Below are positions 1-64,000 of a DNA stretch of 64,000 nt, in pieces. Position 1 is the stretch's first letter, and each line of letters begins with the position of its first letter. The stretch spans positions 77,335 through 141,334 of the forward strand of contig JAZNYV010000186.1 of assembly GCA_045594585.1 (NCBI GenBank), in the 5' to 3' direction. The notes beneath the pieces are model-generated. The model was given only the letters and a program-made list of their open reading frames with translations. It did not search any database and was not told the origin of the DNA. The position numbers and the translations under genes were made by a program. Origin of the DNA: Faecousia sp. (lineage in GTDB: Bacteria > Bacillota > Clostridia > Oscillospirales > Oscillospiraceae).

Positions 1-789
1 ACCCTCCCCTGTGACACCGTACCTCAGATCCTTGCCAAAAATGCAGAGGACTTCCTGTGGGCGGCACAATGCTGTGAGGAACGAGGATACAAGGAGGTCA
101 ATCTCAACATGGGCTGCCCCTCCGGCACCGTAGTAGCCAAAGGGAAGGGTGCAGGAATGCTGTCCCATGTAGATACCATGACCGAATTTTTGGATCGGAT
201 CTTTCATGCCTGTCCTCTTCGGATCTCTGTAAAGACCAGGATCGGCACAGAGTCCCCGGAGGAGTTTCCACGGATCCTTGAAGCACTGGAGCAATATCCC
301 ATTGCGGAATGGGTCATTCATCCCCGGGTTCGGAACGCTTTTTACAAGGGAACCGTGGACGGGAACGCCTTCCGCTATGCCGTAGCCCACAGCAAGCTCC
401 CCCTCTGCTACAATGGTGATATCTGTACCCGGGAGGATATTGCCTTCCTAACAGAGGAATTTCCCCCTGTAGCTTCACTGATGCTGGGTCGTGGACTCGT
501 TACAGATCCCGGTCTTCTCACCGGCAATCGGGACAGAGACACCCTCTACGCCTTCCACGAGGAGCTCTTTGATGCGTATTGCAGAGTTTTCGGTGATCGG
601 CGGAATGCCATGTGCCGCATGAAGGAGATCTGGTCCCTGCTGATTGGACTATTCGGAGGATCGGAGCAGCACAGCAAGAAGCTCAAAAAGTGCAATGACT
701 ATACGACATTCCGACAGATCGCCACCGAGATCCTCACAAGACTTCCCTTAGTTCCCCCGGAATCCCACTTACGGGAGGTATTCCTTTAG
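1..789 (+). CDS. tRNA-dihydrouridine synthase family protein (5'-truncated by window edge)
   Basis: Frame is open from base 1: PQIL...EVNLNMGCP...SVKTRIG...IHPR...YNGDI...MLGRG, the Dus-family motifs. Confidence 0.88.
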   Translation, partial: TLPCDTVPQILAKNAEDFLWAAQCCEERGYKEVNLNMGCPSGTVVAKGKGAGMLSHVDTMTEFLDRIFHACPLRISVKTRIGTESPEEFPRILEALEQYPIAEWVIHPRVRNAFYKGTVDGNAFRYAVAHSKLPLCYNGDICTREDIAFLTEEFPPVASLMLGRGLVTDPGLLTGNRDRDTLYAFHEELFDAYCRVFGDRRNAMCRMKEIWSLLIGLFGGSEQHSKKLKKCNDYTTFRQIATEILTRLPLVPPESHLREVFL

Positions 790-823
790 TAACCCCACCA
801 CTATCATATAAGGAGATGCTATT

Positions 824-1921
824 ATGATCTACAAGACCTTCCAAAACAAGCCTCTTTCCGCTCTTGGCATGGGGACCATGCGTCTGCCTACCAAGGAGGA
901 CGGCACCATCGACACAGAGCATACCGCAAAAATGATCGACTACGCCCTTTCCAACGGTATCAATTATTTCGACACTGCCTGGTTTTATCATGGAGGCAAT
1001 TCTGAAATCGCGATCGGCGAGATTCTGTCCAAATATTCTCGAGACAGCTACTATATTGCAGATAAATTTCCTGCCTTCGACCTGACCTCCTTCGAGAAGA
1101 TGGATGAGATCTTCTCCGCACAGCTTAAAAAATGTCAGGTAGACCGCTTCGATTTCTACCTCTGCCACAATGTGTGTGAGCGAAACGTAGAAAGCTTTAT
1201 CAAGCATATGGATTTTTTTATGAAGCAGAAGGAGGAAGGACGCATCAACCATATGGGCTTCTCCACCCATGCAGAGCTCCCTGCATTGGAGCAATTCTTA
1301 GAGGCACACGGGGATAAAATGGAATTCTGCCAGATCCAGCTAAACTATCTGGATTGGAATTGGCAGAAGGCCGCTCAGAAGGTGGAGCTGTTAAGGAAAT
1401 ATCATATTCCCGTATGGGTCATGGAGCCCCTCCGTGGAGGCTCTCTGATCCGCTTTAAGGAAGATGTCATAGAGAAGATCAAGGCCCTTGCTCCTGCACT
1501 TTCTCCCATTGAGACAGCCTTCGCCTTCCTCAGAACCATCCCGGAGGTCACTATGATCCTGTCGGGTATGTCCAATCTTGAACAATTGCAGGAAAATATC
1601 GCCATTTTCAGCAAAGATACCACCCTCAGGGAAGAAGCTTTCCACAAGCTCTCTGAACTGGGTATGGAAATGATCGAGGCAGTCCCCTGTACCGCTTGCC
1701 GCTACTGTACAGAGCACTGCCCCCAAGGTTTGGATATTCCTAAGCTTATGAGAATGTATAACGAAAACCGGTTTAACGGCACCACCTTCGCCCTTAACAA
1801 TCTGCCGGAGGAGAAAAAGCCCTCCTCTTGTCTAAGCTGTCGCCAATGCGAGGCCGTATGTCCCCAGTCCATCCAGATCTCCCGGCGGCTAAAGGAATTG
1901 GCTGAGAAGCAGAAGGCTTAA
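824..1921 (+). CDS. Aldo/keto reductase with C-terminal 4Fe-4S dicluster domain
   Basis: LGMGTMRLP, GINYFDTAWFY, QIQLNYLD, VMEPLRGG; C-terminal CTACRYCTEHCP and CLSCRQCEAVCPQ. Confidence 0.9.
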   Translation: MIYKTFQNKPLSALGMGTMRLPTKEDGTIDTEHTAKMIDYALSNGINYFDTAWFYHGGNSEIAIGEILSKYSRDSYYIADKFPAFDLTSFEKMDEIFSAQLKKCQVDRFDFYLCHNVCERNVESFIKHMDFFMKQKEEGRINHMGFSTHAELPALEQFLEAHGDKMEFCQIQLNYLDWNWQKAAQKVELLRKYHIPVWVMEPLRGGSLIRFKEDVIEKIKALAPALSPIETAFAFLRTIPEVTMILSGMSNLEQLQENIAIFSKDTTLREEAFHKLSELGMEMIEAVPCTACRYCTEHCPQGLDIPKLMRMYNENRFNGTTFALNNLPEEKKPSSCLSCRQCEAVCPQSIQISRRLKELAEKQKA

Positions 1922-2664
1922 AGCTCAGGAGGCTCATAGAGGAACACATCCATAAAGCGGACCTTAAAGCGATTCAGGTGATACAAGCGATCGATCCTTG
2001 CCTTGGTATCGAGATCCTCGATCTCCCCCTCCCTGATGTAGCGGTCCAGAACCTCATAGGTAAAGCCCAGCTTATCCTCATCCGTCTGACCGCATAAGCC
2101 GTCAATGGGGACCTTCTCGATCAGGACCTCAGGCAGACCTAAGACTCTGCCGATCTCCTTGACCTCTCTGACACAGAGCATTGACAGGGGGCTAAAGTCT
2201 CCCACGCTGTCACCGTAACGGGTAGAATAGCCTACCCAGTCCTCAGACAAATTGCAGGTGTTGGCTACGCGGCCGTTACGACTCTGACAAACGGCATAGA
2301 GGGTTGCCATTCGGATACGGGGTGCCAAATTGATGACGGTATCCTTGCTGGGCTCCCCAATTTCCCGGGAAATAGATTCCAGCAGAGCATCATAGCCCGA
2401 CTTAATATTCACTGTCACATATTCGATATCCAGATGCTTGCACAGGAGCAGGGACATATCAATGTCTGCCTGTTCCCCATTGGGCATCAGAACACCGATC
2501 ACGCGATCCTTGCCCAGGGCCTCCACACACAGTGCCGCCACAACGGAGCTGTCCTTACCTCCCGAGATACCTACAATGGCATTACATCCTCTGCCGTTTA
2601 TATCAAACCAGTTGCGGATCCATTGTACGATATCAGCGGTTACTTTCTTTGCTTGAAATCTCAT
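1918..2664 (-). CDS. nadE: NH3-dependent NAD+ synthetase
   Basis: GISGGKDSSV PP-loop, PRIRM, TCNLSEDWVGYSTRYGD, QTDEDKLGFTY; no glutaminase domain. Confidence 0.93.
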   Translation of the reverse strand: MRFQAKKVTADIVQWIRNWFDINGRGCNAIVGISGGKDSSVVAALCVEALGKDRVIGVLMPNGEQADIDMSLLLCKHLDIEYVTVNIKSGYDALLESISREIGEPSKDTVINLAPRIRMATLYAVCQSRNGRVANTCNLSEDWVGYSTRYGDSVGDFSPLSMLCVREVKEIGRVLGLPEVLIEKVPIDGLCGQTDEDKLGFTYEVLDRYIREGEIEDLDTKARIDRLYHLNRFKVRFMDVFLYEPPEL

Positions 2665-2796
2665 ATAATCATCCTCCCTATGTATATAGTAATCACAGAT
2701 AAGATCAGCTTATCGTTTACTATAGTTGTTCTGCATATACTATACCATAGTTTTCCGTGATTTTCTACTGCAATTTTCACAAAATTAATTTCCTTA

Positions 2797-2825
2797 TTTA
2801 CATTTCCTCCTATCCGCGTTACAAT
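2797..2825 (+). promoter_or_regulatory. sigma-A-type promoter of pfkA
   Basis: TTTACA-17 nt-TACAAT. Confidence 0.55.
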
Positions 2826-2855
2826 AGACACATCCTACAGAAAAGAGTGATACTT

Positions 2856-3848
2856 ATGGCTAACAAACCAATGACCGGCAAAGTCCGCAGGATCGGCGTC
2901 CTGACCAGCGGCGGAGATGCTCCCGGTATGAATGCGGCAGTTCGTGCTGTCGTCCGTGCAGCCATCTTCCGTGGCATCGAGGTGATCGGCATCCGTCGTG
3001 GATATAACGGTCTGATCAACGGGGATATCCTCCGCCTGGATGAGAAGAGCGTTGCTCACATCATCAATCGTGGAGGCACCCTCCTGTATACAGCCCGCAG
3101 CCGTGAATTTATGACCCCCGAGGGCCAGCAGAAAGCAGTCAACACCTGCAAGCTCCTGGGCTTAGACGGCATCGTTGCCATCGGCGGAGACGGCACCTTC
3201 CGTGGTGCCCAAGCCTTATCCCGTCATGGCATCAGCGTTGTAGGCATTCCTGCTACCATTGACAATGATATTGCCTGCACCAACTACTGCATCGGCTTCG
3301 ACACTGCCGCAAATACCGCAATTGAGTGTATCGACAAGCTCCGTGATACCATGCAATCTCACGAGCGTTGCTCCGTGGTAGAGGTCATGGGACGCAATGC
3401 AGGACATTTGGCCCTCTACGTTGGTTTGGCAGTTGGTGCGACTGCTGTCCTGGTGCCCGAGAGCAAGGAGAGCTTTGAAGAAGAGATCATCGAGAAGATC
3501 CGCAACGCCCGTCTCAACGGCTTCACACATTACATGATCGTTGTGGCAGAAGGTGCCGCATCTGCTCCGGAGGTGGCCCAGAATATCAAGGACACCATCT
3601 GTATCGAGCCACGTGTTACAGTTCTGGGACACATTCAACGTGGTGGCACGCCTACCGCACGGGACCGTGTGACAGCGACCCGAATGGGCTACCGTGCAGT
3701 AGACATCCTCGCTAACGGCGGAACCAATCGCATCGTAGCTCTCCTGGATGGCAAGATGAGCGATATTGATATCGAAGACGGTCTCTCCCGTCATAAGGGC
3801 ATTGATATGGAAGAATGGACCGTACTGGAGGCTATGACCGGCGTTTGA
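2856..3848 (+). CDS. pfkA: ATP-dependent 6-phosphofructokinase
   Basis: IGVLTSGGDAPGMNAA, GGDGT, TIDNDI, EVMGR, LGHIQRGG; start moved to ATG 2856. Confidence 0.96.
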   Translation: MANKPMTGKVRRIGVLTSGGDAPGMNAAVRAVVRAAIFRGIEVIGIRRGYNGLINGDILRLDEKSVAHIINRGGTLLYTARSREFMTPEGQQKAVNTCKLLGLDGIVAIGGDGTFRGAQALSRHGISVVGIPATIDNDIACTNYCIGFDTAANTAIECIDKLRDTMQSHERCSVVEVMGRNAGHLALYVGLAVGATAVLVPESKESFEEEIIEKIRNARLNGFTHYMIVVAEGAASAPEVAQNIKDTICIEPRVTVLGHIQRGGTPTARDRVTATRMGYRAVDILANGGTNRIVALLDGKMSDIDIEDGLSRHKGIDMEEWTVLEAMTGV

Positions 3849-3881
3849 TCCGCTACCAAATCCAATTTCACAAAAAACAAA

Positions 3882-3911
3882 CCCCGTGCCTTGGGGAACC
3901 AAGGTACGGGG
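3882..3911. terminator. Bidirectional intrinsic terminator between pfkA and rplS
   Basis: CCCCGTGCCTTGG-GGAA-CCAAGGTACGGGG hairpin with A/T-rich flanks. Confidence 0.8.
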
Positions 3912-3966
3912 AATTGTTTTGATGGGTGAGATAAATCTTCTCGTGGAATATTCCGAGAGAATGGGA

Positions 3967-4308
3967 TTATACTCTCTCCTTGACCTTTGCAGCCTTGCCG
4001 AGACGATTGCGGAGATAGTACAGCTTTGCACGGCGAACCTTACCGCGACGAACAGTCTCTACCTTCACAATGTTGGGGGAATGGACGGGGAAAACCTTCT
4101 CGCAGCCGACACCGTAGCTCAGACGACGAACAGTAATGGACTCCTCAATGCCGCCATGCTTGCGAGCAATGATAGTGCCCTCGAATGCCTGGATTCTCTC
4201 ACGAGTACCTTCCTTAATCTTGACATGAACACGAACAGTGTCGCCTACGTTCATAGTGGGCAGTTCTTCCTTCATGTACTGGCTGGTCAGAGCCTTCATC
4301 AGATCCAT
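3967..4308 (-). CDS. rplS: 50S ribosomal protein L19
   Basis: [32 protein letters not shown]. Confidence 0.98.
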
Positions 4309-4331
4309 AATAATGTCCTCCTTTTTTATTA

Positions 4332-4373
4332 GGCGTTCATGCCGGTGTTGACCCCACCGCAGAGGACCACCCT
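4332..4373 (-). ncRNA. Probable L19 leader (ribosomal-protein autoregulatory 5' UTR)
   Basis: Minus strand GGTGGTCCTCTGCGGTG-GGGTCAA-CACCGGCATGAACGCC hairpin between promoter and SD of rplS. Confidence 0.55.
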
Positions 4374-4389
4374 TTTAACAGACCATTGG

Positions 4390-4418
4390 ATTATAACACA
4401 TACTTCTCTGAAAATCAA
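4390..4418 (-). promoter_or_regulatory. sigma-A promoter of rplS
   Basis: TTGATT-17 nt-TATAAT with TG extended -10. Confidence 0.75.
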
Positions 4419-4459
4419 GCCCTATTTTACAATTTTTTATAAAATTTTGGTGCAAGGAA

Positions 4460-4606
4460 TCAGTCCATAGGAAGCTCTGCAGGGCAATCTGCAGAGCCGC
4501 TCATAGAAGTTACGGTTTCGTAGAAATCATTGTTGTTCTGGGATGCAGTGATCACATCATCAGTGCTGAAATAAGTGATCTCCATTTCGGGAACGACAAA
4601 CTTCAT
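4460..4606 (-). CDS. Putative RiPP precursor peptide A2, 48 aa: MKFVVPEMEITYFSTDDVITASQNNNDFYETVTSMSGSADCPAELPMD
   Basis: Hand-translated, absent from ORF track; AGGAGG SD upstream of ATG; 30 nt downstream of the rSAM stop; paralog of 6325-6459. Confidence 0.9.
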   Translation of the reverse strand: MKFVVPEMEITYFSTDDVITASQNNNDFYETVTSMSGSADCPAELPMD

Positions 4607-4636
4607 GAGGATTTCCTCCTTTCCGTAAAAATTCTA

Positions 4637-6175
4637 TTAAACAAAATCTGCCATGGCAGATTGGTGTGCACAAGGGAGCGTCCGATCGGGAGAATGCTTT
4701 AAGGGATCATAGTTCAAGCACTTGGCCTCCGGGGAGATCTTAGAGATAAGGTCATGGATCCGATCATGGAAGTTCTCATGATAGAACATACAATTCTCAT
4801 AATCCTTTGACATATAGTCATGGGGATTGGTCTCTAAAGCGTGAGCTCTGCATCCCCCCATACACAGAGAGGCAAATTTACACTGACGGCAGGAAGGATT
4901 GTGAAGGAAGTAATCCTCGCAGGTCACGTCCACCATACCAATATAATTGGGATGGGTCAAGGCGGCAGTCAATCCATCCCTTACATTGGGGAGCTGAATG
5001 CAGGGAGCCTCCTGACTGGCAACATAAAGACAGGGTGTTGCATAGCCGTCAGCAGTAATATATACAACGTTATGAGTAGGAATGCACAGGCAATCACTAC
5101 AGGTCTTATACTGCTTAACAGGCATAATGATATAGTCCTTAGAGCCCGGCTCAAGGGTGGAATAGAAACGATTCAGAACGATCCGAACAGGGCATCCATC
5201 CTCATAGAAGTGAGGCAGATACTCAAAGAACGCATCATACAGCTCCTTAGCCGTAATATTGCAGTCTTGACCGTATTTCTCCCACTCGCCGAAATTGGTC
5301 ATCCGATTGACGATCATGTGCTTGACGCCCACAGAGGCCAGCAGATTGACGCTGTCACGTATCACACCCTTATTGAGCTTATGGATGGTCATAGCACTGC
5401 CGGTATAGAAGCCATGCTTTGCTAAAAGCTCAAATTTATTAAGAAGCATCTTCTCAGCACCGTCGATGCCACGGAGCCAATCATGCCAGCCATCAGTACC
5501 GTCATAGCTCATAAAGATCTTGGGCTTCAATCCCCTATCCTCAAGCTGACCGATAAAACGTTCATTTACCAGCAGACCGTTAGTGGCAATGCCAACAAGC
5601 TGGATATTTCGGGCAGTAAGAGCATCCACGATCTCAAAGAAATCCGGCCGAAGAAGAGGCTCTCCCCCCGTAAGACCAATACGGGAAATGCCTGCAGCAG
5701 CCATTTCATCAATGAGCTTCATGCAATCATCATGGGACATTTCGCCGAATTTAGCATCCGGTGCGGATAAGAAGCAGTGCTTACACTTCATGTTGCAACG
5801 ACCGGTAATAGCCCATTTAGCCGTTGCACGATAGGGTATATTGTACCGCTGCATACTCTGCACAGGAGACAGCTCTTTACCGTAGGGACAGGCCTCCGCT
5901 ACTCCACGCCTAACAAGCTTGAGGACCGCTTTCTTAAGGCTGGGAGTCACAGCAAAATTGTGTATATTGATCTTGCCGTTACAAATCAGTGCCGCTGTTT
6001 GTTCCAGCTCTGTAAGAGGGATCAAGCAGCCCTTCTTTTGATCAAGGACAGAAACATCGATCCCCTGCCACCCACGAAGATAGAAATGGGGCTTTAAAAT
6101 ATAGTATTCTGCAGCCTTCTTCTCAGCCTCGGTTTCGGCAGCAGAAAAAAGAGTCAATTGCTCAACAAAATCCAA
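4637..6175 (-). CDS. Radical SAM/SPASM peptide maturase with probable N-terminal RRE
   Basis: CNMKCKHC (CxxxCxxC), TGGEPLL; SPASM cysteines CSDCLC...GYATPC...CRQCKFASLCMGGCRAHA...C; ~110-aa N-terminal extension; TTG start with GGAGG SD. Confidence 0.9.
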   Translation of the reverse strand: MDFVEQLTLFSAAETEAEKKAAEYYILKPHFYLRGWQGIDVSVLDQKKGCLIPLTELEQTAALICNGKINIHNFAVTPSLKKAVLKLVRRGVAEACPYGKELSPVQSMQRYNIPYRATAKWAITGRCNMKCKHCFLSAPDAKFGEMSHDDCMKLIDEMAAAGISRIGLTGGEPLLRPDFFEIVDALTARNIQLVGIATNGLLVNERFIGQLEDRGLKPKIFMSYDGTDGWHDWLRGIDGAEKMLLNKFELLAKHGFYTGSAMTIHKLNKGVIRDSVNLLASVGVKHMIVNRMTNFGEWEKYGQDCNITAKELYDAFFEYLPHFYEDGCPVRIVLNRFYSTLEPGSKDYIIMPVKQYKTCSDCLCIPTHNVVYITADGYATPCLYVASQEAPCIQLPNVRDGLTAALTHPNYIGMVDVTCEDYFLHNPSCRQCKFASLCMGGCRAHALETNPHDYMSKDYENCMFYHENFHDRIHDLISKISPEAKCLNYDPLKHSPDRTLPCAHQSAMADFV

Positions 6176-6324
6176 AGTAATACCTCCAGTTCGGAAATAA
6201 CTGTCTTTTCCAAATGCTAACAGATAGTTTAGAATTTGGAAAAAGCAGCTATAATTTGGAAAGTGGCCCGTTGCAAAATCGAAGATCCTACAACGGGCCG
6301 TTGCCTGTCTAATCTACATTAGAT

Positions 6325-6459
6325 TTAGTCCATGGGCAGTTCTGCGGGGCAGTCAGCCTGATACATGGAGGTGGTGGTCTCATCGGTTTCCTGGGAAGCG
6401 GTGAGAATGTCCTCGGTGCTGAACAGCTTGATTTCCATCTCGGGAGCTACGAACTTCAT
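6325..6459 (-). CDS. Putative RiPP precursor peptide A1, 44 aa: MKFVAPEMEIKLFSTEDILTASQETDETTTSMYQADCPAELPMD
   Basis: Hand-translated, absent from ORF track; AAAGGAGG SD; paralog of 4460-4606. Confidence 0.9.
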   Translation of the reverse strand: MKFVAPEMEIKLFSTEDILTASQETDETTTSMYQADCPAELPMD

Positions 6460-6521
6460 TATTGTGTCCTCCTTTCTTCGAAGAATAGACAAACACTGCA
6501 TTCAGTGAATGTTACAAAGAA

Positions 6522-9500
6522 TTAGTTAAAGTATGCAAGAGCGGTATCGGAGTAAGCAATCATTGCCTTGCAGACATCCAGCAGGGCACCGGTCTTGCCG
6601 TTGCCGTAGGTGTCAACGCTGTAAGTAGAGGTGGTGGAAACACGGGTGTCACCATTATATACAACAGTATTCATAACAGCACGGAGCTCAGCAGCCAGCA
6701 GGCTGTCAAAGCTAAATGCATAGTAGCCCATAGCTTCGTTATATACCTCTGCATTATTAACAGTAACGGTAACAGTCTCACCCTTGTAGTTAACGTAGGT
6801 GATCTTAGCACTCAGATCCTCAACATTAATGGAGGGATCGGTAACGGTGAATACGAACTTAACCTCAACCTTGGAGTCCAGGTTCAGAACACGGCCCATC
6901 CACTTGATGGAGGGATTCTCGAAGTCGCCCAAATCAGCCTTGTTGTTGTTGAAGGTCACGCCTTCCATATCGCTGAGGTATGCCTTCATAGCATCGGTCA
7001 TATTAGCATTAACCAGTGCATCGGTACGGTAGGCCTTGAAGATCTGAGCATAGGAGCCGTAACGGAGCAGGTCAGCACACAGTGCCTTCAGTTCAGCGGA
7101 GGCAGCTGTCTTGTTGAGCTGAGAATAAGCATAGGTGCCTACGCTGTAGGTGTCGAGGGTGGACATATAGATCTCTTCACCCTTGACCATGTAGAGGCGA
7201 GCCTCGATGATGTCGTTCATCTGAACAGCGGTGATGCCCTTCAGAGTGAAGTAATAGAACATATCGACAGGAGTAGCCTCAACAGTCACCGTGTAAGAAC
7301 CGGTCTTCTCGTTGCCGCTATAGGTAGGAACAACTGCCTCAACATAGAAGCGGTCATAGCCTGCAACAACAGTCTGCAGAACAGCATAGCTGATGGAAAT
7401 ATCGCTGGCCAGGTTCAGAGTATGATTCAGACGAACATCGGGCAGCTCAACGGGTTCGGTGGAGGGTTCCTCAGCACCGCAAACAGAGCAAACACCGTCT
7501 ACGTACTCGCAATCACCGGTAGTAGCTTCGCCACAGTTGCCGCAGGTGGTGGTATGAGTGCCATCGCCATTGGGAGCAGTGGTATTTGCATGGCCCAGAG
7601 CGGGAATGACTTCCTGAGCAACAGTGATCTCACCGCAGTCAGCACACTTGGCACCCTCGGTCAGACCGGTCTCGGTGCAGGTAGCAGCAACAGCTTCCAA
7701 AACGGTGATATTGGTATGAGCACAGGGTTCCTCGCCAGGAACCATAACAACATCGGCAGCATCCCGGATCAGGAGCTGATAGCCGTTGTAAGTGGAAACA
7801 ACAGCGGTAACATTTACGGTAGCACCAACAACGCAATCCTCAGTAAGAGCAGGAGCCTTGTAGATGATGATGGTAGTGCCATTCTGTTCCAGAGTGACGG
7901 AACCGTTAGTAGCGATCTCGGTGATGACAGCCTTCTCAATGAAGACCTTTTCGCCAAGATACTCGTTGGCGGTATCAGCAGCCAGCGTAGCCAGATCAAC
8001 GATCTGAACCTCTACTGCGTGACCGGTAGACAGAACGAAGTATTCCTTGGGGAGGTTCAGCTCGATCAGACCCTTATAGGTGGTCATAGTGGAGCTGACG
8101 AAGATCTCGTCGCCCAGGTTGATGTCGGAGGTATCGAAGTCGTATGCGAAGTATACGCACAGACCGGCATCCTCATCCTGGATGTAGACATTACGTCCGC
8201 TTGCGTAGGTGACGATGCCCTTAATGTTGTATACAACAGTGCTATCGGTGTAGGCCTTAGCCTCTGCGATGGTGTTAAGAGCCAGCTCCTCGGACTCGCC
8301 GCAGTTTGCACAGACAGTCTTAATGGTGCCCTCAACAACAGTAACAGCCTTGTCATGGCCGGTTGCGGGAATGACCTCGCCACCGCTGATGACCTCGCCG
8401 CAGTCCTCGCACTTGACGCCGGCAGCGTTGCCGTCGGTGGTGCAGGTTGCTTCTACAGCGGCGATCTCAGAGGTATTGGTATGCTGACATTCGGGAGCAA
8501 CTTCGCCCTTAGCATCAGCAAAGATGTACAGACCGGTGTAAATGGCACCGCTCTTGTAGCCGCGGATAGCGGAAGATGCAGTGGTAGAGTTCTGAGAAAT
8601 GACGACATTGCCTCCGTCATAAGCAGAGGACAGAGCGAAGCCGCCGTCAGAATCGGCAACTACAGTCCACAGAGTGGTAGCATAGTCCTCGGCAAAGGCA
8701 AGCTTTCTGTTAGCAGAAATGCCGGTGTAGCCAAGATACTTGGTAACGCCGTCAGCCTCGAAGCTGATGGTAAAGCCATCGGTATTGTTGCCCTTGAAAG
8801 TGAATACCTGTGCATCCTCGGGGAGGTCATCACTGGTAATGACGTCTTCTACAGCAACAACTGCAGTGGAGGAAACGCCCCAGTCAGCGTTGGAGCCGGT
8901 AGTCAGCTTGGAGGTAGCGGGATAAACAGTGGGATACTCACCGCCCAGAACAGCAGTGATCACATAGTTGCCCTCTACGATGGTCTCCAGATCGATAAGG
9001 CTGTAGTTTACAGTCTCGCCCTTGGCAGCACCGCAAACGGAGCAGGTGCCATCAACGAAGTCGTGACCGGTAGCAGGGATAGCCCCTTCCTTAGTGGAGC
9101 CGCAGACGGTACAGGTGAAGGTAATAACGCCGTCCTCGGTGCAGGTAGCGGCAGTAGTAACGACACCCTCGTCATTGGTGTGACCGGTGGCAGGGATCTC
9201 TGCTTCCCAGGTAAAACCGCACTCTGCATTGGAGCAGGTGAACTTCTCAACACCGGCCTCGGTGCAGGTAGCGGGGGTGATAACCTCGGAGGTAGCCTCA
9301 GTATGGGTGCAAACATCACCCTCGGTCAGCTTAAACAGAGCAATGCCTGCCTGGTTGGAGGTATATGCACAAAATCTGGGGCTGCTGCTGTTGTACTGCA
9401 GCTTTCTTTCCTTTTCGCCGTCAAGCTTGACGCAAACCAGGGAAGCCTTGCCGTTCTCGTCAACAGAGTAGATCCAAGAAGCAGCTTCTCCCACGGCTTC

Positions 9501-9851
9501 CATAGCCTTGATGGTGTTGCCGGAGCTCCAGCCGATATACATGCCGTCAGCCATCTTCAGAGCAATACTGCCTTCGGTAGCACCTGCCTCGACAGTAAGC
9601 TGAGCAGCTTCGGCAGAGACGAGAACGTCTCCGTTGGGGGTAGCATCAGCACGGGAACCGATATTGTTGGAGGTAATCTCGGTAAATACGCTGGTGCCAT
9701 CGGGATTTGCCATGATAACGATATCACCGGCAGCAACGCTGTCAGCACGGACGTAGGTGCCCTCTGCAGCGGATGCGGTGACGGCGATGCCTGCGAACAC
9801 AGATGCAATCATTGCGATCGCAAGAATCATGCTGAGGATTCTTTTCTTCAT
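6522..9851 (-). CDS. Large secreted/surface protein (1109 aa): signal peptide, beta-rich modules, Cys-rich ATCTExG/CxxCG repeats, OB-fold-like pair, conserved ~310-aa C-terminal module
   Basis: Sec signal MKKRILSMILAIAMIASVFAGIAVTASA; OB-like TIAEAK...IKGIVT...NVYIQDEDAG...GDEI...YKGLIEL; C-terminus homologous to 56277-59891 and 45090-50153. Confidence 0.8.
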   Translation of the reverse strand: MKKRILSMILAIAMIASVFAGIAVTASAAEGTYVRADSVAAGDIVIMANPDGTSVFTEITSNNIGSRADATPNGDVLVSAEAAQLTVEAGATEGSIALKMADGMYIGWSSGNTIKAMEAVGEAASWIYSVDENGKASLVCVKLDGEKERKLQYNSSSPRFCAYTSNQAGIALFKLTEGDVCTHTEATSEVITPATCTEAGVEKFTCSNAECGFTWEAEIPATGHTNDEGVVTTAATCTEDGVITFTCTVCGSTKEGAIPATGHDFVDGTCSVCGAAKGETVNYSLIDLETIVEGNYVITAVLGGEYPTVYPATSKLTTGSNADWGVSSTAVVAVEDVITSDDLPEDAQVFTFKGNNTDGFTISFEADGVTKYLGYTGISANRKLAFAEDYATTLWTVVADSDGGFALSSAYDGGNVVISQNSTTASSAIRGYKSGAIYTGLYIFADAKGEVAPECQHTNTSEIAAVEATCTTDGNAAGVKCEDCGEVISGGEVIPATGHDKAVTVVEGTIKTVCANCGESEELALNTIAEAKAYTDSTVVYNIKGIVTYASGRNVYIQDEDAGLCVYFAYDFDTSDINLGDEIFVSSTMTTYKGLIELNLPKEYFVLSTGHAVEVQIVDLATLAADTANEYLGEKVFIEKAVITEIATNGSVTLEQNGTTIIIYKAPALTEDCVVGATVNVTAVVSTYNGYQLLIRDAADVVMVPGEEPCAHTNITVLEAVAATCTETGLTEGAKCADCGEITVAQEVIPALGHANTTAPNGDGTHTTTCGNCGEATTGDCEYVDGVCSVCGAEEPSTEPVELPDVRLNHTLNLASDISISYAVLQTVVAGYDRFYVEAVVPTYSGNEKTGSYTVTVEATPVDMFYYFTLKGITAVQMNDIIEARLYMVKGEEIYMSTLDTYSVGTYAYSQLNKTAASAELKALCADLLRYGSYAQIFKAYRTDALVNANMTDAMKAYLSDMEGVTFNNNKADLGDFENPSIKWMGRVLNLDSKVEVKFVFTVTDPSINVEDLSAKITYVNYKGETVTVTVNNAEVYNEAMGYYAFSFDSLLAAELRAVMNTVVYNGDTRVSTTSTYSVDTYGNGKTGALLDVCKAMIAYSDTALAYFN

Positions 9852-9974
9852 GAATGGGTCACTTCTCCTTAATAATGATTTATCATGCGGATCACAGTCT
9901 ATGCCGAGAAATAACGATCATGTGCAGAAGCACAAGATATCGTATATAGCGACACTGTACCACATAACATTTGG

Positions 9975-10003
9975 ATTATATCAGTTGCCGAGGAAAAGTG
10001 CAA
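9975..10003 (-). promoter_or_regulatory. sigma-A promoter upstream of the surface protein / RiPP locus
   Basis: TTGCAC-17 nt-TATAAT with TG extension. Confidence 0.7.
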
Positions 10004-10116
10004 CTACTTTTCTTGAAAAATTTACATAATACGGAATTACAGTTGATTATGGACATTGCATCATTGTTTATGGATAAATGAACTCTTGTATGTCAGAACA
10101 TTTTCTTAGCATTTCT

Positions 10117-11049
10117 TCATGTATTGTAACAAAATCGACATCTTTGTTGCCGTTTTGCTGTATTTATCAGATGCTTTAGGCCGTCGAGTCCCTGGGAAAG
10201 GGCTTGTCTCCGTTCCACATCGCTCATATTAGGCAGAGAGCCGATAGGTTCGATGTTCATAACACCACGGAACCGAATGTCCTTCAGTGCAGACAGGACG
10301 GAGGCCCAGGGGATGTTCCCCTCTCCCGGGAACAAGTGCAGATCGGAGAAGCCGCTCTCCGTAAAGCCGTAGTTATCATTCAGATGGACCGTTGCCAGAT
10401 CGGATCGGAAGGCTCTGATCATCGCAGGAATGTCCTGCCCTGCATTATTAGCGTGACCCGTGTCCAGGCACAGCCGGATCCGGTCACTGGCAAGATCGTG
10501 GAGCAGCTCCATCATATCCTCTGCGGTAGTATAGGGATGAGGAGGATCTCCCGGCTTCTGCAAGCGGTGGGAATCAAAGGTGTTCTCCAGATTGATGTAC
10601 ACGTCATACTTCTCTGCGGCAGGGATCAGCTCATGGAACCATCTGACGTTCCAATCGTGGATCCGCCCTCGGACCGACAAGTTGTCCACCCGTTCTCTGA
10701 GCCGTACAGGATGGAATATGATATGCTTGCATCCCAGGATGGACGCAGCCTCAAGGGTGCGGAAATAGAGCTCTCCCGGAGGTACATAGGTAAAGTCTGA
10801 GGGTATATCCTGCAGCCATGCAGCATGGCTCTGGACAAAGTCTAAGCCCAGCTCCTCCCCACGGCGGCGGACGGTCTTGATCCAGCTCTTCCAATCCTCC
10901 CGGAGCAAGGGAGGACAATAGCCGACGCTGTATACGCTGAAGGGGAAATCCAGTCCTTGATATCCCGCCTCTCTTACAAGTGCCATAGCTGTAAACAGGT
11001 CTGTCTTGCTGCAAAAGCTGGCAATAGCACTGCTGAACTGATGCTCCAT
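10117..11049 (-). CDS. Sugar phosphate isomerase/epimerase (xylose isomerase-like TIM barrel)
   Basis: AGYQGLD, QSHA, INLEN, CLDTGHAN, VHLNDN, HLFPGEGNIPW, MNIE metal-binding motifs. Confidence 0.85.
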   Translation of the reverse strand: MEHQFSSAIASFCSKTDLFTAMALVREAGYQGLDFPFSVYSVGYCPPLLREDWKSWIKTVRRRGEELGLDFVQSHAAWLQDIPSDFTYVPPGELYFRTLEAASILGCKHIIFHPVRLRERVDNLSVRGRIHDWNVRWFHELIPAAEKYDVYINLENTFDSHRLQKPGDPPHPYTTAEDMMELLHDLASDRIRLCLDTGHANNAGQDIPAMIRAFRSDLATVHLNDNYGFTESGFSDLHLFPGEGNIPWASVLSALKDIRFRGVMNIEPIGSLPNMSDVERRQALSQGLDGLKHLINTAKRQQRCRFCYNT

Positions 11050-11173
11050 AACGATCTCCTTAGTGGTCTGTAATATTTAAACCCATTGTATTTCAATCAT
11101 TATATCATTTTCGACGGCTCTTGTCAAATTGATATGATAAAATACTTAGGAAAATTCATTCAGCAAAGAAGGT

Positions 11174-11989
11174 GTGTTCATGATGAAATCCCTCGTCTCC
11201 TTGAAGAGTCGTCTCAGACAGCTATCGAAATATCCTATCAGCCTGTATGCAGCCAACGCTACTTTCTATATGATCCTGTCCGTTTTTCCTACGATCATGC
11301 TGATGGCCGCCCTTCTGCCTACCCTCGGCATCAGCTCCGAGGAACTGCTGAAGAGCATGGAGGGTATCATACCCGATCTCCTCTATCCCCTGTTCCGAAG
11401 GGTATTGCAGGATATGGAGGGCACGACCACAGGGGTCCTTCTTTCCACTACTGCGGCAGTAGCTCTATGGTCTGCCTCTAAGGGTGTATATTGCATCGCC
11501 CAAGGCTTAAACGGGATCTACGGACTGCGAGAGAGCAGATCCTATATCCACAACAGAATCACCAGTATGCTGTACACGGTCCTGCTGATCCTGTCCCTTC
11601 TTCTGACCCTTGTGGTCAACGGCTTCGGCAGAGAGCTGGTCAGCTATTTATCCACAAGATCCGTGCCGATACTAAGGATCCTGGCCGCACTGCTGCAAAT
11701 GCGAGGCGTGATCCTTGGGGTCGTCCTTACGGCTGTATTTACGGCAATGTATTGGGTATTCCCCAACAGGAAGCAGAGTCTCCCCTTCATCCTCCCCGGT
11801 GCGGCCTTGGCGGCACTGAGCTGGCTGATATTCACAAGAGGCTATTCCCTGTATGCCAGAGTCTCCGGCTCCTACTCTCTGCTGTACGGTAGTCTGTCCA
11901 TCATTGCTATGGGCATGATATGGCTGTATATCTGTATCTCCATCTTATTCTACGGCTGTGTATTAAATATCTGTTTAGAGAGAAGGTAA
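11174..11989 (+). CDS. YihY/virulence factor BrkB family membrane protein
   Basis: YAANATFYMILSVFP, LWSASKG...GLN.IY, PGA, YGSLS...MIWLY. Confidence 0.88.
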   Translation: MFMMKSLVSLKSRLRQLSKYPISLYAANATFYMILSVFPTIMLMAALLPTLGISSEELLKSMEGIIPDLLYPLFRRVLQDMEGTTTGVLLSTTAAVALWSASKGVYCIAQGLNGIYGLRESRSYIHNRITSMLYTVLLILSLLLTLVVNGFGRELVSYLSTRSVPILRILAALLQMRGVILGVVLTAVFTAMYWVFPNRKQSLPFILPGAALAALSWLIFTRGYSLYARVSGSYSLLYGSLSIIAMGMIWLYICISILFYGCVLNICLERR

Positions 11990-11993
11990 AAGG

Positions 11994-12022
11994 GGCGGAA
12001 CTGCAGACTCTGCAGCTCCGCC
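11994..12022. terminator. Hairpin terminator between convergent yihY and DUF1540 genes
   Basis: GGCGGA-A-CTGCAG-ACT-CTGCAG-C-TCCGCC. Confidence 0.65.
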
Positions 12023-12036
12023 GTGAGAAGATAGAA

Positions 12037-12207
12037 TTACTTTCTGTCGAAGGACATACAATCGGTACACTGCTTGGCAGTGGGATCGGTCTCATGAGTA
12101 CCGACCATGATCTTGTCCAGAGAGCAGTAATTCTCTGCACCGCAATGATACTTGCACTGATTTACGGTACACTGAATGCTGTGGTTTGCACTACACTGAT
12201 GTGTCAT
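12037..12207 (-). CDS. DUF1540-type small Cys-rich protein, 56 aa: MTHQCSANHSIQCTVNQCKYHCGAENYCSLDKIMVGTHETDPTAKQCTDCMSFDRK
   Basis: Hand-translated, absent from ORF track; GAGGAGG SD; I.C.V..C.YH.....C.L..I.VG.H......TDC.SF pattern. Confidence 0.82.
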   Translation of the reverse strand: MTHQCSANHSIQCTVNQCKYHCGAENYCSLDKIMVGTHETDPTAKQCTDCMSFDRK

Positions 12208-12279
12208 AAGATTTCCCCTCCTCTTACGTTACATGGTTCTTACGCCCCCAAGGAAGTCTCGCCCTCGGAGAACTGTAAG

Positions 12280-12310
12280 TAGTATGCCCCCGTAACAAGA
12301 AAATATATGC
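12280..12310 (-). promoter_or_regulatory. Forespore sigma-F/G-type promoter of the DUF1540 gene
   Basis: GCATA-19 nt-CATACTA, preceded by GGGGG. Confidence 0.5.
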
Positions 12311-12318
12311 GGAAAAAA

Positions 12319-12347
12319 TTGACACAAGCTCTCTTTTGCATTATAAT
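12319..12347 (+). promoter_or_regulatory. Consensus sigma-A promoter of rpe
   Basis: TTGACA-17 nt-TATAAT exact. Confidence 0.85.
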
Positions 12348-12420
12348 TACAGATAGCAGCCCTTCCTGTGGGACGGAACTTCCGGCGGCTGCAATCTATA
12401 TTATGCAACGGAGGTCAAAG

Positions 12421-13080
12421 ATGATCAAGCTATCTCCTTCTATCCTTTCTGCGGATTTTGTAAATTTAGAGCGTGATATCCGTGCCCTGACTCCTGCAGG
12501 AGCTGACTACGTCCATGTTGACGTTATGGACGGCTTATTCGTACCCAATATTACCATCGGTATTCCTGTAGTTGCAGCCATCCGCAGGATCACGGATCTG
12601 CCTCTGGACGTTCACCTTATGATCGACAAGCCGATCCGCTATGTAGATGACTTCTGCCGTGCAGGGAGTGATATTCTGACCATCCACGTAGAGGCAGATA
12701 CAGAAGAAAATACCATTAAGGCTCTCAAGCGGATCCGCCAAAACGGTGTCAAGGCCGCTGTTTCCATTAAGCCCAACACCCCCGCCGAGGCAGTGATCCC
12801 CTTCCTCCCCTACTGCGATCTGATCCTGGTCATGACTGTAGAGCCCGGCTTCGGTGGACAGACCTTTATGGAGAGCATGATGCCCAAGGTGAAGCAGATC
12901 CGTCAATGGATCGATGAGAGCTACCCCTACTGCGAATTAGAGGTTGACGGAGGTGTCAATCTCACTACAGGCAAGATCTGCTGTGATAACGGTGCCAATG
13001 TTCTCGTAGCCGGAAGTGCCTTCTTCAAAGCTGATGATCCCCGGGACTTCTCCATCAAGATCAAAGCACAAAATAGTTGA
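12421..13080 (+). CDS. rpe: Ribulose-phosphate 3-epimerase
   Basis: SPSILSADF, HVDVMDGLFVPN, DVHLMI, VMTVEPGFGGQ, EVDGGV; start at ATG 12421 after GGAGG. Confidence 0.96.
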   Translation: MIKLSPSILSADFVNLERDIRALTPAGADYVHVDVMDGLFVPNITIGIPVVAAIRRITDLPLDVHLMIDKPIRYVDDFCRAGSDILTIHVEADTEENTIKALKRIRQNGVKAAVSIKPNTPAEAVIPFLPYCDLILVMTVEPGFGGQTFMESMMPKVKQIRQWIDESYPYCELEVDGGVNLTTGKICCDNGANVLVAGSAFFKADDPRDFSIKIKAQNS

Positions 13081-13158
13081 CGCTGTTGCTTTTGCAACAT
13101 AATATTGGATGCACAAGGGATATAATAATGACACATACAACGAAAAGGAGTGTCGCTT

Positions 13159-13956
13159 ATGAAGTTTAAAAACAAAACCGTGATCATCACCGGCGGTGGA
13201 CGAGCTGTGCTGAAAGACGGAAGCTGTGGCTCCATCGGCTACGGTATTGCAACCGCCTTCGCAAAAGAAGGTGCCGATCTTGTTCTTACAGGTCGAAACC
13301 TGCAGAAGCTCCTGGATGCCAAGGAGGAGCTGGAACGGCTCTACCATGTCAGAGTCCTCCCCCTTCAAGCAGATGTCCATCCCGGTGGAGACAACGAGGC
13401 CGTTGTGCAGAACGTAGTCCGACAAGCAATAGAGACCTTCGGTCGTATTGACGTTCTCATTAACAACGCCCAGGCCTCTGCTTCCGGTGTGACCCTTGCG
13501 GAGCATACTACGGAGCAGTTCGACCTGGCAGTATATTCCGGTCTGTACGCTACCTTCTATTACATGAAGGCTTGCTATCCCTATTTGGCAGAGACACAGG
13601 GCAGTGTGATCAATTTTGCCTCCGGTGCAGGTCTCTTCGGTAACTTTGGTCAGAGCTCCTACGCCGCTGCCAAGGAGGGCATCCGCGGTCTGTCCCGTGC
13701 CGCCGCTACAGAGTGGGGCAAGGACGGGATCAACGTAAACGTGATCTGCCCCATTGCCTGGACCGCCCAGTTAGAGCGTTGGTCCGAGGCAAATCCCGAG
13801 GCATTCCGTGCCAATGTCAAAATGCCTCCCATGGGGCATTACGGCGATGCTGAGAAGGACATCGGCAGAGCCTGTGTCGCATTGGCCTCTCCCGATCTCA
13901 AATACATGAGCGGTGAGACCGTCACCCTGGAGGGTGGAATGGGGCTCCGTCCCTGA
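13159..13956 (+). CDS. SDR oxidoreductase, probable bile-acid 12-alpha-hydroxysteroid dehydrogenase
   Basis: TGGG..GSIGYGIA, NNAQASASG, YSGLYATFYYM, YAAAKEGIRGL, MSGET.TLEGGMG.RP; resembles clostridial 12-alpha-HSDHs as recalled, not aligned. Confidence 0.75.
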   Translation: MKFKNKTVIITGGGRAVLKDGSCGSIGYGIATAFAKEGADLVLTGRNLQKLLDAKEELERLYHVRVLPLQADVHPGGDNEAVVQNVVRQAIETFGRIDVLINNAQASASGVTLAEHTTEQFDLAVYSGLYATFYYMKACYPYLAETQGSVINFASGAGLFGNFGQSSYAAAKEGIRGLSRAAATEWGKDGINVNVICPIAWTAQLERWSEANPEAFRANVKMPPMGHYGDAEKDIGRACVALASPDLKYMSGETVTLEGGMGLRP

Positions 13957-13968
13957 TCTATAACAACC

Positions 13969-14002
13969 GGACTGCTGCAAGGTCACATCCTTGTAGCAGT
14001 CC
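13969..14002. terminator. Bidirectional terminator SDR / addA
   Basis: GGACTGCTGCAAGG-TCACAT-CCTTGTAGCAGTCC followed by ATTTTT. Confidence 0.8.
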
Positions 14003-14016
14003 ATTTTTATGCAAAA

Positions 14017-17000
14017 TTATGAGAGGCGGAACTGGGAATCCGTGGCGAAGAAATAGAGGATCTTATCCTTTACCGGCAGCTTGAATATCTTGGACAGTGC
14101 GTCGGCATAGGCCTCTATCTGTCCACGATAGTATTCTGCCCGTTCCTGTTGTCCATCCTTGGTAATATGATCGGACTTAAAGTCCAGAATGCTCAAGAAG
14201 CCGTCCTCCACGAAGCAGCAATCCGTAACACCTTGGAGCAGATACTTTTCCCCGGCAAGCTCCGGGTCATATTTCCCTGCATCCTCCAGGATGGAGAATT
14301 TAAATTCTCGGATCACCCTGTCTGCTCCCAAGACTCGCTGTCCCAGAGGGGAGCGGAAGAAGGTAAGGATCTTCTGAGGAGGTACTGCCTCTGCTTGCTT
14401 ACGGGTAATAAAGCCCTCGGACACCAGCCGTTCCAATTCCTCGCAGATTCCCTCCGTATGTGTGCATCTGTCGTATTTCATATATTGCATGGCCATATGG
14501 ATCGCAGTGCCCCGTTCCGTAGGAGAGAGCGTCTTCTCTGCAAAGTCGGGCTTCATAGACCGAGGAATGGGAGCAAATATATCCTTCTTTTTTTCCTCTT
14601 CTCCCCCCTTTAATTGGGTTGCCGTGAGCTTGCCCTCCTGTCGGGAGGCCTTCTCGTAGGCGTAGGACACCGGCCGCAGGAGGGGAACAGGTTCCTCCTC
14701 ATGGGACAGTGTTTCCTCCGTCTGCTCCTGCAGTCCGCGGGCATTGTGGAGACGAATGGTCCAAGGGTAGTGTTGCCCCTCCTGTCCCTCTCTATAGGTC
14801 AGTGCGGTCATCAAGACCCAATCGCCTAAGGATCCCGCAGACTCGATCATAGATTGAGGCATAGGGTCTGCCACCTTCTGCTCCAGGGTAGTTAGGTGCT
14901 CCGCCAATTTCTCCCCACTGCAGGTCATAATGAGCCGATGACGGGGACGTGTCATTGCTACGTAGAGAAGCCGCATTTCTTCGGATATGGTCTCCCTGCG
15001 CATTTTCTCCTTAATGGCTGTCAGTGCCACTGTGGGATAGGTCGCCAGCCGATCCTTATCCAGGACCTTGGCTGCTATGCCGAAGGTATCATCGATCTGC
15101 ATTCCCTCATAGGTATCCCTCAAATTGAAGCCAACACCCAAGCAGCACAGGAATACAATGGGATACTCCAAGCCCTTGGATTTATGTATGGTCGTGATCT
15201 GAACCGCTCCCTTGGCCTTTGTATCCTCTCCCTGGAGCCCCTTTTCCTTCAGGCGGTCCAAATGCTGCAGAAAGGCAGATAAACCGAATCGGGCACCACT
15301 GTCAAATTGATCCACTACAGCAGCGAAGGTGTCCAGATTATATTGGGTCTTGGAATAGACCTTGCGTAGGCAGAAGCTGTCCTCGATCATATCAAACAGA
15401 TCACGCATACAGCCTCTCTGGCCACATCTTCGTAATTTATCCAGCTCTTGCAAAAAGGGTTCTTGGGGTGCATACCGTCTGAGTGCATCGTACACATCAG
15501 CCTTGCGGTATTGGCTACGGGCATAAGCGAGGCTATCGGGAGAAAGGCGGATCACCTTAGACAGCAAGACACTGAGCAGGGGGATATCACGGTGAGGATT
15601 GTCGATGATCTGTAGCAACGAGTGGAGGAAACGGATCTCCTCTGCCTCAAACAGATTCTCGTTACTGCACACGGCGGGGATCCCATGCTTCTGTAAGACC
15701 TTCTGGAAGATCACAGCCCTCTTAGCAGGGGATCGCATCAATATCACGATATCCTCCGGCTTAGTAGGGACCTGTCCCTTCTCTCCGGGCAGGGGCTCGT
15801 TCCTGAGGATCTCAGTGATCCTCTGTGCTACGAAGGCCGCCTCATAGTGGATATCCGTTTGCTCCGGCCCCTTATCCTCCTTGGTGCAGTGGATGCAGTG
15901 CAGCTCCACAGCCTTGCAGCCGGGAGCCAGGTCTGCTACCTTTCCCAGAGGTCGCAGAGCCTCATCCTCCCCATAGTCCACGTCTCCCACCCGTTTGTTC
16001 ATATGGAGACGGAAAACATCATTGGCAGCCTGCAGAATGGGGGCAGAGGATCTGAAATTATCCGACAGCAGGATCTTACGGGGTTCTCCCTCCTGTGCCT
16101 TGGTATAATCTGCATAGGAATAATATTTGGCAGTAAAGATCTGTGGCTCTGCTCTGCGGAAGCCGTAAATAGATTGTTTCACATCTCCTACGAAGAACAG
16201 GTTCTTGCCCTCCCGTGAGATGGCCGCAAATATTTTATCTTGGACACCATTGGTGTCTTGGTACTCGTCGATCATTAGCTCCACATATCGCCGGGAAATC
16301 TCTTTGGCAATAGGGGTAGGGGTATTCCCCTTCCTGTACAGGAGCTCCAGAGTCTCCTGCTCCAGGTCGTTGTAATCCAGCAGATGTCTGCTCTGCTTCT
16401 CCTTGCGGAAATTCTCTATAAACCGTTCCGTCAGCAGCAGCAGACCTCTGAGTGCCGGTGCCGTCTTGCACAGATCCTCGATGACCACCGAGGACGGAAG
16501 CTCGAACTTGCCCCACCATGCCTTTATTTTTGTCTTTAGAGAATCCATAATGCCTTTAACGTAATCTTTCAGCTCCGGGTTCGGAGGCCTGGTAACGCTC
16601 TGCATCCGATCAAATTCAGGAACGATCTCACGGATCTCGTCCCACTGCCCACAGGCCTCGTACCGAAGGAGCAGTCCCTCCACCTGTTCAAAAGAAGGAG
16701 TGTACTTATTAAGCCACACATTCTGCTCGATCAGATCAAGAGCTTCCCGAACCTGGCTCATTGCCTCAGAGAGGAAGTGCTTAAACTCCTCGATCAGGAA
16801 CCTGCCCCAGGGGCTCTGCGATATGGATTCGTTATAATGATATTCCAGCATATCCCTTAGATTCTTTAGGGTATCCTTCCTGCTGGGCGTATTCATGATT
16901 ACTTCGTAAGCACGGTAGATCATCTTAGGCAGAGCATTGTCGTTCCGCCCTGCACCGAGAATATCCATGGTAGCCATAATATCCTCGTTTCCCTCCGTAT

Positions 17001-17451
17001 AGGCCACATCCAGCAGCTTGTTCATGACTTTGGTGCGGAGAGCCTCCGCCTCGGATTCCTCGATAATGCGGAAATCCGCCGGAAGCTCCAGCTCATGTGC
17101 ATAGTCCCGTAGCAGGGAGGCACAGAAGCCATGTATGGTGGATATCTGAGCCAAATACACACGACTGAGCTGCTCCTGCAGGTGCTTGGAGCCCTCCCCT
17201 TCTGCGATCATGGTATTGATACGGCGGATGATCTTGCCCCGCAGCTCTGCGGCAGCCGCCTTGGTAAAGGTTATCATGAGGAAATCGTCAATATTGCAGG
17301 GATCGGTTTCGGAATTGACTCTACGCAGCATACGGTCAATCAGCACGTGGGTCTTGCCGGAGCCCGCTGCAGCAGAGATCAGGAGGGTGCCTCCTTCATT
17401 CTCTACCACCGCCTGCTGAAAGGGTGTTAATTCAATCTTCGCCATGTCCAT
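14017..17451 (-). CDS. addA: ATP-dependent helicase/nuclease subunit A
   Basis: AAAGSGKT, TFTKAAAAE, DEYQD, VGDVKQSIYGFR, TIHKSKGLE, LLYVAMTR; C-terminal nuclease QG..D...ILDFKSD. Confidence 0.95.
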   Translation of the reverse strand: MDMAKIELTPFQQAVVENEGGTLLISAAAGSGKTHVLIDRMLRRVNSETDPCNIDDFLMITFTKAAAAELRGKIIRRINTMIAEGEGSKHLQEQLSRVYLAQISTIHGFCASLLRDYAHELELPADFRIIEESEAEALRTKVMNKLLDVAYTEGNEDIMATMDILGAGRNDNALPKMIYRAYEVIMNTPSRKDTLKNLRDMLEYHYNESISQSPWGRFLIEEFKHFLSEAMSQVREALDLIEQNVWLNKYTPSFEQVEGLLLRYEACGQWDEIREIVPEFDRMQSVTRPPNPELKDYVKGIMDSLKTKIKAWWGKFELPSSVVIEDLCKTAPALRGLLLLTERFIENFRKEKQSRHLLDYNDLEQETLELLYRKGNTPTPIAKEISRRYVELMIDEYQDTNGVQDKIFAAISREGKNLFFVGDVKQSIYGFRRAEPQIFTAKYYSYADYTKAQEGEPRKILLSDNFRSSAPILQAANDVFRLHMNKRVGDVDYGEDEALRPLGKVADLAPGCKAVELHCIHCTKEDKGPEQTDIHYEAAFVAQRITEILRNEPLPGEKGQVPTKPEDIVILMRSPAKRAVIFQKVLQKHGIPAVCSNENLFEAEEIRFLHSLLQIIDNPHRDIPLLSVLLSKVIRLSPDSLAYARSQYRKADVYDALRRYAPQEPFLQELDKLRRCGQRGCMRDLFDMIEDSFCLRKVYSKTQYNLDTFAAVVDQFDSGARFGLSAFLQHLDRLKEKGLQGEDTKAKGAVQITTIHKSKGLEYPIVFLCCLGVGFNLRDTYEGMQIDDTFGIAAKVLDKDRLATYPTVALTAIKEKMRRETISEEMRLLYVAMTRPRHRLIMTCSGEKLAEHLTTLEQKVADPMPQSMIESAGSLGDWVLMTALTYREGQEGQHYPWTIRLHNARGLQEQTEETLSHEEEPVPLLRPVSYAYEKASRQEGKLTATQLKGGEEEKKKDIFAPIPRSMKPDFAEKTLSPTERGTAIHMAMQYMKYDRCTHTEGICEELERLVSEGFITRKQAEAVPPQKILTFFRSPLGQRVLGADRVIREFKFSILEDAGKYDPELAGEKYLLQGVTDCCFVEDGFLSILDFKSDHITKDGQQERAEYYRGQIEAYADALSKIFKLPVKDKILYFFATDSQFRLS

Positions 17452-20400
17452 CCTCCCTTATCCGTTCCCAAAACATCTCGGGCTTCAGCTTATCCAGCAT
17501 CCGTTTCTCCACCTGTTCTCCGCAAATGGGCTTATAGGGACACCAACCACATCCATACCGCTTGGAATCCAGGTAATAGGGATCCGGCTCCAGTTTGCCG
17601 CTGTAAACGGAATCTGCCAAATCTGCCACCCGTCTGGATAGGTGATCTCGTAACAGCTCCATCTCCTCCTCGGTGGCAACATAGCTCGTCAGCTCCCCAT
17701 TCTTCCGCGTGCAGGGCAGGTAACGGGTGATCTCTCCCGGCTCCATAGCCTCTGCTACAATGGGATCCTTTAGGATAAGTCCGCTGGATCTCTGCTCATT
17801 GTTCCGTTCCTTCTTTAGCGTGTTTTCGTCATCTCTGGAGGAAATCGGAATGTTCTTGCACTGTGCCGGAAAATACAGCACGCCGGCAGGTCTCATATCG
17901 GTGTAATTCAGCTTCCCCTCGTACTCCTTCAGTGCGAAGAGATAGATCAGCATCTGCAGACCCAGGCCGTAATAGACCTCGGAGTAGTCAAAGGTCTTAT
18001 GTCCCGTTTTATAGTCAATGACCCTGTAATAGGTCTGCTCTCCATGCTTCCAGATGTCCACACGGTCTACCTTGCCCTCCAGGGTCCCGCTAACCGTTTT
18101 CCCCACAACAGGGATCCCGGGGACATCCGCATCCTCTCCATCGGCAAATTCCAGTTCAAATCTGTCAGGTGTAAATTGGGAAACAGAGAGCTCTTGATAC
18201 AGCCGCTTTACCACAAGGCGAACCTCGGTAAAATTCCTGCGGAATAAGTATTCTGCCCGCTCCGATCTCCACAGCTCTGCCAGCTCTTCCCGGGCATAGC
18301 GTTCCATGTAGTGATCTGCGATCTCCATGACCCGGTCCAATTCCACCCTGTGGAAGCCACCCTCTTCCATAACCTGAGCAGTGGTCCTCTCCAGGACGTC
18401 ATGGACAAAGGTGCCGAAAACAGAGGCGTCGATCTCTGCGATCTGAGACTCCTCTGCCTTTAAGCCGTATCGCAGGAAGAATGCAAAACGGCAGGTTGCG
18501 ATCTTCTCCAGCTTAGATGCAGACAGGCGGAGCTCATGTCCGTACAGCTCCCGAACCGCTTCATGGGATAGGTCGGGAATGCAATAGCTCTCCTCCGCAG
18601 CAAATCTCGCCTCATGATCTCTGGGAGAACGGGTCACAAGAGCTTGATCGTCATCGATCATCCTTCCGTGAGGGAAGAGGGCCCTTCCACGCAGATAAAA
18701 GTGAGATTCCTTGCCGCTGAGAGCGGACAGATACACCGTCTTTACAGGTGCTCCCAGGACGCTGTCCATCATAGCAAGCTCACGGTTTAAGCGACCCGTG
18801 GCAAGAGTGTTGGGAGAAATACCGATCTCCAGGTCAATGAGGGTCTGCCGTTCCCGATCTGACAAGAGGGTCTGATTGCCCTGTACCGAGGGGAAGGCTC
18901 CCTCGTTGGCTCCGATCACAAATAGATAAGGGGTATGACAATTCCGTTGGGAGGAAAGACTGCCAATATTCACACAGTCAATGGTGGCAGGGATAGTACC
19001 CACGGTATACAAACTCACCGCCGTCCTAAACAGCAAGATAAAATCCTCCGGGGAACGTACCGTCTCTCCCAGAACTCCGTACATCTGCTCCATGAGCCTG
19101 CAGAGGATCCCGTAGACCTGGGCGTATTCCTGTGCCCTCTGCTTCTCGTTATTCTCCGAGAGCCAAATGGCCTCTGTATTCAATTGCTTGTTTAGATCGA
19201 TCTCCTCCATAAAGCTGTTGAGGGCCAGGAGCATATCTCCCGTATTCTTAGCAGCCTTAAGCCTCCTCCGCAGGTGGAGGACGGGATCCATAAGGGTGCG
19301 TCTGCTCTGATTCAGCTTCTCCAGACGGTTTCTTTTGATCTCCTCGTTCTCCTTCTGCAAGCCTCGGGGACCCATGGTCCAAGCCTCCTCAAAGCCTGTT
19401 CCGCTAATATCCCACATGAGAACGTAATTCTCTAACAGGTCTGCCTCTCCATAGGGCAAGCCGGAGAAGCCCGTCTTCATATAGTCCAGGATCGCCTCCT
19501 GCTCCAGCTCCAGGGCAGCCTCCAGTGCTCTAAGGATCATATGTACAACCGGCTGCTTAAGGATGTCAGTATCCCCGGCAAAATAGGCAGGAATGTCTGC
19601 TCGACGGAAAACGGTCCTAATAGGAGCCTTGTAGGCACTGTAGTTGGCACAGGCCACGGTAATATCCCGTAACCGTACCCCCTGCTCCATAAGAGCCAGG
19701 ATCTCTCCCCCGACCATCCGACATTCTGCGGCAATGTCCGGTGCAGTCATAAAGCAGACCTGCTCTGTTTCCTCGGAGCTCTCCCTGTGGGGGGAGAACA
19801 GATGCTCCCGTAGGAAGGGCACACCTGCCTCCTTGCCCATGTCTTCCGGTACAGAGATCTCGCAAGGAACCTGAGACCGTTGTGCCAGCCTGACCAGCTC
19901 CCTACCCGTAGCAGCCGCAGTGAAGAACTGCTGCTTCTCGGATTGGAGGCTGTCACACAGGAGATATACCGTAACCTCCGCCCCTTGAAGCAGCAGTTCC
20001 CGAATGATCTCGATCTCAACGCCGTTAAAATCCGTAAAGCCGTAGAAGAAGAAAGCCTTGTCCTCTGCAAAATCATTCTGCTCCAGCGCAAGGAGCAGAC
20101 GGCTCAACCGACTCTCAGAGTTCTGTCCCAGGTTTTGACAAACACTGTCATAGCCCTCCAGCAACAATGCCAGCTCCTCCATCTTTACCGCAAAGGCACC
20201 CTCCAAAGAGGATAGCTTGTCCCGTAGCAATTGGGGCGAAATACAGGAGCTCCGCAGCTCATCCAAGGTTCGGGACAGCTGTAGGAGGAAATTGGGCTTA
20301 AGAGACTTGCTCCCGTAGAGCTTTAATTGGAAGCGGAGCTGCTCCACAGTGAGGCACATGGTCAGCAGCTTGCCTGCTGCGTCGGTCTCGGATTCTGCAA

Positions 20401-20635
20401 TGCCGCCGTACTCAGAGAACACACGCAGTGCCAAACGGGAGAAGCCCAGGATCTCAGCATATTGGGAGATGCCGTCTCCCCCTACCTCGCAGAGCCTACG
20501 CTCCAGCATATGGGAGATCTGTTCCGGCACAAGGATCATTTGCATGGGAGCCCCGTCCCCTGTTCGGGAGCAAACCCGTGTCAGAAGATGGTCCTGATTC
20601 CTAACTCGGTCTGTACTGCAATATATCTTTAACAT
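17432..20635 (-). CDS. addB: ATP-dependent helicase/nuclease subunit B
   Basis: VPEQ, SASKLE...C.F.FF, GKVDRVD, VIDYKTG, LQMLIY, C-terminal CGWCPYKPIC Fe-S cysteines; directly upstream of addA. Confidence 0.9.
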   Translation of the reverse strand: MLKIYCSTDRVRNQDHLLTRVCSRTGDGAPMQMILVPEQISHMLERRLCEVGGDGISQYAEILGFSRLALRVFSEYGGIAESETDAAGKLLTMCLTVEQLRFQLKLYGSKSLKPNFLLQLSRTLDELRSSCISPQLLRDKLSSLEGAFAVKMEELALLLEGYDSVCQNLGQNSESRLSRLLLALEQNDFAEDKAFFFYGFTDFNGVEIEIIRELLLQGAEVTVYLLCDSLQSEKQQFFTAAATGRELVRLAQRSQVPCEISVPEDMGKEAGVPFLREHLFSPHRESSEETEQVCFMTAPDIAAECRMVGGEILALMEQGVRLRDITVACANYSAYKAPIRTVFRRADIPAYFAGDTDILKQPVVHMILRALEAALELEQEAILDYMKTGFSGLPYGEADLLENYVLMWDISGTGFEEAWTMGPRGLQKENEEIKRNRLEKLNQSRRTLMDPVLHLRRRLKAAKNTGDMLLALNSFMEEIDLNKQLNTEAIWLSENNEKQRAQEYAQVYGILCRLMEQMYGVLGETVRSPEDFILLFRTAVSLYTVGTIPATIDCVNIGSLSSQRNCHTPYLFVIGANEGAFPSVQGNQTLLSDRERQTLIDLEIGISPNTLATGRLNRELAMMDSVLGAPVKTVYLSALSGKESHFYLRGRALFPHGRMIDDDQALVTRSPRDHEARFAAEESYCIPDLSHEAVRELYGHELRLSASKLEKIATCRFAFFLRYGLKAEESQIAEIDASVFGTFVHDVLERTTAQVMEEGGFHRVELDRVMEIADHYMERYAREELAELWRSERAEYLFRRNFTEVRLVVKRLYQELSVSQFTPDRFELEFADGEDADVPGIPVVGKTVSGTLEGKVDRVDIWKHGEQTYYRVIDYKTGHKTFDYSEVYYGLGLQMLIYLFALKEYEGKLNYTDMRPAGVLYFPAQCKNIPISSRDDENTLKKERNNEQRSSGLILKDPIVAEAMEPGEITRYLPCTRKNGELTSYVATEEEMELLRDHLSRRVADLADSVYSGKLEPDPYYLDSKRYGCGWCPYKPICGEQVEKRMLDKLKPEMFWERIREDGHGED

Positions 20636-20699
20636 TCCATCACCTCAAGCGCCTCAGGATATTTTCTATCTTTCATTTTATCACAGGCCCTATTTCTTG

Positions 20700-21329
20700 T
20701 CAATTGAAAACCGCTCTGATCCACTCCAGCACTTTAAACTGTAATACATACTTTGGCTCCTCCTTCTGTATGAAAGCCAGTTCCCTGTCCTCATAGCCCC
20801 CCTCCTCAGCCATTCGCTCCAGCTCCTTGGGGTCTGTCGCATTACACAGAGTGGGAAACACCACGCACCACCAGTTTTTCCCCTTTCCTTCCCCTATCAC
20901 GATTCTGAGAGCATGATACTCTCCTGCAGGGAGGGAAAAGGTATCGTACTGCCTTGTAGGAAAGCTCTCTCTGCACAGTGCTACAGACACGCCATAACTG
21001 CTGCCCTCAGCTGCAAGGTAGGCCCCTGCAGTCTCCTCCAATTGGGGCAGCATGGTACGAAGGACCCTTTCCGCCTCCTCCATATCTCTGCAGTGAGCCG
21101 TAATACTGTGGACCTCCTCCAGGATCCTATCCCGGAGCCGGAGCTTCTGCTCCTGATCCTCTCTTGCATCGGAATTGGCAAGAATATGCAGGCGGAGAGT
21201 CTTATCCTCCAGGGAGCTACGGGTCACGACCGCCTCTATTGTAAAAATCAAGAAAGCACCCATAAACACTGTAGCGATCCAGATCAAAATTCTTTTCGTC
21301 ATAAAAAACACCGTCCATATGTAGATCAT
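20700..21329 (-). CDS. spoIIR: Stage II sporulation protein R
   Basis: LRLHILANSD...DQ..KL.LRD, FPTRQYDTFSLPAGEY.ALRIVIGEGKGKNWWCVVFP.LC; true start may be ATG 21302. Confidence 0.93.
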   Translation of the reverse strand: MIYIWTVFFMTKRILIWIATVFMGAFLIFTIEAVVTRSSLEDKTLRLHILANSDAREDQEQKLRLRDRILEEVHSITAHCRDMEEAERVLRTMLPQLEETAGAYLAAEGSSYGVSVALCRESFPTRQYDTFSLPAGEYHALRIVIGEGKGKNWWCVVFPTLCNATDPKELERMAEEGGYEDRELAFIQKEEPKYVLQFKVLEWIRAVFN

Positions 21330-21362
21330 TGATATCTACAGTATAGACGGTGTTCGCATATT

Positions 21363-22220
21363 TTAAACACTTTTGCAGAAATATGTATTGGGATAGTCCT
21401 TCTTTAGAGTCTCAACCGCCTTAAGTGCGATCTCCTCCGCAGGGAATACACCGAAGACTACACTGCCGCTGCCGGTCATCTGTGCTCCACAGGCTCCACA
21501 GGCCAACAACCCCTCCTTGATCCGGGTAATGTCCCCGTACCCCTCCTTGACAGCATCCTCAAAGACGTTACACAGGAGGTTTCCGACCCTATAGGGATCC
21601 CCTGCCTTAAGTGCCTGCTCCATAGCCACATGATCCGGTCTGCAATGAATCTCCGAGGAATCCAGCTTGGCAAACAGCTTAGGGGTGGAAAAAGCCAGAT
21701 CCGGCTTACACAGGACGAAGAACAGCTTGTGCTCTGTCTCCATAGGCGTCATCCGCTCCCCCCGTCCTTGGCAGAAGGCGGTGCCTCCAACAACACAGAA
21801 GGGTACATCGGAGCCTATCCTTGCTCCCAGCTCTGCAAGCTCCGTAAGGGAAAGAGGCCGGGGAACACAGCGGTTGAGAAGTCTGAGGACAGTAGCAGCA
21901 TCACTGCTCCCTCCACCTAAACCTGCCTCACTGGGGATCTGCTTATCTATGGTGATCCGCAGGCCCTGAGGATCCCAGGCAAGAGTCTCACAAAAGACCT
22001 CGGCAGCCTTCCAGGCAAGATTCCGTCTGTCGCAGGGAATATCCTCCCTATGACACAGCAGCTCCCAGGAGCTCCCCGATCCGATCTCCACAGAGATCTC
22101 ATCCGCCAAAGAGACACAGTGCATAATGCTCTCCAGATCATGGTATCCGTCCGTCCGCTTGGCAAGGACGTCCAGGGTCAGGTTGATCTTGGCGTAAGCT
22201 CTCTCGTGAAGAGTTGTCAT
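21363..22220 (-). CDS. ispE: 4-diphosphocytidyl-2-C-methyl-D-erythritol kinase
   Basis: AYAKINLTLDV, GYHDL, NLAWKAA, KQIPSEAGLGGGSSDAA, GSDVPFC, MTGSGS. Confidence 0.95.
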   Translation of the reverse strand: MTTLHERAYAKINLTLDVLAKRTDGYHDLESIMHCVSLADEISVEIGSGSSWELLCHREDIPCDRRNLAWKAAEVFCETLAWDPQGLRITIDKQIPSEAGLGGGSSDAATVLRLLNRCVPRPLSLTELAELGARIGSDVPFCVVGGTAFCQGRGERMTPMETEHKLFFVLCKPDLAFSTPKLFAKLDSSEIHCRPDHVAMEQALKAGDPYRVGNLLCNVFEDAVKEGYGDITRIKEGLLACGACGAQMTGSGSVVFGVFPAEEIALKAVETLKKDYPNTYFCKSV

Positions 22221-23458
22221 TTGATCTTTCTGCCTTCCAGATAGTAACGCTTCTCACGGCTATGACCCATAGAGAAGGTCTTGCGGGGCAGGATGCCGTC
22301 AGCAATGACTCCACGGAAGAGCTGGCTCTTCTCCATAGCCGGGAGCAAGAATCCGATAGCATTGTCCTGATCTGCGAGAGCGATCAATGCATCATCATCG
22401 TGGATATAGTCGATCTCACCCTCATTGGTCTTGAGATACTCATCCAGGAAGCCCTGGAGCACACCTACTGCAAGCTGGCTCTTAGCCTTATCCAGAGTTA
22501 CGGTGCCGGATTCCTTGCCGATGTACCACCTTACCTCGAAGCCGCCCTCGGCACAAGCCTCCTGCTCTAATGCGGAAAGGAGAGCCTTGGGGTCGCACTT
22601 TACGATAACGCGGTGGATGGGCTCAAAGACCTGTGCCTCATCATGGATATTCTCCAGCTCAACCAGTGCAAAACGGGCAGGATGCATGGACAGATCCTCA
22701 TCGGAGTGATTGGCCTTTAGCTCCTCGTAGCAGGACTTTGCCGTTGCAAGGGAGTGGTTGCCGTCGCCTACGGCGAAAACCATGGGAACGCCTTCCAGAT
22801 CCTCATACTTCTTGCCTACGGTGGCAGTATACTCCGTCAGACGGGCATTAAAGGCCTCGGCTGCGGCACCCTGTACCAGCCAGCCACGGATACGATTGCC
22901 GCCTTCCATAAGCTCGAAATCATAGAGCTCCTTCAGTTCTGCCTTCTGCTGTGCAATGGGCTCAATGAGAACCTTGTCATGGTCGTCAGCCAGCATCAGA
23001 ATATGGGGCAGCTCAATGGGAGCATCCCGACGGACACGCATACGGGGAGGGATACGCTCTACGACAGTACGCTCCGTTGCACGGATGGCAGAGGTAGAGC
23101 CGGTGGAATAATCATAGGCATCCAGATCCACCATACCTACCAGGCCCTTACGAACAGAGCCATTCTCCAGGGTACGCTCGATGTATACCAAAGCGTTCTC
23201 ATAGGTCGTGAAAATGTCGTTCTTAAGGTACTCTGCCATAGTGCGATTGATCAGAGCGGTATGCTCAGCTTCCTTCTCTGTGCCCAGCTCAGCCTCGGGC
23301 AGGATCAGATTGATGGTGGAAGGAGCACCCTCCGCATTCTTCCGCACGCGGTCCCAATAGGCAGGATCGGAGGTAAACTGGTCGCAGGCGATCACAGCCC
23401 ACTTTTCCATAGCTTCTACTTGGGGGAAGAGGATATCAGCAGGTAAAAATGCATTCAT
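22217..23458 (-). CDS. DUF1015 family protein
   Basis: WAVIACDQFTS, PSTINLILPE, IRATERTV.ERIPPR, GDGNHSLATAK, PRKTFSMG...EKRYYLEGR. Confidence 0.85.
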   Translation of the reverse strand: MNAFLPADILFPQVEAMEKWAVIACDQFTSDPAYWDRVRKNAEGAPSTINLILPEAELGTEKEAEHTALINRTMAEYLKNDIFTTYENALVYIERTLENGSVRKGLVGMVDLDAYDYSTGSTSAIRATERTVVERIPPRMRVRRDAPIELPHILMLADDHDKVLIEPIAQQKAELKELYDFELMEGGNRIRGWLVQGAAAEAFNARLTEYTATVGKKYEDLEGVPMVFAVGDGNHSLATAKSCYEELKANHSDEDLSMHPARFALVELENIHDEAQVFEPIHRVIVKCDPKALLSALEQEACAEGGFEVRWYIGKESGTVTLDKAKSQLAVGVLQGFLDEYLKTNEGEIDYIHDDDALIALADQDNAIGFLLPAMEKSQLFRGVIADGILPRKTFSMGHSREKRYYLEGRKIK

Positions 23459-23590
23459 AATAATTCAAACCTTTCCTATATGATCTTTGATCGTGTGATA
23501 CACGGGTCTTATGATATTATACTATACTTTTCCTCATTTGCATAGTAGTTTTGAAATGTCGATTTTTACAAATTTCAACATGATTTTTGC

Positions 23591-23620
23591 GTATACTGCC
23601 CAAATATTCGGGTCATACTA
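23591..23620 (+). promoter_or_regulatory. sigma-G-type promoter of the DUF378 gene
   Basis: GTATA-18 nt-CATACTA. Confidence 0.65.
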
Positions 23621-23648
23621 TGGTCAGAACCAAACTGGAGGTGTATGA

Positions 23649-23858
23649 ATGGACACAATCGCTTTGATCCTGAGCATTATCGGTTCCTTGAACTGGGGGT
23701 TAGTAGGTCTGTTTCGTTTTGATCTGGTTGCCTGGCTCCTGGGTGGTCAGACCTCTCTCCTTGCCCGGATCGTTTATGCCCTGGTGGGTCTTGCGGGAGT
23801 ATGGTGCATTTCCCTGCTGTTCCGCAGGAGTGTACTGGCCGAGCGGGACGAGTACTGA
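23649..23858 (+). CDS. DUF378 domain small membrane protein (YuzA-like)
   Basis: L.IIGSLNWGLVGLF.FDLVA.L.GG...LARIVY.LVGLAG. Confidence 0.9.
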   Translation: MDTIALILSIIGSLNWGLVGLFRFDLVAWLLGGQTSLLARIVYALVGLAGVWCISLLFRRSVLAERDEY

Positions 23859-23865
23859 GAAAATC

Positions 23866-23903
23866 GCACCTCTTGCCCAAGCTTTCTTTTGGACAAGAGG
23901 TGC
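23866..23903. terminator. Bidirectional terminator
   Basis: GCACCTCTTGCCCAA...TTGGACAAGAGGTGC followed by ATTTTTT. Confidence 0.8.
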
Positions 23904-23908
23904 ATTTT

Positions 23909-25252
23909 TTATTTGACCAATCTGCCTAACCAGGCTCCGTATGCCGAGGAATTGATCATAAGAGGATAATTGAGGATGATGCAATCATCTACACCCATTC
24001 TCTGAGCAAATTCCTGTAGATCCAAGGAAGGTTTGTCGTTTCGATTAAATTCTCTGGGATCCACGCATATAATCTTGCTGTAATGATTCGTTAACCAGGA
24101 GGCAAAGGCATTGCCGTAGGACTCCTTGAGCACCAGGCATACCCGTTCCTCGGTCTGCTCCGTCTCAATGACCGTAATGGGATGATCCCCTCCCAGGAAG
24201 CAAATATACTTGTTGGAATAGCTCTCGGACAGGGGATAGAACAGATCGATCTCCCCACCGTAATAGAGGGCAGCGGAATCATAATACCGCACCCTTACCT
24301 CCCCTTGGGGGATGTAGTAGGTCAGAGAATCCGGATTCTCACGTAGGATCTCCCGTTGGGAATAGCCCGACAGAAAGCTGTACATCGTACCTAAGAAGGT
24401 CTCGTACTCCCCTGTTGTAAACTCTTCCAGCGGAACAGGGCTTAAGCCTGCCTTCTCACAGAAGGCTGTATATGCGTAATAGGATCCCAGATGGGTCCAG
24501 TGATGATCCGTACGGAAATACAGATACTCATCCTTATGCTGCCGAAGGATGCTGTAGGCATCTACCTTGCTCACAGCATCATTCATGGTATAGTAGGCAT
24601 AGTCGATCATATTCTCCTGGGAATCCTCCCCCTGCCGGTACTCCTGCGGAGCATAGAGTCCTGCACTGTTGGGAACCAAAATGCTGTATACATTGACTCC
24701 CTCCAGCTCGGCAGCTATGGCAGAAACTGATTGGCTGTACTGCAAGATCGCATCATAATTTGCAACAGGCAACTCCAAGGCCCGATCTCCCATAAGGAGG
24801 ATCTGACCGAAGGTCTCTACGGACAGCTCCTCTTCCTCATACACAGACTCCGTCACAGACTCTGTAGGAGCTTCCTCCCTGTGGGTAACCTCCTCCGTTG
24901 CCTCCTCTCTTTCCGGGAGCACTGTAGGCTCCGTGGGAGGAAGTGTCAGCTCCGGCACAGAGGCTCCGTGATCCGCCCCGTCATTCACGATGGGCACCAG
25001 GATCTGTACTTCCTCGTCAGAGGAGAAGCCGGTGAAGGTATACAGTCCGTTTAACTGCCGATTCCATTCCAAGAGACTGTCTCTCCACGGAAAGGACTCT
25101 GCCATCCTGCTATGAAATTCCCCGGGATATTGTCCGGATTGAAAATTCTCAAGTCCGATACGAGGGATCCCTCCCTTAAGGGTAGACGAGGCACCAACTG
25201 CCAACACCGGTAGGAATAGCATCAGACATATGAGCGTATAAAACTTTTTCAT
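23909..25252 (-). CDS. DHHW-motif (AlgJ/AlgX-like SGNH) O-acetyltransferase partner
   Basis: YFRTDHHWT, KESYGNAF; N-terminal membrane anchor MKKFYTLICL; acidic Pro/Thr/Glu linker. Confidence 0.8.
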   Translation of the reverse strand: MKKFYTLICLMLFLPVLAVGASSTLKGGIPRIGLENFQSGQYPGEFHSRMAESFPWRDSLLEWNRQLNGLYTFTGFSSDEEVQILVPIVNDGADHGASVPELTLPPTEPTVLPEREEATEEVTHREEAPTESVTESVYEEEELSVETFGQILLMGDRALELPVANYDAILQYSQSVSAIAAELEGVNVYSILVPNSAGLYAPQEYRQGEDSQENMIDYAYYTMNDAVSKVDAYSILRQHKDEYLYFRTDHHWTHLGSYYAYTAFCEKAGLSPVPLEEFTTGEYETFLGTMYSFLSGYSQREILRENPDSLTYYIPQGEVRVRYYDSAALYYGGEIDLFYPLSESYSNKYICFLGGDHPITVIETEQTEERVCLVLKESYGNAFASWLTNHYSKIICVDPREFNRNDKPSLDLQEFAQRMGVDDCIILNYPLMINSSAYGAWLGRLVK

Positions 25253-25269
25253 TGAGCACCCTCCTCCCC

Positions 25270-26604
25270 TCAGAAGCCTGCGTACATAGAGGGCTTGGCC
25301 GCAGTCCCCATAAGGGACATCGTACACAGAGCAAGGATCACGATCAGCAGCAGGGCCTGCAGGAATGCATAGGCCTTCCGCATTCCGGGACTCTGTCCAC
25401 GGATCCGGAGTCGGAGCTTCTCTGTGATCACGGGACCGGCCACGGCAAGGAATATCCCAAGAAGAAGCAGGGGCAGACTGTTACAGATCACCAGCACCGT
25501 AGGCTCAAGGCCCCCTGCTGAGAAGGAGAGCATCCCTCTGAGAGTCCCTGCTAAGGCAGGAATGTCCTCCGCCGCAAAAATGATCCAGCCCAAATAGACC
25601 AGCAGGAAGGTCGTCAGCCAGGGAAGGAGCCTGCCTCTCTTGCTCTCCTCTATAGGAAGAAGCCGCTCCCCCAGGATCAGCAGGAAGAAATACAGCCCCC
25701 AAAGCACATAGGTCCCTGTGATCCCATGCCATAGCCCCGTTAAGAGCCACACAAGGAACAGATTACAAACCTGCCTCAGCAGCCCCCTGCGATTCCCTCC
25801 CAAGGGAATATACACGTAGTCCCTGAAGAATATGCCAAGGGACATATGCCACCTACGCCAGAAGTCTCTAACAGACCGTGCCGTATAGGGTCTGCGGAAA
25901 TTCTCAGGCAGAGAAAAGCCGAAGATCCGCCCCATACCCAGAGCCATATCCCCATAGCCGGAGAACTCAAAGAAGATATAGAGCATAAACGCCAGCCCAC
26001 CGACCCAGGGGGCTACCCAGGAGGAGTGACTCCCAAGCTGCTCATAGACCCGAAACAGAGGGTCTGCCAGCAGGACCTTCTTACCCAAGCCGATGACAAA
26101 GCGGAATGCACCACGGAAGGCCTGCTCCGTGTCCGTTTGCCGCTCCCTCAATTGAGGTCGCAAGGCAGAATATCTCACAATGGGTCCCATGACCATTTTA
26201 GGGAAGAAGCTGACAAACAAAAGAAACTGCCAAAAACTCTCAGCCTCCGTCCCGGGCTCTCTGTACCGATCTACTGCATAAGAGATCAGAGAGAACAGGT
26301 AGAAGGAAATGCCCATGGGGAATGCAATATCCGTCATCCCCTTAAAAAACAGGAGAGTCCCTGCGTCTACAGCAACCGCAAGGACCATGGCTCCTCTCTG
26401 ATTGCCCACCACTCTGGGGATATAGTAGTTCACAACCGCCAGTCCAACCATAAGAGGCAGGTAGATAGGACGGCTGAAGCAATAAAACAGCAGACTGAAC
26501 AGGATCAATACCCCGTTCTTAAGTCTCATGCCCGGTGCTAAAAAATATACCCCCACAGACACAGGAAGAAACAGGTATAAAAAGAATAAATTGGAAAATT
26601 CCAT
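25270..26604 (-). CDS. MBOAT family O-acyltransferase (AlgI/DltB-like)
   Basis: PMGISFYLF, FFPKMVMGPIVRY, GLGKKV, FEFSGYGDMA, FWRRWHMSLG.FFRDYVYIPLGGNR, TGLWHG. Confidence 0.93.
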   Translation of the reverse strand: MEFSNLFFLYLFLPVSVGVYFLAPGMRLKNGVLILFSLLFYCFSRPIYLPLMVGLAVVNYYIPRVVGNQRGAMVLAVAVDAGTLLFFKGMTDIAFPMGISFYLFSLISYAVDRYREPGTEAESFWQFLLFVSFFPKMVMGPIVRYSALRPQLRERQTDTEQAFRGAFRFVIGLGKKVLLADPLFRVYEQLGSHSSWVAPWVGGLAFMLYIFFEFSGYGDMALGMGRIFGFSLPENFRRPYTARSVRDFWRRWHMSLGIFFRDYVYIPLGGNRRGLLRQVCNLFLVWLLTGLWHGITGTYVLWGLYFFLLILGERLLPIEESKRGRLLPWLTTFLLVYLGWIIFAAEDIPALAGTLRGMLSFSAGGLEPTVLVICNSLPLLLLGIFLAVAGPVITEKLRLRIRGQSPGMRKAYAFLQALLLIVILALCTMSLMGTAAKPSMYAGF

Positions 26605-26662
26605 ATTACTTCCTCAATTCTCCGGAAATCTTTCAACAGAATACCATATTTCCTCCGTAATT

Positions 26663-28000
26663 TCAACTATTTTTTCTCAGATCCTCCACCACCTGCCTAC
26701 GCAGGAGCAGCAGGGCACTCAAATTGGGCAGAGCCATCACTCCGTTTAAAATATCCGCAAGGTCAAAGACCGTAGCCACAGACAGGAAGGGCCCTGCTCC
26801 CAACGCAAGCAAATAGCCTATGCGATAGAGCTTTACCCACCTTCCGCCCGTCAAATACAGCAATGCCCTTTCACCGTAAAAGCTCCACCCGATAATGGTT
26901 GCAAAAGCAAAAAACACCAGGCATATCACCAGCAAATAGGAAGACAAGCTCCTGCTCCAGGGCAGTCCCACAGCCCAAGCCACCTCCGTCATGCCGCCCC
27001 CCTGTGCCGTGTGCTCCCATGCTCCCGTTACCACCAAGCATAGGCCGGATAGGGTGCATATCACTATGGTATCAATAAAGGTGGCACTCATGGTAACAAG
27101 TCCCTGCTTCACAGGGTCCCTCTCCCCGGAAGCGGCAGCTGTGATCGCCCCCGTCCCCATGCCTGCTTCGTTGGTAAATACCCCTCGGCCAATGCCCATA
27201 CGCATAGCCTGACGGATGGTGATCCCTGCACCGGCACCTAATACCGCACGAGGGGAGAAGGCACTCCTGCATATAAGGCTGATACTATAGGGTATGCGGT
27301 CCCAACAGCAGACCAATATGGTAACAGAGCAGAACAGATACAGTGCCGACATAAGAGGCACGAGGGTCTCACACACCTTAACGATCCTCTTGGCCCCACC
27401 CAGGAGGACCCCACCTGCACCAAGAGTAACCAGTAGCCCTGTTACCAGCTCTACAGCAGATACCTCATGCACCAAGGGTGCCGAAGGGAACAAACTGCCG
27501 ATCCCCTTGGTGATACTGTTGATCTGAGTCACTGTCCCCACACCCAGGAGTCCTGCCCCAAGGGTGATCCCGGCGTACAGCTTGGCTAAGCCCGGCTTGC
27601 CCAAGCCTCTCTCCATATAGGCGAAGGGGCCTCCCGGAGTCCTGCTGTCCTTGGGTCTGTATCTCACTGCAAGATACCCTTCCGCAAATTGGGTCCCCAT
27701 CCCCAGGCAGGCCGCTACCAGCATCCACAGCAGAGCCCCGGGTCCTCCCGTTCCGACAGCAGTTGCCACGCCCACAATATTCCCCGTCCCGATGGTGGCT
27801 GCCAAGGCTGTGCACAGGACAGAATAAGAGGACATCCCCTTGTCGCTGCCTCCAGTAGTAATACTCCGCAGAGCCTGTGGCAAACGACGGATCTGTATGC
27901 CCTTCAGCCCTATGGTATACCACAGTCCCACGAAAATAAACAGCCCCATCATAGGCCATCCCCACAGTTTTTCCGCAATTGTATGGACCCATCCTTCCAC
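26663..28000 (-). CDS. Alanine/glycine:cation symporter (AGCS family)
   Basis: LAATIGTGNIVGVATA...GGPGALLWM, GGPFAY, GVFTNEAGMG, FIDTIVIC; GTG start after AGGAGG. Confidence 0.92.
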   Translation of the reverse strand: MEGWVHTIAEKLWGWPMMGLFIFVGLWYTIGLKGIQIRRLPQALRSITTGGSDKGMSSYSVLCTALAATIGTGNIVGVATAVGTGGPGALLWMLVAACLGMGTQFAEGYLAVRYRPKDSRTPGGPFAYMERGLGKPGLAKLYAGITLGAGLLGVGTVTQINSITKGIGSLFPSAPLVHEVSAVELVTGLLVTLGAGGVLLGGAKRIVKVCETLVPLMSALYLFCSVTILVCCWDRIPYSISLICRSAFSPRAVLGAGAGITIRQAMRMGIGRGVFTNEAGMGTGAITAAASGERDPVKQGLVTMSATFIDTIVICTLSGLCLVVTGAWEHTAQGGGMTEVAWAVGLPWSRSLSSYLLVICLVFFAFATIIGWSFYGERALLYLTGGRWVKLYRIGYLLALGAGPFLSVATVFDLADILNGVMALPNLSALLLLRRQVVEDLRKNS

Positions 28001-28115
28001 GTAGTTCCTCCTTAATCCTAAACATATTGTAAACAATTTAGCGAAAGCGTTGCTTTTTTAATTCCTATTCAGTAGAATATCCCAGAAACAATCGTTATGA
28101 AAGGAGCGATCCCCT

Positions 28116-30725
28116 ATGCTCACACTTCAAAATATTACCAAGGACTATTCCCTGGGGGACAGCGTCGTACCCGCTCTACGTGGAGTCAACGTCAGCTTCC
28201 GCAGGAATGAATTCGTCTCCATCTTAGGTCCCTCCGGCTGTGGCAAAACCACTCTGCTCAATATCATCGGCGGCTTGGATCGCTATACCGCAGGAGATCT
28301 TTCCATTGGCGGGATCTCCACCAAGAAATACACAGACCGGGATTGGGACAGCTACCGCAATCACTCCGTAGGCTTCGTGTTCCAGAGCTATAATCTCATC
28401 CCCCACCAGAGCGTCCTGTCCAATGTGGAGCTGGCACTGACCCTGTCCGGCGTATCCACGAGGGAGCGCAGAGCCAAGGCTGTCTCCGTCTTGGAAAAGG
28501 TGGGCCTTGGGGATCAGCTTACCAAGAGACCCAATCAGCTCTCCGGCGGTCAGATGCAGCGGGTCGCCATTGCACGTGCCCTGGTCAACGATCCCTCCAT
28601 TCTACTGGCAGACGAGCCTACGGGTGCCCTGGACTCCGAGACCAGCGTGCAGATCATGGAACTGCTGAAGGAGGTTGCAAAGGATCGTCTTGTCATTATG
28701 GTCACCCATAACCCCGACCTGGCCGAGACCTACTCCACCCGTATCATTCGCTTGCTGGACGGAGTGATCATAGACGATACCATGCCCTACGAAGCCGAGG
28801 AGGCACCTGCAGTCAAGGACAAGAAGACCAAGAAGCCCTCCATGTCCTTCTTCACCGCCCTTTCTCTTAGCTGGAATAACCTGCTGACGAAGAAGGCACG
28901 GACCATTCTCATATCCTTCGCAGGATCCATCGGCATTATCGGTATTGCTCTGATCCTGTCTATGTCCAACGGTGTCCAGCTTCTAATTAACCGTATGGAG
29001 CGTGAGACTCTGTCATCCTACCCCATTATGATCGAGCGGACAAGCATTGATCTCTCCTCCATGATGGATATGGGCAACGCCATTCGTGAGGATGTGCCCA
29101 GGGAGGAGGATAAGATCTATTCCGTCGATGTAATGACCGGCATGATGGCCACCATGCTCCGTGGCTCCAAGACCAACCATCTGTCGGAGTTCAAGGACTT
29201 CCTGGAAAGCGGCACCAGCGGTATAGAAGAATATGTGGGTGATATTGCATATACCTACGATACTACCATGAATATCTATCGGGTAAACCATGATGGCACC
29301 TATGTTCAGACCAACCCCAATTCCCTTATGACGGACCTTGGTCTTATGCCCGAGACCTCCTCTATGGTTCCCACCGGTATGAGCATGGACGTGTGGACAC
29401 GGCTGTCTGATAATGAGGAGCTCCTTTCTACACAGTATGATGTCATTGCAGGCCATATGCCCGAAAGCTACAACGAAGTCGTTCTCCTTGTCAGCGAGGA
29501 CAACGAGATCACGGACTTCAGTCTCTATTCCCTGGGTCTTGTTGACACTGCGGCCCTCCGTGAAGCCCTGGCTAAGGCAAGCAAGGGTGAGGAGGCTGTG
29601 ATCGACACCGAGCAGCAGGTCTACTCCTACGATGAGATCCTGGACCTGGAATTTAAGCTCCTGGTCAATACAGACGTATTCTCCAAGGAGGGGGACATTT
29701 GGGTGGACAGATCCCAAGAGAACACCTATATGCTCACTCTGCTCAACAGCTCTGAGTCTATCCGCGTAGTAGGGATCCTGCGACCTGCAGAGAATGCTAC
29801 TACCTCCGCTATGACCGGTATGATCGGCTACCGCACGGACCTTATGACCCACCTTTTAGACAAGGTCAACTCCTCCCCCATCGTTCTGGAGCAGAAAGCC
29901 CACCCCGACACCGACATTTTTACCGGTCTCCCCTTTGCCCCTCAGGAGCTGAAGGAGATCTATACCCAGGAGGAGCTCAACGCCTTCTGCATGACCCTTC
30001 CGGAGGAAAAGCAAGCAGAGATCAACGGATATTTCAGCCAGCTCCTGGCAGCAGGCTATGACGAGACAACGGCGGCTACACAGCTCATGCACTCCATTCT
30101 GTCAAGCTCCCAGGCGACCTACGACGGCAACCTGGCTCGACTTGGGGTATCCGATCCCGACGATCCCTCTGCTATTCTTTTATATCCCAAGGACTTCGAG
30201 TCCAAGGATCAGATCTCAGGGATCATTGCTTCCTATAACCAAGGCAAGGAGGAAGAGGAGAAGCTGGTATATACGGATTACATCGGTCTGATGATCTCCT
30301 CCATTACCACCATTATTAATGCGGTCAGCTACATTCTCATTGCCTTCGTCTCCGTGTCTCTCGTGGTCTCCTCCATTATGATCGGTATCATCACCTATAT
30401 CTCTGTTCTGGAACGGACCCGAGAGATCGGTGTGCTCCGATCCATCGGTGCCTCCAAGAGAGATATTTCCAGAGTCTTTAATGCAGAGACCTTGACCATC
30501 GGTCTCGCAGCGGGGCTATTCGGCATAGGAATGACCATACTAATGCTGATCCCCATTAACGGTATCATCCAATCTCTGACGGATCTGACCAACGTAGCCG
30601 TTCTGCCTACGGAGGGTGGGATCATTCTGATCCTCATCAGTATGCTCCTGACCTTTATTGCCGGTCTGATCCCTGCAAGGATCGCCTCTAAGAAGGATCC
30701 CGTCATTGCACTTCGCAGCGAATAA
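28116..30725 (+). CDS. Fused ABC transporter ATP-binding/permease (MacB/FtsX-like)
   Basis: GPSGCGKT, LSGGQMQRVAIARAL, LADEPTGALD; FtsX domain SVLERTREIGVLRSIGA, DPVIALRSE. Confidence 0.92.
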   Translation: MLTLQNITKDYSLGDSVVPALRGVNVSFRRNEFVSILGPSGCGKTTLLNIIGGLDRYTAGDLSIGGISTKKYTDRDWDSYRNHSVGFVFQSYNLIPHQSVLSNVELALTLSGVSTRERRAKAVSVLEKVGLGDQLTKRPNQLSGGQMQRVAIARALVNDPSILLADEPTGALDSETSVQIMELLKEVAKDRLVIMVTHNPDLAETYSTRIIRLLDGVIIDDTMPYEAEEAPAVKDKKTKKPSMSFFTALSLSWNNLLTKKARTILISFAGSIGIIGIALILSMSNGVQLLINRMERETLSSYPIMIERTSIDLSSMMDMGNAIREDVPREEDKIYSVDVMTGMMATMLRGSKTNHLSEFKDFLESGTSGIEEYVGDIAYTYDTTMNIYRVNHDGTYVQTNPNSLMTDLGLMPETSSMVPTGMSMDVWTRLSDNEELLSTQYDVIAGHMPESYNEVVLLVSEDNEITDFSLYSLGLVDTAALREALAKASKGEEAVIDTEQQVYSYDEILDLEFKLLVNTDVFSKEGDIWVDRSQENTYMLTLLNSSESIRVVGILRPAENATTSAMTGMIGYRTDLMTHLLDKVNSSPIVLEQKAHPDTDIFTGLPFAPQELKEIYTQEELNAFCMTLPEEKQAEINGYFSQLLAAGYDETTAATQLMHSILSSSQATYDGNLARLGVSDPDDPSAILLYPKDFESKDQISGIIASYNQGKEEEEKLVYTDYIGLMISSITTIINAVSYILIAFVSVSLVVSSIMIGIITYISVLERTREIGVLRSIGASKRDISRVFNAETLTIGLAAGLFGIGMTILMLIPINGIIQSLTDLTNVAVLPTEGGIILILISMLLTFIAGLIPARIASKKDPVIALRSE

Positions 30726-30730
30726 TACCA

Positions 30731-30768
30731 AGGAAATGCACAAGGAAGAACTTCCCTGTGCATTTCCT
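30731..30768 (+). terminator. Terminator after ABC transporter
   Basis: AGGAAATGCACAAGGAAG-AA-CTTCCCTGTGCATTTCCT then T-rich tail. Confidence 0.75.
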
Positions 30769-30778
30769 GTTAATTTTC

Positions 30779-30807
30779 TTGACTTTAGTTGTGCAATACC
30801 GTATAAT
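30779..30807 (+). promoter_or_regulatory. sigma-A promoter of the YcaO gene
   Basis: TTGACT-17 nt-TATAAT. Confidence 0.75.
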
Positions 30808-30838
30808 TCTACCCAAAGGCCCTCAAAGGAGAAAGTAT

Positions 30839-32626
30839 ATGATCATTGATGAAAGATTTAAGGATGCCAAGCCCGGTGATACCATTGCTCGTATCAAGGA
30901 GATATTGGAGCAATTGGATATTCATCTTGTAGAGGATTGGATCGACACCGGGATCGAGCACTGCTACGGTCTCCACGTTCACGGAGACAAGGGCTTTCCC
31001 TACGCCAACGGCAAGGGCGTGACCCCCGATCTGGCCCGTGGGAGTGCTTACGGCGAGTTTATCGAGAGACTACAGAGCGGACTCTTCTTCTACAAGTACC
31101 AATCTCTTGAGAATGACCCTGAGCTACTGCTCCACACCTATGCCCCGGATGCAGAATATCTGACCAAGGAGGAGCTCCTGGCAGACAGCCAATGGATGGA
31201 GCCTATTGTAGCCGCCTACGGTGTGACCAAAGAGGCCCTTGCAGATCAGTGCGAGATGTACGCCGGCGGCAAGAGGATCCTTGTGCTCCCCTATTACGAT
31301 TACTTCGGCGACCGATATGTTAAGCTTCCTGCAGGCTTCGTAGAGCATCTGTATTCCGCTAACGGCTGCTGTGTGGGTAACACCCGTGAAGAAGCATGGA
31401 TCCATGCCCTTTCCGAGATCATGGAGCGTCACTGCTGTATCCGTCTGATCAAGGAGGATCTTTCTGTCCCAGTGATCCCCGAGGACAGCCTGCGGAAATA
31501 CCCTGTAGTATCTCAGATCCTGGATAAGATCCGCAGTGAGGGCGAGTTCGACGTAGATGTGGTAGACTGCTCCCTGGACACCGGCTACCCCGTTGTAGCC
31601 ACACGGATCATTCACAAGGGGACCCACCGATATATCGTCAGCATCGGTGCCGATCCTATTCCCGAGATCGCCATACAGCGGACTCTCACCGAGGCCTTCC
31701 AGGGGCGGACCCTGGCACGGCTCCATCTAACGGGCAACAGCAGGCTCCTGAGTCACGCCTCAGACATTGATATCTGTAACAACGTCCTTAATCAATTAGA
31801 GACCGCTCAAGGTGCCATGAACGTTGCCTTCTTCACCCCTACAGACGCTCCCTGTGCCCAATTCCCGGATCACAGCAGCTTGACGAACCGTGAGCTGGTT
31901 CATATCGTTCTGGATTACTTTAAGAGCAAAGGTCTTCCCGTATATATCCGCAACTACTCCTTCCTGGGCTTCCATTGCTACAAATTCGTCGTTCCCGGCT
32001 TCTCCGAGTCCCGTGGTCTGCGGATCCCGCAGAAGACACAGCAGTACGCTATGGGCGAGCTGGCTTCCCTGGCACTGCGGAATATGCGTCGGGCAGATGA
32101 CTTGGGTATGAATGACGTCCTGTTCCACCACAAGATGATCCGTGGCGTCAACTCCAGAGAATACTACTACCCCTTCCTGGCAGGTCTGCCCCTGGCCCAC
32201 GGGGATCATAATGTTTCCGCTGCGGTACACTACGCCTACGCCGCATGGAGACTCAAGAATTACACCGAAGCACTGTCCCATCTGAATACCGCTGTTGCCT
32301 ACTGTCGAGACGAAGACAAGAGAGATTATTTGGACTGCATCCGTCAGTATATCCGCTATACCAAGGACGGACTCCCTGCCTCACAGATCAAGCAGGTCCT
32401 GAGTCGTTTCTTCCTCCCCCATCACCTTTTGAGGTTGGAGGACAGCCTTGCACAGCACGGAGATTGCTTCTCCGATCTCCTTATGGCTTGTCAGCTTCCC
32501 CATTGTGATACCTGCCCCCACAGGGATATCTGCTATTACGAGGAATCCAAGCGGGTCATCCGCAATGCGGGCCTATGCTACAGAGACTTTACCCACGGAC
32601 AAGAGCGAGAAATGTTCCGAGTATAA
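30839..32626 (+). CDS. YcaO-like family protein with C-terminal TPR-like/Cys-rich extension
   Basis: NGKGVT...A..SAYGEFIERL, SANGCCVGNT.EEA..HALSEIMERH, RTLTEAFQG, VVPGFSE; start ATG 30839 after AAGGAG. Confidence 0.88.
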   Translation: MIIDERFKDAKPGDTIARIKEILEQLDIHLVEDWIDTGIEHCYGLHVHGDKGFPYANGKGVTPDLARGSAYGEFIERLQSGLFFYKYQSLENDPELLLHTYAPDAEYLTKEELLADSQWMEPIVAAYGVTKEALADQCEMYAGGKRILVLPYYDYFGDRYVKLPAGFVEHLYSANGCCVGNTREEAWIHALSEIMERHCCIRLIKEDLSVPVIPEDSLRKYPVVSQILDKIRSEGEFDVDVVDCSLDTGYPVVATRIIHKGTHRYIVSIGADPIPEIAIQRTLTEAFQGRTLARLHLTGNSRLLSHASDIDICNNVLNQLETAQGAMNVAFFTPTDAPCAQFPDHSSLTNRELVHIVLDYFKSKGLPVYIRNYSFLGFHCYKFVVPGFSESRGLRIPQKTQQYAMGELASLALRNMRRADDLGMNDVLFHHKMIRGVNSREYYYPFLAGLPLAHGDHNVSAAVHYAYAAWRLKNYTEALSHLNTAVAYCRDEDKRDYLDCIRQYIRYTKDGLPASQIKQVLSRFFLPHHLLRLEDSLAQHGDCFSDLLMACQLPHCDTCPHRDICYYEESKRVIRNAGLCYRDFTHGQEREMFRV

Positions 32627-32630
32627 ACAA

Positions 32631-32667
32631 CTGCCATACTTGTACATTAACCGTACAGGTATGGCAG
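32631..32667. terminator. Bidirectional terminator ycaO / coaX
   Basis: CTGCCATAC-TTGTAC-ATTAACC-GTACAG-GTATGGCAG. Confidence 0.75.
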
Positions 32668-32673
32668 CTCTGT

Positions 32674-33441
32674 TTATTTCTTGTTCTTCTTATAAAGCAC
32701 GTTCAGCCCCTTGAGCAGCAGCTCCTTCTCCAGGATGATCTCGTGCTTACACAGGGGAATGATAAATTGTGCGATGCCCCCGGTTGCAATAATGGTAGAA
32801 CGGTGTCCCAGCTCCTCGGCAATACGGTCGATCATGCCGTCCAGCATGGCGGCTGTGCCATACATAGCACCGCTGCGCATACAATCCACGGTGTTCCTGC
32901 CGATCACATTCCTGGGCTTATCCAAGCTGATCCCGGGCAATTGTGCAGTGCGGCTGGTCAAGGAATCCAGAGAGACCATCACACCGGGGAAAATCACGCC
33001 GCCCAAATAAACATTCTCCGGCTCCACTACCTCTATGGTGGTAGCCGTACCCATGTCGATCAGAACCAAGGGTGCCGTATATTCCGCAAGAGCAGCCACG
33101 GCTGCTACAATACGGTCGGCACCTACCTGTGAGGGTGTGTCAACGTGGATATTTAAGCCGGTCTTTAACCCCGGCCCCACTACAAGGGGCTGCTTGCCGA
33201 TGAGCTTGATGACTCCGGTGTATACGGAATTAAAGACGGGAGGCACTACAGAGGAGATAATGCAATCCGTAATATCCTCCCTGGGAATACGGAACATCTG
33301 GAGTAAATTTAGCATTTCGACTCCGTACTGATCCGAGGTCCGCAGACGATCCGTTGCGATCCGAGCCTTAAAGAGGATCTCATCCTCACGAATCACTCCG
33401 ATAACAATATTGGTGTTGCCGATGTCGATTGCAAGAAGCAT
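32674..33441 (-). CDS. coaX: Type III pantothenate kinase
   Basis: LLAIDIGNTN, SSVVP, VGADRI, IDMGTATT, GGVIFPG, IATGG. Confidence 0.95.
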   Translation of the reverse strand: MLLAIDIGNTNIVIGVIREDEILFKARIATDRLRTSDQYGVEMLNLLQMFRIPREDITDCIISSVVPPVFNSVYTGVIKLIGKQPLVVGPGLKTGLNIHVDTPSQVGADRIVAAVAALAEYTAPLVLIDMGTATTIEVVEPENVYLGGVIFPGVMVSLDSLTSRTAQLPGISLDKPRNVIGRNTVDCMRSGAMYGTAAMLDGMIDRIAEELGHRSTIIATGGIAQFIIPLCKHEIILEKELLLKGLNVLYKKNKK

Positions 33442-33445
33442 AGAC

Positions 33446-34051
33446 TTATCTCCCGATCAAGAATTTGGAAAGGACGCGGCCTACCGCTCCCACAATGACA
33501 GAGGCAGCGATCATCTCTACCACAGCATTGATACCAACAAAGGTGCAGACGAACAGGAGCACATTCCTACCCCCGATCAAGCCCTGAACGTACTCTGACC
33601 TGCCAAAGAGCAGGATCAGTGCAGTCATAAACAGCACCGTATTGAGCAGTGCAGCAGCAAAGCCCGTAGCAAAGCAGGCTGTAGTGGGCTTGCCCAGCCT
33701 CTTAACGGCCCGGAACACACAGCCTGCCAGGAAGCCTGCAAGTAAACGAGGCACAAAGCGTTGAACAAAGGCAAGGAATGGGTCAATGTCGAAGAGGATC
33801 ACTCCCATTGCACTGGTGCCGCCGATGCCTATGCACTGCAGGAAACTGGTAATGCCGAAGAGACTGCCGAGGATCATACCCCCCACAGGTCCCAGTGCAA
33901 TGGCTCCAATGGCCACAGGGATCATGTTGAAGGAGATTGCCAAGGGTCCTATGTTCAGATATCCCAGAGGGGTAAAGGACATAAGGAGCAGAATGGCACA
34001 GAGCATGGCTGTTGTGACGATCTGACGGGTGCCGAATGTATTCTGTTTCAT
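33446..34051 (-). CDS. ECF transporter S component, probably pantothenate (PanT-like)
   Basis: TPLGYL.IG...I....IPVAIGAI..GP..G..LG..FG..SF, VPR; located between coaX and coaBC. Confidence 0.82.
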   Translation of the reverse strand: MKQNTFGTRQIVTTAMLCAILLLMSFTPLGYLNIGPLAISFNMIPVAIGAIALGPVGGMILGSLFGITSFLQCIGIGGTSAMGVILFDIDPFLAFVQRFVPRLLAGFLAGCVFRAVKRLGKPTTACFATGFAAALLNTVLFMTALILLFGRSEYVQGLIGGRNVLLFVCTFVGINAVVEMIAASVIVGAVGRVLSKFLIGR

Positions 34052-34213
34052 AGAAAATACCTCCTGCTGCCGTTCCTCCCGGGAGGATACAGCGCAAATT
34101 TTGATTTTTCCCTACTCCCATTATACACATTTTTCTCCCTTTGGCAAGAATAAATTCTTTACAGGGTCCTAAAATTGCTGTATAATGACATCAATACTAA
34201 AGGGGGGATCCAA

Positions 34214-35416
34214 ATGCTGAAGAACAAAACCATCCTTTTGGGCGTTACAGGCGGAATTGCCGCCTACAAGGCCGCCGCCCTGGCCTCTGCACTTGTAAAG
34301 CTCCATGCTAACGTCGAAGTCATTATGACAGAAAATGCAACCCAATTCATCACCCCTCTGACCTTCGAACAGCTTACAGGCAGGCGGGTCATGGTGGATA
34401 CCTTCGACCGCAATTTTCACCATCAGGTAGAGCATATCTCCTTGGCAGAGCGGACGGATCTGGTGATGATCGCTCCTGCCACAGCCAACGTCTGTGCCAA
34501 GCTGGCACACGGTCTTGCAGATGATATGCTGACCACTACTGTCCTTGCCTGCAGGTGCCCCAAGCTTATCGCCCCTGCCATGAATACCAATATGTACGAC
34601 AATCCCGTGACCCGGGATAACCTGGATACTCTGCGGCATTACGGGTGGGAGGTGATCGAGCCTGCATCGGGCCGTCTTGCCTGCGGAGCTGTAGGCAAGG
34701 GCAAGCTGCCGGAGCCCGAGACCTTGGTACAGCACATTCTGTATCACGTTGCTATGGTGCATGACTTGGAGGGCAAGGATATCCTGATCACCGCAGGACC
34801 TACCCGTGAGGCCTTGGACCCTGTGCGATATCTGACCAATCACTCCTCCGGGAAGATGGGCTACGCCCTGGCAAAGATGGCCGCCCTACGGGGTGCGAGG
34901 GTCACACTGATCAGCGGTCCCGTCACATTGGCCCCTCCTCACGGTGTAGACGTAGTCGCCGTATCCTCCGCCCGGGAGATGTTCCAAGCCGTATGTCAAA
35001 ATTACGAGCAAGCCCATATGATATTTATGTCCGCTGCCGTTGCAGATTACACCCCTGCCCAATACGCCGAACACAAGATGAAAAAGAAGGACCGCGACCT
35101 GTCTATCCCACTGTGCCGTACTACAGACATCCTTAAGTGGCTGGGAGAACACCGTCGTCCGGACCAGCTCCTGTGCGGTTTTTCCATGGAGACAGAGAAC
35201 CTGTTGGAAAACAGCCGAGCAAAGCTTGTAAAGAAGAATGCAGATATGATCTGCGCCAATAGTCTGACCGTGGCCGGTGCAGGCTTTGCTGTTGATACCA
35301 ACGTACTGACCATCATCACCGGGGATCAAGCTGTGGAGCTTCCTCTGCAAACCAAGGAATCTGCCGCCAATGAGATCCTTACCTTAGCTGCCGATATCTT
35401 ATCAACAAGCAAATAA
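34214..35416 (+). CDS. coaBC: Phosphopantothenoylcysteine decarboxylase/ligase
   Basis: GVTGGIAAYKA, APATAN, PAMNTNMY, LACG..GKG, TAGPTRE.LDPVRYLTNHSSGKMG, KKNADMICAN. Confidence 0.96.
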   Translation: MLKNKTILLGVTGGIAAYKAAALASALVKLHANVEVIMTENATQFITPLTFEQLTGRRVMVDTFDRNFHHQVEHISLAERTDLVMIAPATANVCAKLAHGLADDMLTTTVLACRCPKLIAPAMNTNMYDNPVTRDNLDTLRHYGWEVIEPASGRLACGAVGKGKLPEPETLVQHILYHVAMVHDLEGKDILITAGPTREALDPVRYLTNHSSGKMGYALAKMAALRGARVTLISGPVTLAPPHGVDVVAVSSAREMFQAVCQNYEQAHMIFMSAAVADYTPAQYAEHKMKKKDRDLSIPLCRTTDILKWLGEHRRPDQLLCGFSMETENLLENSRAKLVKKNADMICANSLTVAGAGFAVDTNVLTIITGDQAVELPLQTKESAANEILTLAADILSTSK

Positions 35417-35435
35417 GACCAAATGCATAGATCAT

Positions 35436-35464
35436 GGGGCTGTCTCACAATGTGAGACAGCCCC
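35436..35464. terminator. Perfect 13-bp palindrome, bidirectional terminator coaBC / ftsK
   Basis: GGGGCTGTCTCAC-AAT-GTGAGACAGCCCC. Confidence 0.75.
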
Positions 35465-35483
35465 GGTGTATATACACTTGTGG

Positions 35484-38258
35484 TCAAAGGATCTCATCCG
35501 GGACGGGATCGGAGGAGGAGCCGCCGTTCTTCATGAGCTCCCATTGCTCACGGGTGATCAGAAGCTGACGGGGCTTGGCACCCTCAAAGGGACCTACGAT
35601 GCCCTTTTCTTCCATCTCGTCCACAATTCTGGCTGCTCGGGCATAGCCTAACTTTAATCTCCGCTGGAGCATGGATACAGAGGCCTGCCCCGTTTCAAGA
35701 ATGACCTCTACTGCAGCAGGAAGCATTTCATCGGAGCCGTCAGTGGGAGGAGGCGGTGCCGTCTCTCCATGGCCGGACTTATTACCCTGCTCGGCCCGTT
35801 TCTCGATCTGCTCCATGACCTCGTGGGAGTAGTCACTGGCAGAATTGGCTTTGATGGCCTGAACTACCCGTGAAACCTCATCGTCGGTAATAAAGCAGCC
35901 CTGGACTCTCTGAGGCTTGCCCTGCCCGTGAGGAGCGAAGAGCATATCGCCCTTGCCCACCAGCTTCTCTGCACCCGGCATATCCAGGATAATACGGGAT
36001 TCCATGGCAGAGGATACAGAGAACGCAATACGGGAAGGAATATTAGCCTTCATGGTGCCGGTAATGACATCTGCAGAGGGTCTCTGTGTTGCGATGACAA
36101 GATGGATACCTGAGGCTCTGCCCATCTGTGCAATACGGCAGATAGACTCTTCTACCTCCTTGGCGGCAACCAGCATCAGGTCAGCCAGCTCATCGATCAC
36201 GACTACGACCTGAGGAAGCTTTTCTCTGTCGGGATCGTTAGCGACAGCCTTGTTATAGGATTCCAGATCACGGACCCCCTCATCACTCATGAGGGTATAA
36301 CGCCGGAGCATTTCCGTAACTGTCCATTGCAGAGCACCGGCGGCCTTCTTGGGATCCGTCACAACAGGGATCAGCAGATGGGGGATCCCGTTATAGATCC
36401 CCAGCTCTACCATCTTGGGATCGACCATGATCATCTTGACCTCGTCGGGTCTTGCCTTATACAGGAGCGAAATGATCAGAGTATTCATACACACAGACTT
36501 ACCGGAGCCTGTGGTGCCCGCAATGAGCATATGGGGCATCTTGGCAATATCCCCGATGATACAGGTGCCGCTGATATCCTTGCCTACGGCAAAGGAGACC
36601 CTTGACTTCTTATCCGTGAATACAGAAGAGCCGATGACCTCCCGTGCATAGACCGTATTGACCACCTTGTTGGGAACCTCAATGCCCACCACGGAGATCT
36701 TATCGGGAATAGCGGAAATACGGACCCCCTGTGCTCCCAATGCCAGTGCAATATCCTCAGAGAGATTGGTAATCTTGGACAGCTTAACGCCGGATTCCAG
36801 CTCCAGCTCATACCGTGTAACAGAAGGTCCGCGGATCACATCCACAATATGAGGCGTTACACCGAAGCTCTGGAGCGCATCTGCCAGTCGCTTGGAATTA
36901 TCACGCATCTCTGCCGTTGCATCCATAGAGGAACGGGAGGCACGGTTCAGCAGTTCGATAGAGGGATACACGTATTCCTGGGTGGGAGCAGTCTGTTCTG
37001 CAATATCCAGGGCGATCTCCTCGGCAATGGCTTGGGTCGCCGCCTTGATGAGCTTGTCCTTCTCTTTCCCTTTTTCCTTCTCCGTCTCTTTTTCGGGAAC
37101 ATAGCTGGGATCCTCCGGGATCCGCTTGTCCTGATATTCAGGGATCAGGGGTTCCTCCACAGCTTCCTCTACAGGGGTATCGTCCTCCCTTTCGGGAATC
37201 GGATCATCAAAGATAAAGGCGTGCCTCCGCTCCTTACGAGGCTCTTCTGCGGTCATATCACCGCTGTGGCTGTAGGATTTTTGTTCTTCTCGGAGAGCTT
37301 CGGCAGTTTCCCTCTTCTGCTCTTCTCTTTGAGCCATTTTCTCAGAGGGAGACAGTTCGGGCTCATAGTCGGATTCTGTGGTGGAGGTCTCTTCTCTCTC
37401 CTTCTTTCCCAAGGGAGGCTCGTCTACAGGCACATCGAAAATTTGGGGCAGTTTTCTCCGACGCTCTCGCTCCTGCCGCTCCTGTCGCTCTTGCTTCTCC
37501 TGATGCACCTCGGTGATCCTGGCAACCAAGCGTTCAGAGGCATCCTCCCGCTCCTTCTGTACAGGTTCGGGACGCCGCTTGTGCCATGCGGCAATGACAC
37601 CGGGAACCGTAACATCGCGAGTGGCAAAGAGGAACAGGATAGCTGCAACCAGCAATACAACAATGGCGCCGAAGCGTGTAATGGCTCTGGTCAAGCCCTC
37701 CGCCAGCAGTCCCGGGATCACTCCGCAGCTTTTAAACTCCTGTCCATTCTTCCACAGGTTCACAATGTTGAGGGTATTTCCCATATTACCGACGGAATCC
37801 GCAATGCAGTGGAATAAGCCACAGGAGAATATCATGCAGAAGAATCCGCACCATGTACGCATCCTTACAGGATAGCCGAAATTGGTAAGGAGAATGATCC
37901 CGTTATATACCAATACCAAGGGCAGCATGATCTTGCCGGGAATGCCGAACAGACCTGCAAGGATCTTGGACAGAGGCCCCAGGAGAAATGCTTCCGTATT
38001 AAACCAGCAAAGCACAAATACAAAGGCAAGGATAAAGAATGCAACTGCCAGGATCTCTCGCTTATTCTGCTGCTCCACCTGTCTCTGCCGCTCAAAGGCG
38101 GCCTGCTTTGCCTTGGCAGAAGACCCTGTGTTAGGAGAGGGTCTCTTTACGTTTTTCTTCTCCCCTGCCTTAGGCTGAGAGGCCCCGGTAGGCTTTTTGT
38201 GGGAAGCACCGGCAGAAGAGGCTTTCTTTGCTTTAGATTCATTGGGTTTGTTGGCCAT
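35484..38258 (-). CDS. ftsK: DNA translocase FtsK/SpoIIIE
   Basis: N-terminal TM region, GPSVTRYE, PHMLIAGTTGSGKS, DELADLM, ATQRPS, gamma domain SVSMLQRRLKLGYARAARI. Confidence 0.95.
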   Translation of the reverse strand: MANKPNESKAKKASSAGASHKKPTGASQPKAGEKKNVKRPSPNTGSSAKAKQAAFERQRQVEQQNKREILAVAFFILAFVFVLCWFNTEAFLLGPLSKILAGLFGIPGKIMLPLVLVYNGIILLTNFGYPVRMRTWCGFFCMIFSCGLFHCIADSVGNMGNTLNIVNLWKNGQEFKSCGVIPGLLAEGLTRAITRFGAIVVLLVAAILFLFATRDVTVPGVIAAWHKRRPEPVQKEREDASERLVARITEVHQEKQERQERQERERRRKLPQIFDVPVDEPPLGKKEREETSTTESDYEPELSPSEKMAQREEQKRETAEALREEQKSYSHSGDMTAEEPRKERRHAFIFDDPIPEREDDTPVEEAVEEPLIPEYQDKRIPEDPSYVPEKETEKEKGKEKDKLIKAATQAIAEEIALDIAEQTAPTQEYVYPSIELLNRASRSSMDATAEMRDNSKRLADALQSFGVTPHIVDVIRGPSVTRYELELESGVKLSKITNLSEDIALALGAQGVRISAIPDKISVVGIEVPNKVVNTVYAREVIGSSVFTDKKSRVSFAVGKDISGTCIIGDIAKMPHMLIAGTTGSGKSVCMNTLIISLLYKARPDEVKMIMVDPKMVELGIYNGIPHLLIPVVTDPKKAAGALQWTVTEMLRRYTLMSDEGVRDLESYNKAVANDPDREKLPQVVVVIDELADLMLVAAKEVEESICRIAQMGRASGIHLVIATQRPSADVITGTMKANIPSRIAFSVSSAMESRIILDMPGAEKLVGKGDMLFAPHGQGKPQRVQGCFITDDEVSRVVQAIKANSASDYSHEVMEQIEKRAEQGNKSGHGETAPPPPTDGSDEMLPAAVEVILETGQASVSMLQRRLKLGYARAARIVDEMEEKGIVGPFEGAKPRQLLITREQWELMKNGGSSSDPVPDEIL

Positions 38259-38288
38259 AAATACCTCCGATCTTCTAACGTAATAAGG

Positions 38289-39134
38289 TCATCCGTTGAT
38301 GATCGCAATGATAAATGCGATCGCCGCCGCATCGAAGCAATAGTACACAAACATCTTGAGCTTATCCTTCATGATCACGTTCCTAAAATACAGCAGAGCA
38401 AAGAATGCCGTCACCGCAGACACAGCTGCTGCGATCAGGAAGGACAGGACCGTTCCCATGGACAGGGAGCCCAGGAAGATCCCCCTAAACAGGAAGAATA
38501 CAACACTGATCCCCTGTATACACATGGTAAGCAAATAAGTAAAGCGGAAATTAAATCCGGGACTCATTCCTCTGATCCGTCCCACACATAGGGAGGTCCC
38601 TACAGAGGATAGACCGGGAAAAACAGAAACCATACGCAGAACACCTACCAACAGGCTGTCGTAGAGAGTCACGTCCTCTGCTTCCCGCTTCCCGACAGGT
38701 CCCCGGGTACAGATAAAGAGGAGGATCCCGTTTAGAGCAAAGAAAATTGTAATATGTATCAAGCTACCGTTGCTCTCAGCCTTGCCCATGAACAAGAAAG
38801 AAAGCAGCATGGGGATCAAGGCGAAAAATGCCAACAGGAGCAATCGCAGATGGGAGCCACGGTCCTCGTTATGGGATCTCCTTCTGCGACGATCGCGACT
38901 ACGCATCTTGCGGAGGAGGACCTTGGACTCCTTGGTCTCGTCATGGAAAACCATATACAATGCCAGAACGATGCCCAAACAAATTCCTGCACGGATGTAG
39001 GGCCCCTCCCCTGTTGTCAGGGAGGTCATATGGAATACATTCTGCAGGATCGCACTATGGGCGGGAAAAGAAACAGGGATCAACTCGGTAATACCCCCTA
39101 CAAGGGCATAAACGATCGCTTCCCATATTTTCAC
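38289..39134 (-). CDS. UppP/BacA-like membrane protein with degenerate catalytic motifs
   Basis: GITELIPVSFPAH and FPGLSSVGTS correspond to BacA EGLTEFLPVSSTGH and PG.SRSG.T; FVYYC near C-terminus; located between tepA and ftsK. Confidence 0.7.
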   Translation of the reverse strand: MKIWEAIVYALVGGITELIPVSFPAHSAILQNVFHMTSLTTGEGPYIRAGICLGIVLALYMVFHDETKESKVLLRKMRSRDRRRRRSHNEDRGSHLRLLLLAFFALIPMLLSFLFMGKAESNGSLIHITIFFALNGILLFICTRGPVGKREAEDVTLYDSLLVGVLRMVSVFPGLSSVGTSLCVGRIRGMSPGFNFRFTYLLTMCIQGISVVFFLFRGIFLGSLSMGTVLSFLIAAAVSAVTAFFALLYFRNVIMKDKLKMFVYYCFDAAAIAFIIAIING

Positions 39135-39287
39135 TGCTTAACACCTTCTTATCTGTCTGATACTATTTTACAATAAAACATATGCACTTTTTAATTGAAC
39201 CGAGTTTCCCGAATAGGTCTGTAGCTTAACAGCCACAGACCTCTCCAGGGTTGTAGATGCTATTATAACATAAAACTTTCAATATTT

Positions 39288-39977
39288 CTATCCCTTTTCC
39301 ACATTTCTTTCTTTTCTTTTACGAATCATGGAGTGGAGCTCATTCAGTGCCTCATGGAGGCTTCCCAAACGGTCGATCAAGCCGCTCTCTACCGCTTCCC
39401 TGCCGTACACGATGGTTCCCACGTCCGTAGCAATTTGTCCCGTTGCCATCATATATTCCATAAATTGCTCCTCAGAGATCTTGGAGTTGGTAGTGACAAA
39501 GTCCGTAATCTGCTCCTGAATCCTCTGGAAATAATGATAGGTAGCAGGTGCTCCAACCACCACACCGCTCATCCGAACGGGATGGATCATCATGCTGGCA
39601 GTAGGTGCGATCATACTCAGCTTGGCCGATACTGCAAGGGGTATCCCTATAGAATGTCCTCCTCCGAGGACCAGGGATACAGTGGGCTTATCCATCCCTG
39701 CAATCAGCTCGGATATGGCCAAGCCTGCCTCTATATCGCCTCCGACCGTATTGAGCAGCAGCAGGAGACCGTCCACCTCCTCACTTTCCTCGATCATAGC
39801 AAGCAGAGGTAGGACATGCTCATATTTCGTGGTCTTTACAGACTCAGGTGCTACTTGATGTCCTTCGATCTGTCCGATAATGGTCAAGATATAGATATTA
39901 CCCCCGGGAGTCTTGGTAAAGCCTGCTCCCAGCTCCTCGATCCTGTTGTCCTTTTCACTGCGTGTTGTATCCTCCAT
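39288..39977 (-). CDS. tepA: ClpP-like translocation-enhancing protein TepA
   Basis: IIGQIEGH...TTKYEHVLPLLA, LNTVGGDIEAGLAISE, GGGHSIG, MIHPVR, TDVGT; start after GGGAGG. Confidence 0.88.
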   Translation of the reverse strand: MEDTTRSEKDNRIEELGAGFTKTPGGNIYILTIIGQIEGHQVAPESVKTTKYEHVLPLLAMIEESEEVDGLLLLLNTVGGDIEAGLAISELIAGMDKPTVSLVLGGGHSIGIPLAVSAKLSMIAPTASMMIHPVRMSGVVVGAPATYHYFQRIQEQITDFVTTNSKISEEQFMEYMMATGQIATDVGTIVYGREAVESGLIDRLGSLHEALNELHSMIRKRKERNVEKG

Positions 39978-40117
39978 AGGACCCCTCCCATTTCTTGATT
40001 GCATAGTTATTTCCGAAAACGAAGCACATCATACGCAGAAAATAAAAATCCCTATTGGCAATTTATGAAAAATATGATATAATCCCACTGAAATCATCGT
40101 GAAAGGAGATATGTATC

Positions 40118-40369
40118 ATGGGATTTGAATATAAAACACAGGGCGTATGTGCCTCCAAGATCGAATTCGAGCTCGAAGGCGATATCGTCAAGAACATTCG
40201 CTTCATCGGCGGCTGTAACGGTAACACCCAGGGTGTTGCACAGCTTGCAAACGGTCGCAAGGTAGACGAGGTCATCTCTCTCCTGAGCGGCATCCGCTGT
40301 GGCTTCAAGGCAACCTCCTGCCCCGATCAGTTGGCTCGTGCCCTGACCGAAGCAAAGGCTAAGAACTGA
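40118..40369 (+). CDS. TIGR03905-type TSCPD domain protein
   Basis: YKTQGVCA..I, F.GGCNGN.QG...L..G, GIRCG.K.TSCPDQLA. Confidence 0.88.
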   Translation: MGFEYKTQGVCASKIEFELEGDIVKNIRFIGGCNGNTQGVAQLANGRKVDEVISLLSGIRCGFKATSCPDQLARALTEAKAKN

Positions 40370-40378
40370 CCTGCATTC

Positions 40379-40414
40379 AAAATGGTGCTGTCTCAATCGA
40401 GACAGCACCATTTT
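40379..40414. terminator. Perfect 16-bp palindrome, bidirectional terminator
   Basis: AAAATGGTGCTGTCTC-AATC-GAGACAGCACCATTTT. Confidence 0.8.
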
Positions 40415-40476
40415 TATCTCATGCTGATTTATACTGAGTTTCTACAGAAGCCGGCTCCTACTCAAATAACTGATGA

Positions 40477-42276
40477 TTAAGCCAGGAACTCACAGACCAG
40501 AGCAGAGTATGCCATGGGATCCTCAATGGTAAGACCTGCGATCAGAAGCCCCTGGCAATAGAGGAGCTCTGCTAACTTCTCTCCCCGCTGTGCATCCTCA
40601 TCTGCATACTTTCGCAGAGCGATCACCGCAGGATGGTCGGGGTTCAGCTGGAGGATCCGACCGCAACGGAAGGCGTGCTCAGGATCCATAGCCTTAAAAT
40701 ACTTTTCCATCTCGAAGCTCATACCGCCTTCGGGGATCATTGAGACTGCATGGTCTCCCAATTCTCTACGGATCTGCACATCTGCGACCTTGTCTCCCAA
40801 GGCTTCCTTGATAAAGTCTACACAGGACTTCCAGTCCTCCGTAGTTTCTTCTGCCTTCTTCTTTTCATCCTCGGTCTCCAGCTCCAGATCGTCTGTAAGG
40901 ATGTTGCGGAATTCGTGCTCATCATAGGTGTGGAGGGTCTGGGGAATAAACTCATCTACCTGCTCCGCCAGGCACAGCACATCGAAGCCCCGTTCCAGCA
41001 TGGACTTGGTCTGGGGCAGGTTGGACCCATTCTCGCCGCTGACATAGTAGATATGTTTCTGAGAGGCAGGCATCTTCTCTGTATACTCCTTGAGGGTGAT
41101 GAGCTTGCCTTCCTTCTCGGAGCGGAGCTGGATCAGATCCTGCAGCAGCTCCTTCTTGGCACCGAAGGCGGAAACCAGTCCGAACTTTAGCTGACGGCCA
41201 AAGGCTGCATAAAAGCGATCGTACTTCTCCCGATCGGAGATCAGCATCTTCTGCAGCTCACCCTTGATCTTCTTCTCCAGGTTAGAAGCAATGGTCTTAA
41301 GCTCACGGGTATGCTGCAGCATTTCGCGGCTGATATTCAAGCTCAGGTCCAGGGTATCCACAACACCCTTTACGAAGCGGAAATGCTCCGGCAGAAGGTC
41401 CTCGCAGCTTTCCATGATCATAACGCCGGAAGAATAGAGCTTCAGCCCGGACTTGTAGTCCTTGGTATAGAAGTCGTAGGGTGTCTTAGCGGGAATATAC
41501 AACAGGGCCTTGTAGGTCACCGCACCCTCTACACCGTAATGCATGGTATGAAGAGGTGCCTCAAAATCCATGAACTGCTCTTTGTAGAAGGTTTCGTACT
41601 CCTCCTCTTGGATCTCGCTCTTGTTCTTCTGCCACAGGGGCAGACGGGAATTCAGAGTCTCCTCCCCCAGCATAATGGGATAGCGGATAAAATCAGAGTA
41701 CTTGCGGACCAGGTTCTTAAGGGTGTACTCCTCCAGATACTCGTCCATGTCCTCCTTCAGCGTTAGGGTAATGGTCGTGCCGGCAGTCTCCTTCTCACAG
41801 GGAGTGATGGTATAGCCGTCAGCTCCTGCAGACTCCCAACGGTAGGCCTCGTCCTGTCCGTAACGCTTGGATATGACACTGACCTTCTGTGCCACCATAA
41901 AGGCGGAGTAGAAGCCTACACCGAATTGGCCGATGATATCAATATCCTCCTGCTTCTCCATTTCGGTCTTAAAACGGAGACTACCGCTATGTGCAATGGT
42001 ACCCAGGTTCTCCTCCATCTCGGTCTTATCCATACCGATGCCGTTGTCTCTGATCACAAGAGTACGGTTTTCCTTATCCGCTTCCAGCTCGATGCGGAAA
42101 TCGCTGCGGTTAAGTCCCACCGCCTGATCTGTAAGAGCCAGGTACGCCAGCTTGTCTATGGCATCGGAGCCATTGGAGATCAGCTCACGGAGGAAGATCT
42201 CACGGTTGGTATAAATAGAGTTGATCATCAGATCCAGCAGCCGCTTGGACTCTGCCTTAAACTGTTTCTTAGCCAT
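40477..42276 (-). CDS. htpG: Molecular chaperone HtpG (Hsp90)
   Basis: FLRELISN.SDAIDK, DNGIGM, LGTIAHSG, IGQFGVGFYSAF, LNISREMLQ. Confidence 0.97.
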   Translation of the reverse strand: MAKKQFKAESKRLLDLMINSIYTNREIFLRELISNGSDAIDKLAYLALTDQAVGLNRSDFRIELEADKENRTLVIRDNGIGMDKTEMEENLGTIAHSGSLRFKTEMEKQEDIDIIGQFGVGFYSAFMVAQKVSVISKRYGQDEAYRWESAGADGYTITPCEKETAGTTITLTLKEDMDEYLEEYTLKNLVRKYSDFIRYPIMLGEETLNSRLPLWQKNKSEIQEEEYETFYKEQFMDFEAPLHTMHYGVEGAVTYKALLYIPAKTPYDFYTKDYKSGLKLYSSGVMIMESCEDLLPEHFRFVKGVVDTLDLSLNISREMLQHTRELKTIASNLEKKIKGELQKMLISDREKYDRFYAAFGRQLKFGLVSAFGAKKELLQDLIQLRSEKEGKLITLKEYTEKMPASQKHIYYVSGENGSNLPQTKSMLERGFDVLCLAEQVDEFIPQTLHTYDEHEFRNILTDDLELETEDEKKKAEETTEDWKSCVDFIKEALGDKVADVQIRRELGDHAVSMIPEGGMSFEMEKYFKAMDPEHAFRCGRILQLNPDHPAVIALRKYADEDAQRGEKLAELLYCQGLLIAGLTIEDPMAYSALVCEFLA

Positions 42277-42309
42277 TAGGGTATTCTCCTTTGAGATATA
42301 ATAGTCTGT

Positions 42310-42336
42310 TTAGCACTCTTTCTGATCAAGTGCTAA
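42310..42336. promoter_or_regulatory. CIRCE element (HrcA operator) upstream of htpG
   Basis: TTAGCACTC-N9-AAGTGCTAA, one mismatch to consensus, between promoter (TTGCAT-16 nt-TATAAT, 42342-42369) and start. Confidence 0.88.
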
Positions 42337-42456
42337 AACATATTATAGCAGGTATTTATAAAAATGCAAGCCCTCAATCAATATTTTAACATTTCTTTCA
42401 TAATTTAACTCCCCAACAAGAGACTCACATAAGAGTCCCCTGTTGAGGAGCTTGTA

Positions 42457-42876
42457 TTATCTATGGATGATATTACGGAGGATGCCAAACAGGACAAAGC
42501 CTATAGCCCACGCAATTGCAGTACGGGGCTTTAGAATCCATCCGCAGACCCCGGCAAACAAATGCTTTTCCGTAAACACGGAAACATGAAACAGGATCAG
42601 TGTCACACAGGCAAGAACAGCCGAAAGGAAAAAGTAGGCATTCATCCCGAGGGCGCCGACCACGTTTCCCCGGAACAACAGGATCACGCTTCTTGTTCCT
42701 CCGCAAGCAGGACACAAATATCCAAGCTGCTGTACATAGCAATCTGTGGGTAGCTTAAGCAGCAGCTCTGCCAAAAGCGGAGCCAAGAGGACACCCACCA
42801 TTATAGCTCCATCAAAAAGCAGGAGCACCCTCTTGGAAGCAGAGGAATATATGGGGCTCCCTGTTCCTTTATGCAT
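42457..42876 (-). CDS. DUF2752 family membrane protein
   Basis: C......G..CPACGGTRS...L..G....A..MN; C-terminal FGILRNI. Confidence 0.8.
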   Translation of the reverse strand: MHKGTGSPIYSSASKRVLLLFDGAIMVGVLLAPLLAELLLKLPTDCYVQQLGYLCPACGGTRSVILLFRGNVVGALGMNAYFFLSAVLACVTLILFHVSVFTEKHLFAGVCGWILKPRTAIAWAIGFVLFGILRNIIHR

Positions 42877-42890
42877 ATTAAGCTAAACTC

Positions 42891-43358
42891 TTAATAAGGC
42901 AGGAATTCAAAGCCTTCCCCCAGCTCTGTAGCTATGAAGCCAAAGGCTGCAACGATCAGGCCGATAGAGACGATCATACCGATAACAGCACATACGATAC
43001 CGGCAACGCCCATACCGCTTTTATGCCCGGCGGCCTTTGCCTTGGATATAGAGATGGCACCGGTAATAATGGCTGCAATACCGGTAGGGACAGAGACATA
43101 GACCATGCAGAAGAACACCAGAGAAACGATACCCAGGATCAGGGATGCAATGCCTGCTCCCTTGCCCGGAACCACCCCGGAAACAACAGGCTGAGACTCA
43201 TAGGGACTCTGACCGTAGGTCTGCTGAGAGTTGTAGGGCTGATAGCCGGTGGAGGTGCTCTCCTGATTGGGTGTAGTTCCCGTATTAATGGGAGTGCCGC
43301 AGGAAGAGCAGGACTTTGCCTCTTCGGGATTGTAGTTGCCGCAATTGGTGCAATACAT
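42891..43358 (-). CDS. Zinc-ribbon / DUF4190 membrane protein
   Basis: MYCTNCG.......CSSCG; Q/P/Y-rich linker; IASLILGIVS...G.A.AGIVC..IG. Confidence 0.8.
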   Translation of the reverse strand: MYCTNCGNYNPEEAKSCSSCGTPINTGTTPNQESTSTGYQPYNSQQTYGQSPYESQPVVSGVVPGKGAGIASLILGIVSLVFFCMVYVSVPTGIAAIITGAISISKAKAAGHKSGMGVAGIVCAVIGMIVSIGLIVAAFGFIATELGEGFEFLPY

Positions 43359-43390
43359 AAGATCAACTCCTTTTCTAATTTTGCAATTAT

Positions 43391-43419
43391 ACTATAACAT
43401 AGGACTAAGTGTGTGTCAA
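43391..43419 (-). promoter_or_regulatory. sigma-A promoter of the DUF4190-DUF2752 pair
   Basis: TTGACA-17 nt-TATAGT with TG extension. Confidence 0.7.
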
Positions 43420-43429
43420 GCAATCTTTC

Positions 43430-45031
43430 TCAGCCTCTGCTGCGGAATTCCAAATATTCGTCATAGGTGCCGCTGCGGTCGGAGATAGAGCCGTCTGCCT
43501 TGAACTCTATGATCCGATTGGCTACAGACTGGAGCAATTCGTGGTCATGACTTGCAAACAGCACGTTCCCCGGGAAGGCGATCATACCCTTGTTCACAGC
43601 CTGTATAGATTCCATATCCAGGTGATTGGTAGGCTGATCCAGGAGGATCACGTTAGCCCCGGACAGCATCATCTTAGACAGCATACAACGGACCTTCTCT
43701 CCGCCGGACAGGACGTTCACCGGTTTAAAGACATCCTCCCCGGAAAACAGCATCCGTCCCAGGAAGCCACGGAGATACACATCATCCTTCTTGGCGGAGA
43801 ACTGTCTCAGCCAATCTACCAGGCTGTCCGTACAGCCTTCAAAGTACTCCGTGTTATCCTTGGGAAAATAGCTCCGGGAGGTAGACACGCCCCATTTCAC
43901 AGTACCCTCATCCGGCTCCAGCTCGCCCATAAGGATCTTGAACATGGTCGTCTGCGCCAGTTCGTTTTCACCGATAAAGGCGATCTTATCGTTCTTATTT
44001 ACCGTGAAGGAGACCTTGTCCAGGAGCTTAACGCCATCCACAGTTTTGGAAACCTCTGTTACAAAGAGAATATCCTTTCCCACTTCCCTTTCCCTGGTGA
44101 ACCCAACAAAGGGATATCTGCGGGTAGATGCAGGCATTTCCTCGATGCTCAGCTTATCCAGCAGACGTCGCCTTGCAGTGGCCTGCTTGCTCTTGGCCTT
44201 ATTGGCAGAGAACCGTGAAATAAACTCCTGCAGTTCAGCGATCTTCTCTTCATTCCGCTTATTCTTGTTGCGGATGAGCTGCTGTACAAGCTGGGAGGAC
44301 TCATACCAGAAATCGTAGTTGCCAACGTACATCTTGACCTTTCCGTAGTCAAAGTCGCAGATGTGGCTGCAGACCGTGTTCAGGAAATGACGGTCATGGC
44401 TCACAACGATAATGGTCCCCTTCTCCTCATAGTTGAGAATAAAGTCCTCCAGCCACGTAATGGATTCGATATCTAAGTTGTTGGTAGGCTCGTCCAGGAG
44501 GATGATCTCCGGCTCTCCGAAGAGAGCCTGAGCAAGGAGGACCTTCACCTTGAGTCTGCCGTCCATATCTGCCATCATATCATAATGCATTTCAACAGGG
44601 ATCCCCAGGCCCTGGAGTATGCGGCTTGCGTCAGACTCAGCCTCCCAGCCGTTCATTTCCGCAAACTCGATCTCCAGCTCCGAGGCCCGCATTCCGTCTT
44701 CGTCTGTAAAGTCTGCCTTTGCATAGAGGGCGTCCTTCTCCTTCATGACCTCATAGAGACGACGGTTTCCCATTATGACCGTATCCAGAATGCTGTACTC
44801 ATCATACGCAAACTGATCCTGCTTCAACACAGACATACGCAGACCGGGTTTAATATGGATCTCTCCCTTTGTGGTTTCCAGCTCTCCGGAGAGGAGCTTC
44901 AAGAAGGAGGATTTCCCCGCACCGTTTGCACCGATCACTCCATAGCAGTTGCCGGGAGTAAATTGCAGATCCACGTGTTGGAACAAAAAGGTCCCTCCAA
45001 ACTGAAGTGCAACATCGCTTACCGTAATCAT
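43430..45031 (-). CDS. ABC-F family ATPase (YbiT/YkpA-like)
   Basis: Two NBDs, no TM segment; GANGAGKS, LLDEPTNNLD, SHDRHFLN, interdomain linker FISRFSANKAKSKQATAR, LSGGEKVR. Confidence 0.92.
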   Translation of the reverse strand: MITVSDVALQFGGTFLFQHVDLQFTPGNCYGVIGANGAGKSSFLKLLSGELETTKGEIHIKPGLRMSVLKQDQFAYDEYSILDTVIMGNRRLYEVMKEKDALYAKADFTDEDGMRASELEIEFAEMNGWEAESDASRILQGLGIPVEMHYDMMADMDGRLKVKVLLAQALFGEPEIILLDEPTNNLDIESITWLEDFILNYEEKGTIIVVSHDRHFLNTVCSHICDFDYGKVKMYVGNYDFWYESSQLVQQLIRNKNKRNEEKIAELQEFISRFSANKAKSKQATARRRLLDKLSIEEMPASTRRYPFVGFTREREVGKDILFVTEVSKTVDGVKLLDKVSFTVNKNDKIAFIGENELAQTTMFKILMGELEPDEGTVKWGVSTSRSYFPKDNTEYFEGCTDSLVDWLRQFSAKKDDVYLRGFLGRMLFSGEDVFKPVNVLSGGEKVRCMLSKMMLSGANVILLDQPTNHLDMESIQAVNKGMIAFPGNVLFASHDHELLQSVANRIIEFKADGSISDRSGTYDEYLEFRSRG

Positions 45032-45089
45032 ATCGTATTCCCTCCAATATCCATATACAGAATTTTATACTTCACAAAACCGGGAGCAA

Positions 45090-48000
45090 CTATTTGGTAA
45101 AATAAATGTTAGCTGCCTGATTATACAGGAACAACGCCGCCACACAATCCTGAACCGTAGGTCCATGGATGCCGTTTGCGTTGATGCGGACAGAGGCACA
45201 GTAGGACATGGGAGAATAGGAAATCTCGCTGCTTTCCTGCCCGTCAAAGATCGTGATGGTAGCGTACTCGTCCAGGTCCTTGGCAGAAATGTTCTCAATA
45301 TCCACATAATACAGACCGGACGTAAACATCACCGGCAGCTCTTCCCCATTATGGGTAACCGTAAGGCCTTCCGGGGATGCATCCATTCTCATAAAGAGCC
45401 GGAGTGTCGTCTCGGATTTCAGAAGCAGAGAGGCTCCTGCGAATCGGACGAGACTTGTGCCCTGATCCTTATTGATGGGGAAGCCCTCAATACTTACGGA
45501 GCTATAGTCCGGTGTCTCCAGACCTTCATTGGCAAGTCGCTCCGTATGATAGCCGAAGTGGATCTGAGATGCCGCACCATAGTTGAGCATGGCATGGATC
45601 AGATTCCGAAGGGGCTCTTCGATGTTGTTTGCCAGCATCCGATCTCCGTAAGTCTTAACGGAATAGGTATATTCCTCCGTAGACCTCTCGCCATAGAAGA
45701 ACTGTCCTATGATGGTATCCGTCATTTCCCTGGCAGCTACCTCACAGGTAAATACGTAGTAGGTATGTCCCAGGAATTGGGTCTCTACACCTTCGTATGC
45801 AGGGATCTTGAGCTGTTCTTCATTTTCCAGGGTAAAGAGCATATACGCACTCTCATCCCTGTAGATCTCCTCTGTAAGGCTCATATAGAACTTCACTGCA
45901 ATATTGCCCTCCAGACTCAGTGTGCGGAAGCTAAGGACCGCCTCCTCCACTTGCACATTACAGCGATCACAGAAATTATCCTTGGGAAATTCGTCTGTAT
46001 GCTCCTTCACAGGAAGGACCTGCTGGGCTGTGAGGACAGCATTACAGACGGAGCAATGCTTACCCTCGGTGAGGCCTGTTTCCGTACAGGTGGCTGCAAC
46101 TGCCTTATCTATGACCTCGGTATGTCCCTTAGCAGGAACAGTCTGCTGGGCTGTGAGGACAGCATTACATACGGAGCAATGCTTACCCTCGGTGAGGCCT
46201 GTTTCGGTACAAGTAGCCGCAACTGCCTTGTCTATGACCTCGGTATGTCCCTTGGCTGCTACAACAGTATCTTGGTAGGAGTCAGAGCAACGGGAACAGG
46301 TATGGGTGGTGTAGCCCTGTGCGGTACAGGTGGGAGACGTAACCTTGGTGGTATAGCTGTGTCCCAGTGCCCCGGTGGTAGCCGTGAAGCTAAAGGTGCC
46401 GTAGGTCGTGGTATTCCACTTATAGCTGTCAGTGCCCGTTGCGGTGCAGGTGGCTGCCTTGGTCACGGTCTTGGTATAATCCGTGGTATTCAGCTTAGGC
46501 AGGGTCACGGTGGTAGTCCCGGAGCACTTGGAGCAGGTTCCTGTCAAGGTGCCTGTTGCAGAGATGGTGGGGTTCTTGGTGGCCTTATAGCTATAGCTGT
46601 GAGCTTCATTCCTGCTGTAACCACAAGAGCAGGAGGCCTTATGATAGGTCGTATCCACCTTACCATAGGTAAAGCTGTGAGCTGTTGCAGTATAGGTAGC
46701 AGTAATGGTGGTATCGGCAGTAATGTTGGTCAAAGCCTTGTCCCATCCCTTAAAGCTATAGTGATTGGTTGCATCGGAAGCCTTGGTGGGAGTTTCACCT
46801 GTATAGGTAGCCGCCTCCCCTTTGTTGACAAGCTGTGTGGCAAGGGTCTTCCCTGCTCCGTCCTTAAAGGTGACCGTATAGGCTGGAGTCGGAAGATCTG
46901 CCAAGGTTCCTACATAGATATAGTCAATGGTCACCTTGCCCAAATTAGCGGAATCACTGCTCTTGATATTCATAAATCGAACACCGAAGGATGTAATCTT
47001 AGCCGCATTTTTAAATGTTGAGCTAAGAGGAGCTGTAATGACCTGATAGGATCCTGTCTTAAAAGTAAAGGCTGTATTCAGATCCCCATACTTAATAGCA
47101 TCTACGCCCTTGGCATTGTCGTAGTGGTACTCCAACTGAATGGTATTACTGCCGGTAGATACCACGCCGTCCAGCTTAAAGCGGATCTGGAAATATTGAG
47201 CCTTTGAGGGCACGTAGCTCAAAGGGGCATATCCCGGACGGCCGTTCCAAGGGAATACGCCGTAGGTGGTAGAGGTCATGAATTTGGGACCGGGCTCCTT
47301 TTCCCCTTCCAGATCATCTCCCACCTTGACAATGGCCGTCCCGGATGCATTATCAATGGTAAAGTTGGTGTAGTTTGTGGATTCTCCCTGTGCTGTTGCA
47401 TTGGTAGCCCAGAAGGCCTCTGTAGGGCGGTCATAATTCTGATATCCGTAGCTGTGGCTGTTATATCTGTCAACAGCGGCTTCCGTATTATCAAAATGGA
47501 AAAGCAAATTATCCGTCTCGGGACGAGAGTCCATAGGCCCAACGTACACATAGTCAATGGAAATAGAGGCATTTTTCCCGGGAGCGGAATTGATGGAGTT
47601 CACAAAGGGACGGATCGCCGTGATCATTTCCGCTTCCTCATAGTAGGTGGAGTCCATGGTAAACAGCAGAGTGAAGTACCCTTTGTTAACCACCTTGGTC
47701 AGGTCGAATTCCATGGAATCATTGCGGCTTTCTCCGGGCTCCATTCCACCGTAGCCAAAGAAGAGGTGGAAGGAAGCAGTCTTACCGTCGGATTTGGTAG
47801 AGATCGCATTGTCGATCCGCAGACGAACCTGGCAATAATCCTTTTCCCCGGGGTAAAAACGCAAGGGATAGTTGGCCGTGTTGTTATTGGGGCAGGATTG
47901 GATATAGTGATATTTGGTCGTATCCGCGGACAAGACCGTAAAGTGGATCGCTCCCTCGGAGATGCTGGGTGCAGTGGTGCGGGTGTTAGGATACCACCAG

Positions 48001-50153
48001 TTGGATGCAAGATCGAAATTCATTCCCCCATAAGGACGGGTCTGATACCGCTGCTGATCCACATTTTGATTATCGAAACCGAAATACAAATGATTCTGCT
48101 CCGGCATGAAGGTCCGGGGGCCTACGTAGATATAGTCAAAGGTGATCTTGGCCTGTTGATCCTGGGCATTCTGGATCTGATTGATAAAGGCTCGGAGAGA
48201 AGTGACCTTTCCTGTCCAATTGGCATCCATGGGAATGGTATAGGTCACAAAGTCCTTATCGGATACATCCGCTGTCTTAAATGCCACACGGACGGATCTG
48301 TTGCTGATATTATCGCCATCTATACCATAGAAGAGAATAAACTCACTATAGCCATTGGTCTTAGAGGATACTGCATGATCCAGCTTAAACCGAACCTGAC
48401 ACACATCCTCCGGGCCGGCAGTAAAGCTAAGAGGATGAGACTCCCATGCAGTGCCTGTCTCGATGTAGTGATAGGTGGTGGTGTTGCCGGCTGCGACGGT
48501 AATACTGATGTTACTGTCGGAAATGACGGGAGCAGAGGTCCTTCCCTCGGGAGCATACCAGCTCTCTGCTAAGTCATAGTTCACATTGCCGTAGCTCTTA
48601 TTCTTATACCGTGCTTGGGCTGCAGCAGTGTTATCAAAGTCAAAATACAGATACCCTGCATCACGTATAAAGGTAAAATAATCCAGATTTGCAAGGTTGG
48701 TGCTTGCTGTTCCCGTAGCCTTTACAAACAGCTTATGCTCGCCGGGCAGAACAGTTTTGCTGAGGTTGATGGTCTTGGCCCCTACAGCGGAATCTGCCGC
48801 AAGAGTGTAGGTGCCGATCAAATTACTGCTGCTGATGGAATCAATATAGAACAGCAGCTTTGCACCCTTCAAAAGTCCCCGAACACCGATTTTTAGCTGG
48901 TATTCATCACCGTTAAAGTAAACATTGCGATATTCCAGCCATTCTTCATTGCGGAGGTTATTTACGACTTTATTCATAGAAGAATTCGCTTCTAAGGGCA
49001 GGGAAAAGTTGGCATTTACAGAGCTCATATTATGGAAGTGCTCTGCCTGTATGGTCTCGTTAGAGGCTCTCTGCCGATTATAGTCGTACAAATAGGCAGA
49101 AAGCTCACTGGCTCGGTCGTTCATAATACCGTCAAAGCCGATACCCAGCATATAGGCCCAAGTCTTTTCGCTATCGGGTCTGCCACCGCTCCAGCCGCCG
49201 GTAGAAATGGTAGAACCATAGAGAGAAATGTTATTCTTGTCACAGAAGGCATCAAAGGACTCAGTAATCAGTGCTTCGTAGGCCGCCGCATTGGTAGCGT
49301 TATAGGTGACCTCGACCGCCTTCAGATAAGTACCGTTGTCCAAATGTGTCTGGAGAGTTGCCTCGTCGGGCTTGCCCATTACGTGCATATGGAGGATAGT
49401 ATTCTTAACATCTGCCTGGGTAATGGTGTCATTGGGGTAGGCTGCGTTCCAGACGTTTGCCGCAGCAGTGGCCCAGGTGTTAATGGTGCTTGCCCCCTTA
49501 GAGATCTTGAAGAATGCATTGTTCAGCATTCCCTTCTCACGCAGGACCTTGTAGCAAGCTGTAAATACAGCCTGAGAGCTGCACTTGTCAATGGTGATCA
49601 GGGTCTTGGGGCCGTACATTTTTACCAGATCCAGGCAATCGTCGAAACGAGCCACATAGACCTTGCCCCCCGAAGCAGCAGTACTGCCGTAGTGAGACTG
49701 ATAGCCAGGCAGGGAGTTCAGGATCTTTGCCTGGGCAGCCGTCATGGTGTAGGCGGTGGTGTTGGAGCTCCCACCCTGTTCTGCCCGGAGTGCCATTGTC
49801 TTAAGCTGAGACCAGTTGTAATCCGCCACATTTCCTGTGGAGCCAACCACTGTGCGATCAATGGTAGTATCATGGAAAAGGGTTAGCACTCCATCCTTAC
49901 TGAGCATAACGTCGATCTCAATGCCATCTATGCCCATAGCAATGGAGTGATAGATAGCAGGGAGTGAGTTCTCCGGTGCCAGCTTCCATGCAGCACGGTG
50001 GGTAAAGGATACAGGGATCTCTCTTTGGACCTTGCTAATGGCATCCTGAGCACCGTATGTAGGTGCAGGATAGGCCGCTGTTACAGGACCGACCTGCAGC
50101 AGAAGCATCAAGGTCAGGATCGCAACGAACATACGCTTCAAACATTTTCTCAT
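45090..50153 (-). CDS. Secreted multimodular glycerophosphodiester phosphodiesterase (GDPD + CBM6-like + 3 repeated ~190-aa modules + Cys repeats + shared C-terminal module), 1687 aa
   Basis: Signal peptide; HRA....PENS......A.G.D.IEIDV..SKDG..TLFHD.TIDRT; IQAEHF / LRNEEWLEY; repeats described under findings. Confidence 0.82.
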   Translation of the reverse strand: MRKCLKRMFVAILTLMLLLQVGPVTAAYPAPTYGAQDAISKVQREIPVSFTHRAAWKLAPENSLPAIYHSIAMGIDGIEIDVMLSKDGVLTLFHDTTIDRTVVGSTGNVADYNWSQLKTMALRAEQGGSSNTTAYTMTAAQAKILNSLPGYQSHYGSTAASGGKVYVARFDDCLDLVKMYGPKTLITIDKCSSQAVFTACYKVLREKGMLNNAFFKISKGASTINTWATAAANVWNAAYPNDTITQADVKNTILHMHVMGKPDEATLQTHLDNGTYLKAVEVTYNATNAAAYEALITESFDAFCDKNNISLYGSTISTGGWSGGRPDSEKTWAYMLGIGFDGIMNDRASELSAYLYDYNRQRASNETIQAEHFHNMSSVNANFSLPLEANSSMNKVVNNLRNEEWLEYRNVYFNGDEYQLKIGVRGLLKGAKLLFYIDSISSSNLIGTYTLAADSAVGAKTINLSKTVLPGEHKLFVKATGTASTNLANLDYFTFIRDAGYLYFDFDNTAAAQARYKNKSYGNVNYDLAESWYAPEGRTSAPVISDSNISITVAAGNTTTYHYIETGTAWESHPLSFTAGPEDVCQVRFKLDHAVSSKTNGYSEFILFYGIDGDNISNRSVRVAFKTADVSDKDFVTYTIPMDANWTGKVTSLRAFINQIQNAQDQQAKITFDYIYVGPRTFMPEQNHLYFGFDNQNVDQQRYQTRPYGGMNFDLASNWWYPNTRTTAPSISEGAIHFTVLSADTTKYHYIQSCPNNNTANYPLRFYPGEKDYCQVRLRIDNAISTKSDGKTASFHLFFGYGGMEPGESRNDSMEFDLTKVVNKGYFTLLFTMDSTYYEEAEMITAIRPFVNSINSAPGKNASISIDYVYVGPMDSRPETDNLLFHFDNTEAAVDRYNSHSYGYQNYDRPTEAFWATNATAQGESTNYTNFTIDNASGTAIVKVGDDLEGEKEPGPKFMTSTTYGVFPWNGRPGYAPLSYVPSKAQYFQIRFKLDGVVSTGSNTIQLEYHYDNAKGVDAIKYGDLNTAFTFKTGSYQVITAPLSSTFKNAAKITSFGVRFMNIKSSDSANLGKVTIDYIYVGTLADLPTPAYTVTFKDGAGKTLATQLVNKGEAATYTGETPTKASDATNHYSFKGWDKALTNITADTTITATYTATAHSFTYGKVDTTYHKASCSCGYSRNEAHSYSYKATKNPTISATGTLTGTCSKCSGTTTVTLPKLNTTDYTKTVTKAATCTATGTDSYKWNTTTYGTFSFTATTGALGHSYTTKVTSPTCTAQGYTTHTCSRCSDSYQDTVVAAKGHTEVIDKAVAATCTETGLTEGKHCSVCNAVLTAQQTVPAKGHTEVIDKAVAATCTETGLTEGKHCSVCNAVLTAQQVLPVKEHTDEFPKDNFCDRCNVQVEEAVLSFRTLSLEGNIAVKFYMSLTEEIYRDESAYMLFTLENEEQLKIPAYEGVETQFLGHTYYVFTCEVAAREMTDTIIGQFFYGERSTEEYTYSVKTYGDRMLANNIEEPLRNLIHAMLNYGAASQIHFGYHTERLANEGLETPDYSSVSIEGFPINKDQGTSLVRFAGASLLLKSETTLRLFMRMDASPEGLTVTHNGEELPVMFTSGLYYVDIENISAKDLDEYATITIFDGQESSEISYSPMSYCASVRINANGIHGPTVQDCVAALFLYNQAANIYFTK
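46020..46256 (-). repeat. 123-bp tandem duplication (41-aa Cys-rich repeat AKGHTEVIDKAVAATCTETGLTEGKHCSVCNAVLTAQQ) inside the GDPD gene
   Basis: Near-identical copies starting at 46020 and 46143. Confidence 0.9.
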
Positions 50154-50188
50154 AGATTTTAACCTCCAAGCATAAAAATCCTAATTTT

Positions 50189-50240
50189 ATTATATCCTCA
50201 AATTTCCATTCTGTCAATTTCCGCTTCCATTCTTTCGACA
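50189..50240 (-). promoter_or_regulatory. Consensus sigma-A promoter of the GDPD gene with an upstream 0A-box-like TGTCGAA
   Basis: TTGACA-17 nt-TATAAT (50217-50189); TGTCGAA at 50240-50234. Confidence 0.75.
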
Positions 50241-50258
50241 GTAATATCGCAATAAAAA

Positions 50259-50279
50259 ACGCCCGACTCTGTCGGGCGT
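50259..50279 (-). terminator. Terminator after DUF1294 gene
   Basis: ACGCCCGAC-AGA-GTCGGGCGT followed by TTTTT on minus strand. Confidence 0.8.
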
Positions 50280-50301
50280 GAAAAAAGCTGCAATATTACA
50301 A

Positions 50302-50589
50302 TTACCACGGAAGAGAAAGAATTCCTCTCTCAAATAGGAACACAACCAAACAGCCGTGGATCAAGATCATAATAGGTACACCCATTGCAAAACGGGCATG
50401 ACGAGTCTTGTGGTGGAACAGACGCATAGCAATAAAGGCACCTGCACAGCCTCCCAGCAGAGCCAGCCCAAGGAGGACGATCTCCGGAATACGCCAGCGT
50501 CGGTTAATAGCTCTCTGCTTATCCACACCGTAAAGGGCAAAAGTAAAAATATTCAAAATCAACATATATACAACATAGGAATAAAACAT
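50302..50589 (-). CDS. DUF1294 family membrane protein
   Basis: N..TF.LYG.DK.RA....WRIPE..LL..A.LGG..GA..AM..FHHKT; start after GGAGG. Confidence 0.88.
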   Translation of the reverse strand: MFYSYVVYMLILNIFTFALYGVDKQRAINRRWRIPEIVLLGLALLGGCAGAFIAMRLFHHKTRHARFAMGVPIMILIHGCLVVFLFERGILSLPW

Positions 50590-50767
50590 GGACCTTCCTC
50601 CGAGAATTAAAAAATCATGCACTGCAAGGACAGCGTTCAGTGCAATAGATATTACCATTATTTGGTTATAAAGTCAATACCATCTTTGTAAATGATTTTT
50701 GACCGTGACTTAAGAATTGACTTTTTACACAATTAGGAGTAGAATAGGGACGAAGGATGTGATACCA

Positions 50768-51226
50768 ATGAAAAGAAAGCATATTTTCCTCCTGTTGGGC
50801 ACCCTGCTGATCCTTATAGGCTTAGTTGTATGCTTGCTATTCGTCTTCTTCGGGCTATACGGCTCTTCCCAATCCTCGGGCAGTCCCGCAACTGCAGCTC
50901 CCTTGGAGGATATTGAGCTGTTTGTCATTGATCGCTGGCACTTCCGTGATTGCTCCTGGGATGCCGAAGGCAAGACCCTTACTGCCATTCGCACCTTTGA
51001 GCTCACCTATGAGGATGCACAGAAAATCGGTGCTCAAGTATTCACCGGAGATTTAGCCCCGGAAACATATCTGTCTCAAGCCATTACCATAGAGGCGGAT
51101 CTAAGCTCCCGTTTCTCTGCAGGAGAGCTGACCGTGGTCCTTTCTTTCTGCGGAAGTGACGGTGCAGAGCTATTCAGCGTAGACAGCAGAGGAAATATCG
51201 CCACCTGCTGGTCAACAGAACCATAA
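50768..51226 (+). CDS. Hypothetical N-terminally membrane-anchored protein
   Basis: Basic N-terminus plus hydrophobic helix; promoter TTGACT-17 nt-TAGAAT at 50717; no recognised family. Confidence 0.7.
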   Translation: MKRKHIFLLLGTLLILIGLVVCLLFVFFGLYGSSQSSGSPATAAPLEDIELFVIDRWHFRDCSWDAEGKTLTAIRTFELTYEDAQKIGAQVFTGDLAPETYLSQAITIEADLSSRFSAGELTVVLSFCGSDGAELFSVDSRGNIATCWSTEP

Positions 51227-51243
51227 GGAAAGGGTAATACAAA

Positions 51244-51702
51244 ATGATCCAAAAAATCAAGCATCTCTTTGATGAAAAAATGTGGAAGTTCCTCCTGGTC
51301 GGTATCCTCAACACACTGGTCGGTCAAGGACTGAGCTTCGTACTGTTAAGACTGATCCCCTGGGAGAGCTTCGGTCTGGGAAGTACTGCAGCCGTTAATA
51401 TTTCTGCAGGGATCTCCACAGTTTTGGCCAGTATTATGAGCTATTATCTCAACAAGCATTTTACCTTCCGTTATCAAGGCAAGGATCGTAGGGTAGCTCT
51501 GCGATTTGCCTTGAATATTTCGGTATGCTATGTGATTGCTTACAATATCATTGCCTCTCTAACCGTTCTCATCCTATCCGGGCAGCCTAAATGGATCGTA
51601 GAATACGGTTCTATGTTAGTCGGTATGTGCAGCTTCGTTGCCTGTAATTACATCGGCCAGCGTTTTTTCACCTTCCGCGAGTCGGGAGAGAAGAATGATT
51701 GA
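51244..51702 (+). CDS. GtrA family protein
   Basis: KFLLVGILNTLV, SYYLNKHFTF, NYIGQRFFTF. Confidence 0.9.
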   Translation: MIQKIKHLFDEKMWKFLLVGILNTLVGQGLSFVLLRLIPWESFGLGSTAAVNISAGISTVLASIMSYYLNKHFTFRYQGKDRRVALRFALNISVCYVIAYNIIASLTVLILSGQPKWIVEYGSMLVGMCSFVACNYIGQRFFTFRESGEKND

Positions 51703-51763
51703 TTCTCCCTTTTTCTTCCAAAGCATACCATCTATTTTTTCTTATGATCTGAGGTGATATCCC

Positions 51764-52462
51764 TTGCTTAGAAACACGCTCCGTAAAATCGTCCCCACCT
51801 ACGCGATCCTCCCCATGTGTCTGACAGCACTGAGCCTGCTGTGCTCCTACCAGGCTGCAAAGCTGTGCCAATTCCTCTTCGGTTTTACAAACCCTACAGA
51901 CCTTACTATGGCTTTTGATAGCAGCACCCCTTTTCTTCCCGGCTGGGTTTGGATATATCTTGGGTCCTATCTCTTCTGGATCTACGTATATACCACCGCT
52001 GCAAGGGATAGCCTTCGCACTGCCTGCAGGTTAGCTGCCGCCGACATAGTCGGCAAGCTGATCTGCCTTGTATTTTTCCTGGCCTTCCCTACGACCAATG
52101 TCCGTCCCGCGGTAGAAGGAAGTGGTTTAACTGCCTTCCTGATGAGAACCGTTTACGCTCTGGATACGCCTACGAATCTATTTCCCTCGATCCATTGCTT
52201 CATAGCATGGCTGGGTACACGGTACATCCTAACAGCCCGCAATCTGTCTCAGAAGAGGCTCCATTGTGTATTTGCTCTCTTGGGCTGTCTGCTGGTCTTT
52301 GCCTCTACTCTGTTCACCAAACAGCACGTCCTATGGGATGTACTGGGAGGCATGGCTGCAGCAGAGATCGGAATTCTGACAGCACGGCTTTCCCCTCTTC
52401 CCCTTCTGTTAGAAAGGCTGAACACCAAATTCATGAAAACATCTGTATGCAAGCTCCTGTGA
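51764..52462 (+). CDS. PAP2-superfamily membrane protein (IPC synthase-like)
   Basis: D...PFLP.WVWIY, D.PTNLFPSIH, STLFTKQH...DV.GG. Confidence 0.82.
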   Translation: MLRNTLRKIVPTYAILPMCLTALSLLCSYQAAKLCQFLFGFTNPTDLTMAFDSSTPFLPGWVWIYLGSYLFWIYVYTTAARDSLRTACRLAAADIVGKLICLVFFLAFPTTNVRPAVEGSGLTAFLMRTVYALDTPTNLFPSIHCFIAWLGTRYILTARNLSQKRLHCVFALLGCLLVFASTLFTKQHVLWDVLGGMAAAEIGILTARLSPLPLLLERLNTKFMKTSVCKLL

Positions 52463-52503
52463 GCACTCCCGGTGTATTGCTCACTGTTGTTCTAATACTA
52501 TTT

Positions 52504-52533
52504 TTCAATGAAAAGTAGACACTTTTCATTGAA
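52504..52533 (+). terminator. 13-bp hairpin after the gtrA-PAP2 operon
   Basis: TTCAATGAAAAGT-AGAC-ACTTTTCATTGAA. Confidence 0.65.
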
Positions 52534-52567
52534 GCTTTTGTGCCACAAGTGACACAAAAGACGTCTC

Positions 52568-52814
52568 ATACAAGTTTCTACGCCCTTACGGGCTATAATA
52601 CTGTTTCTTGATAAAATGGTTTGAAAACCATTTTATTGCAGGATGAATATCCTGCCCCGCCTATGGCGGCAAGAACAGTATTACACGGCATTTCTTGGCG
52701 GTTTTGCCGCCATGCCGCTTACCAGCGGCATAATAAAACGGTTAATCCGTTTTATTAGAAATAAGTATAAAAAGTAGCCATTTCCAATGTTTGCTTTTTA
52801 AAGAAACTTGGTAT
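52568..52814. mobile_element. Non-coding ~247-bp palindromic element with terminal inverted repeats (MITE/REP-like or structured RNA)
   Basis: CAAGTTTCT (52571-52579) / AGAAACTTG (52802-52810) bound two multi-hairpin junctions; no ORF. Confidence 0.5.
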
Positions 52815-52830
52815 AAATTACCCTATGAAT

Positions 52831-52870
52831 AAGCCTTCCCACAGCCTGTGTTTCAGGTGTGGGAAGGCTT
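52831..52870 (-). terminator. Terminator of the oxidoreductase-DUF4298 operon
   Basis: AAGCCTTCCCACA...TGTGGGAAGGCTT, 13-bp stem. Confidence 0.75.
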
Positions 52871-52878
52871 TTCACGCA

Positions 52879-53145
52879 TTATTCAACAAGGTCGGTGAGG
52901 AGGTTGTAGAAGCCGTCTTGGGAGAGGATACCTCGTTTGAGGTCTTGGGGGAGGTCCCCTCTATCGTCGGCCTCGTAGTCGGCAAGCCACAGGGGGCTGT
53001 CGTAGTAAGCAAGGAGGATAGACAGCTTCTCTCCCTGGACCGGGTCCTCCTTGGGACGGAGGGTCCCCTGTTTGTGAGCGGTGAGCAGGTCCCGGAACAG
53101 GGCCTCCATGGCTCTGATCCGCAGGATCGGTTCTATGGGTTCCAT
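52879..53145 (-). CDS. DUF4298 family protein
   Basis: L.AYYDSPLWLADYEADD.G.LP.DLKRGILSQDG.YNLL. Confidence 0.82.
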   Translation of the reverse strand: MEPIEPILRIRAMEALFRDLLTAHKQGTLRPKEDPVQGEKLSILLAYYDSPLWLADYEADDRGDLPQDLKRGILSQDGFYNLLTDLVE

Positions 53146-53146
53146 C

Positions 53147-54742
53147 CTATCCCTCCTTTGTGATGGAGGCGATCAGGGCCTCGGCACAGAGGATACCGTC
53201 TACGGCGGCAGACATAATGCCTCCTGCGTAGCCTGCACCCTCGCCGCAGGGATAGAGGCCCCGTAAGCTGCTCCGGAGGCTCTCGTCACGGAGGATACGC
53301 AGGGGGGCAGAGCTCCGCGTCTCGGGAGCGGTAAGGACCCCGTTGGGGTCTGCAAGGCCCTTGAGCTGTCCGTCTAAGGCAAGAATGGCTTGTTTAAGGG
53401 TATGGGTGATCTTAGGTGGGAAGAGGTCGTGTAGGTCGCAGGGAGTTACACCCGGAGTATAGGAGGGGGTGACCTCTCCAAAGGAGGTGGAGGGCCGCCC
53501 GGCTAAGAAGTCCCCGATGGTCTGTGCCGGTGCGTAATACTTACAGCCGCCCAAACGGAAGGCTCGCTCCTCGATCTCCTCCTGCCAGAGCATTCCGCCT
53601 AAGGGAGTATCGTAGGGGAAGTCCTCAGGCTTTAAGGTAACCAGGAGGGCGGCGTTGGCATTGTCCCCTCCCCGGTCGCTGTAGCTCATGCCGTTGGTCA
53701 CCACCCGATCCTCTTGGGAGGCAGCTGCTATGATCACCCCGCCGGGACACATACAGAAGGTATAGGCACTGTTGCCGTCGGGCAGGTGGACACTGAGCTT
53801 GTAATCCGCAGGAGGGATCCCCCTGCCACGGGGACCGCCGTATTGGGCGTGGTCAATGGCGGCTTGCTTATGCTCGATCCGTACACCCATGGAGAAGGGC
53901 TTGGGCTCCATGGGGATCTCCATAGAACGGAGCTTGCGGTAGGTGTCCCGTGCACTGTGACCGATAGCAAGGATCACCTGCTCACAGGGCAGAGTAAGTC
54001 TCTGTCCGTCCTTGGTATAGATGACCCCGGTGATCCGTCCCTCTTCAATAAGGAATTTCTCAAATCTACAGCCGAAGCAGATCTCTCCGCCTAAGGACAG
54101 GATCCGCTGACGGAGGTTCCGCACTACTTGGCACAGAATGTCGGTGCCTACATGGGGCTTGGCATCATAGTGGATCTCCTCCTGTGCTCCCGCCTTGACG
54201 AATTGATGGAGGACCCAGCGGATCCGTTCATTCTTGGTGCCCGTATTCAGCTTGCCGTCAGAGAAGGTCCCTGCTCCACCCTCACCGAATTGCACGTTGG
54301 ATTCCGGGTCCAGGGGTCCGCCGTTGCGGAAGGCGGCAACGGCAGCGGCTCTCTCCTCCACAGCCTGTCCCCGTTCCAGGACAATGGGCTTGAGTCCTGC
54401 CATGGAAAGGACCAGGGCGGCAAAGATCCCTGCAGGACCGAAGCCCACCACAACAGGTCTGGTGTCGGAGGTACATTGAGGGACCTTGTAATAATAGGGC
54501 TCCTCGTAGGTGATCTTCTTGTTACGGAGCTGTTTGACGAGCTGACGTTCTCCCTTGCGGAGGGTCACGTCTACGGTATAGACCCAGGACAGGTCCGGCT
54601 TCTTGCGAGCATCTAAGGACCGCTTGTAGATCTGCAGGGAGGTAATATCCGATGCCCTGACACGCAGTGCCTGTGAGGCACAGTAGAGCAGGGTGTTCTT
54701 ATCGTGCTGAGGGGGTAAGATAATGTCTCTGATACGAATCAT
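53147..54742 (-). CDS. FAD-dependent oxidoreductase (COG2509-type)
   Basis: VVVGFGPAG, LERG, SNVQFGEGGAGTFSDGKL, AIGHSARDT, TFCMCPGG, PETRSSAP, GEGAGYAGGIMSAAVDG. Confidence 0.9.
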   Translation of the reverse strand: MIRIRDIILPPQHDKNTLLYCASQALRVRASDITSLQIYKRSLDARKKPDLSWVYTVDVTLRKGERQLVKQLRNKKITYEEPYYYKVPQCTSDTRPVVVGFGPAGIFAALVLSMAGLKPIVLERGQAVEERAAAVAAFRNGGPLDPESNVQFGEGGAGTFSDGKLNTGTKNERIRWVLHQFVKAGAQEEIHYDAKPHVGTDILCQVVRNLRQRILSLGGEICFGCRFEKFLIEEGRITGVIYTKDGQRLTLPCEQVILAIGHSARDTYRKLRSMEIPMEPKPFSMGVRIEHKQAAIDHAQYGGPRGRGIPPADYKLSVHLPDGNSAYTFCMCPGGVIIAAASQEDRVVTNGMSYSDRGGDNANAALLVTLKPEDFPYDTPLGGMLWQEEIEERAFRLGGCKYYAPAQTIGDFLAGRPSTSFGEVTPSYTPGVTPCDLHDLFPPKITHTLKQAILALDGQLKGLADPNGVLTAPETRSSAPLRILRDESLRSSLRGLYPCGEGAGYAGGIMSAAVDGILCAEALIASITKEG

Positions 54743-55923
54743 GGTGTACCTCTTAATTCTCCTGCCAGGCGGCCGGAGGACCATGCCCATTGCAGGTTAT
54801 AGCCGCCGCAGTCTCCGTCAATATCTAAGACCTCTCCTGCGGCATAGAGGCCGGGACAGAGACGACTCTCCAAGGTGGTGGGGTCAAAGTCTGCGGTGCG
54901 GATGCCCCCGGCCGTGACCTGTGCCTGCTCCATGCCCATGGTCCCTAAGACCGTGAGGCACAGTGCCTTGCACATATCCACCACACGGTCCAGGTTGCAG
55001 ACAGATCGGCAGGGCTGCTCTAAGGATATCCCACAGCCCCGTAGAATGGTCCTGCCTAAACGGTTGTGGAGGATCCCTGTAAGCAGGTCCTCTGCCTTAA
55101 GCGCCGGCAGGGTCCTGCATCGGTCCTCTAAGAGAGTCATAAGCTCATTGGAACGAAGGTCCGGCAGGAGGTCGATCTCCAGCTCTCCCCCAACGGCTCC
55201 CCTTGACAGCTCGAAGATCACGGGACCGCTGACACCGTAATCCGTAAATTGGAGCTCTCCCCTGCGGACCAGTCTGCCGTAGCGGACCTGTGCCTCACAG
55301 CGGACCCCCTTAAGGGAGCGGACCAAGTTGGTATCTGTCTTGAGCTGGACTAAGGAGGGGTAGAGCTTGGTCCTGGTATGACCCAGGGAGCCTAAGAGCC
55401 TGTAGCCCAGCTCCGTGCCTCCCAGCTTGGTCCCTGCCAAGCCGCCGGCACAGACAATGACACGGTCTGCATAGATGGGATCCTCGGAGGTCGTGGCTGT
55501 GAAGGAGGTCCCCTCCTTCCGGATAGACAGGATCTCTGTAGATGTCAGGAGCTGTACGTTGTCCCGCTGCTCAAGAGGCAGGCGGAGTACATCCAGCACG
55601 CTGTTGGCACTGTCACTGTAGGGATATACCCTGCCGGAGGGCTCCTTAACGGTTAGGAGTCCCAAAGAGCGGAAATAGGCCAGGGTGGCCTCTGTATCAA
55701 AGGATTTAAGGGCATAGGTACAGAAATCCCTGTCCTCCCCGTAATAATGGGAGACAGCCAAATTCCCGTTGGTCAGATTGCAACGGCCGTTCCCTGTGGC
55801 AAGGAGCTTGCGTCCCAAGCGATTATGCCGTTCTACCAGGATCACGTGATGCTTGGGGTCTTGGGATGCGGTGAGAGCAGCCATCATGCCGGAGGCTCCC
55901 CCACCGATGATCAATACGGTCAT
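54739..55923 (-). CDS. HI0933/YhiN (BaiN-like) family flavoprotein
   Basis: IIGGGASGMMAA, KLLATGNGRCNLTN, GRVYP, QFTDYGVSGP, AQVTAGG, GEVLDIDGDCGGYNLQWAWSSG. Confidence 0.92.
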   Translation of the reverse strand: MTVLIIGGGASGMMAALTASQDPKHHVILVERHNRLGRKLLATGNGRCNLTNGNLAVSHYYGEDRDFCTYALKSFDTEATLAYFRSLGLLTVKEPSGRVYPYSDSANSVLDVLRLPLEQRDNVQLLTSTEILSIRKEGTSFTATTSEDPIYADRVIVCAGGLAGTKLGGTELGYRLLGSLGHTRTKLYPSLVQLKTDTNLVRSLKGVRCEAQVRYGRLVRRGELQFTDYGVSGPVIFELSRGAVGGELEIDLLPDLRSNELMTLLEDRCRTLPALKAEDLLTGILHNRLGRTILRGCGISLEQPCRSVCNLDRVVDMCKALCLTVLGTMGMEQAQVTAGGIRTADFDPTTLESRLCPGLYAAGEVLDIDGDCGGYNLQWAWSSGRLAGELRGTP

Positions 55924-55955
55924 GGTAAACAGTCCCTTTCAAATATATCCCCTGT

Positions 55956-56021
55956 ATTATAACCGAAAACGGAAATTATGGCAAGGGGCTTCTTGACATG
56001 ACAGCCATTTTTCGATATGAT
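55956..56021. promoter_or_regulatory. Back-to-back divergent sigma-A promoters
   Basis: Minus: TTGCCA-17 nt-TATAAT (55984-55956); plus: TTGACA-17 nt-TATGAT (55993-56021). Confidence 0.7.
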
Positions 56022-56042
56022 ATTCTCAGGAGATGATGCATT

Positions 56043-56264
56043 ATGAATATGAATGAAGTCATTGCAAGAATCAACGAACTTGCAAGGATCGCCAAGACCC
56101 GTTCCCTGACTCCCCAGGAGGAGGCGGAGCGTGCCGACCTCCGGCAGAGATACATTGCCTCTGTCCGTGCCAATCTGAGAGCTCAGTTGGATCATACCTA
56201 TGTATTAGATGAGCAGGGCAACAAGAAGTCTGTTAAAGAAGCCAATGCTCGTAAATATCAATAA
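56043..56264 (+). CDS. DUF896 (UPF0291, YnzC-like) protein
   Basis: I.RINELA...K...LT.EE..E...LRQ.YI...R.NL..QL. Confidence 0.88.
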   Translation: MNMNEVIARINELARIAKTRSLTPQEEAERADLRQRYIASVRANLRAQLDHTYVLDEQGNKKSVKEANARKYQ

Positions 56265-56276
56265 AGGAGAATGACA

Positions 56277-59200
56277 ATGAGACGTTTTCTCGCACTGATG
56301 TTGGTCTGTGCCTGCGTGCTGGGGCTGATGCCCTCTGTATTGGCAACAGAAGGGCCCTCTGAGCCCACTCCTCTGACCCAAGAGGACTACCTTACAGCCG
56401 ATCTCATATGGGACTCGGTCTATTCCAAGGAGTCTGAGCTCCGCAGCAAGAGAGCTCCTGTATCTACCATTATCGAGGCTCTGATCACCCAGGTCACCGC
56501 CTCCCCCTATTATGCAGAGGGGAGTCTGATCCGCAGGGGGGATCACTTCTTCTGGGAGACCACTGAGGGGATCCCCTGCGGCTACTCCCCCCGTCTTGCA
56601 GAGATCGGACGGCAGGCTGAGTCTATGGAGGGCTATGATCCTTCCTCCGCTGAGACGGTCCTGACCACCTCCTACGAGGCCAAGGGCGGCCGTCCCGGGG
56701 GTAAGGATGTATTCCTGATCCAGCCCTACTACGGCATTGATGCAGACTTTACACGGCAGTATGAACTGGAGGCCAATGCCATTGCCCAGGCTACAGGTGG
56801 GACGGCTACGCTATACCGCACTACCTCTGCAACCATTGACGCCATTGCAGACTCTATAGAGGCCGGTGCTGTGGTCCTCTTTGACAGCCACGGAGACACG
56901 GACTACTCCGCAGGTGACGACTACACCTCCCGGGCAAACAGCTCCTATATCTGCCTGCAGACCGGGGAGGGTCTCACCTCTGAGGATTACGAGCTCGCAA
57001 CCGGCCCCTTCGGGGAGTATTATCATGCCTTCTACGGCGGCTCCTACGGCTCTATGAAGTACTACTGCGTAGACGGCACCGCTATTTCCAACCACATGGA
57101 TAAGGATGCGGATAACAGCATTCTGTGGATGGCCCTGTGTCTGAGTATGGCTACAGATGGGCTCCAGGCTCCTCTGCGGAGCCGTGGTGTTGAGGTAGCC
57201 TACGGCTATTCTCAGTCCGTGACCTTTGAGTACGATTACCGCTGGGAGGAGATCTTCTGGGAGGATATGCTCCTGGGCAAGACCGTAGCCGAGGCGGTAG
57301 ACCGTATGAAAACAGAGGTGGGTCTGTGGGATTGGTGCCACAGTGCAGGCTATGATACCATAGAGGAGGCAAGAGCCACTTATTCTGCCTTCCCCATTGT
57401 GGTATCCGGGGAGGATGTCTATCCCGGACATGGGAAGGTAGACGATTTACAGACCGTACGGTCTACATGGACCCTCCTGTCCCCCTGCGACCATGGAGAG
57501 ATCCACTATATAGAGGCAAGCTCCCCTACCTGTACGGAGGACGGCAATATTGCCTATTACCTCTGCACGCTATGTAACGGGCTGTTCCGTGACGAGGCAC
57601 TGACAGAACGGCTCCTCCTTAAGGAGACGATCCTGGAGGCTACGGGACACAGCTATGACGAGGGGCAGACCACCACGGCTCCCGGCTGTACCACGGACGG
57701 TGTACTGACCTATACCTGCGCAGACTGCGGTCACAGCTATACGGAGCTGTTACCTATGCTGGGACACGAGTACGTCGATGGCTACTGCACCCTGTGCGGA
57801 AAGGAAAGACCCTATGCCGTAGATTTTACCATTGGCAGCAGCGGTGTCTATGTTCTGGCGGCCAATGTCAACGGTGTTTACTACGCCATGCCCAACAGCT
57901 ATACCGCCACCAGCGGCAAGCTGTCCGGTGTACAGATCGACGGAAGTCAAGGCTTTATCGAAGAGGAATTGGCGGCAGACTTTGCACTGACTCTGACCTA
58001 TGATGCCGAAACCGGGAAATACACCATCTTCAACGGCACCTATTATCTGAGATATCCCTCCTCTACCAATCTTGGGGGCATTACCTCCCCCTATTATTGG
58101 ACCATTGAGCCCGGTGTTAACGGGAGCTGGAAGCTCATCTCCCAGACCTCCAGCCGTGGGCTGGTCTACCGTGCCTCCGGCTACAACTGCTTCGGCGGCT
58201 ATTACAGACCCAATGTGACCTCCGGGGGACGGGAATACTTCGATATTGAGATCCTGCCCGTTGGGGGCACCTCCTCTGAAGCACCCACCTGTCAGCACAG
58301 CAGTACGGAGCAGAAGATGGTTCCTGCCACCTGTACGGAAGAAGGGACGCTGGATCTGCTGTGTAAGGATTGCGGTGCCCTCCTGCACCACCAGGTCCTG
58401 GCACCTAACGGTCACACCTGGCTCCCCGGAGAGGTCCTGACTCAGCCTACCTGTGAGGGTGAGGGCTTACAGGCCTATTACTGTCAATTCTGCACAGAGA
58501 CCAAGACAGAGTCCGTAGCTCCCACGGGTCATAGCTGGGATGGAGGAATGGTTACCGCAGAGCCTACCTGCAGTGCAGAGGGCATACTGACCTATACCTG
58601 CTCCCTGTGCTCCGCCACCTATACAGAGGAGATCCCCACCCTATCCCATACCTGGGACGAGGGCAAGGTGACCACAGAGCCCTCCTGTACCGAGACCGGG
58701 GTCATGACCTATGAATGCGTTGTATGTCATACGACTTATACCGAGGATACTCCTGCAAAGGGTCATACCTGGGACCAAGGGACCCTAACTACGGCTCCCA
58801 CCTGCACCATGGAGGGTGTAATGACCTATATCTGTATCTATTGTACGGCTACCGTGACCGAGGAGGTTCCCACCATAGATCACAGGATGGAAAACGGGGT
58901 CTGTACCCTCTGCGGATATACAGATGATCCCCAGGAGCCTGAGGGCAGTGACGTGATCCTTGACGAGTCCATTGTAATAAATCACAGCTTGAATCTTGCC
59001 AGCGATATTTCCATCAACTACGTGGTGCTGTCCTCCCTGTTAGAGGGCTACGACACCTTTACCCTCCACTGTCAGGTCCCCGTTTACGAGGGAGAGGACC
59101 TTGTTGACTACGAGACCGTAGCGGTCGAGCCTGTGAAGAACGGATACTTCTATTACTTCACCCTTACGGGCATCACTGCGGTACAGATGGGTGACAGCAT

Positions 59201-59891
59201 CCGCTCTACTCTGTACTTAACCAAGGAGGATGTGCAGTACTGCTCCAAGACAGACGAGTATTCCGTCGCCGATTATGCCTACGGGCAGCTACGGAAGGAG
59301 ACCTCTGCCCCGGCACTTAAGACACTCTGTGCCCAGCTCCTGCGTTACGGCTCCTATGCACAGCAGTTTAAGTCCTATCGGACAGAGAGCCTTGCAGACG
59401 GGGCCATGACCTCCGAGGAAAAGGCATATCTGAATGCATTGGACGAAGTATCCTTTAGCTCCAACAACAAGGTTTTAGAGGATCTGCAGGATCCTACGGT
59501 GACTTGGGCAGGCAAGACCCTGAATCTGGAATCCAAGGTGGTCCTGCGATTCATTGCAGATCTGAGTAAGTACGAAGGAGATCCCGAGGAGCTGAGTCTC
59601 AGAGTCAGCTACAGGAACTACAAGAGCGAGGATGTGGAGCTGGTGCTCCCTGCTCCCCGGCTCTATGTGGAGGAGCTGAAGTACTATACCTTCGACTTAG
59701 ATACCCTCCTGGCGGCAGAGCTCCGCACCGTTGTCAGTGCGGCGGTGTATTGCGGCGAGACCCAGGTCTCCCCCACGGTGCAGTACAGCCCCGATGCCTA
59801 CGGCATCGGCAAGAGCGGCACCCTCCTGTCCCTGTGCAGGGCTCTCATTGCCTACTCCGATACAGCCCTGGCTTATTTCACTCAGCAGTAA
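56277..59891 (+). CDS. Large secreted protein: putative clan-CD (gingipain/caspase-like) cysteine peptidase domain, Cys-rich repeats, shared C-terminal module
   Basis: Signal peptide; FDSHG...LWMALCLSM...GVEVAYGY; many PTC..EG..TY.C..C repeats; C-terminus clearly homologous to 6522-9851. Confidence 0.75.
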   Translation: MRRFLALMLVCACVLGLMPSVLATEGPSEPTPLTQEDYLTADLIWDSVYSKESELRSKRAPVSTIIEALITQVTASPYYAEGSLIRRGDHFFWETTEGIPCGYSPRLAEIGRQAESMEGYDPSSAETVLTTSYEAKGGRPGGKDVFLIQPYYGIDADFTRQYELEANAIAQATGGTATLYRTTSATIDAIADSIEAGAVVLFDSHGDTDYSAGDDYTSRANSSYICLQTGEGLTSEDYELATGPFGEYYHAFYGGSYGSMKYYCVDGTAISNHMDKDADNSILWMALCLSMATDGLQAPLRSRGVEVAYGYSQSVTFEYDYRWEEIFWEDMLLGKTVAEAVDRMKTEVGLWDWCHSAGYDTIEEARATYSAFPIVVSGEDVYPGHGKVDDLQTVRSTWTLLSPCDHGEIHYIEASSPTCTEDGNIAYYLCTLCNGLFRDEALTERLLLKETILEATGHSYDEGQTTTAPGCTTDGVLTYTCADCGHSYTELLPMLGHEYVDGYCTLCGKERPYAVDFTIGSSGVYVLAANVNGVYYAMPNSYTATSGKLSGVQIDGSQGFIEEELAADFALTLTYDAETGKYTIFNGTYYLRYPSSTNLGGITSPYYWTIEPGVNGSWKLISQTSSRGLVYRASGYNCFGGYYRPNVTSGGREYFDIEILPVGGTSSEAPTCQHSSTEQKMVPATCTEEGTLDLLCKDCGALLHHQVLAPNGHTWLPGEVLTQPTCEGEGLQAYYCQFCTETKTESVAPTGHSWDGGMVTAEPTCSAEGILTYTCSLCSATYTEEIPTLSHTWDEGKVTTEPSCTETGVMTYECVVCHTTYTEDTPAKGHTWDQGTLTTAPTCTMEGVMTYICIYCTATVTEEVPTIDHRMENGVCTLCGYTDDPQEPEGSDVILDESIVINHSLNLASDISINYVVLSSLLEGYDTFTLHCQVPVYEGEDLVDYETVAVEPVKNGYFYYFTLTGITAVQMGDSIRSTLYLTKEDVQYCSKTDEYSVADYAYGQLRKETSAPALKTLCAQLLRYGSYAQQFKSYRTESLADGAMTSEEKAYLNALDEVSFSSNNKVLEDLQDPTVTWAGKTLNLESKVVLRFIADLSKYEGDPEELSLRVSYRNYKSEDVELVLPAPRLYVEELKYYTFDLDTLLAAELRTVVSAAVYCGETQVSPTVQYSPDAYGIGKSGTLLSLCRALIAYSDTALAYFTQQ

Positions 59892-59906
59892 GAAAGGAAG
59901 AACAAC

Positions 59907-60410
59907 ATGAATCAAACACTGATCGTCATTGATATGCAGAAGGACTTTATTGACGGTGCCCTGGGAACTGCAGAGGCACAGGCCATTGTACCTGCTGTCA
60001 TAGAGAAGATCCGCCTCCGCAGGGAGGCGGGCTGGAACATCCTATACACCCGTGATACACACGGAGAGGACTATTTGGACACTCCCGAGGGGAAGAAGCT
60101 CCCTGTCCCCCACTGCATCAAGGGGACCGAGGGCTGGCAGATCCCCAAAGAGCTCTATGTAGAGGGCTGTGGGTGTATCGACAAGCCCACCTTCGGCTAT
60201 ACAGGGTGGACGACCTACGAGTTTGACCGTATCGAGCTGGTAGGTCTGTGTACGGATATCTGCGTGGTATCCAATGCACTGATCCTTAAGGCTGCCTTCC
60301 CGGAAGCACAGATCTCCGTAGATCCTCTGTGCTGTGCAGGTGTCACCCCGGAGAGCCACGAGGCGGCTCTTAAGACTATGGCTATGTGCCAGATCGATAT
60401 TTGCTCGTAG
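59907..60410 (+). CDS. pncA: Nicotinamidase/isochorismatase family cysteine hydrolase
   Basis: LIVIDMQKDF, TRDTH, PHCIKGTEGW, DKPTFG, GLCTDICV. Confidence 0.85.
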   Translation: MNQTLIVIDMQKDFIDGALGTAEAQAIVPAVIEKIRLRREAGWNILYTRDTHGEDYLDTPEGKKLPVPHCIKGTEGWQIPKELYVEGCGCIDKPTFGYTGWTTYEFDRIELVGLCTDICVVSNALILKAAFPEAQISVDPLCCAGVTPESHEAALKTMAMCQIDICS

Positions 60411-60580
60411 TATTATCGGAATGTTTTAAGTTCGTTCATAGTTTCGTAAAATAATCCCTGTATACTGCAAGTGTAAGGACGATGTCCCTCCTCTCTTAGG
60501 GCGTCGCACCTGCAGTCTTGTTTTCATTTTTCTCTCTTCTTTTTTCTCTCTTTTTTATGTCCCTCTCTTTTTCTGTAAGC

Positions 60581-60622
60581 GGAATCCCCGATCTGCCGTA
60601 ACACGGCAGGTCGGGGATTTCC
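60581..60622. terminator. Strong hairpin terminating obgE (and any plus-strand transcript)
   Basis: GGAATCCCCGATCTGCCGT-AAC-ACGGCAGGTCGGGGATTTCC. Confidence 0.8.
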
Positions 60623-60635
60623 CTGTAATAAAGAA

Positions 60636-61910
60636 TTATCGCTCGTAATCGAACTCGAAATCGTAGATGCTGACGGTGTCGCCGTCCTCAATGCCCAGTT
60701 CCTCCAAACGGGTGAAGAGGCCGCTCTTGCGGAGCTGGCGGTCGAAGTACATACGGGATTCGTAATCGGCAAAGTTGATATCGTTAATGAGCTGCTGGAG
60801 CCACTTGCCGGAAATGACCCAGGTATCACCGAACTGCTCAATGGTCAGATCCTCTGCCTCCCCTGCCTCTGCCAGGGGCTTAACATACTCCGGCTCATAG
60901 ACGATGACCGGGGGCAGATCCTGCAGCTTGCTTGCAACGATCCTCATAAGCTGACGGGTGCCCTGGGTGGTAGCGGCGGAGATCTCGTAGAACTCGTAGC
61001 CTCGCTCTGTAACATAGGCACGGAGCCGCTCTAAGTTGTCACTACCCTCAGGGATCAGGTCGCACTTGTTGGCGGCGACGATCATGGGACGGGAGGCAAG
61101 GGTCTCGGAATAGTTGGCAAGCTCTGCATTGATCTTCTCGAAATCCTCAACGGGGTCCCGATCCTCACAGCCGGATACGTCTACCACATGGATCATCAGG
61201 CGGCAACGGTCGATATGGCGGAGGAAATCATGACCCAGGCCTGCACCCTCTGCGGCACCTTCAATGATACCGGGGATGTCTGCCATAACGAAGGACACGC
61301 CCTCGTCAACATATATAACCCCCAGGTTGGGATACAGGGTGGTAAAATGATAGTTGGCGATCTTGGGACGGGCATTGGAGGTCACAGACAGGAGGGTGGA
61401 CTTGCCTACATTGGGGAAGCCTACCAGGCCAACATCTGCCAGGAGCTTAAGTTCCAGGATGACCTCGTGCTCCTCACCGGGGAGACCTGCCTTGGCAAAG
61501 CGGGGGACCTGACGGGTGGGGGTAGCAAAGTGTGAATTACCCCAGCCCCCTCTGCCGCCCTTACACAGAATATAATCCTCGGTGTCTGACATATCCTTAA
61601 TGACCTCGTTGGTGGCGGCATCACGGACCACGGTGCCGCGGGGAATGCGGATCACAAGATCCTCCCCACGCTTGCCGGAGCGTCTGCCTCCCTGGCCGTC
61701 CATGCCGGGAGATGCGGTATACTTCCGCTTGTATCGGAAGTCCATGAGGGTAGACATATGATCGTCTACACGGAGGACGATATTACCCCCTCTGCCGCCG
61801 TCTCCCCCATCGGGGCCCCCTGCGGCAACGAACTTCTCACGGTGGAAGGCAACAGCACCGTTGCCGCCGTTGCCTGCTTTCACGAAAATTTTGACTTTAT
61901 CTACAAACAT
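60636..61910 (-). CDS. obgE: GTPase ObgE/CgtA
   Basis: GPDGGDGGRGG, GFPNVGKSTL, YHFTTL, DIPGIIEGA, NKCD, C-terminal DUF1967 domain. Confidence 0.97.
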   Translation of the reverse strand: MFVDKVKIFVKAGNGGNGAVAFHREKFVAAGGPDGGDGGRGGNIVLRVDDHMSTLMDFRYKRKYTASPGMDGQGGRRSGKRGEDLVIRIPRGTVVRDAATNEVIKDMSDTEDYILCKGGRGGWGNSHFATPTRQVPRFAKAGLPGEEHEVILELKLLADVGLVGFPNVGKSTLLSVTSNARPKIANYHFTTLYPNLGVIYVDEGVSFVMADIPGIIEGAAEGAGLGHDFLRHIDRCRLMIHVVDVSGCEDRDPVEDFEKINAELANYSETLASRPMIVAANKCDLIPEGSDNLERLRAYVTERGYEFYEISAATTQGTRQLMRIVASKLQDLPPVIVYEPEYVKPLAEAGEAEDLTIEQFGDTWVISGKWLQQLINDINFADYESRMYFDRQLRKSGLFTRLEELGIEDGDTVSIYDFEFDYER

Positions 61911-62065
61911 TACATTTCTCTCCTAATACTCGGGGTGCTTCCAAAAACTAATTTCGAGCAGAAGCCGAGATATTTTGGCTCAAATTTTACGTTGAAACCC
62001 GAAGGGTTTCAAAAGGAGTCGGCTCTCTGCCGGAAGTAGTTTTTTGAAGTACCCCTTTAAAAAAA

Positions 62066-62091
62066 ACCGGAACATATTGCTATGTTCCGGT
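62066..62091 (-). terminator. Terminator after rpmA
   Basis: ACCGGAACATA-GCAA-TATGTTCCGGT then TTTTTTT on minus strand. Confidence 0.85.
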
Positions 62092-62115
62092 CTTCTTCAA
62101 GATAGCCTTGGCAAA

Positions 62116-62397
62116 TTACTGTGCAGCGTATACGGAGCACTGCTTGCGATCCTTGCCCTTGCGCTCGAACTTGACATGACCGTCGATAAGAGCGAAGAGG
62201 GTGTCGTCAGTGCCGATGCCCACGTTATTGCCGGGATGAATGTGCGTGCCTCTCTGGCGAACCAGGATGTTGCCGGCCAGAACGAACTGACCGTCAGCGC
62301 GCTTCACGCCCAGTCTCTTGGACTCGGAGTCACGGCCGTTCTTGGTGGAACCGCCGCCCTTCTTATGTGCGAAGAACTGAAAACCGATTTTCAACAT
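62116..62397 (-). CDS. rpmA: 50S ribosomal protein L27 with Firmicute N-terminal extension
   Basis: [30 protein letters not shown]. Confidence 0.98.
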
Positions 62398-62402
62398 TTG
62401 AG

Positions 62403-62726
62403 TTACACCTCCATAACTTCGATATAATCAGGATAGTCGTCCCGCAAGGAGCACATGGTCAGCATAAAGCCGGTCAGCACTGCCTGTACTGCGTCCTCAT
62501 CGTCGCAGAGAGCGGGAAGTGTCAGGGTGATCCGGGGCTCGTCCTCACGGACTTTGGTGTTGCAATGATTGCCGAGAACATCGTTAATGGTACACTCCGC
62601 AAACTGCACTGCTGCAGATACGGCTGCACATACGATATCGCTGCCCTCTTCGCCATAGCCGCTATGCCCGGAAACGGAGAATCCGTTGATTCTGCCGCTT
62701 TGATTGAAAATTTCAACTTTGGTCAT
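62403..62726 (-). CDS. prp: Ribosomal-processing cysteine protease Prp
   Basis: [16 protein letters not shown]; located between rplU and rpmA. Confidence 0.93.
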
Positions 62727-62738
62727 AATCTAAATAGA

Positions 62739-63050
62739 TCAGCCGCAAATCTTTTCAATCTGCACCTTGGTATAAGGCTGTCTGTGGCCGCGGATGGACT
62801 TAGAGTCCTTCTTGGGGCGGTACTTGAAAACGGTGATCTTCTTGGACTTGCCGTTCTTCAGAACCTTAGCTTCGACAGAAGCGCCCTTGACCACGGGGGC
62901 ACCGAACTTGGAGTTCTCGCCGTCCACGATTGCCAGGACCTGATCGAAGGTTACAGTTGCGTCAGCCTCAACGCCCAGCTTTTCGACGAAGATGATGTCG
63001 CCTTCCTTGACGCTGTACTGCTTGCCACCGGTAACGATAACTGCCTGCAT
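62739..63050 (-). CDS. rplU: 50S ribosomal protein L21
   Basis: TGGKQY.V.EGD..FVEKL, GHRQPYT. Confidence 0.97.
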
Positions 63051-63067
63051 AGTTTGTTGCACCTACC

Positions 63068-63130
63068 TTTTTTGTAGTCTCGCTCTAAAGGTGGGAATGT
63101 CTTCCGCTTAAAACCTCTTCGACGCGGCTC
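63068..63130 (-). ncRNA. Probable L21 leader
   Basis: 5' UTR with GAGG/CACCT and GCG/GCGAG elements between promoter and SD of rplU. Confidence 0.6.
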
Positions 63131-63134
63131 ATAA

Positions 63135-63163
63135 ATTATAGCACTAAGTTAGGCAAATGTCAA
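63135..63163 (-). promoter_or_regulatory. Consensus sigma-A promoter of rplU-prp-rpmA
   Basis: TTGACA-17 nt-TATAAT with TG extension. Confidence 0.85.
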
Positions 63164-63192
63164 ATACTTTTTTTGTATTTTTCTTTGTTTTT

Positions 63193-63621
63193 TTAAATTT
63201 TTCGGATATTTTCCGAGATTTCCGACAGGGCGGAGGCTGCTTCTGCAGAGCAGGCTCCCGCTTTGGCAATATCCCCCAGGGAGATCATGCCCACCAGCTT
63301 TCCCTTCTCCTCTACAGGGAGCCTGCGGATCTGCTCCCGTGCCATTAGGGAGGCGGCATGCTCCACAGGCTCCCCTGCAGAGATGCTGAACACCTTACGG
63401 GTCATAATATTTGAGACCCTGGTCCCCTCCGGTTCATCCCCCGGTGCGATACAACGCAGGACGATATCCCGATCTGTGAGCATTCCCTTCAGCTTCCCGT
63501 CCCGGGTACACACAGGCAGAGCCCCGATATTATACCGTGACAGGAGACGGGCTGCTAAGGCCGCATTCTCCTCCGGGGAGACCGTAACGAGCTTATGGGA
63601 CATAATGTCTTTGACTTCCAT
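63193..63621 (-). CDS. CBS-domain protein (YhcV-like)
   Basis: Paired CBS domains: IM......V......A...L....IGALPV...GMLTDRDI; IRRLPV...GMISLGDI. Confidence 0.88.
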   Translation of the reverse strand: MEVKDIMSHKLVTVSPEENAALAARLLSRYNIGALPVCTRDGKLKGMLTDRDIVLRCIAPGDEPEGTRVSNIMTRKVFSISAGEPVEHAASLMAREQIRRLPVEEKGKLVGMISLGDIAKAGACSAEAASALSEISENIRKI

Positions 63622-63653
63622 AAAAAAGGACTTCCTTTCCGATAAACTATTAT

Positions 63654-63683
63654 CAGTATGGGAAGTCCTTTGCAGTTTTATAC
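63654..63683 (-). promoter_or_regulatory. sigma-G-type promoter of the CBS gene
   Basis: GTATA-18 nt-CATACTG. Confidence 0.6.
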
Positions 63684-64000
63684 CATTTTGGGCAGATATT
63701 CCAGGATAGAAATATCATTGGTGCTGATCTTATCCCAGGAAAAATATGGGATCAGCTCATGAGGGCTCATGGGAGCATATTGTGGGATCAGCCCTCCGCA
63801 GTATCCTAAGAGTCCCACCAGCTCACGGGGGCTGTAGCTCAGAGACAGCCGTCCCAGGTCTAGGTCTGCCTCCCGTTTACTGAGGCGTCTGCCGTCGGGT
63901 GCCACCAACAGGGGCACGTGGCAGAACTCCGGCTCACGGAAGCCCAGGGTCCTGTAAAGCCAGATCTGCCGAGGGGTAGACTCTAAGAGATCCCTGCCTC
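63678..64000 (-). CDS. gluQ: Glutamyl-Q tRNA(Asp) synthetase, C-terminal part (truncated by window edge)
   Basis: GRDLLESTPRQIWLY..LG...PEFCHVPLL..PDGRRLSKR. Confidence 0.85.
   Translation of the reverse strand, partial: GRDLLESTPRQIWLYRTLGFREPEFCHVPLLVAPDGRRLSKREADLDLGRLSLSYSPRELVGLLGYCGGLIPQYAPMSPHELIPYFSWDKISTNDISILEYLPKMV

Follow-up and report, generated by a model that had tools for sequence, protein, structure and literature searches.

The two short peptides A1 and A2, encoded on either side of a radical SAM/SPASM (rSAM) enzyme gene in Faecousia sp., are, with reasonable probability, the precursors of an uncharacterised radical-SAM-modified RiPP, whose leader would dock on the enzyme and whose core would receive a thioether. 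Judged from their distribution across genomes, the enzyme and the peptides co-evolve. The locus lies in the window, that is, the whole 64,000-nt stretch of contig JAZNYV010000186.1 that was analysed, and its features are as follows.

4460..4606, minus strand: precursor peptide A2, 48 aa (ORF with AGGAGG; downstream orthologues; pN/pS against L001)
4637..6175, minus strand: radical SAM/SPASM maturase, 512 aa (PF04055, E 8e-19; AF2 model; PDB matches)
4790..5086, minus strand: SPASM region, seven Cys for two auxiliary Fe-S clusters (invariant in 90 homologues)
5774..5797, minus strand: CX3CX2C motif, C127/C131/C134, which binds the radical SAM [4Fe-4S] cluster (invariant in 90 homologues)
5828..6175, minus strand: N-terminal domain, residues 1-116, probable RRE (predicted fold; weak structural matches)
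6200..6249, minus strand: second long hairpin, just 5' of the rSAM ribosome-binding site (folding prediction)
6265..6299, minus strand: 16-bp GC-rich hairpin, about 25 nt 3' of the A1 stop (folding; conserved position; compensatory changes)
6325..6459, minus strand: precursor peptide A1, 44 aa (ORF with AGGAGG; orthologues; pN/pS 0.1-0.3)
6522..9851, minus strand: secreted multi-domain protein, 1109 aa (C-terminal domain recurs upstream of peptides)
11174..11989, plus strand: YihY/BrkB-family inner-membrane protein (TIGR00765, 96.8 bits against a cut-off of 73.15; divergent orientation)

A1 is read from an ATG at 6459 to a stop codon at 6325-6327 and A2 from an ATG at 4606 to a stop codon at 4460-4462, each with an AGGAGG (6468-6473 and 4615-4620, respectively) 8 nt 5' of the ATG. 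Coordinates and translations agree with the preliminary description, which had placed two short minus-strand ORFs with AGGAGG Shine-Dalgarno sequences on the flanks of the rSAM gene. In the mechanical ORF list, A1 was lengthened to an upstream ATG at 6501 (58 aa); since all homologues begin with MKF, the start was assigned to 6459. In A1, residues 1-22 are the leader (MKFVAPEMEIKLFSTEDILTAS); a variable spacer rich in Thr and Glu follows, and the C-terminal core, DCPAELPMD, is conserved and identical to that of A2. A2 is an old paralogue of A1 and forms a conserved subtype of its own (…ITYFST.DVITAS…MSGSADCPAELPMD). In all Faecousia-type loci, orthologues of A1 precede the rSAM gene; orthologues of A2 follow it in L001, L002, and L082, and L003 has a decayed one. 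The number of precursor paralogues per locus ranged from one to three, with variable spacers.

The enzyme ORF starts with a TTG, 7 nt 3' of a GGAGG (6183-6187). Its radical SAM domain scored 68.8 bits with PF04055 (cut-off 29.5), and the SPASM model PF13186 gave 17.2 bits, below its cut-off of 21.5. The SPASM cysteines are C364, G377-x4-C382, C429-x2-C432-x5-C438-x3-C442, and C462, so the CxxxCxxC motif and the full SPASM pattern reported earlier are both present, with every one of these cysteines invariant in the homologues. The AF2 model (pLDDT 90.2) matched rSAM structures, the best PDB matches being SkfB, SuiB, PqqE, CteB, ChlB, TigE, and anSME. All NCBIfam models scored below cut-off with the enzyme (best 98.8 bits against 515); the highest scores, far under the respective cut-offs, came from NirJ, AhbD, MftC, SkfB, and ScmE/F-type models, and the similarity was spread evenly over many functional types. 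As the enzyme is close to no thioether synthase, its chemistry is not transferable by homology.

Relatives of the enzyme were sought in 185,579 species genomes. All ten genome loci in which the enzyme was at least 39.7% identical (L001-L009, L020) carried the peptides on the same strand, while the remaining 70 loci (enzyme below 39.7% identity) had other peptides or none that were recognised. In a sister clade, 35-40% identical to this one, the rSAMs pair with Nif11/GG-leader peptides that bear C-x-C-x-x-G-G-G-G repeats. In a tree of 84 enzymes, the peptide-linked ones were monophyletic (14/14). Peptide and enzyme thus occur together across species and within one clade, as the proposed check of conserved co-occurrence had asked, and the finding is the opposite of close rSAM homologues usually lacking such peptides, which the preliminary description had named as evidence against a RiPP system. 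The position of the locus on the chromosome is kept across Faecousia species, amid housekeeping genes, and in more distant relatives the locus lies beside yihY.

Substitution patterns in the ORFs, for which a test of purifying selection had likewise been suggested, gave pN/pS values of about 0.1-0.3. The overall value for the peptides was 0.28; between A1 and A2 it was 0.16, with synonymous sites near saturation (pS 0.74), and between A2 and its L001 orthologue pN was 0.042 and pS 0.643. By this measure, purifying selection acts on the peptides, on leader and core alike. Public data hold about 148 peptide clusters of the A1/A2 kind. Because the ORFs are present beside every close enzyme homologue, have low pN/pS and recur in these clusters, they are beyond chance. 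The conserved leader pattern is MKF..PE.E...F..EDILTAS. A Cys after the leader was kept in 118 of 120 peptide clusters, and 97 of the 120 had exactly one. A C-x-x-[D/E] motif was found in 116 of the 118 Cys-containing clusters, the other two being without it, and in 98 of the 120 clusters the distance from the last Cys to the C-terminus was 7-8 residues. Across all sub-clades, only the Cys and an acidic residue at +3 were conserved. The composition after the leader was acidic in the 120 clusters (D+E 23%, K+R <1%).

Residues 1-116 of the enzyme were modeled as a domain of strands plus helices with a pLDDT of 90.6. Its first 23 residues, two additional helices, are an N-terminal extension that the alignment of the homologues shows in the peptide-linked clade alone. 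The top PDB matches of this domain were leader-bound lasso B1 proteins (TbiB1, 6jx3), the SuiB N-terminus, TigE, and LynD, at E-values of only 0.17-1.1. At the sequence level, its profile did not match stand-alone PqqD (hhalign probability 1%), and hmmsearch of the profile against PDB sequences gave nothing at E ≤10. On the predicted fold, the domain is probably a peptide-leader recognition element (RRE). In the A1/A2 leader, F3-x-x-P6-x-M8 and T20 are nearly invariant, which is a lasso-type layout, and leaders of rumen Firmicute lasso peptides, e.g., MKAWNTPVIETLEINETAA followed by GG, are comparable in layout (PMC7533575). In addition, one variant peptide that shares the A1/A2 core is encoded between a different rSAM, whose nearest types are TIGR04463, CefB, Clo7bot, and PapB, and a stand-alone PqqD. 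This adjacency ties the A1/A2 peptide family to RRE-dependent, Cys-directed maturases.

The intergenic region between A1 and the enzyme gene had a folding z-score of -6.6. A hairpin at the position of 6265..6299 was present in every related locus, with sequences that differ in distant clades. Among 11 Faecousia copies, compensatory changes were seen in 4 of the 16 pairs, and one of 176 cells was broken. This hairpin is probably a partial terminator, an attenuator or a 3'-end stabiliser of the transcript. The second hairpin, at 6200..6249, was also predicted at the same position in the Faecousia-type loci L001, L002, L003, L005, and L082. No Rfam family was found in 3800-7000. A search for RNA runs containing the region found none, and four DNA runs held at most 0.12 of the region's sampled words.

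In the proposed mechanism, A1 and A2 would each be translated off their own strong ribosome-binding site, and the hairpin 3' of A1 would limit read-through to the enzyme gene, so that precursor message exceeds enzyme message. The 22-residue leader, with its Firmicute lasso layout aromatic-x-x-P-x-[LMI]-E … T-A-S, would dock on the RRE-like N-terminal domain, and the radical SAM/SPASM core would then act on the C-terminal D-C-P-A-E-L-P-M-D. The reaction would link the single Cys (Cys37) through a thioether to the Glu at +3 (Glu40; Asp in relatives) and so close a small ring within the peptide, akin to the reaction of PapB, a ranthipeptide synthase, except that the motif is C-x-x-D/E in place of C-x3-D. 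Such a Cys-to-Glu/Asp thioether is our best guess for the modification, by analogy with PapB. Binding of the leader to the RRE, where and how the core is modified, what the hairpin does and the biological role are our inferences. As to the last, since the product is strongly acidic, the locus syntenic, and no immunity gene or exporter is linked, a signalling or physiological peptide is expected, as for SCIFF, instead of a cationic bacteriocin.

Several known systems resemble this locus in part. According to PMC9413430, PapB forms thioethers between Cys and Asp/Glu and takes C-Xn-D substrates with n = 0-6. PapB/freyrasin shares with the Faecousia system a radical SAM/SPASM enzyme, a leader-bearing peptide, and a core Cys followed by an acidic residue a few positions on. 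However, PapA has six C-x3-D motifs compared with one C-x-x-D/E here, and the leaders differ. The PapB model NF047865 was outside the enzyme's top 25 NCBIfam matches, and with P0062, a sister-clade homologue of 38% identity, it reached 49.5 bits against a cut-off of 340. With this result and the single C-x-x-E in the core, membership in the PapB/freyrasin family was rejected. SCIFF systems, which are conserved in Clostridia, are minimal cassettes of a precursor and an rSAM/SPASM enzyme with an N-terminal RRE, without a dedicated protease or exporter. The present locus is a cassette of the same minimal kind, the RRE here being predicted, and the SCIFF maturase CteB (5why) was among the structural matches of the enzyme. 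In contrast, SCIFF has six Cys where these peptides have one, and here each locus has one to three paralogous precursors. The peptides matched no SCIFF model and TIGR03974 was outside the enzyme's best 25, which led us to reject a SCIFF/CteB-type assignment as well.

SkfB installs one Cys thioether in a short peptide and was the best solved-structure match of the enzyme (sequence E 3e-17, fold E 1.8e-17). However, the two are only about 18% identical, and with the SkfB model TIGR04403 the enzyme gave 68.6 bits (cut-off 300). The domains differ too: a Twitch with a single auxiliary cluster in SkfB, a full seven-Cys SPASM in the Faecousia enzyme. With lasso systems, the likeness lies in the aromatic-x-x-P-x-[LIVM]-E … T-A-x layout, common to the A1/A2 leader and rumen Firmicute lasso leaders, and in the N-terminal domain, which is most similar to leader-bound B1 proteins (at the E-values of 0.17-1.1 given above). 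In the canonical lasso leader the spacing from the P motif to the Thr is two residues shorter than in A1/A2, the maturase here is a radical SAM enzyme, and neither a lasso cyclase (Asn-synthetase-like, C) nor a B2 protease (transglutaminase-like) was called in any examined locus. As for the SynChlorMet cassette (SCM; ScmC, ScmD/PqqD and the rSAM-SPASM proteins ScmE/ScmF), which to our knowledge is itself uncharacterised, ScmE and ScmF were among the better NCBIfam matches of the enzyme and its relatives (~80-96 bits), and other members of the leader superfamily adjoin ScmC and PqqD genes. These scores, however, are far under the 400-bit cut-offs, and the window contains no ScmC or stand-alone PqqD.

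The preliminary description had noted that no protease or transporter gene is adjacent. This held for about 4 kb around the locus, and a yihY gene lies 4.7 kb upstream; no protease, immunity gene, dedicated ABC exporter or leader peptidase was linked to the locus. The yihY gene was directly adjacent and divergent in L006, L009, L020, L081, L089, and L090, and was also present in L082 and L093. YihY may be an exporter or an accessory protein, or its presence may merely be old synteny. Between the end of the secreted-protein gene and A1 lie 62 nt. The last ~330 aa of the protein (residues about 781-1109, nt 6525-7511) form a C-terminal domain that is found immediately 5' of A1/A2-family peptides in unrelated maturase contexts as well and was covered by no Pfam or NCBIfam family; no tandem repeats were found in the secreted-protein gene. 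The secreted protein is a possible, though unproven, member of the peptide module. A 211-aa protein upstream of the peptides in L091 was considered as a relative of it and set aside, as the similarity was not significant; a match (E 5e-8) was obtained with the C-terminal end of the protein in L097.

The same RiPP system might instead perform another chemistry, namely formation of a sactionine, with the Cys S bound to an alpha-carbon (as by SkfB/AlbA), or of a C-C or C-O crosslink (PqqE/SuiB), epimerisation, or Cys oxidation (anSME). We regard this as possible but rather unlikely. SkfB, SuiB, PqqE, CteB, and anSME, the nearest solved relatives, span all these reactions, the even spread of NCBIfam similarity likewise favours no single type, and in A1-type peptides an aromatic residue often stands four residues N-terminal of the Cys. 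This residue is missing, however, from A2-type peptides and many intermediates, whereas the Cys and the acidic +3 residue are the positions conserved throughout, and the anSME target motif, C-x-P/A-x-R, is absent from the peptides. It is quite improbable, in our estimate, that the upstream secreted protein and the peptide form a functional unit in which the modified peptide works with or on the C-terminal domain (anchoring, folding, sensing) and is not a free natural product. We know of no mechanistic precedent for this. The domain is multi-copy, the window encoding three such proteins, two of which are not followed by a peptide gene, and clades at 40-46% enzyme identity (L006, L009, L020, L081, L089) have no such protein beside the peptide. 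The argument for a unit is the adjacency itself: a protein with a homologous C-terminal domain (~200-330 aa) is encoded in the same direction as the peptide and ends 18-120 nt before its gene in 8 of 8 Faecousia-type loci, next to a 372-aa rSAM (L093, L113), next to a set of ScmC, PqqD, peptidase, and ABC transporter (L091, L095, L097), and in 9 of the 21 independent loci retrieved by a metagenome DNA-pattern scan for the peptide gene.

That the peptide yields an intracellular redox cofactor or small molecule, in the way that PqqA gives PQQ and MftA mycofactocin, seems very improbable. The conserved core at the extreme C-terminus would suit such a role, as would the lack of exporter and immunity genes and the conserved chromosomal position amid housekeeping genes, and MftC- and PqqE-type models do appear among the enzyme's NCBIfam matches. 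Their scores are nevertheless far under the cut-offs (PqqE 61.2 vs 381, MftC 74.7 vs 265), on which grounds PqqE/PQQ and MftC/mycofactocin membership was rejected, and none of the accessory genes PqqB/C/D or MftB/D/E/F was found within 5 kb. Linked genes for a peptidase, a dehydrogenase or other tailoring enzymes are likewise missing, and the one to three precursor paralogues per locus with their variable spacers also speak against a cofactor precursor. We find it hardly credible that the short ORFs are attenuation uORFs, i.e., regulatory leader peptides for the rSAM gene instead of substrates. The amino acid sequence is conserved at both ends beyond the RNA, as the low pN/pS indicates, tandem copies and copies 3' of the enzyme gene exist, and the family also pairs with unrelated maturases and stand-alone PqqD proteins; the attenuator-like order of small ORF, strong hairpin, and enzyme gene is the observation in favour.

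The A1/A2 peptides matched nothing in NCBIfam (E ≤1) or Pfam. The motifs CPAELP, EDILTAS, KPILNLVKF, and FVAPEME were absent from 8.3 million full texts of the literature, barring unrelated mammalian TFEB/TFE3 papers, no description of the peptide family was found in the literature on ranthipeptides, Nif11, and PqqD, and the source annotations named peptides and enzyme nothing beyond 'hypothetical protein'. Neither the peptide nor the enzyme clade is thus described by a model in Pfam or NCBIfam, in a paper or by a name in the sources. Together with the co-occurrence and the purifying selection, this supports the earlier suggestion of a new rSAM-RiPP family. The initial picture of an rSAM enzyme with two peptides was right as to the pair and too narrow as to extent: the leader is that of a whole superfamily, with about 1,250 clusters (50% identity) and with recurrent secreted and YihY neighbours. 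Many members of this superfamily have no Cys at all, and the leader pairs with several different, unrelated maturase sets. One is the rSAM/SPASM enzyme with its fused RRE-like domain (the RRE being predicted), another a 452-aa rSAM with a stand-alone PqqD, a third consists of short rSAMs of 351-372 aa, and a fourth comprises ScmC, PqqD, an S26-like peptidase, an ABC transporter, and a nucleotidyltransferase.

Tentatively, and as a reading we consider unlikely to be right in all its parts, the A1/A2 leader could define a superfamily of RiPP precursors that is large, uncurated and at home in Clostridia of the gut and rumen, its lasso-type leader being read by the RREs of at least four unrelated maturase sets. 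The precursor genes would typically follow genes for large secreted proteins that have the uncovered C-terminal domain in common, and would adjoin yihY; the peptides would partner cell-surface proteins or leave via YihY, and the Faecousia enzyme would make a new single C-x-x-E crosslink. Surface-protein partners or YihY export, if true, would make these a new functional class of peptides. Uncharacterised rSAM-RiPP families are a frequent yield of genome mining. If the enzyme modifies the peptides, radical SAM RiPPs would gain a precursor family and a maturase clade that are both new, from abundant, uncultured gut Oscillospiraceae, and perhaps also a novel kind of ring, a Cys-Glu macrocycle of four residues. 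The leader family, being large, without a Pfam or NCBIfam model and paired with several enzyme sets, is in itself a useful handle for RiPP mining in anaerobes, much as the Nif11 and NHLP leaders are, and the recurrence of YihY and of the C-terminal domain of the secreted protein as neighbours could be the first functional clue for both uncharacterised families. A YcaO gene beside the P0210-type cluster was also considered as a component and dropped, as the window's own 44%-identical copy is at 30845-32617, far from the peptides; the nearest family of that YcaO is the S12-associated YcaO.

Three consecutive minus-strand genes lie within 4460-6459 of the window, namely a radical SAM (rSAM)/SPASM enzyme gene and, on its two sides, the genes of the short candidate precursor peptides A1 and A2. 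The genes and their surroundings are listed here.

4460-4606, minus strand: precursor A2, MKFVVPEMEITYFSTDDVITASQNNNDFYETVTSMSGSADCPAELPMD; AGGAGG 8 nt before the ATG
4637-6175, minus strand: rSAM/SPASM enzyme, 512 aa; TTG start, 7 nt past GGAGG
6325-6459, minus strand: precursor A1, MKFVAPEMEIKLFSTEDILTASQETDETTTSMYQADCPAELPMD; AGGAGG 8 nt before the ATG
6522-9851, minus strand: secreted protein, 1109 aa, upstream of A1
10117-11049: AP-endonuclease-2-family gene, next after the secreted-protein gene
11174-11989, plus strand: YihY/BrkB membrane-protein gene, divergent
Downstream, on the A2 side: rplS, with its own promoter-like site

The preliminary description had placed two short ORFs, each with an AGGAGG, around the rSAM gene and on its strand, and both their coordinates and their ribosome-binding sites were confirmed. 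The mechanical ORF list starts A1 at an upstream ATG at 6501; since every relative starts with MKF, the true start is 6459. The enzyme of the closest genome record, a Faecousia sp. MAG (Oscillospiraceae), is 90% identical to that of the window.

The short ORFs were found to be under purifying selection. Across Faecousia-type loci, the closest relatives of the window locus, pN/pS over leader and core codons is approximately 0.28 overall, and between A1 and A2 a pN of 0.12 stands against a pS of 0.74, i.e., synonymous sites are close to saturation. A2-type peptides form a separate conserved subtype, encoded downstream of the enzyme gene in three of the compared loci (L001, L002, and L082). By these sequence measures, A1 and A2 are real genes; among RNA runs, none was found to span the locus. 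The profile search returned about 148 peptide clusters, every one unnamed or annotated as 'hypothetical protein'. At L003:5568-5693 there is a decayed A2-type copy, MQFVASKVEVLMFAATAVLTASFGILTDQSLVGVLCFLSFL, which has lost the CPAELPMD core.

Alignments of the peptides revealed invariant or near-invariant positions F3, P6, F13, D17, T20, S22, and one Cys. The leader is laid out like those of Firmicute lasso peptides, e.g., MKAWNTPVIETLEINETAA|GG (PMC7533575). It is followed by a spacer of variable length, rich in Thr, Ser, Glu, and Asp, and by a conserved C-terminal motif around the Cys, which reads CPAELP[ML]D in Faecousia and CGTDTG, CPTD, CPNDT, or CDTETP in remoter clades. Among 120 clusters, a Cys follows the leader in 118 (exactly one in 97), C-x-x-[D/E] is present in 116, and the last Cys lies 7-8 residues before the C-terminus in 98. 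Basic residues are nearly missing after the leader (K+R below 1%, D+E 23%).

In the enzyme, the radical SAM motif (C127-x3-C131-x2-C134) and the seven-Cys SPASM pattern (C364, C382, C429, C432, C438, C442, and C462), both recognized earlier, proved invariant in 90 homologues. The enzyme did not reach the cut-off for any NCBIfam model; NirJ came highest (98.8 bits vs 515), and StsB, SkfB, AlbA, MftC, ScmE/F, WgkB, and PqqE gave 60-80 bits. Its AlphaFold2 model (pLDDT 90.2) best matched the solved structures of SkfB, SuiB, PqqE, CteB, ChlB, TigE, and anSME, which are RiPP maturases and SPASM enzymes of several differing chemistries. Residues 1-116 fold independently (pLDDT 90.6), and their top structural matches, the leader-bound lasso B1 proteins (TbiB1, 6jx3), the SuiB N-terminal domain, TigE, and LynD, are all RiPP recognition elements (RREs), with weak E-values of 0.17-1.1. 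Sequence-level tests of these residues gave no match to PqqD. The modeled N-terminal domain is thus likely an RRE, short of proof because the structural E-values are weak and the PqqD tests failed. Cys96 of this domain (~5888-5890, minus strand), in the motif G-I-x-E-x-C-x-x-G, is kept in at least 90% of the 90 homologues, among peptide-linked enzymes as well as those of the sister clade.

Enzyme relatives were sought in one genome per species over 185,579 species; 501 were found, and the best 80 loci were examined. Among these, all 10 loci with an enzyme at least 39.7% identical encode same-leader peptides on the same strand, upstream of the enzyme gene and in some also downstream, while A1/A2-type peptides are absent from the remaining 70 (35-40% identity). 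In a neighbor-joining tree of 84 enzymes, the 14 peptide-linked ones form one exclusive clade, and a 23-residue N-terminal extension is present in this clade and missing from the sister clade. Many sister-clade loci (L010-L080, e.g., L033:5489-6094 and L045:5448-6301) instead encode Cys-rich peptides with Nif11 or GG leaders, one to four in tandem, with repeated C-x-C-x-x-G-G-G-G and often with adjoining ABC-transporter sequences. Sister-clade peptides and enzymes fall below every NCBIfam cut-off, the generic Nif11 leader model being the one exception.

The conserved leader-bearing peptides, the single linked enzyme clade, and the lack of a curated-family match support the earlier reading of the locus as an undescribed rSAM-RiPP family. 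The basic type, an rSAM/SPASM enzyme with leader-bearing precursors, is already known. We place the system outside the SCIFF, PapB, SkfB, PqqE, MftC, and lasso families since it fell short of their defining cut-offs or lacked their components. Uncharacterized rSAM-RiPP-like families are a frequent outcome of genome mining; the greater interest, if true, would lie in the pattern across the superfamily, where a lasso-type leader is combined with several types of maturase and with secreted-protein and YihY links.

Lasso-type leaders are bound by PqqD-like RREs. In the proposed mechanism, the leader would dock onto the N-terminal domain of the enzyme and position the C-terminal core at the active site. 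We infer the chemistry, leader cleavage, export, and biological role of the A1/A2 system, and our best guess for the modification is a Cys37-Glu40 thioether (A1 numbering). It is favored because conservation through all clades is confined to the Cys and an acidic residue at +3, and because PapB links Cys to the side chain of Asp or Glu across spacers of 0-6 residues (PMC9413430). Another chemistry may apply, as C-C and C-O crosslinkers as well as sactisynthases are found among the relatives of the enzyme. A variant peptide with the core of A1, MEKYIRAEMEVVKFDVEDVITTS…DCPAELPMD (L083:5533-5661), is encoded with an unrelated 452-aa rSAM on one side and a stand-alone 85-aa PqqD on the other. The nearest families of that rSAM (TIGR04463, CefB, Clo7bot, and PapB) are Cys-directed maturases. 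This context fits a Cys-centered, RRE-dependent modification, and since an A1-core peptide adjoins an unrelated rSAM, one peptide family is served by non-orthologous rSAMs. A YcaO-family gene of the window (30758-32626, plus strand) is 44% identical to the YcaO adjoining the L083 cluster. The window gene comes closest to the S12-methylthiotransferase-associated YcaO family and is probably a housekeeping gene unconnected with the peptides.

When the peptide profile was searched against 1.84 billion representative proteins, 1,246 clusters were retrieved at E ≤ 0.001. All but one of the best 134 further matches are short peptides (29-70 aa) with common N-terminal 22-25 residues and very diverse acidic C-terminal parts, many without Cys; 97 sampled members had no match in Pfam or NCBIfam. 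Judged by gene context, members of this superfamily (P0251-P0488; L091-L121) are paired with four or more distinct maturase sets. The contexts seen are the following.

Window and relatives: fused-domain rSAM/SPASM enzyme, the A1/A2 system
L083-85, L103, L119: 452-aa rSAM and stand-alone PqqD
L093, L099, L113: 351-372-aa rSAMs without the N-terminal domain
L091, L095, L097: ScmC, PqqD, S26-like peptidase, ABC transporter, and PF14907 nucleotidyltransferase
L092: orphan peptide, no maturase near

The ScmC-type cluster recurs after Cys-less superfamily peptides (L091:6170-10375, L095:5194-10117, and L097:5239-9267) and comprises ScmC (PF27840), PqqD, a signal-peptidase-I-like protein of 125-139 aa, and an ABC transporter, with the nucleotidyltransferase in L091 and L095. 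It resembles lasso-type clusters but has no cyclase.

A GC-rich hairpin lies 15-30 nt past the stop of each upstream precursor in all loci examined, its sequence varying between clades. Two hairpins lie between A1 and the enzyme gene.

6265-6299, minus strand: post-A1 hairpin; intergenic fold z = -6.6
~6200-6249, minus strand: second long hairpin, 5' of the enzyme ribosome-binding site

Eleven Faecousia copies of the post-A1 hairpin show compensatory changes in 4 of 16 pairs and one broken cell. Most hairpin copies are missing the U-tract, and no Rfam family matched the region. The post-precursor hairpin would be a partial terminator or a stabilizer of the transcript 3' end, and after A1 it would hold precursor mRNA above enzyme mRNA. 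Precursor mRNA is kept in excess over enzyme mRNA in other RiPP operons. A terminator-like hairpin with a T-run (4645-4662, minus strand) also overlaps the final codons of the enzyme gene and immediately precedes the ribosome-binding site of A2; the C-terminal tail of 23 residues encoded there occurs in the closest homologues only and is modeled with low confidence (pLDDT below 50).

Two further genes recur beside the peptides. A YihY/BrkB gene divergently adjoins the peptide gene in six loci with enzymes 40-46% identical (L006, L009, L020, L081, L089, and L090), and the adjacency holds in distant relatives with upstream DNA available. Inserted genes part the two in the window, L082, and L093; in the window, YihY lies 4.7 kb off because two genes are inserted between. 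The 4-kb flanks examined in the 70 loci of the sister clade contain no YihY/BrkB gene. In all eight Faecousia-type loci, as well as in L091, L093, L095, and L097, the peptide gene follows the end of a same-strand secreted-protein gene at a distance of 18-120 nt; of 21 independent metagenome loci, 9 show this arrangement too. From these arrangements, the links of YihY and the secreted protein to the peptide may be functional or merely syntenic.

The C-terminal 200-330 aa of the secreted proteins are mutually homologous (E-values of 1e-8 to 1e-15) and matched no Pfam or NCBIfam family. This domain is multi-copy, occurring in three large secreted multi-domain proteins of the window, where it spans ~300 aa and ends in …AYSDTALAYF or …LYNQAANIYF.

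6522-9851, minus strand: the protein upstream of A1
45090-50153, minus strand: no peptide gene after it
56271-59891, plus strand: no peptide gene after it

Domain-bearing proteins lie directly upstream of family peptides across several unrelated maturase contexts.
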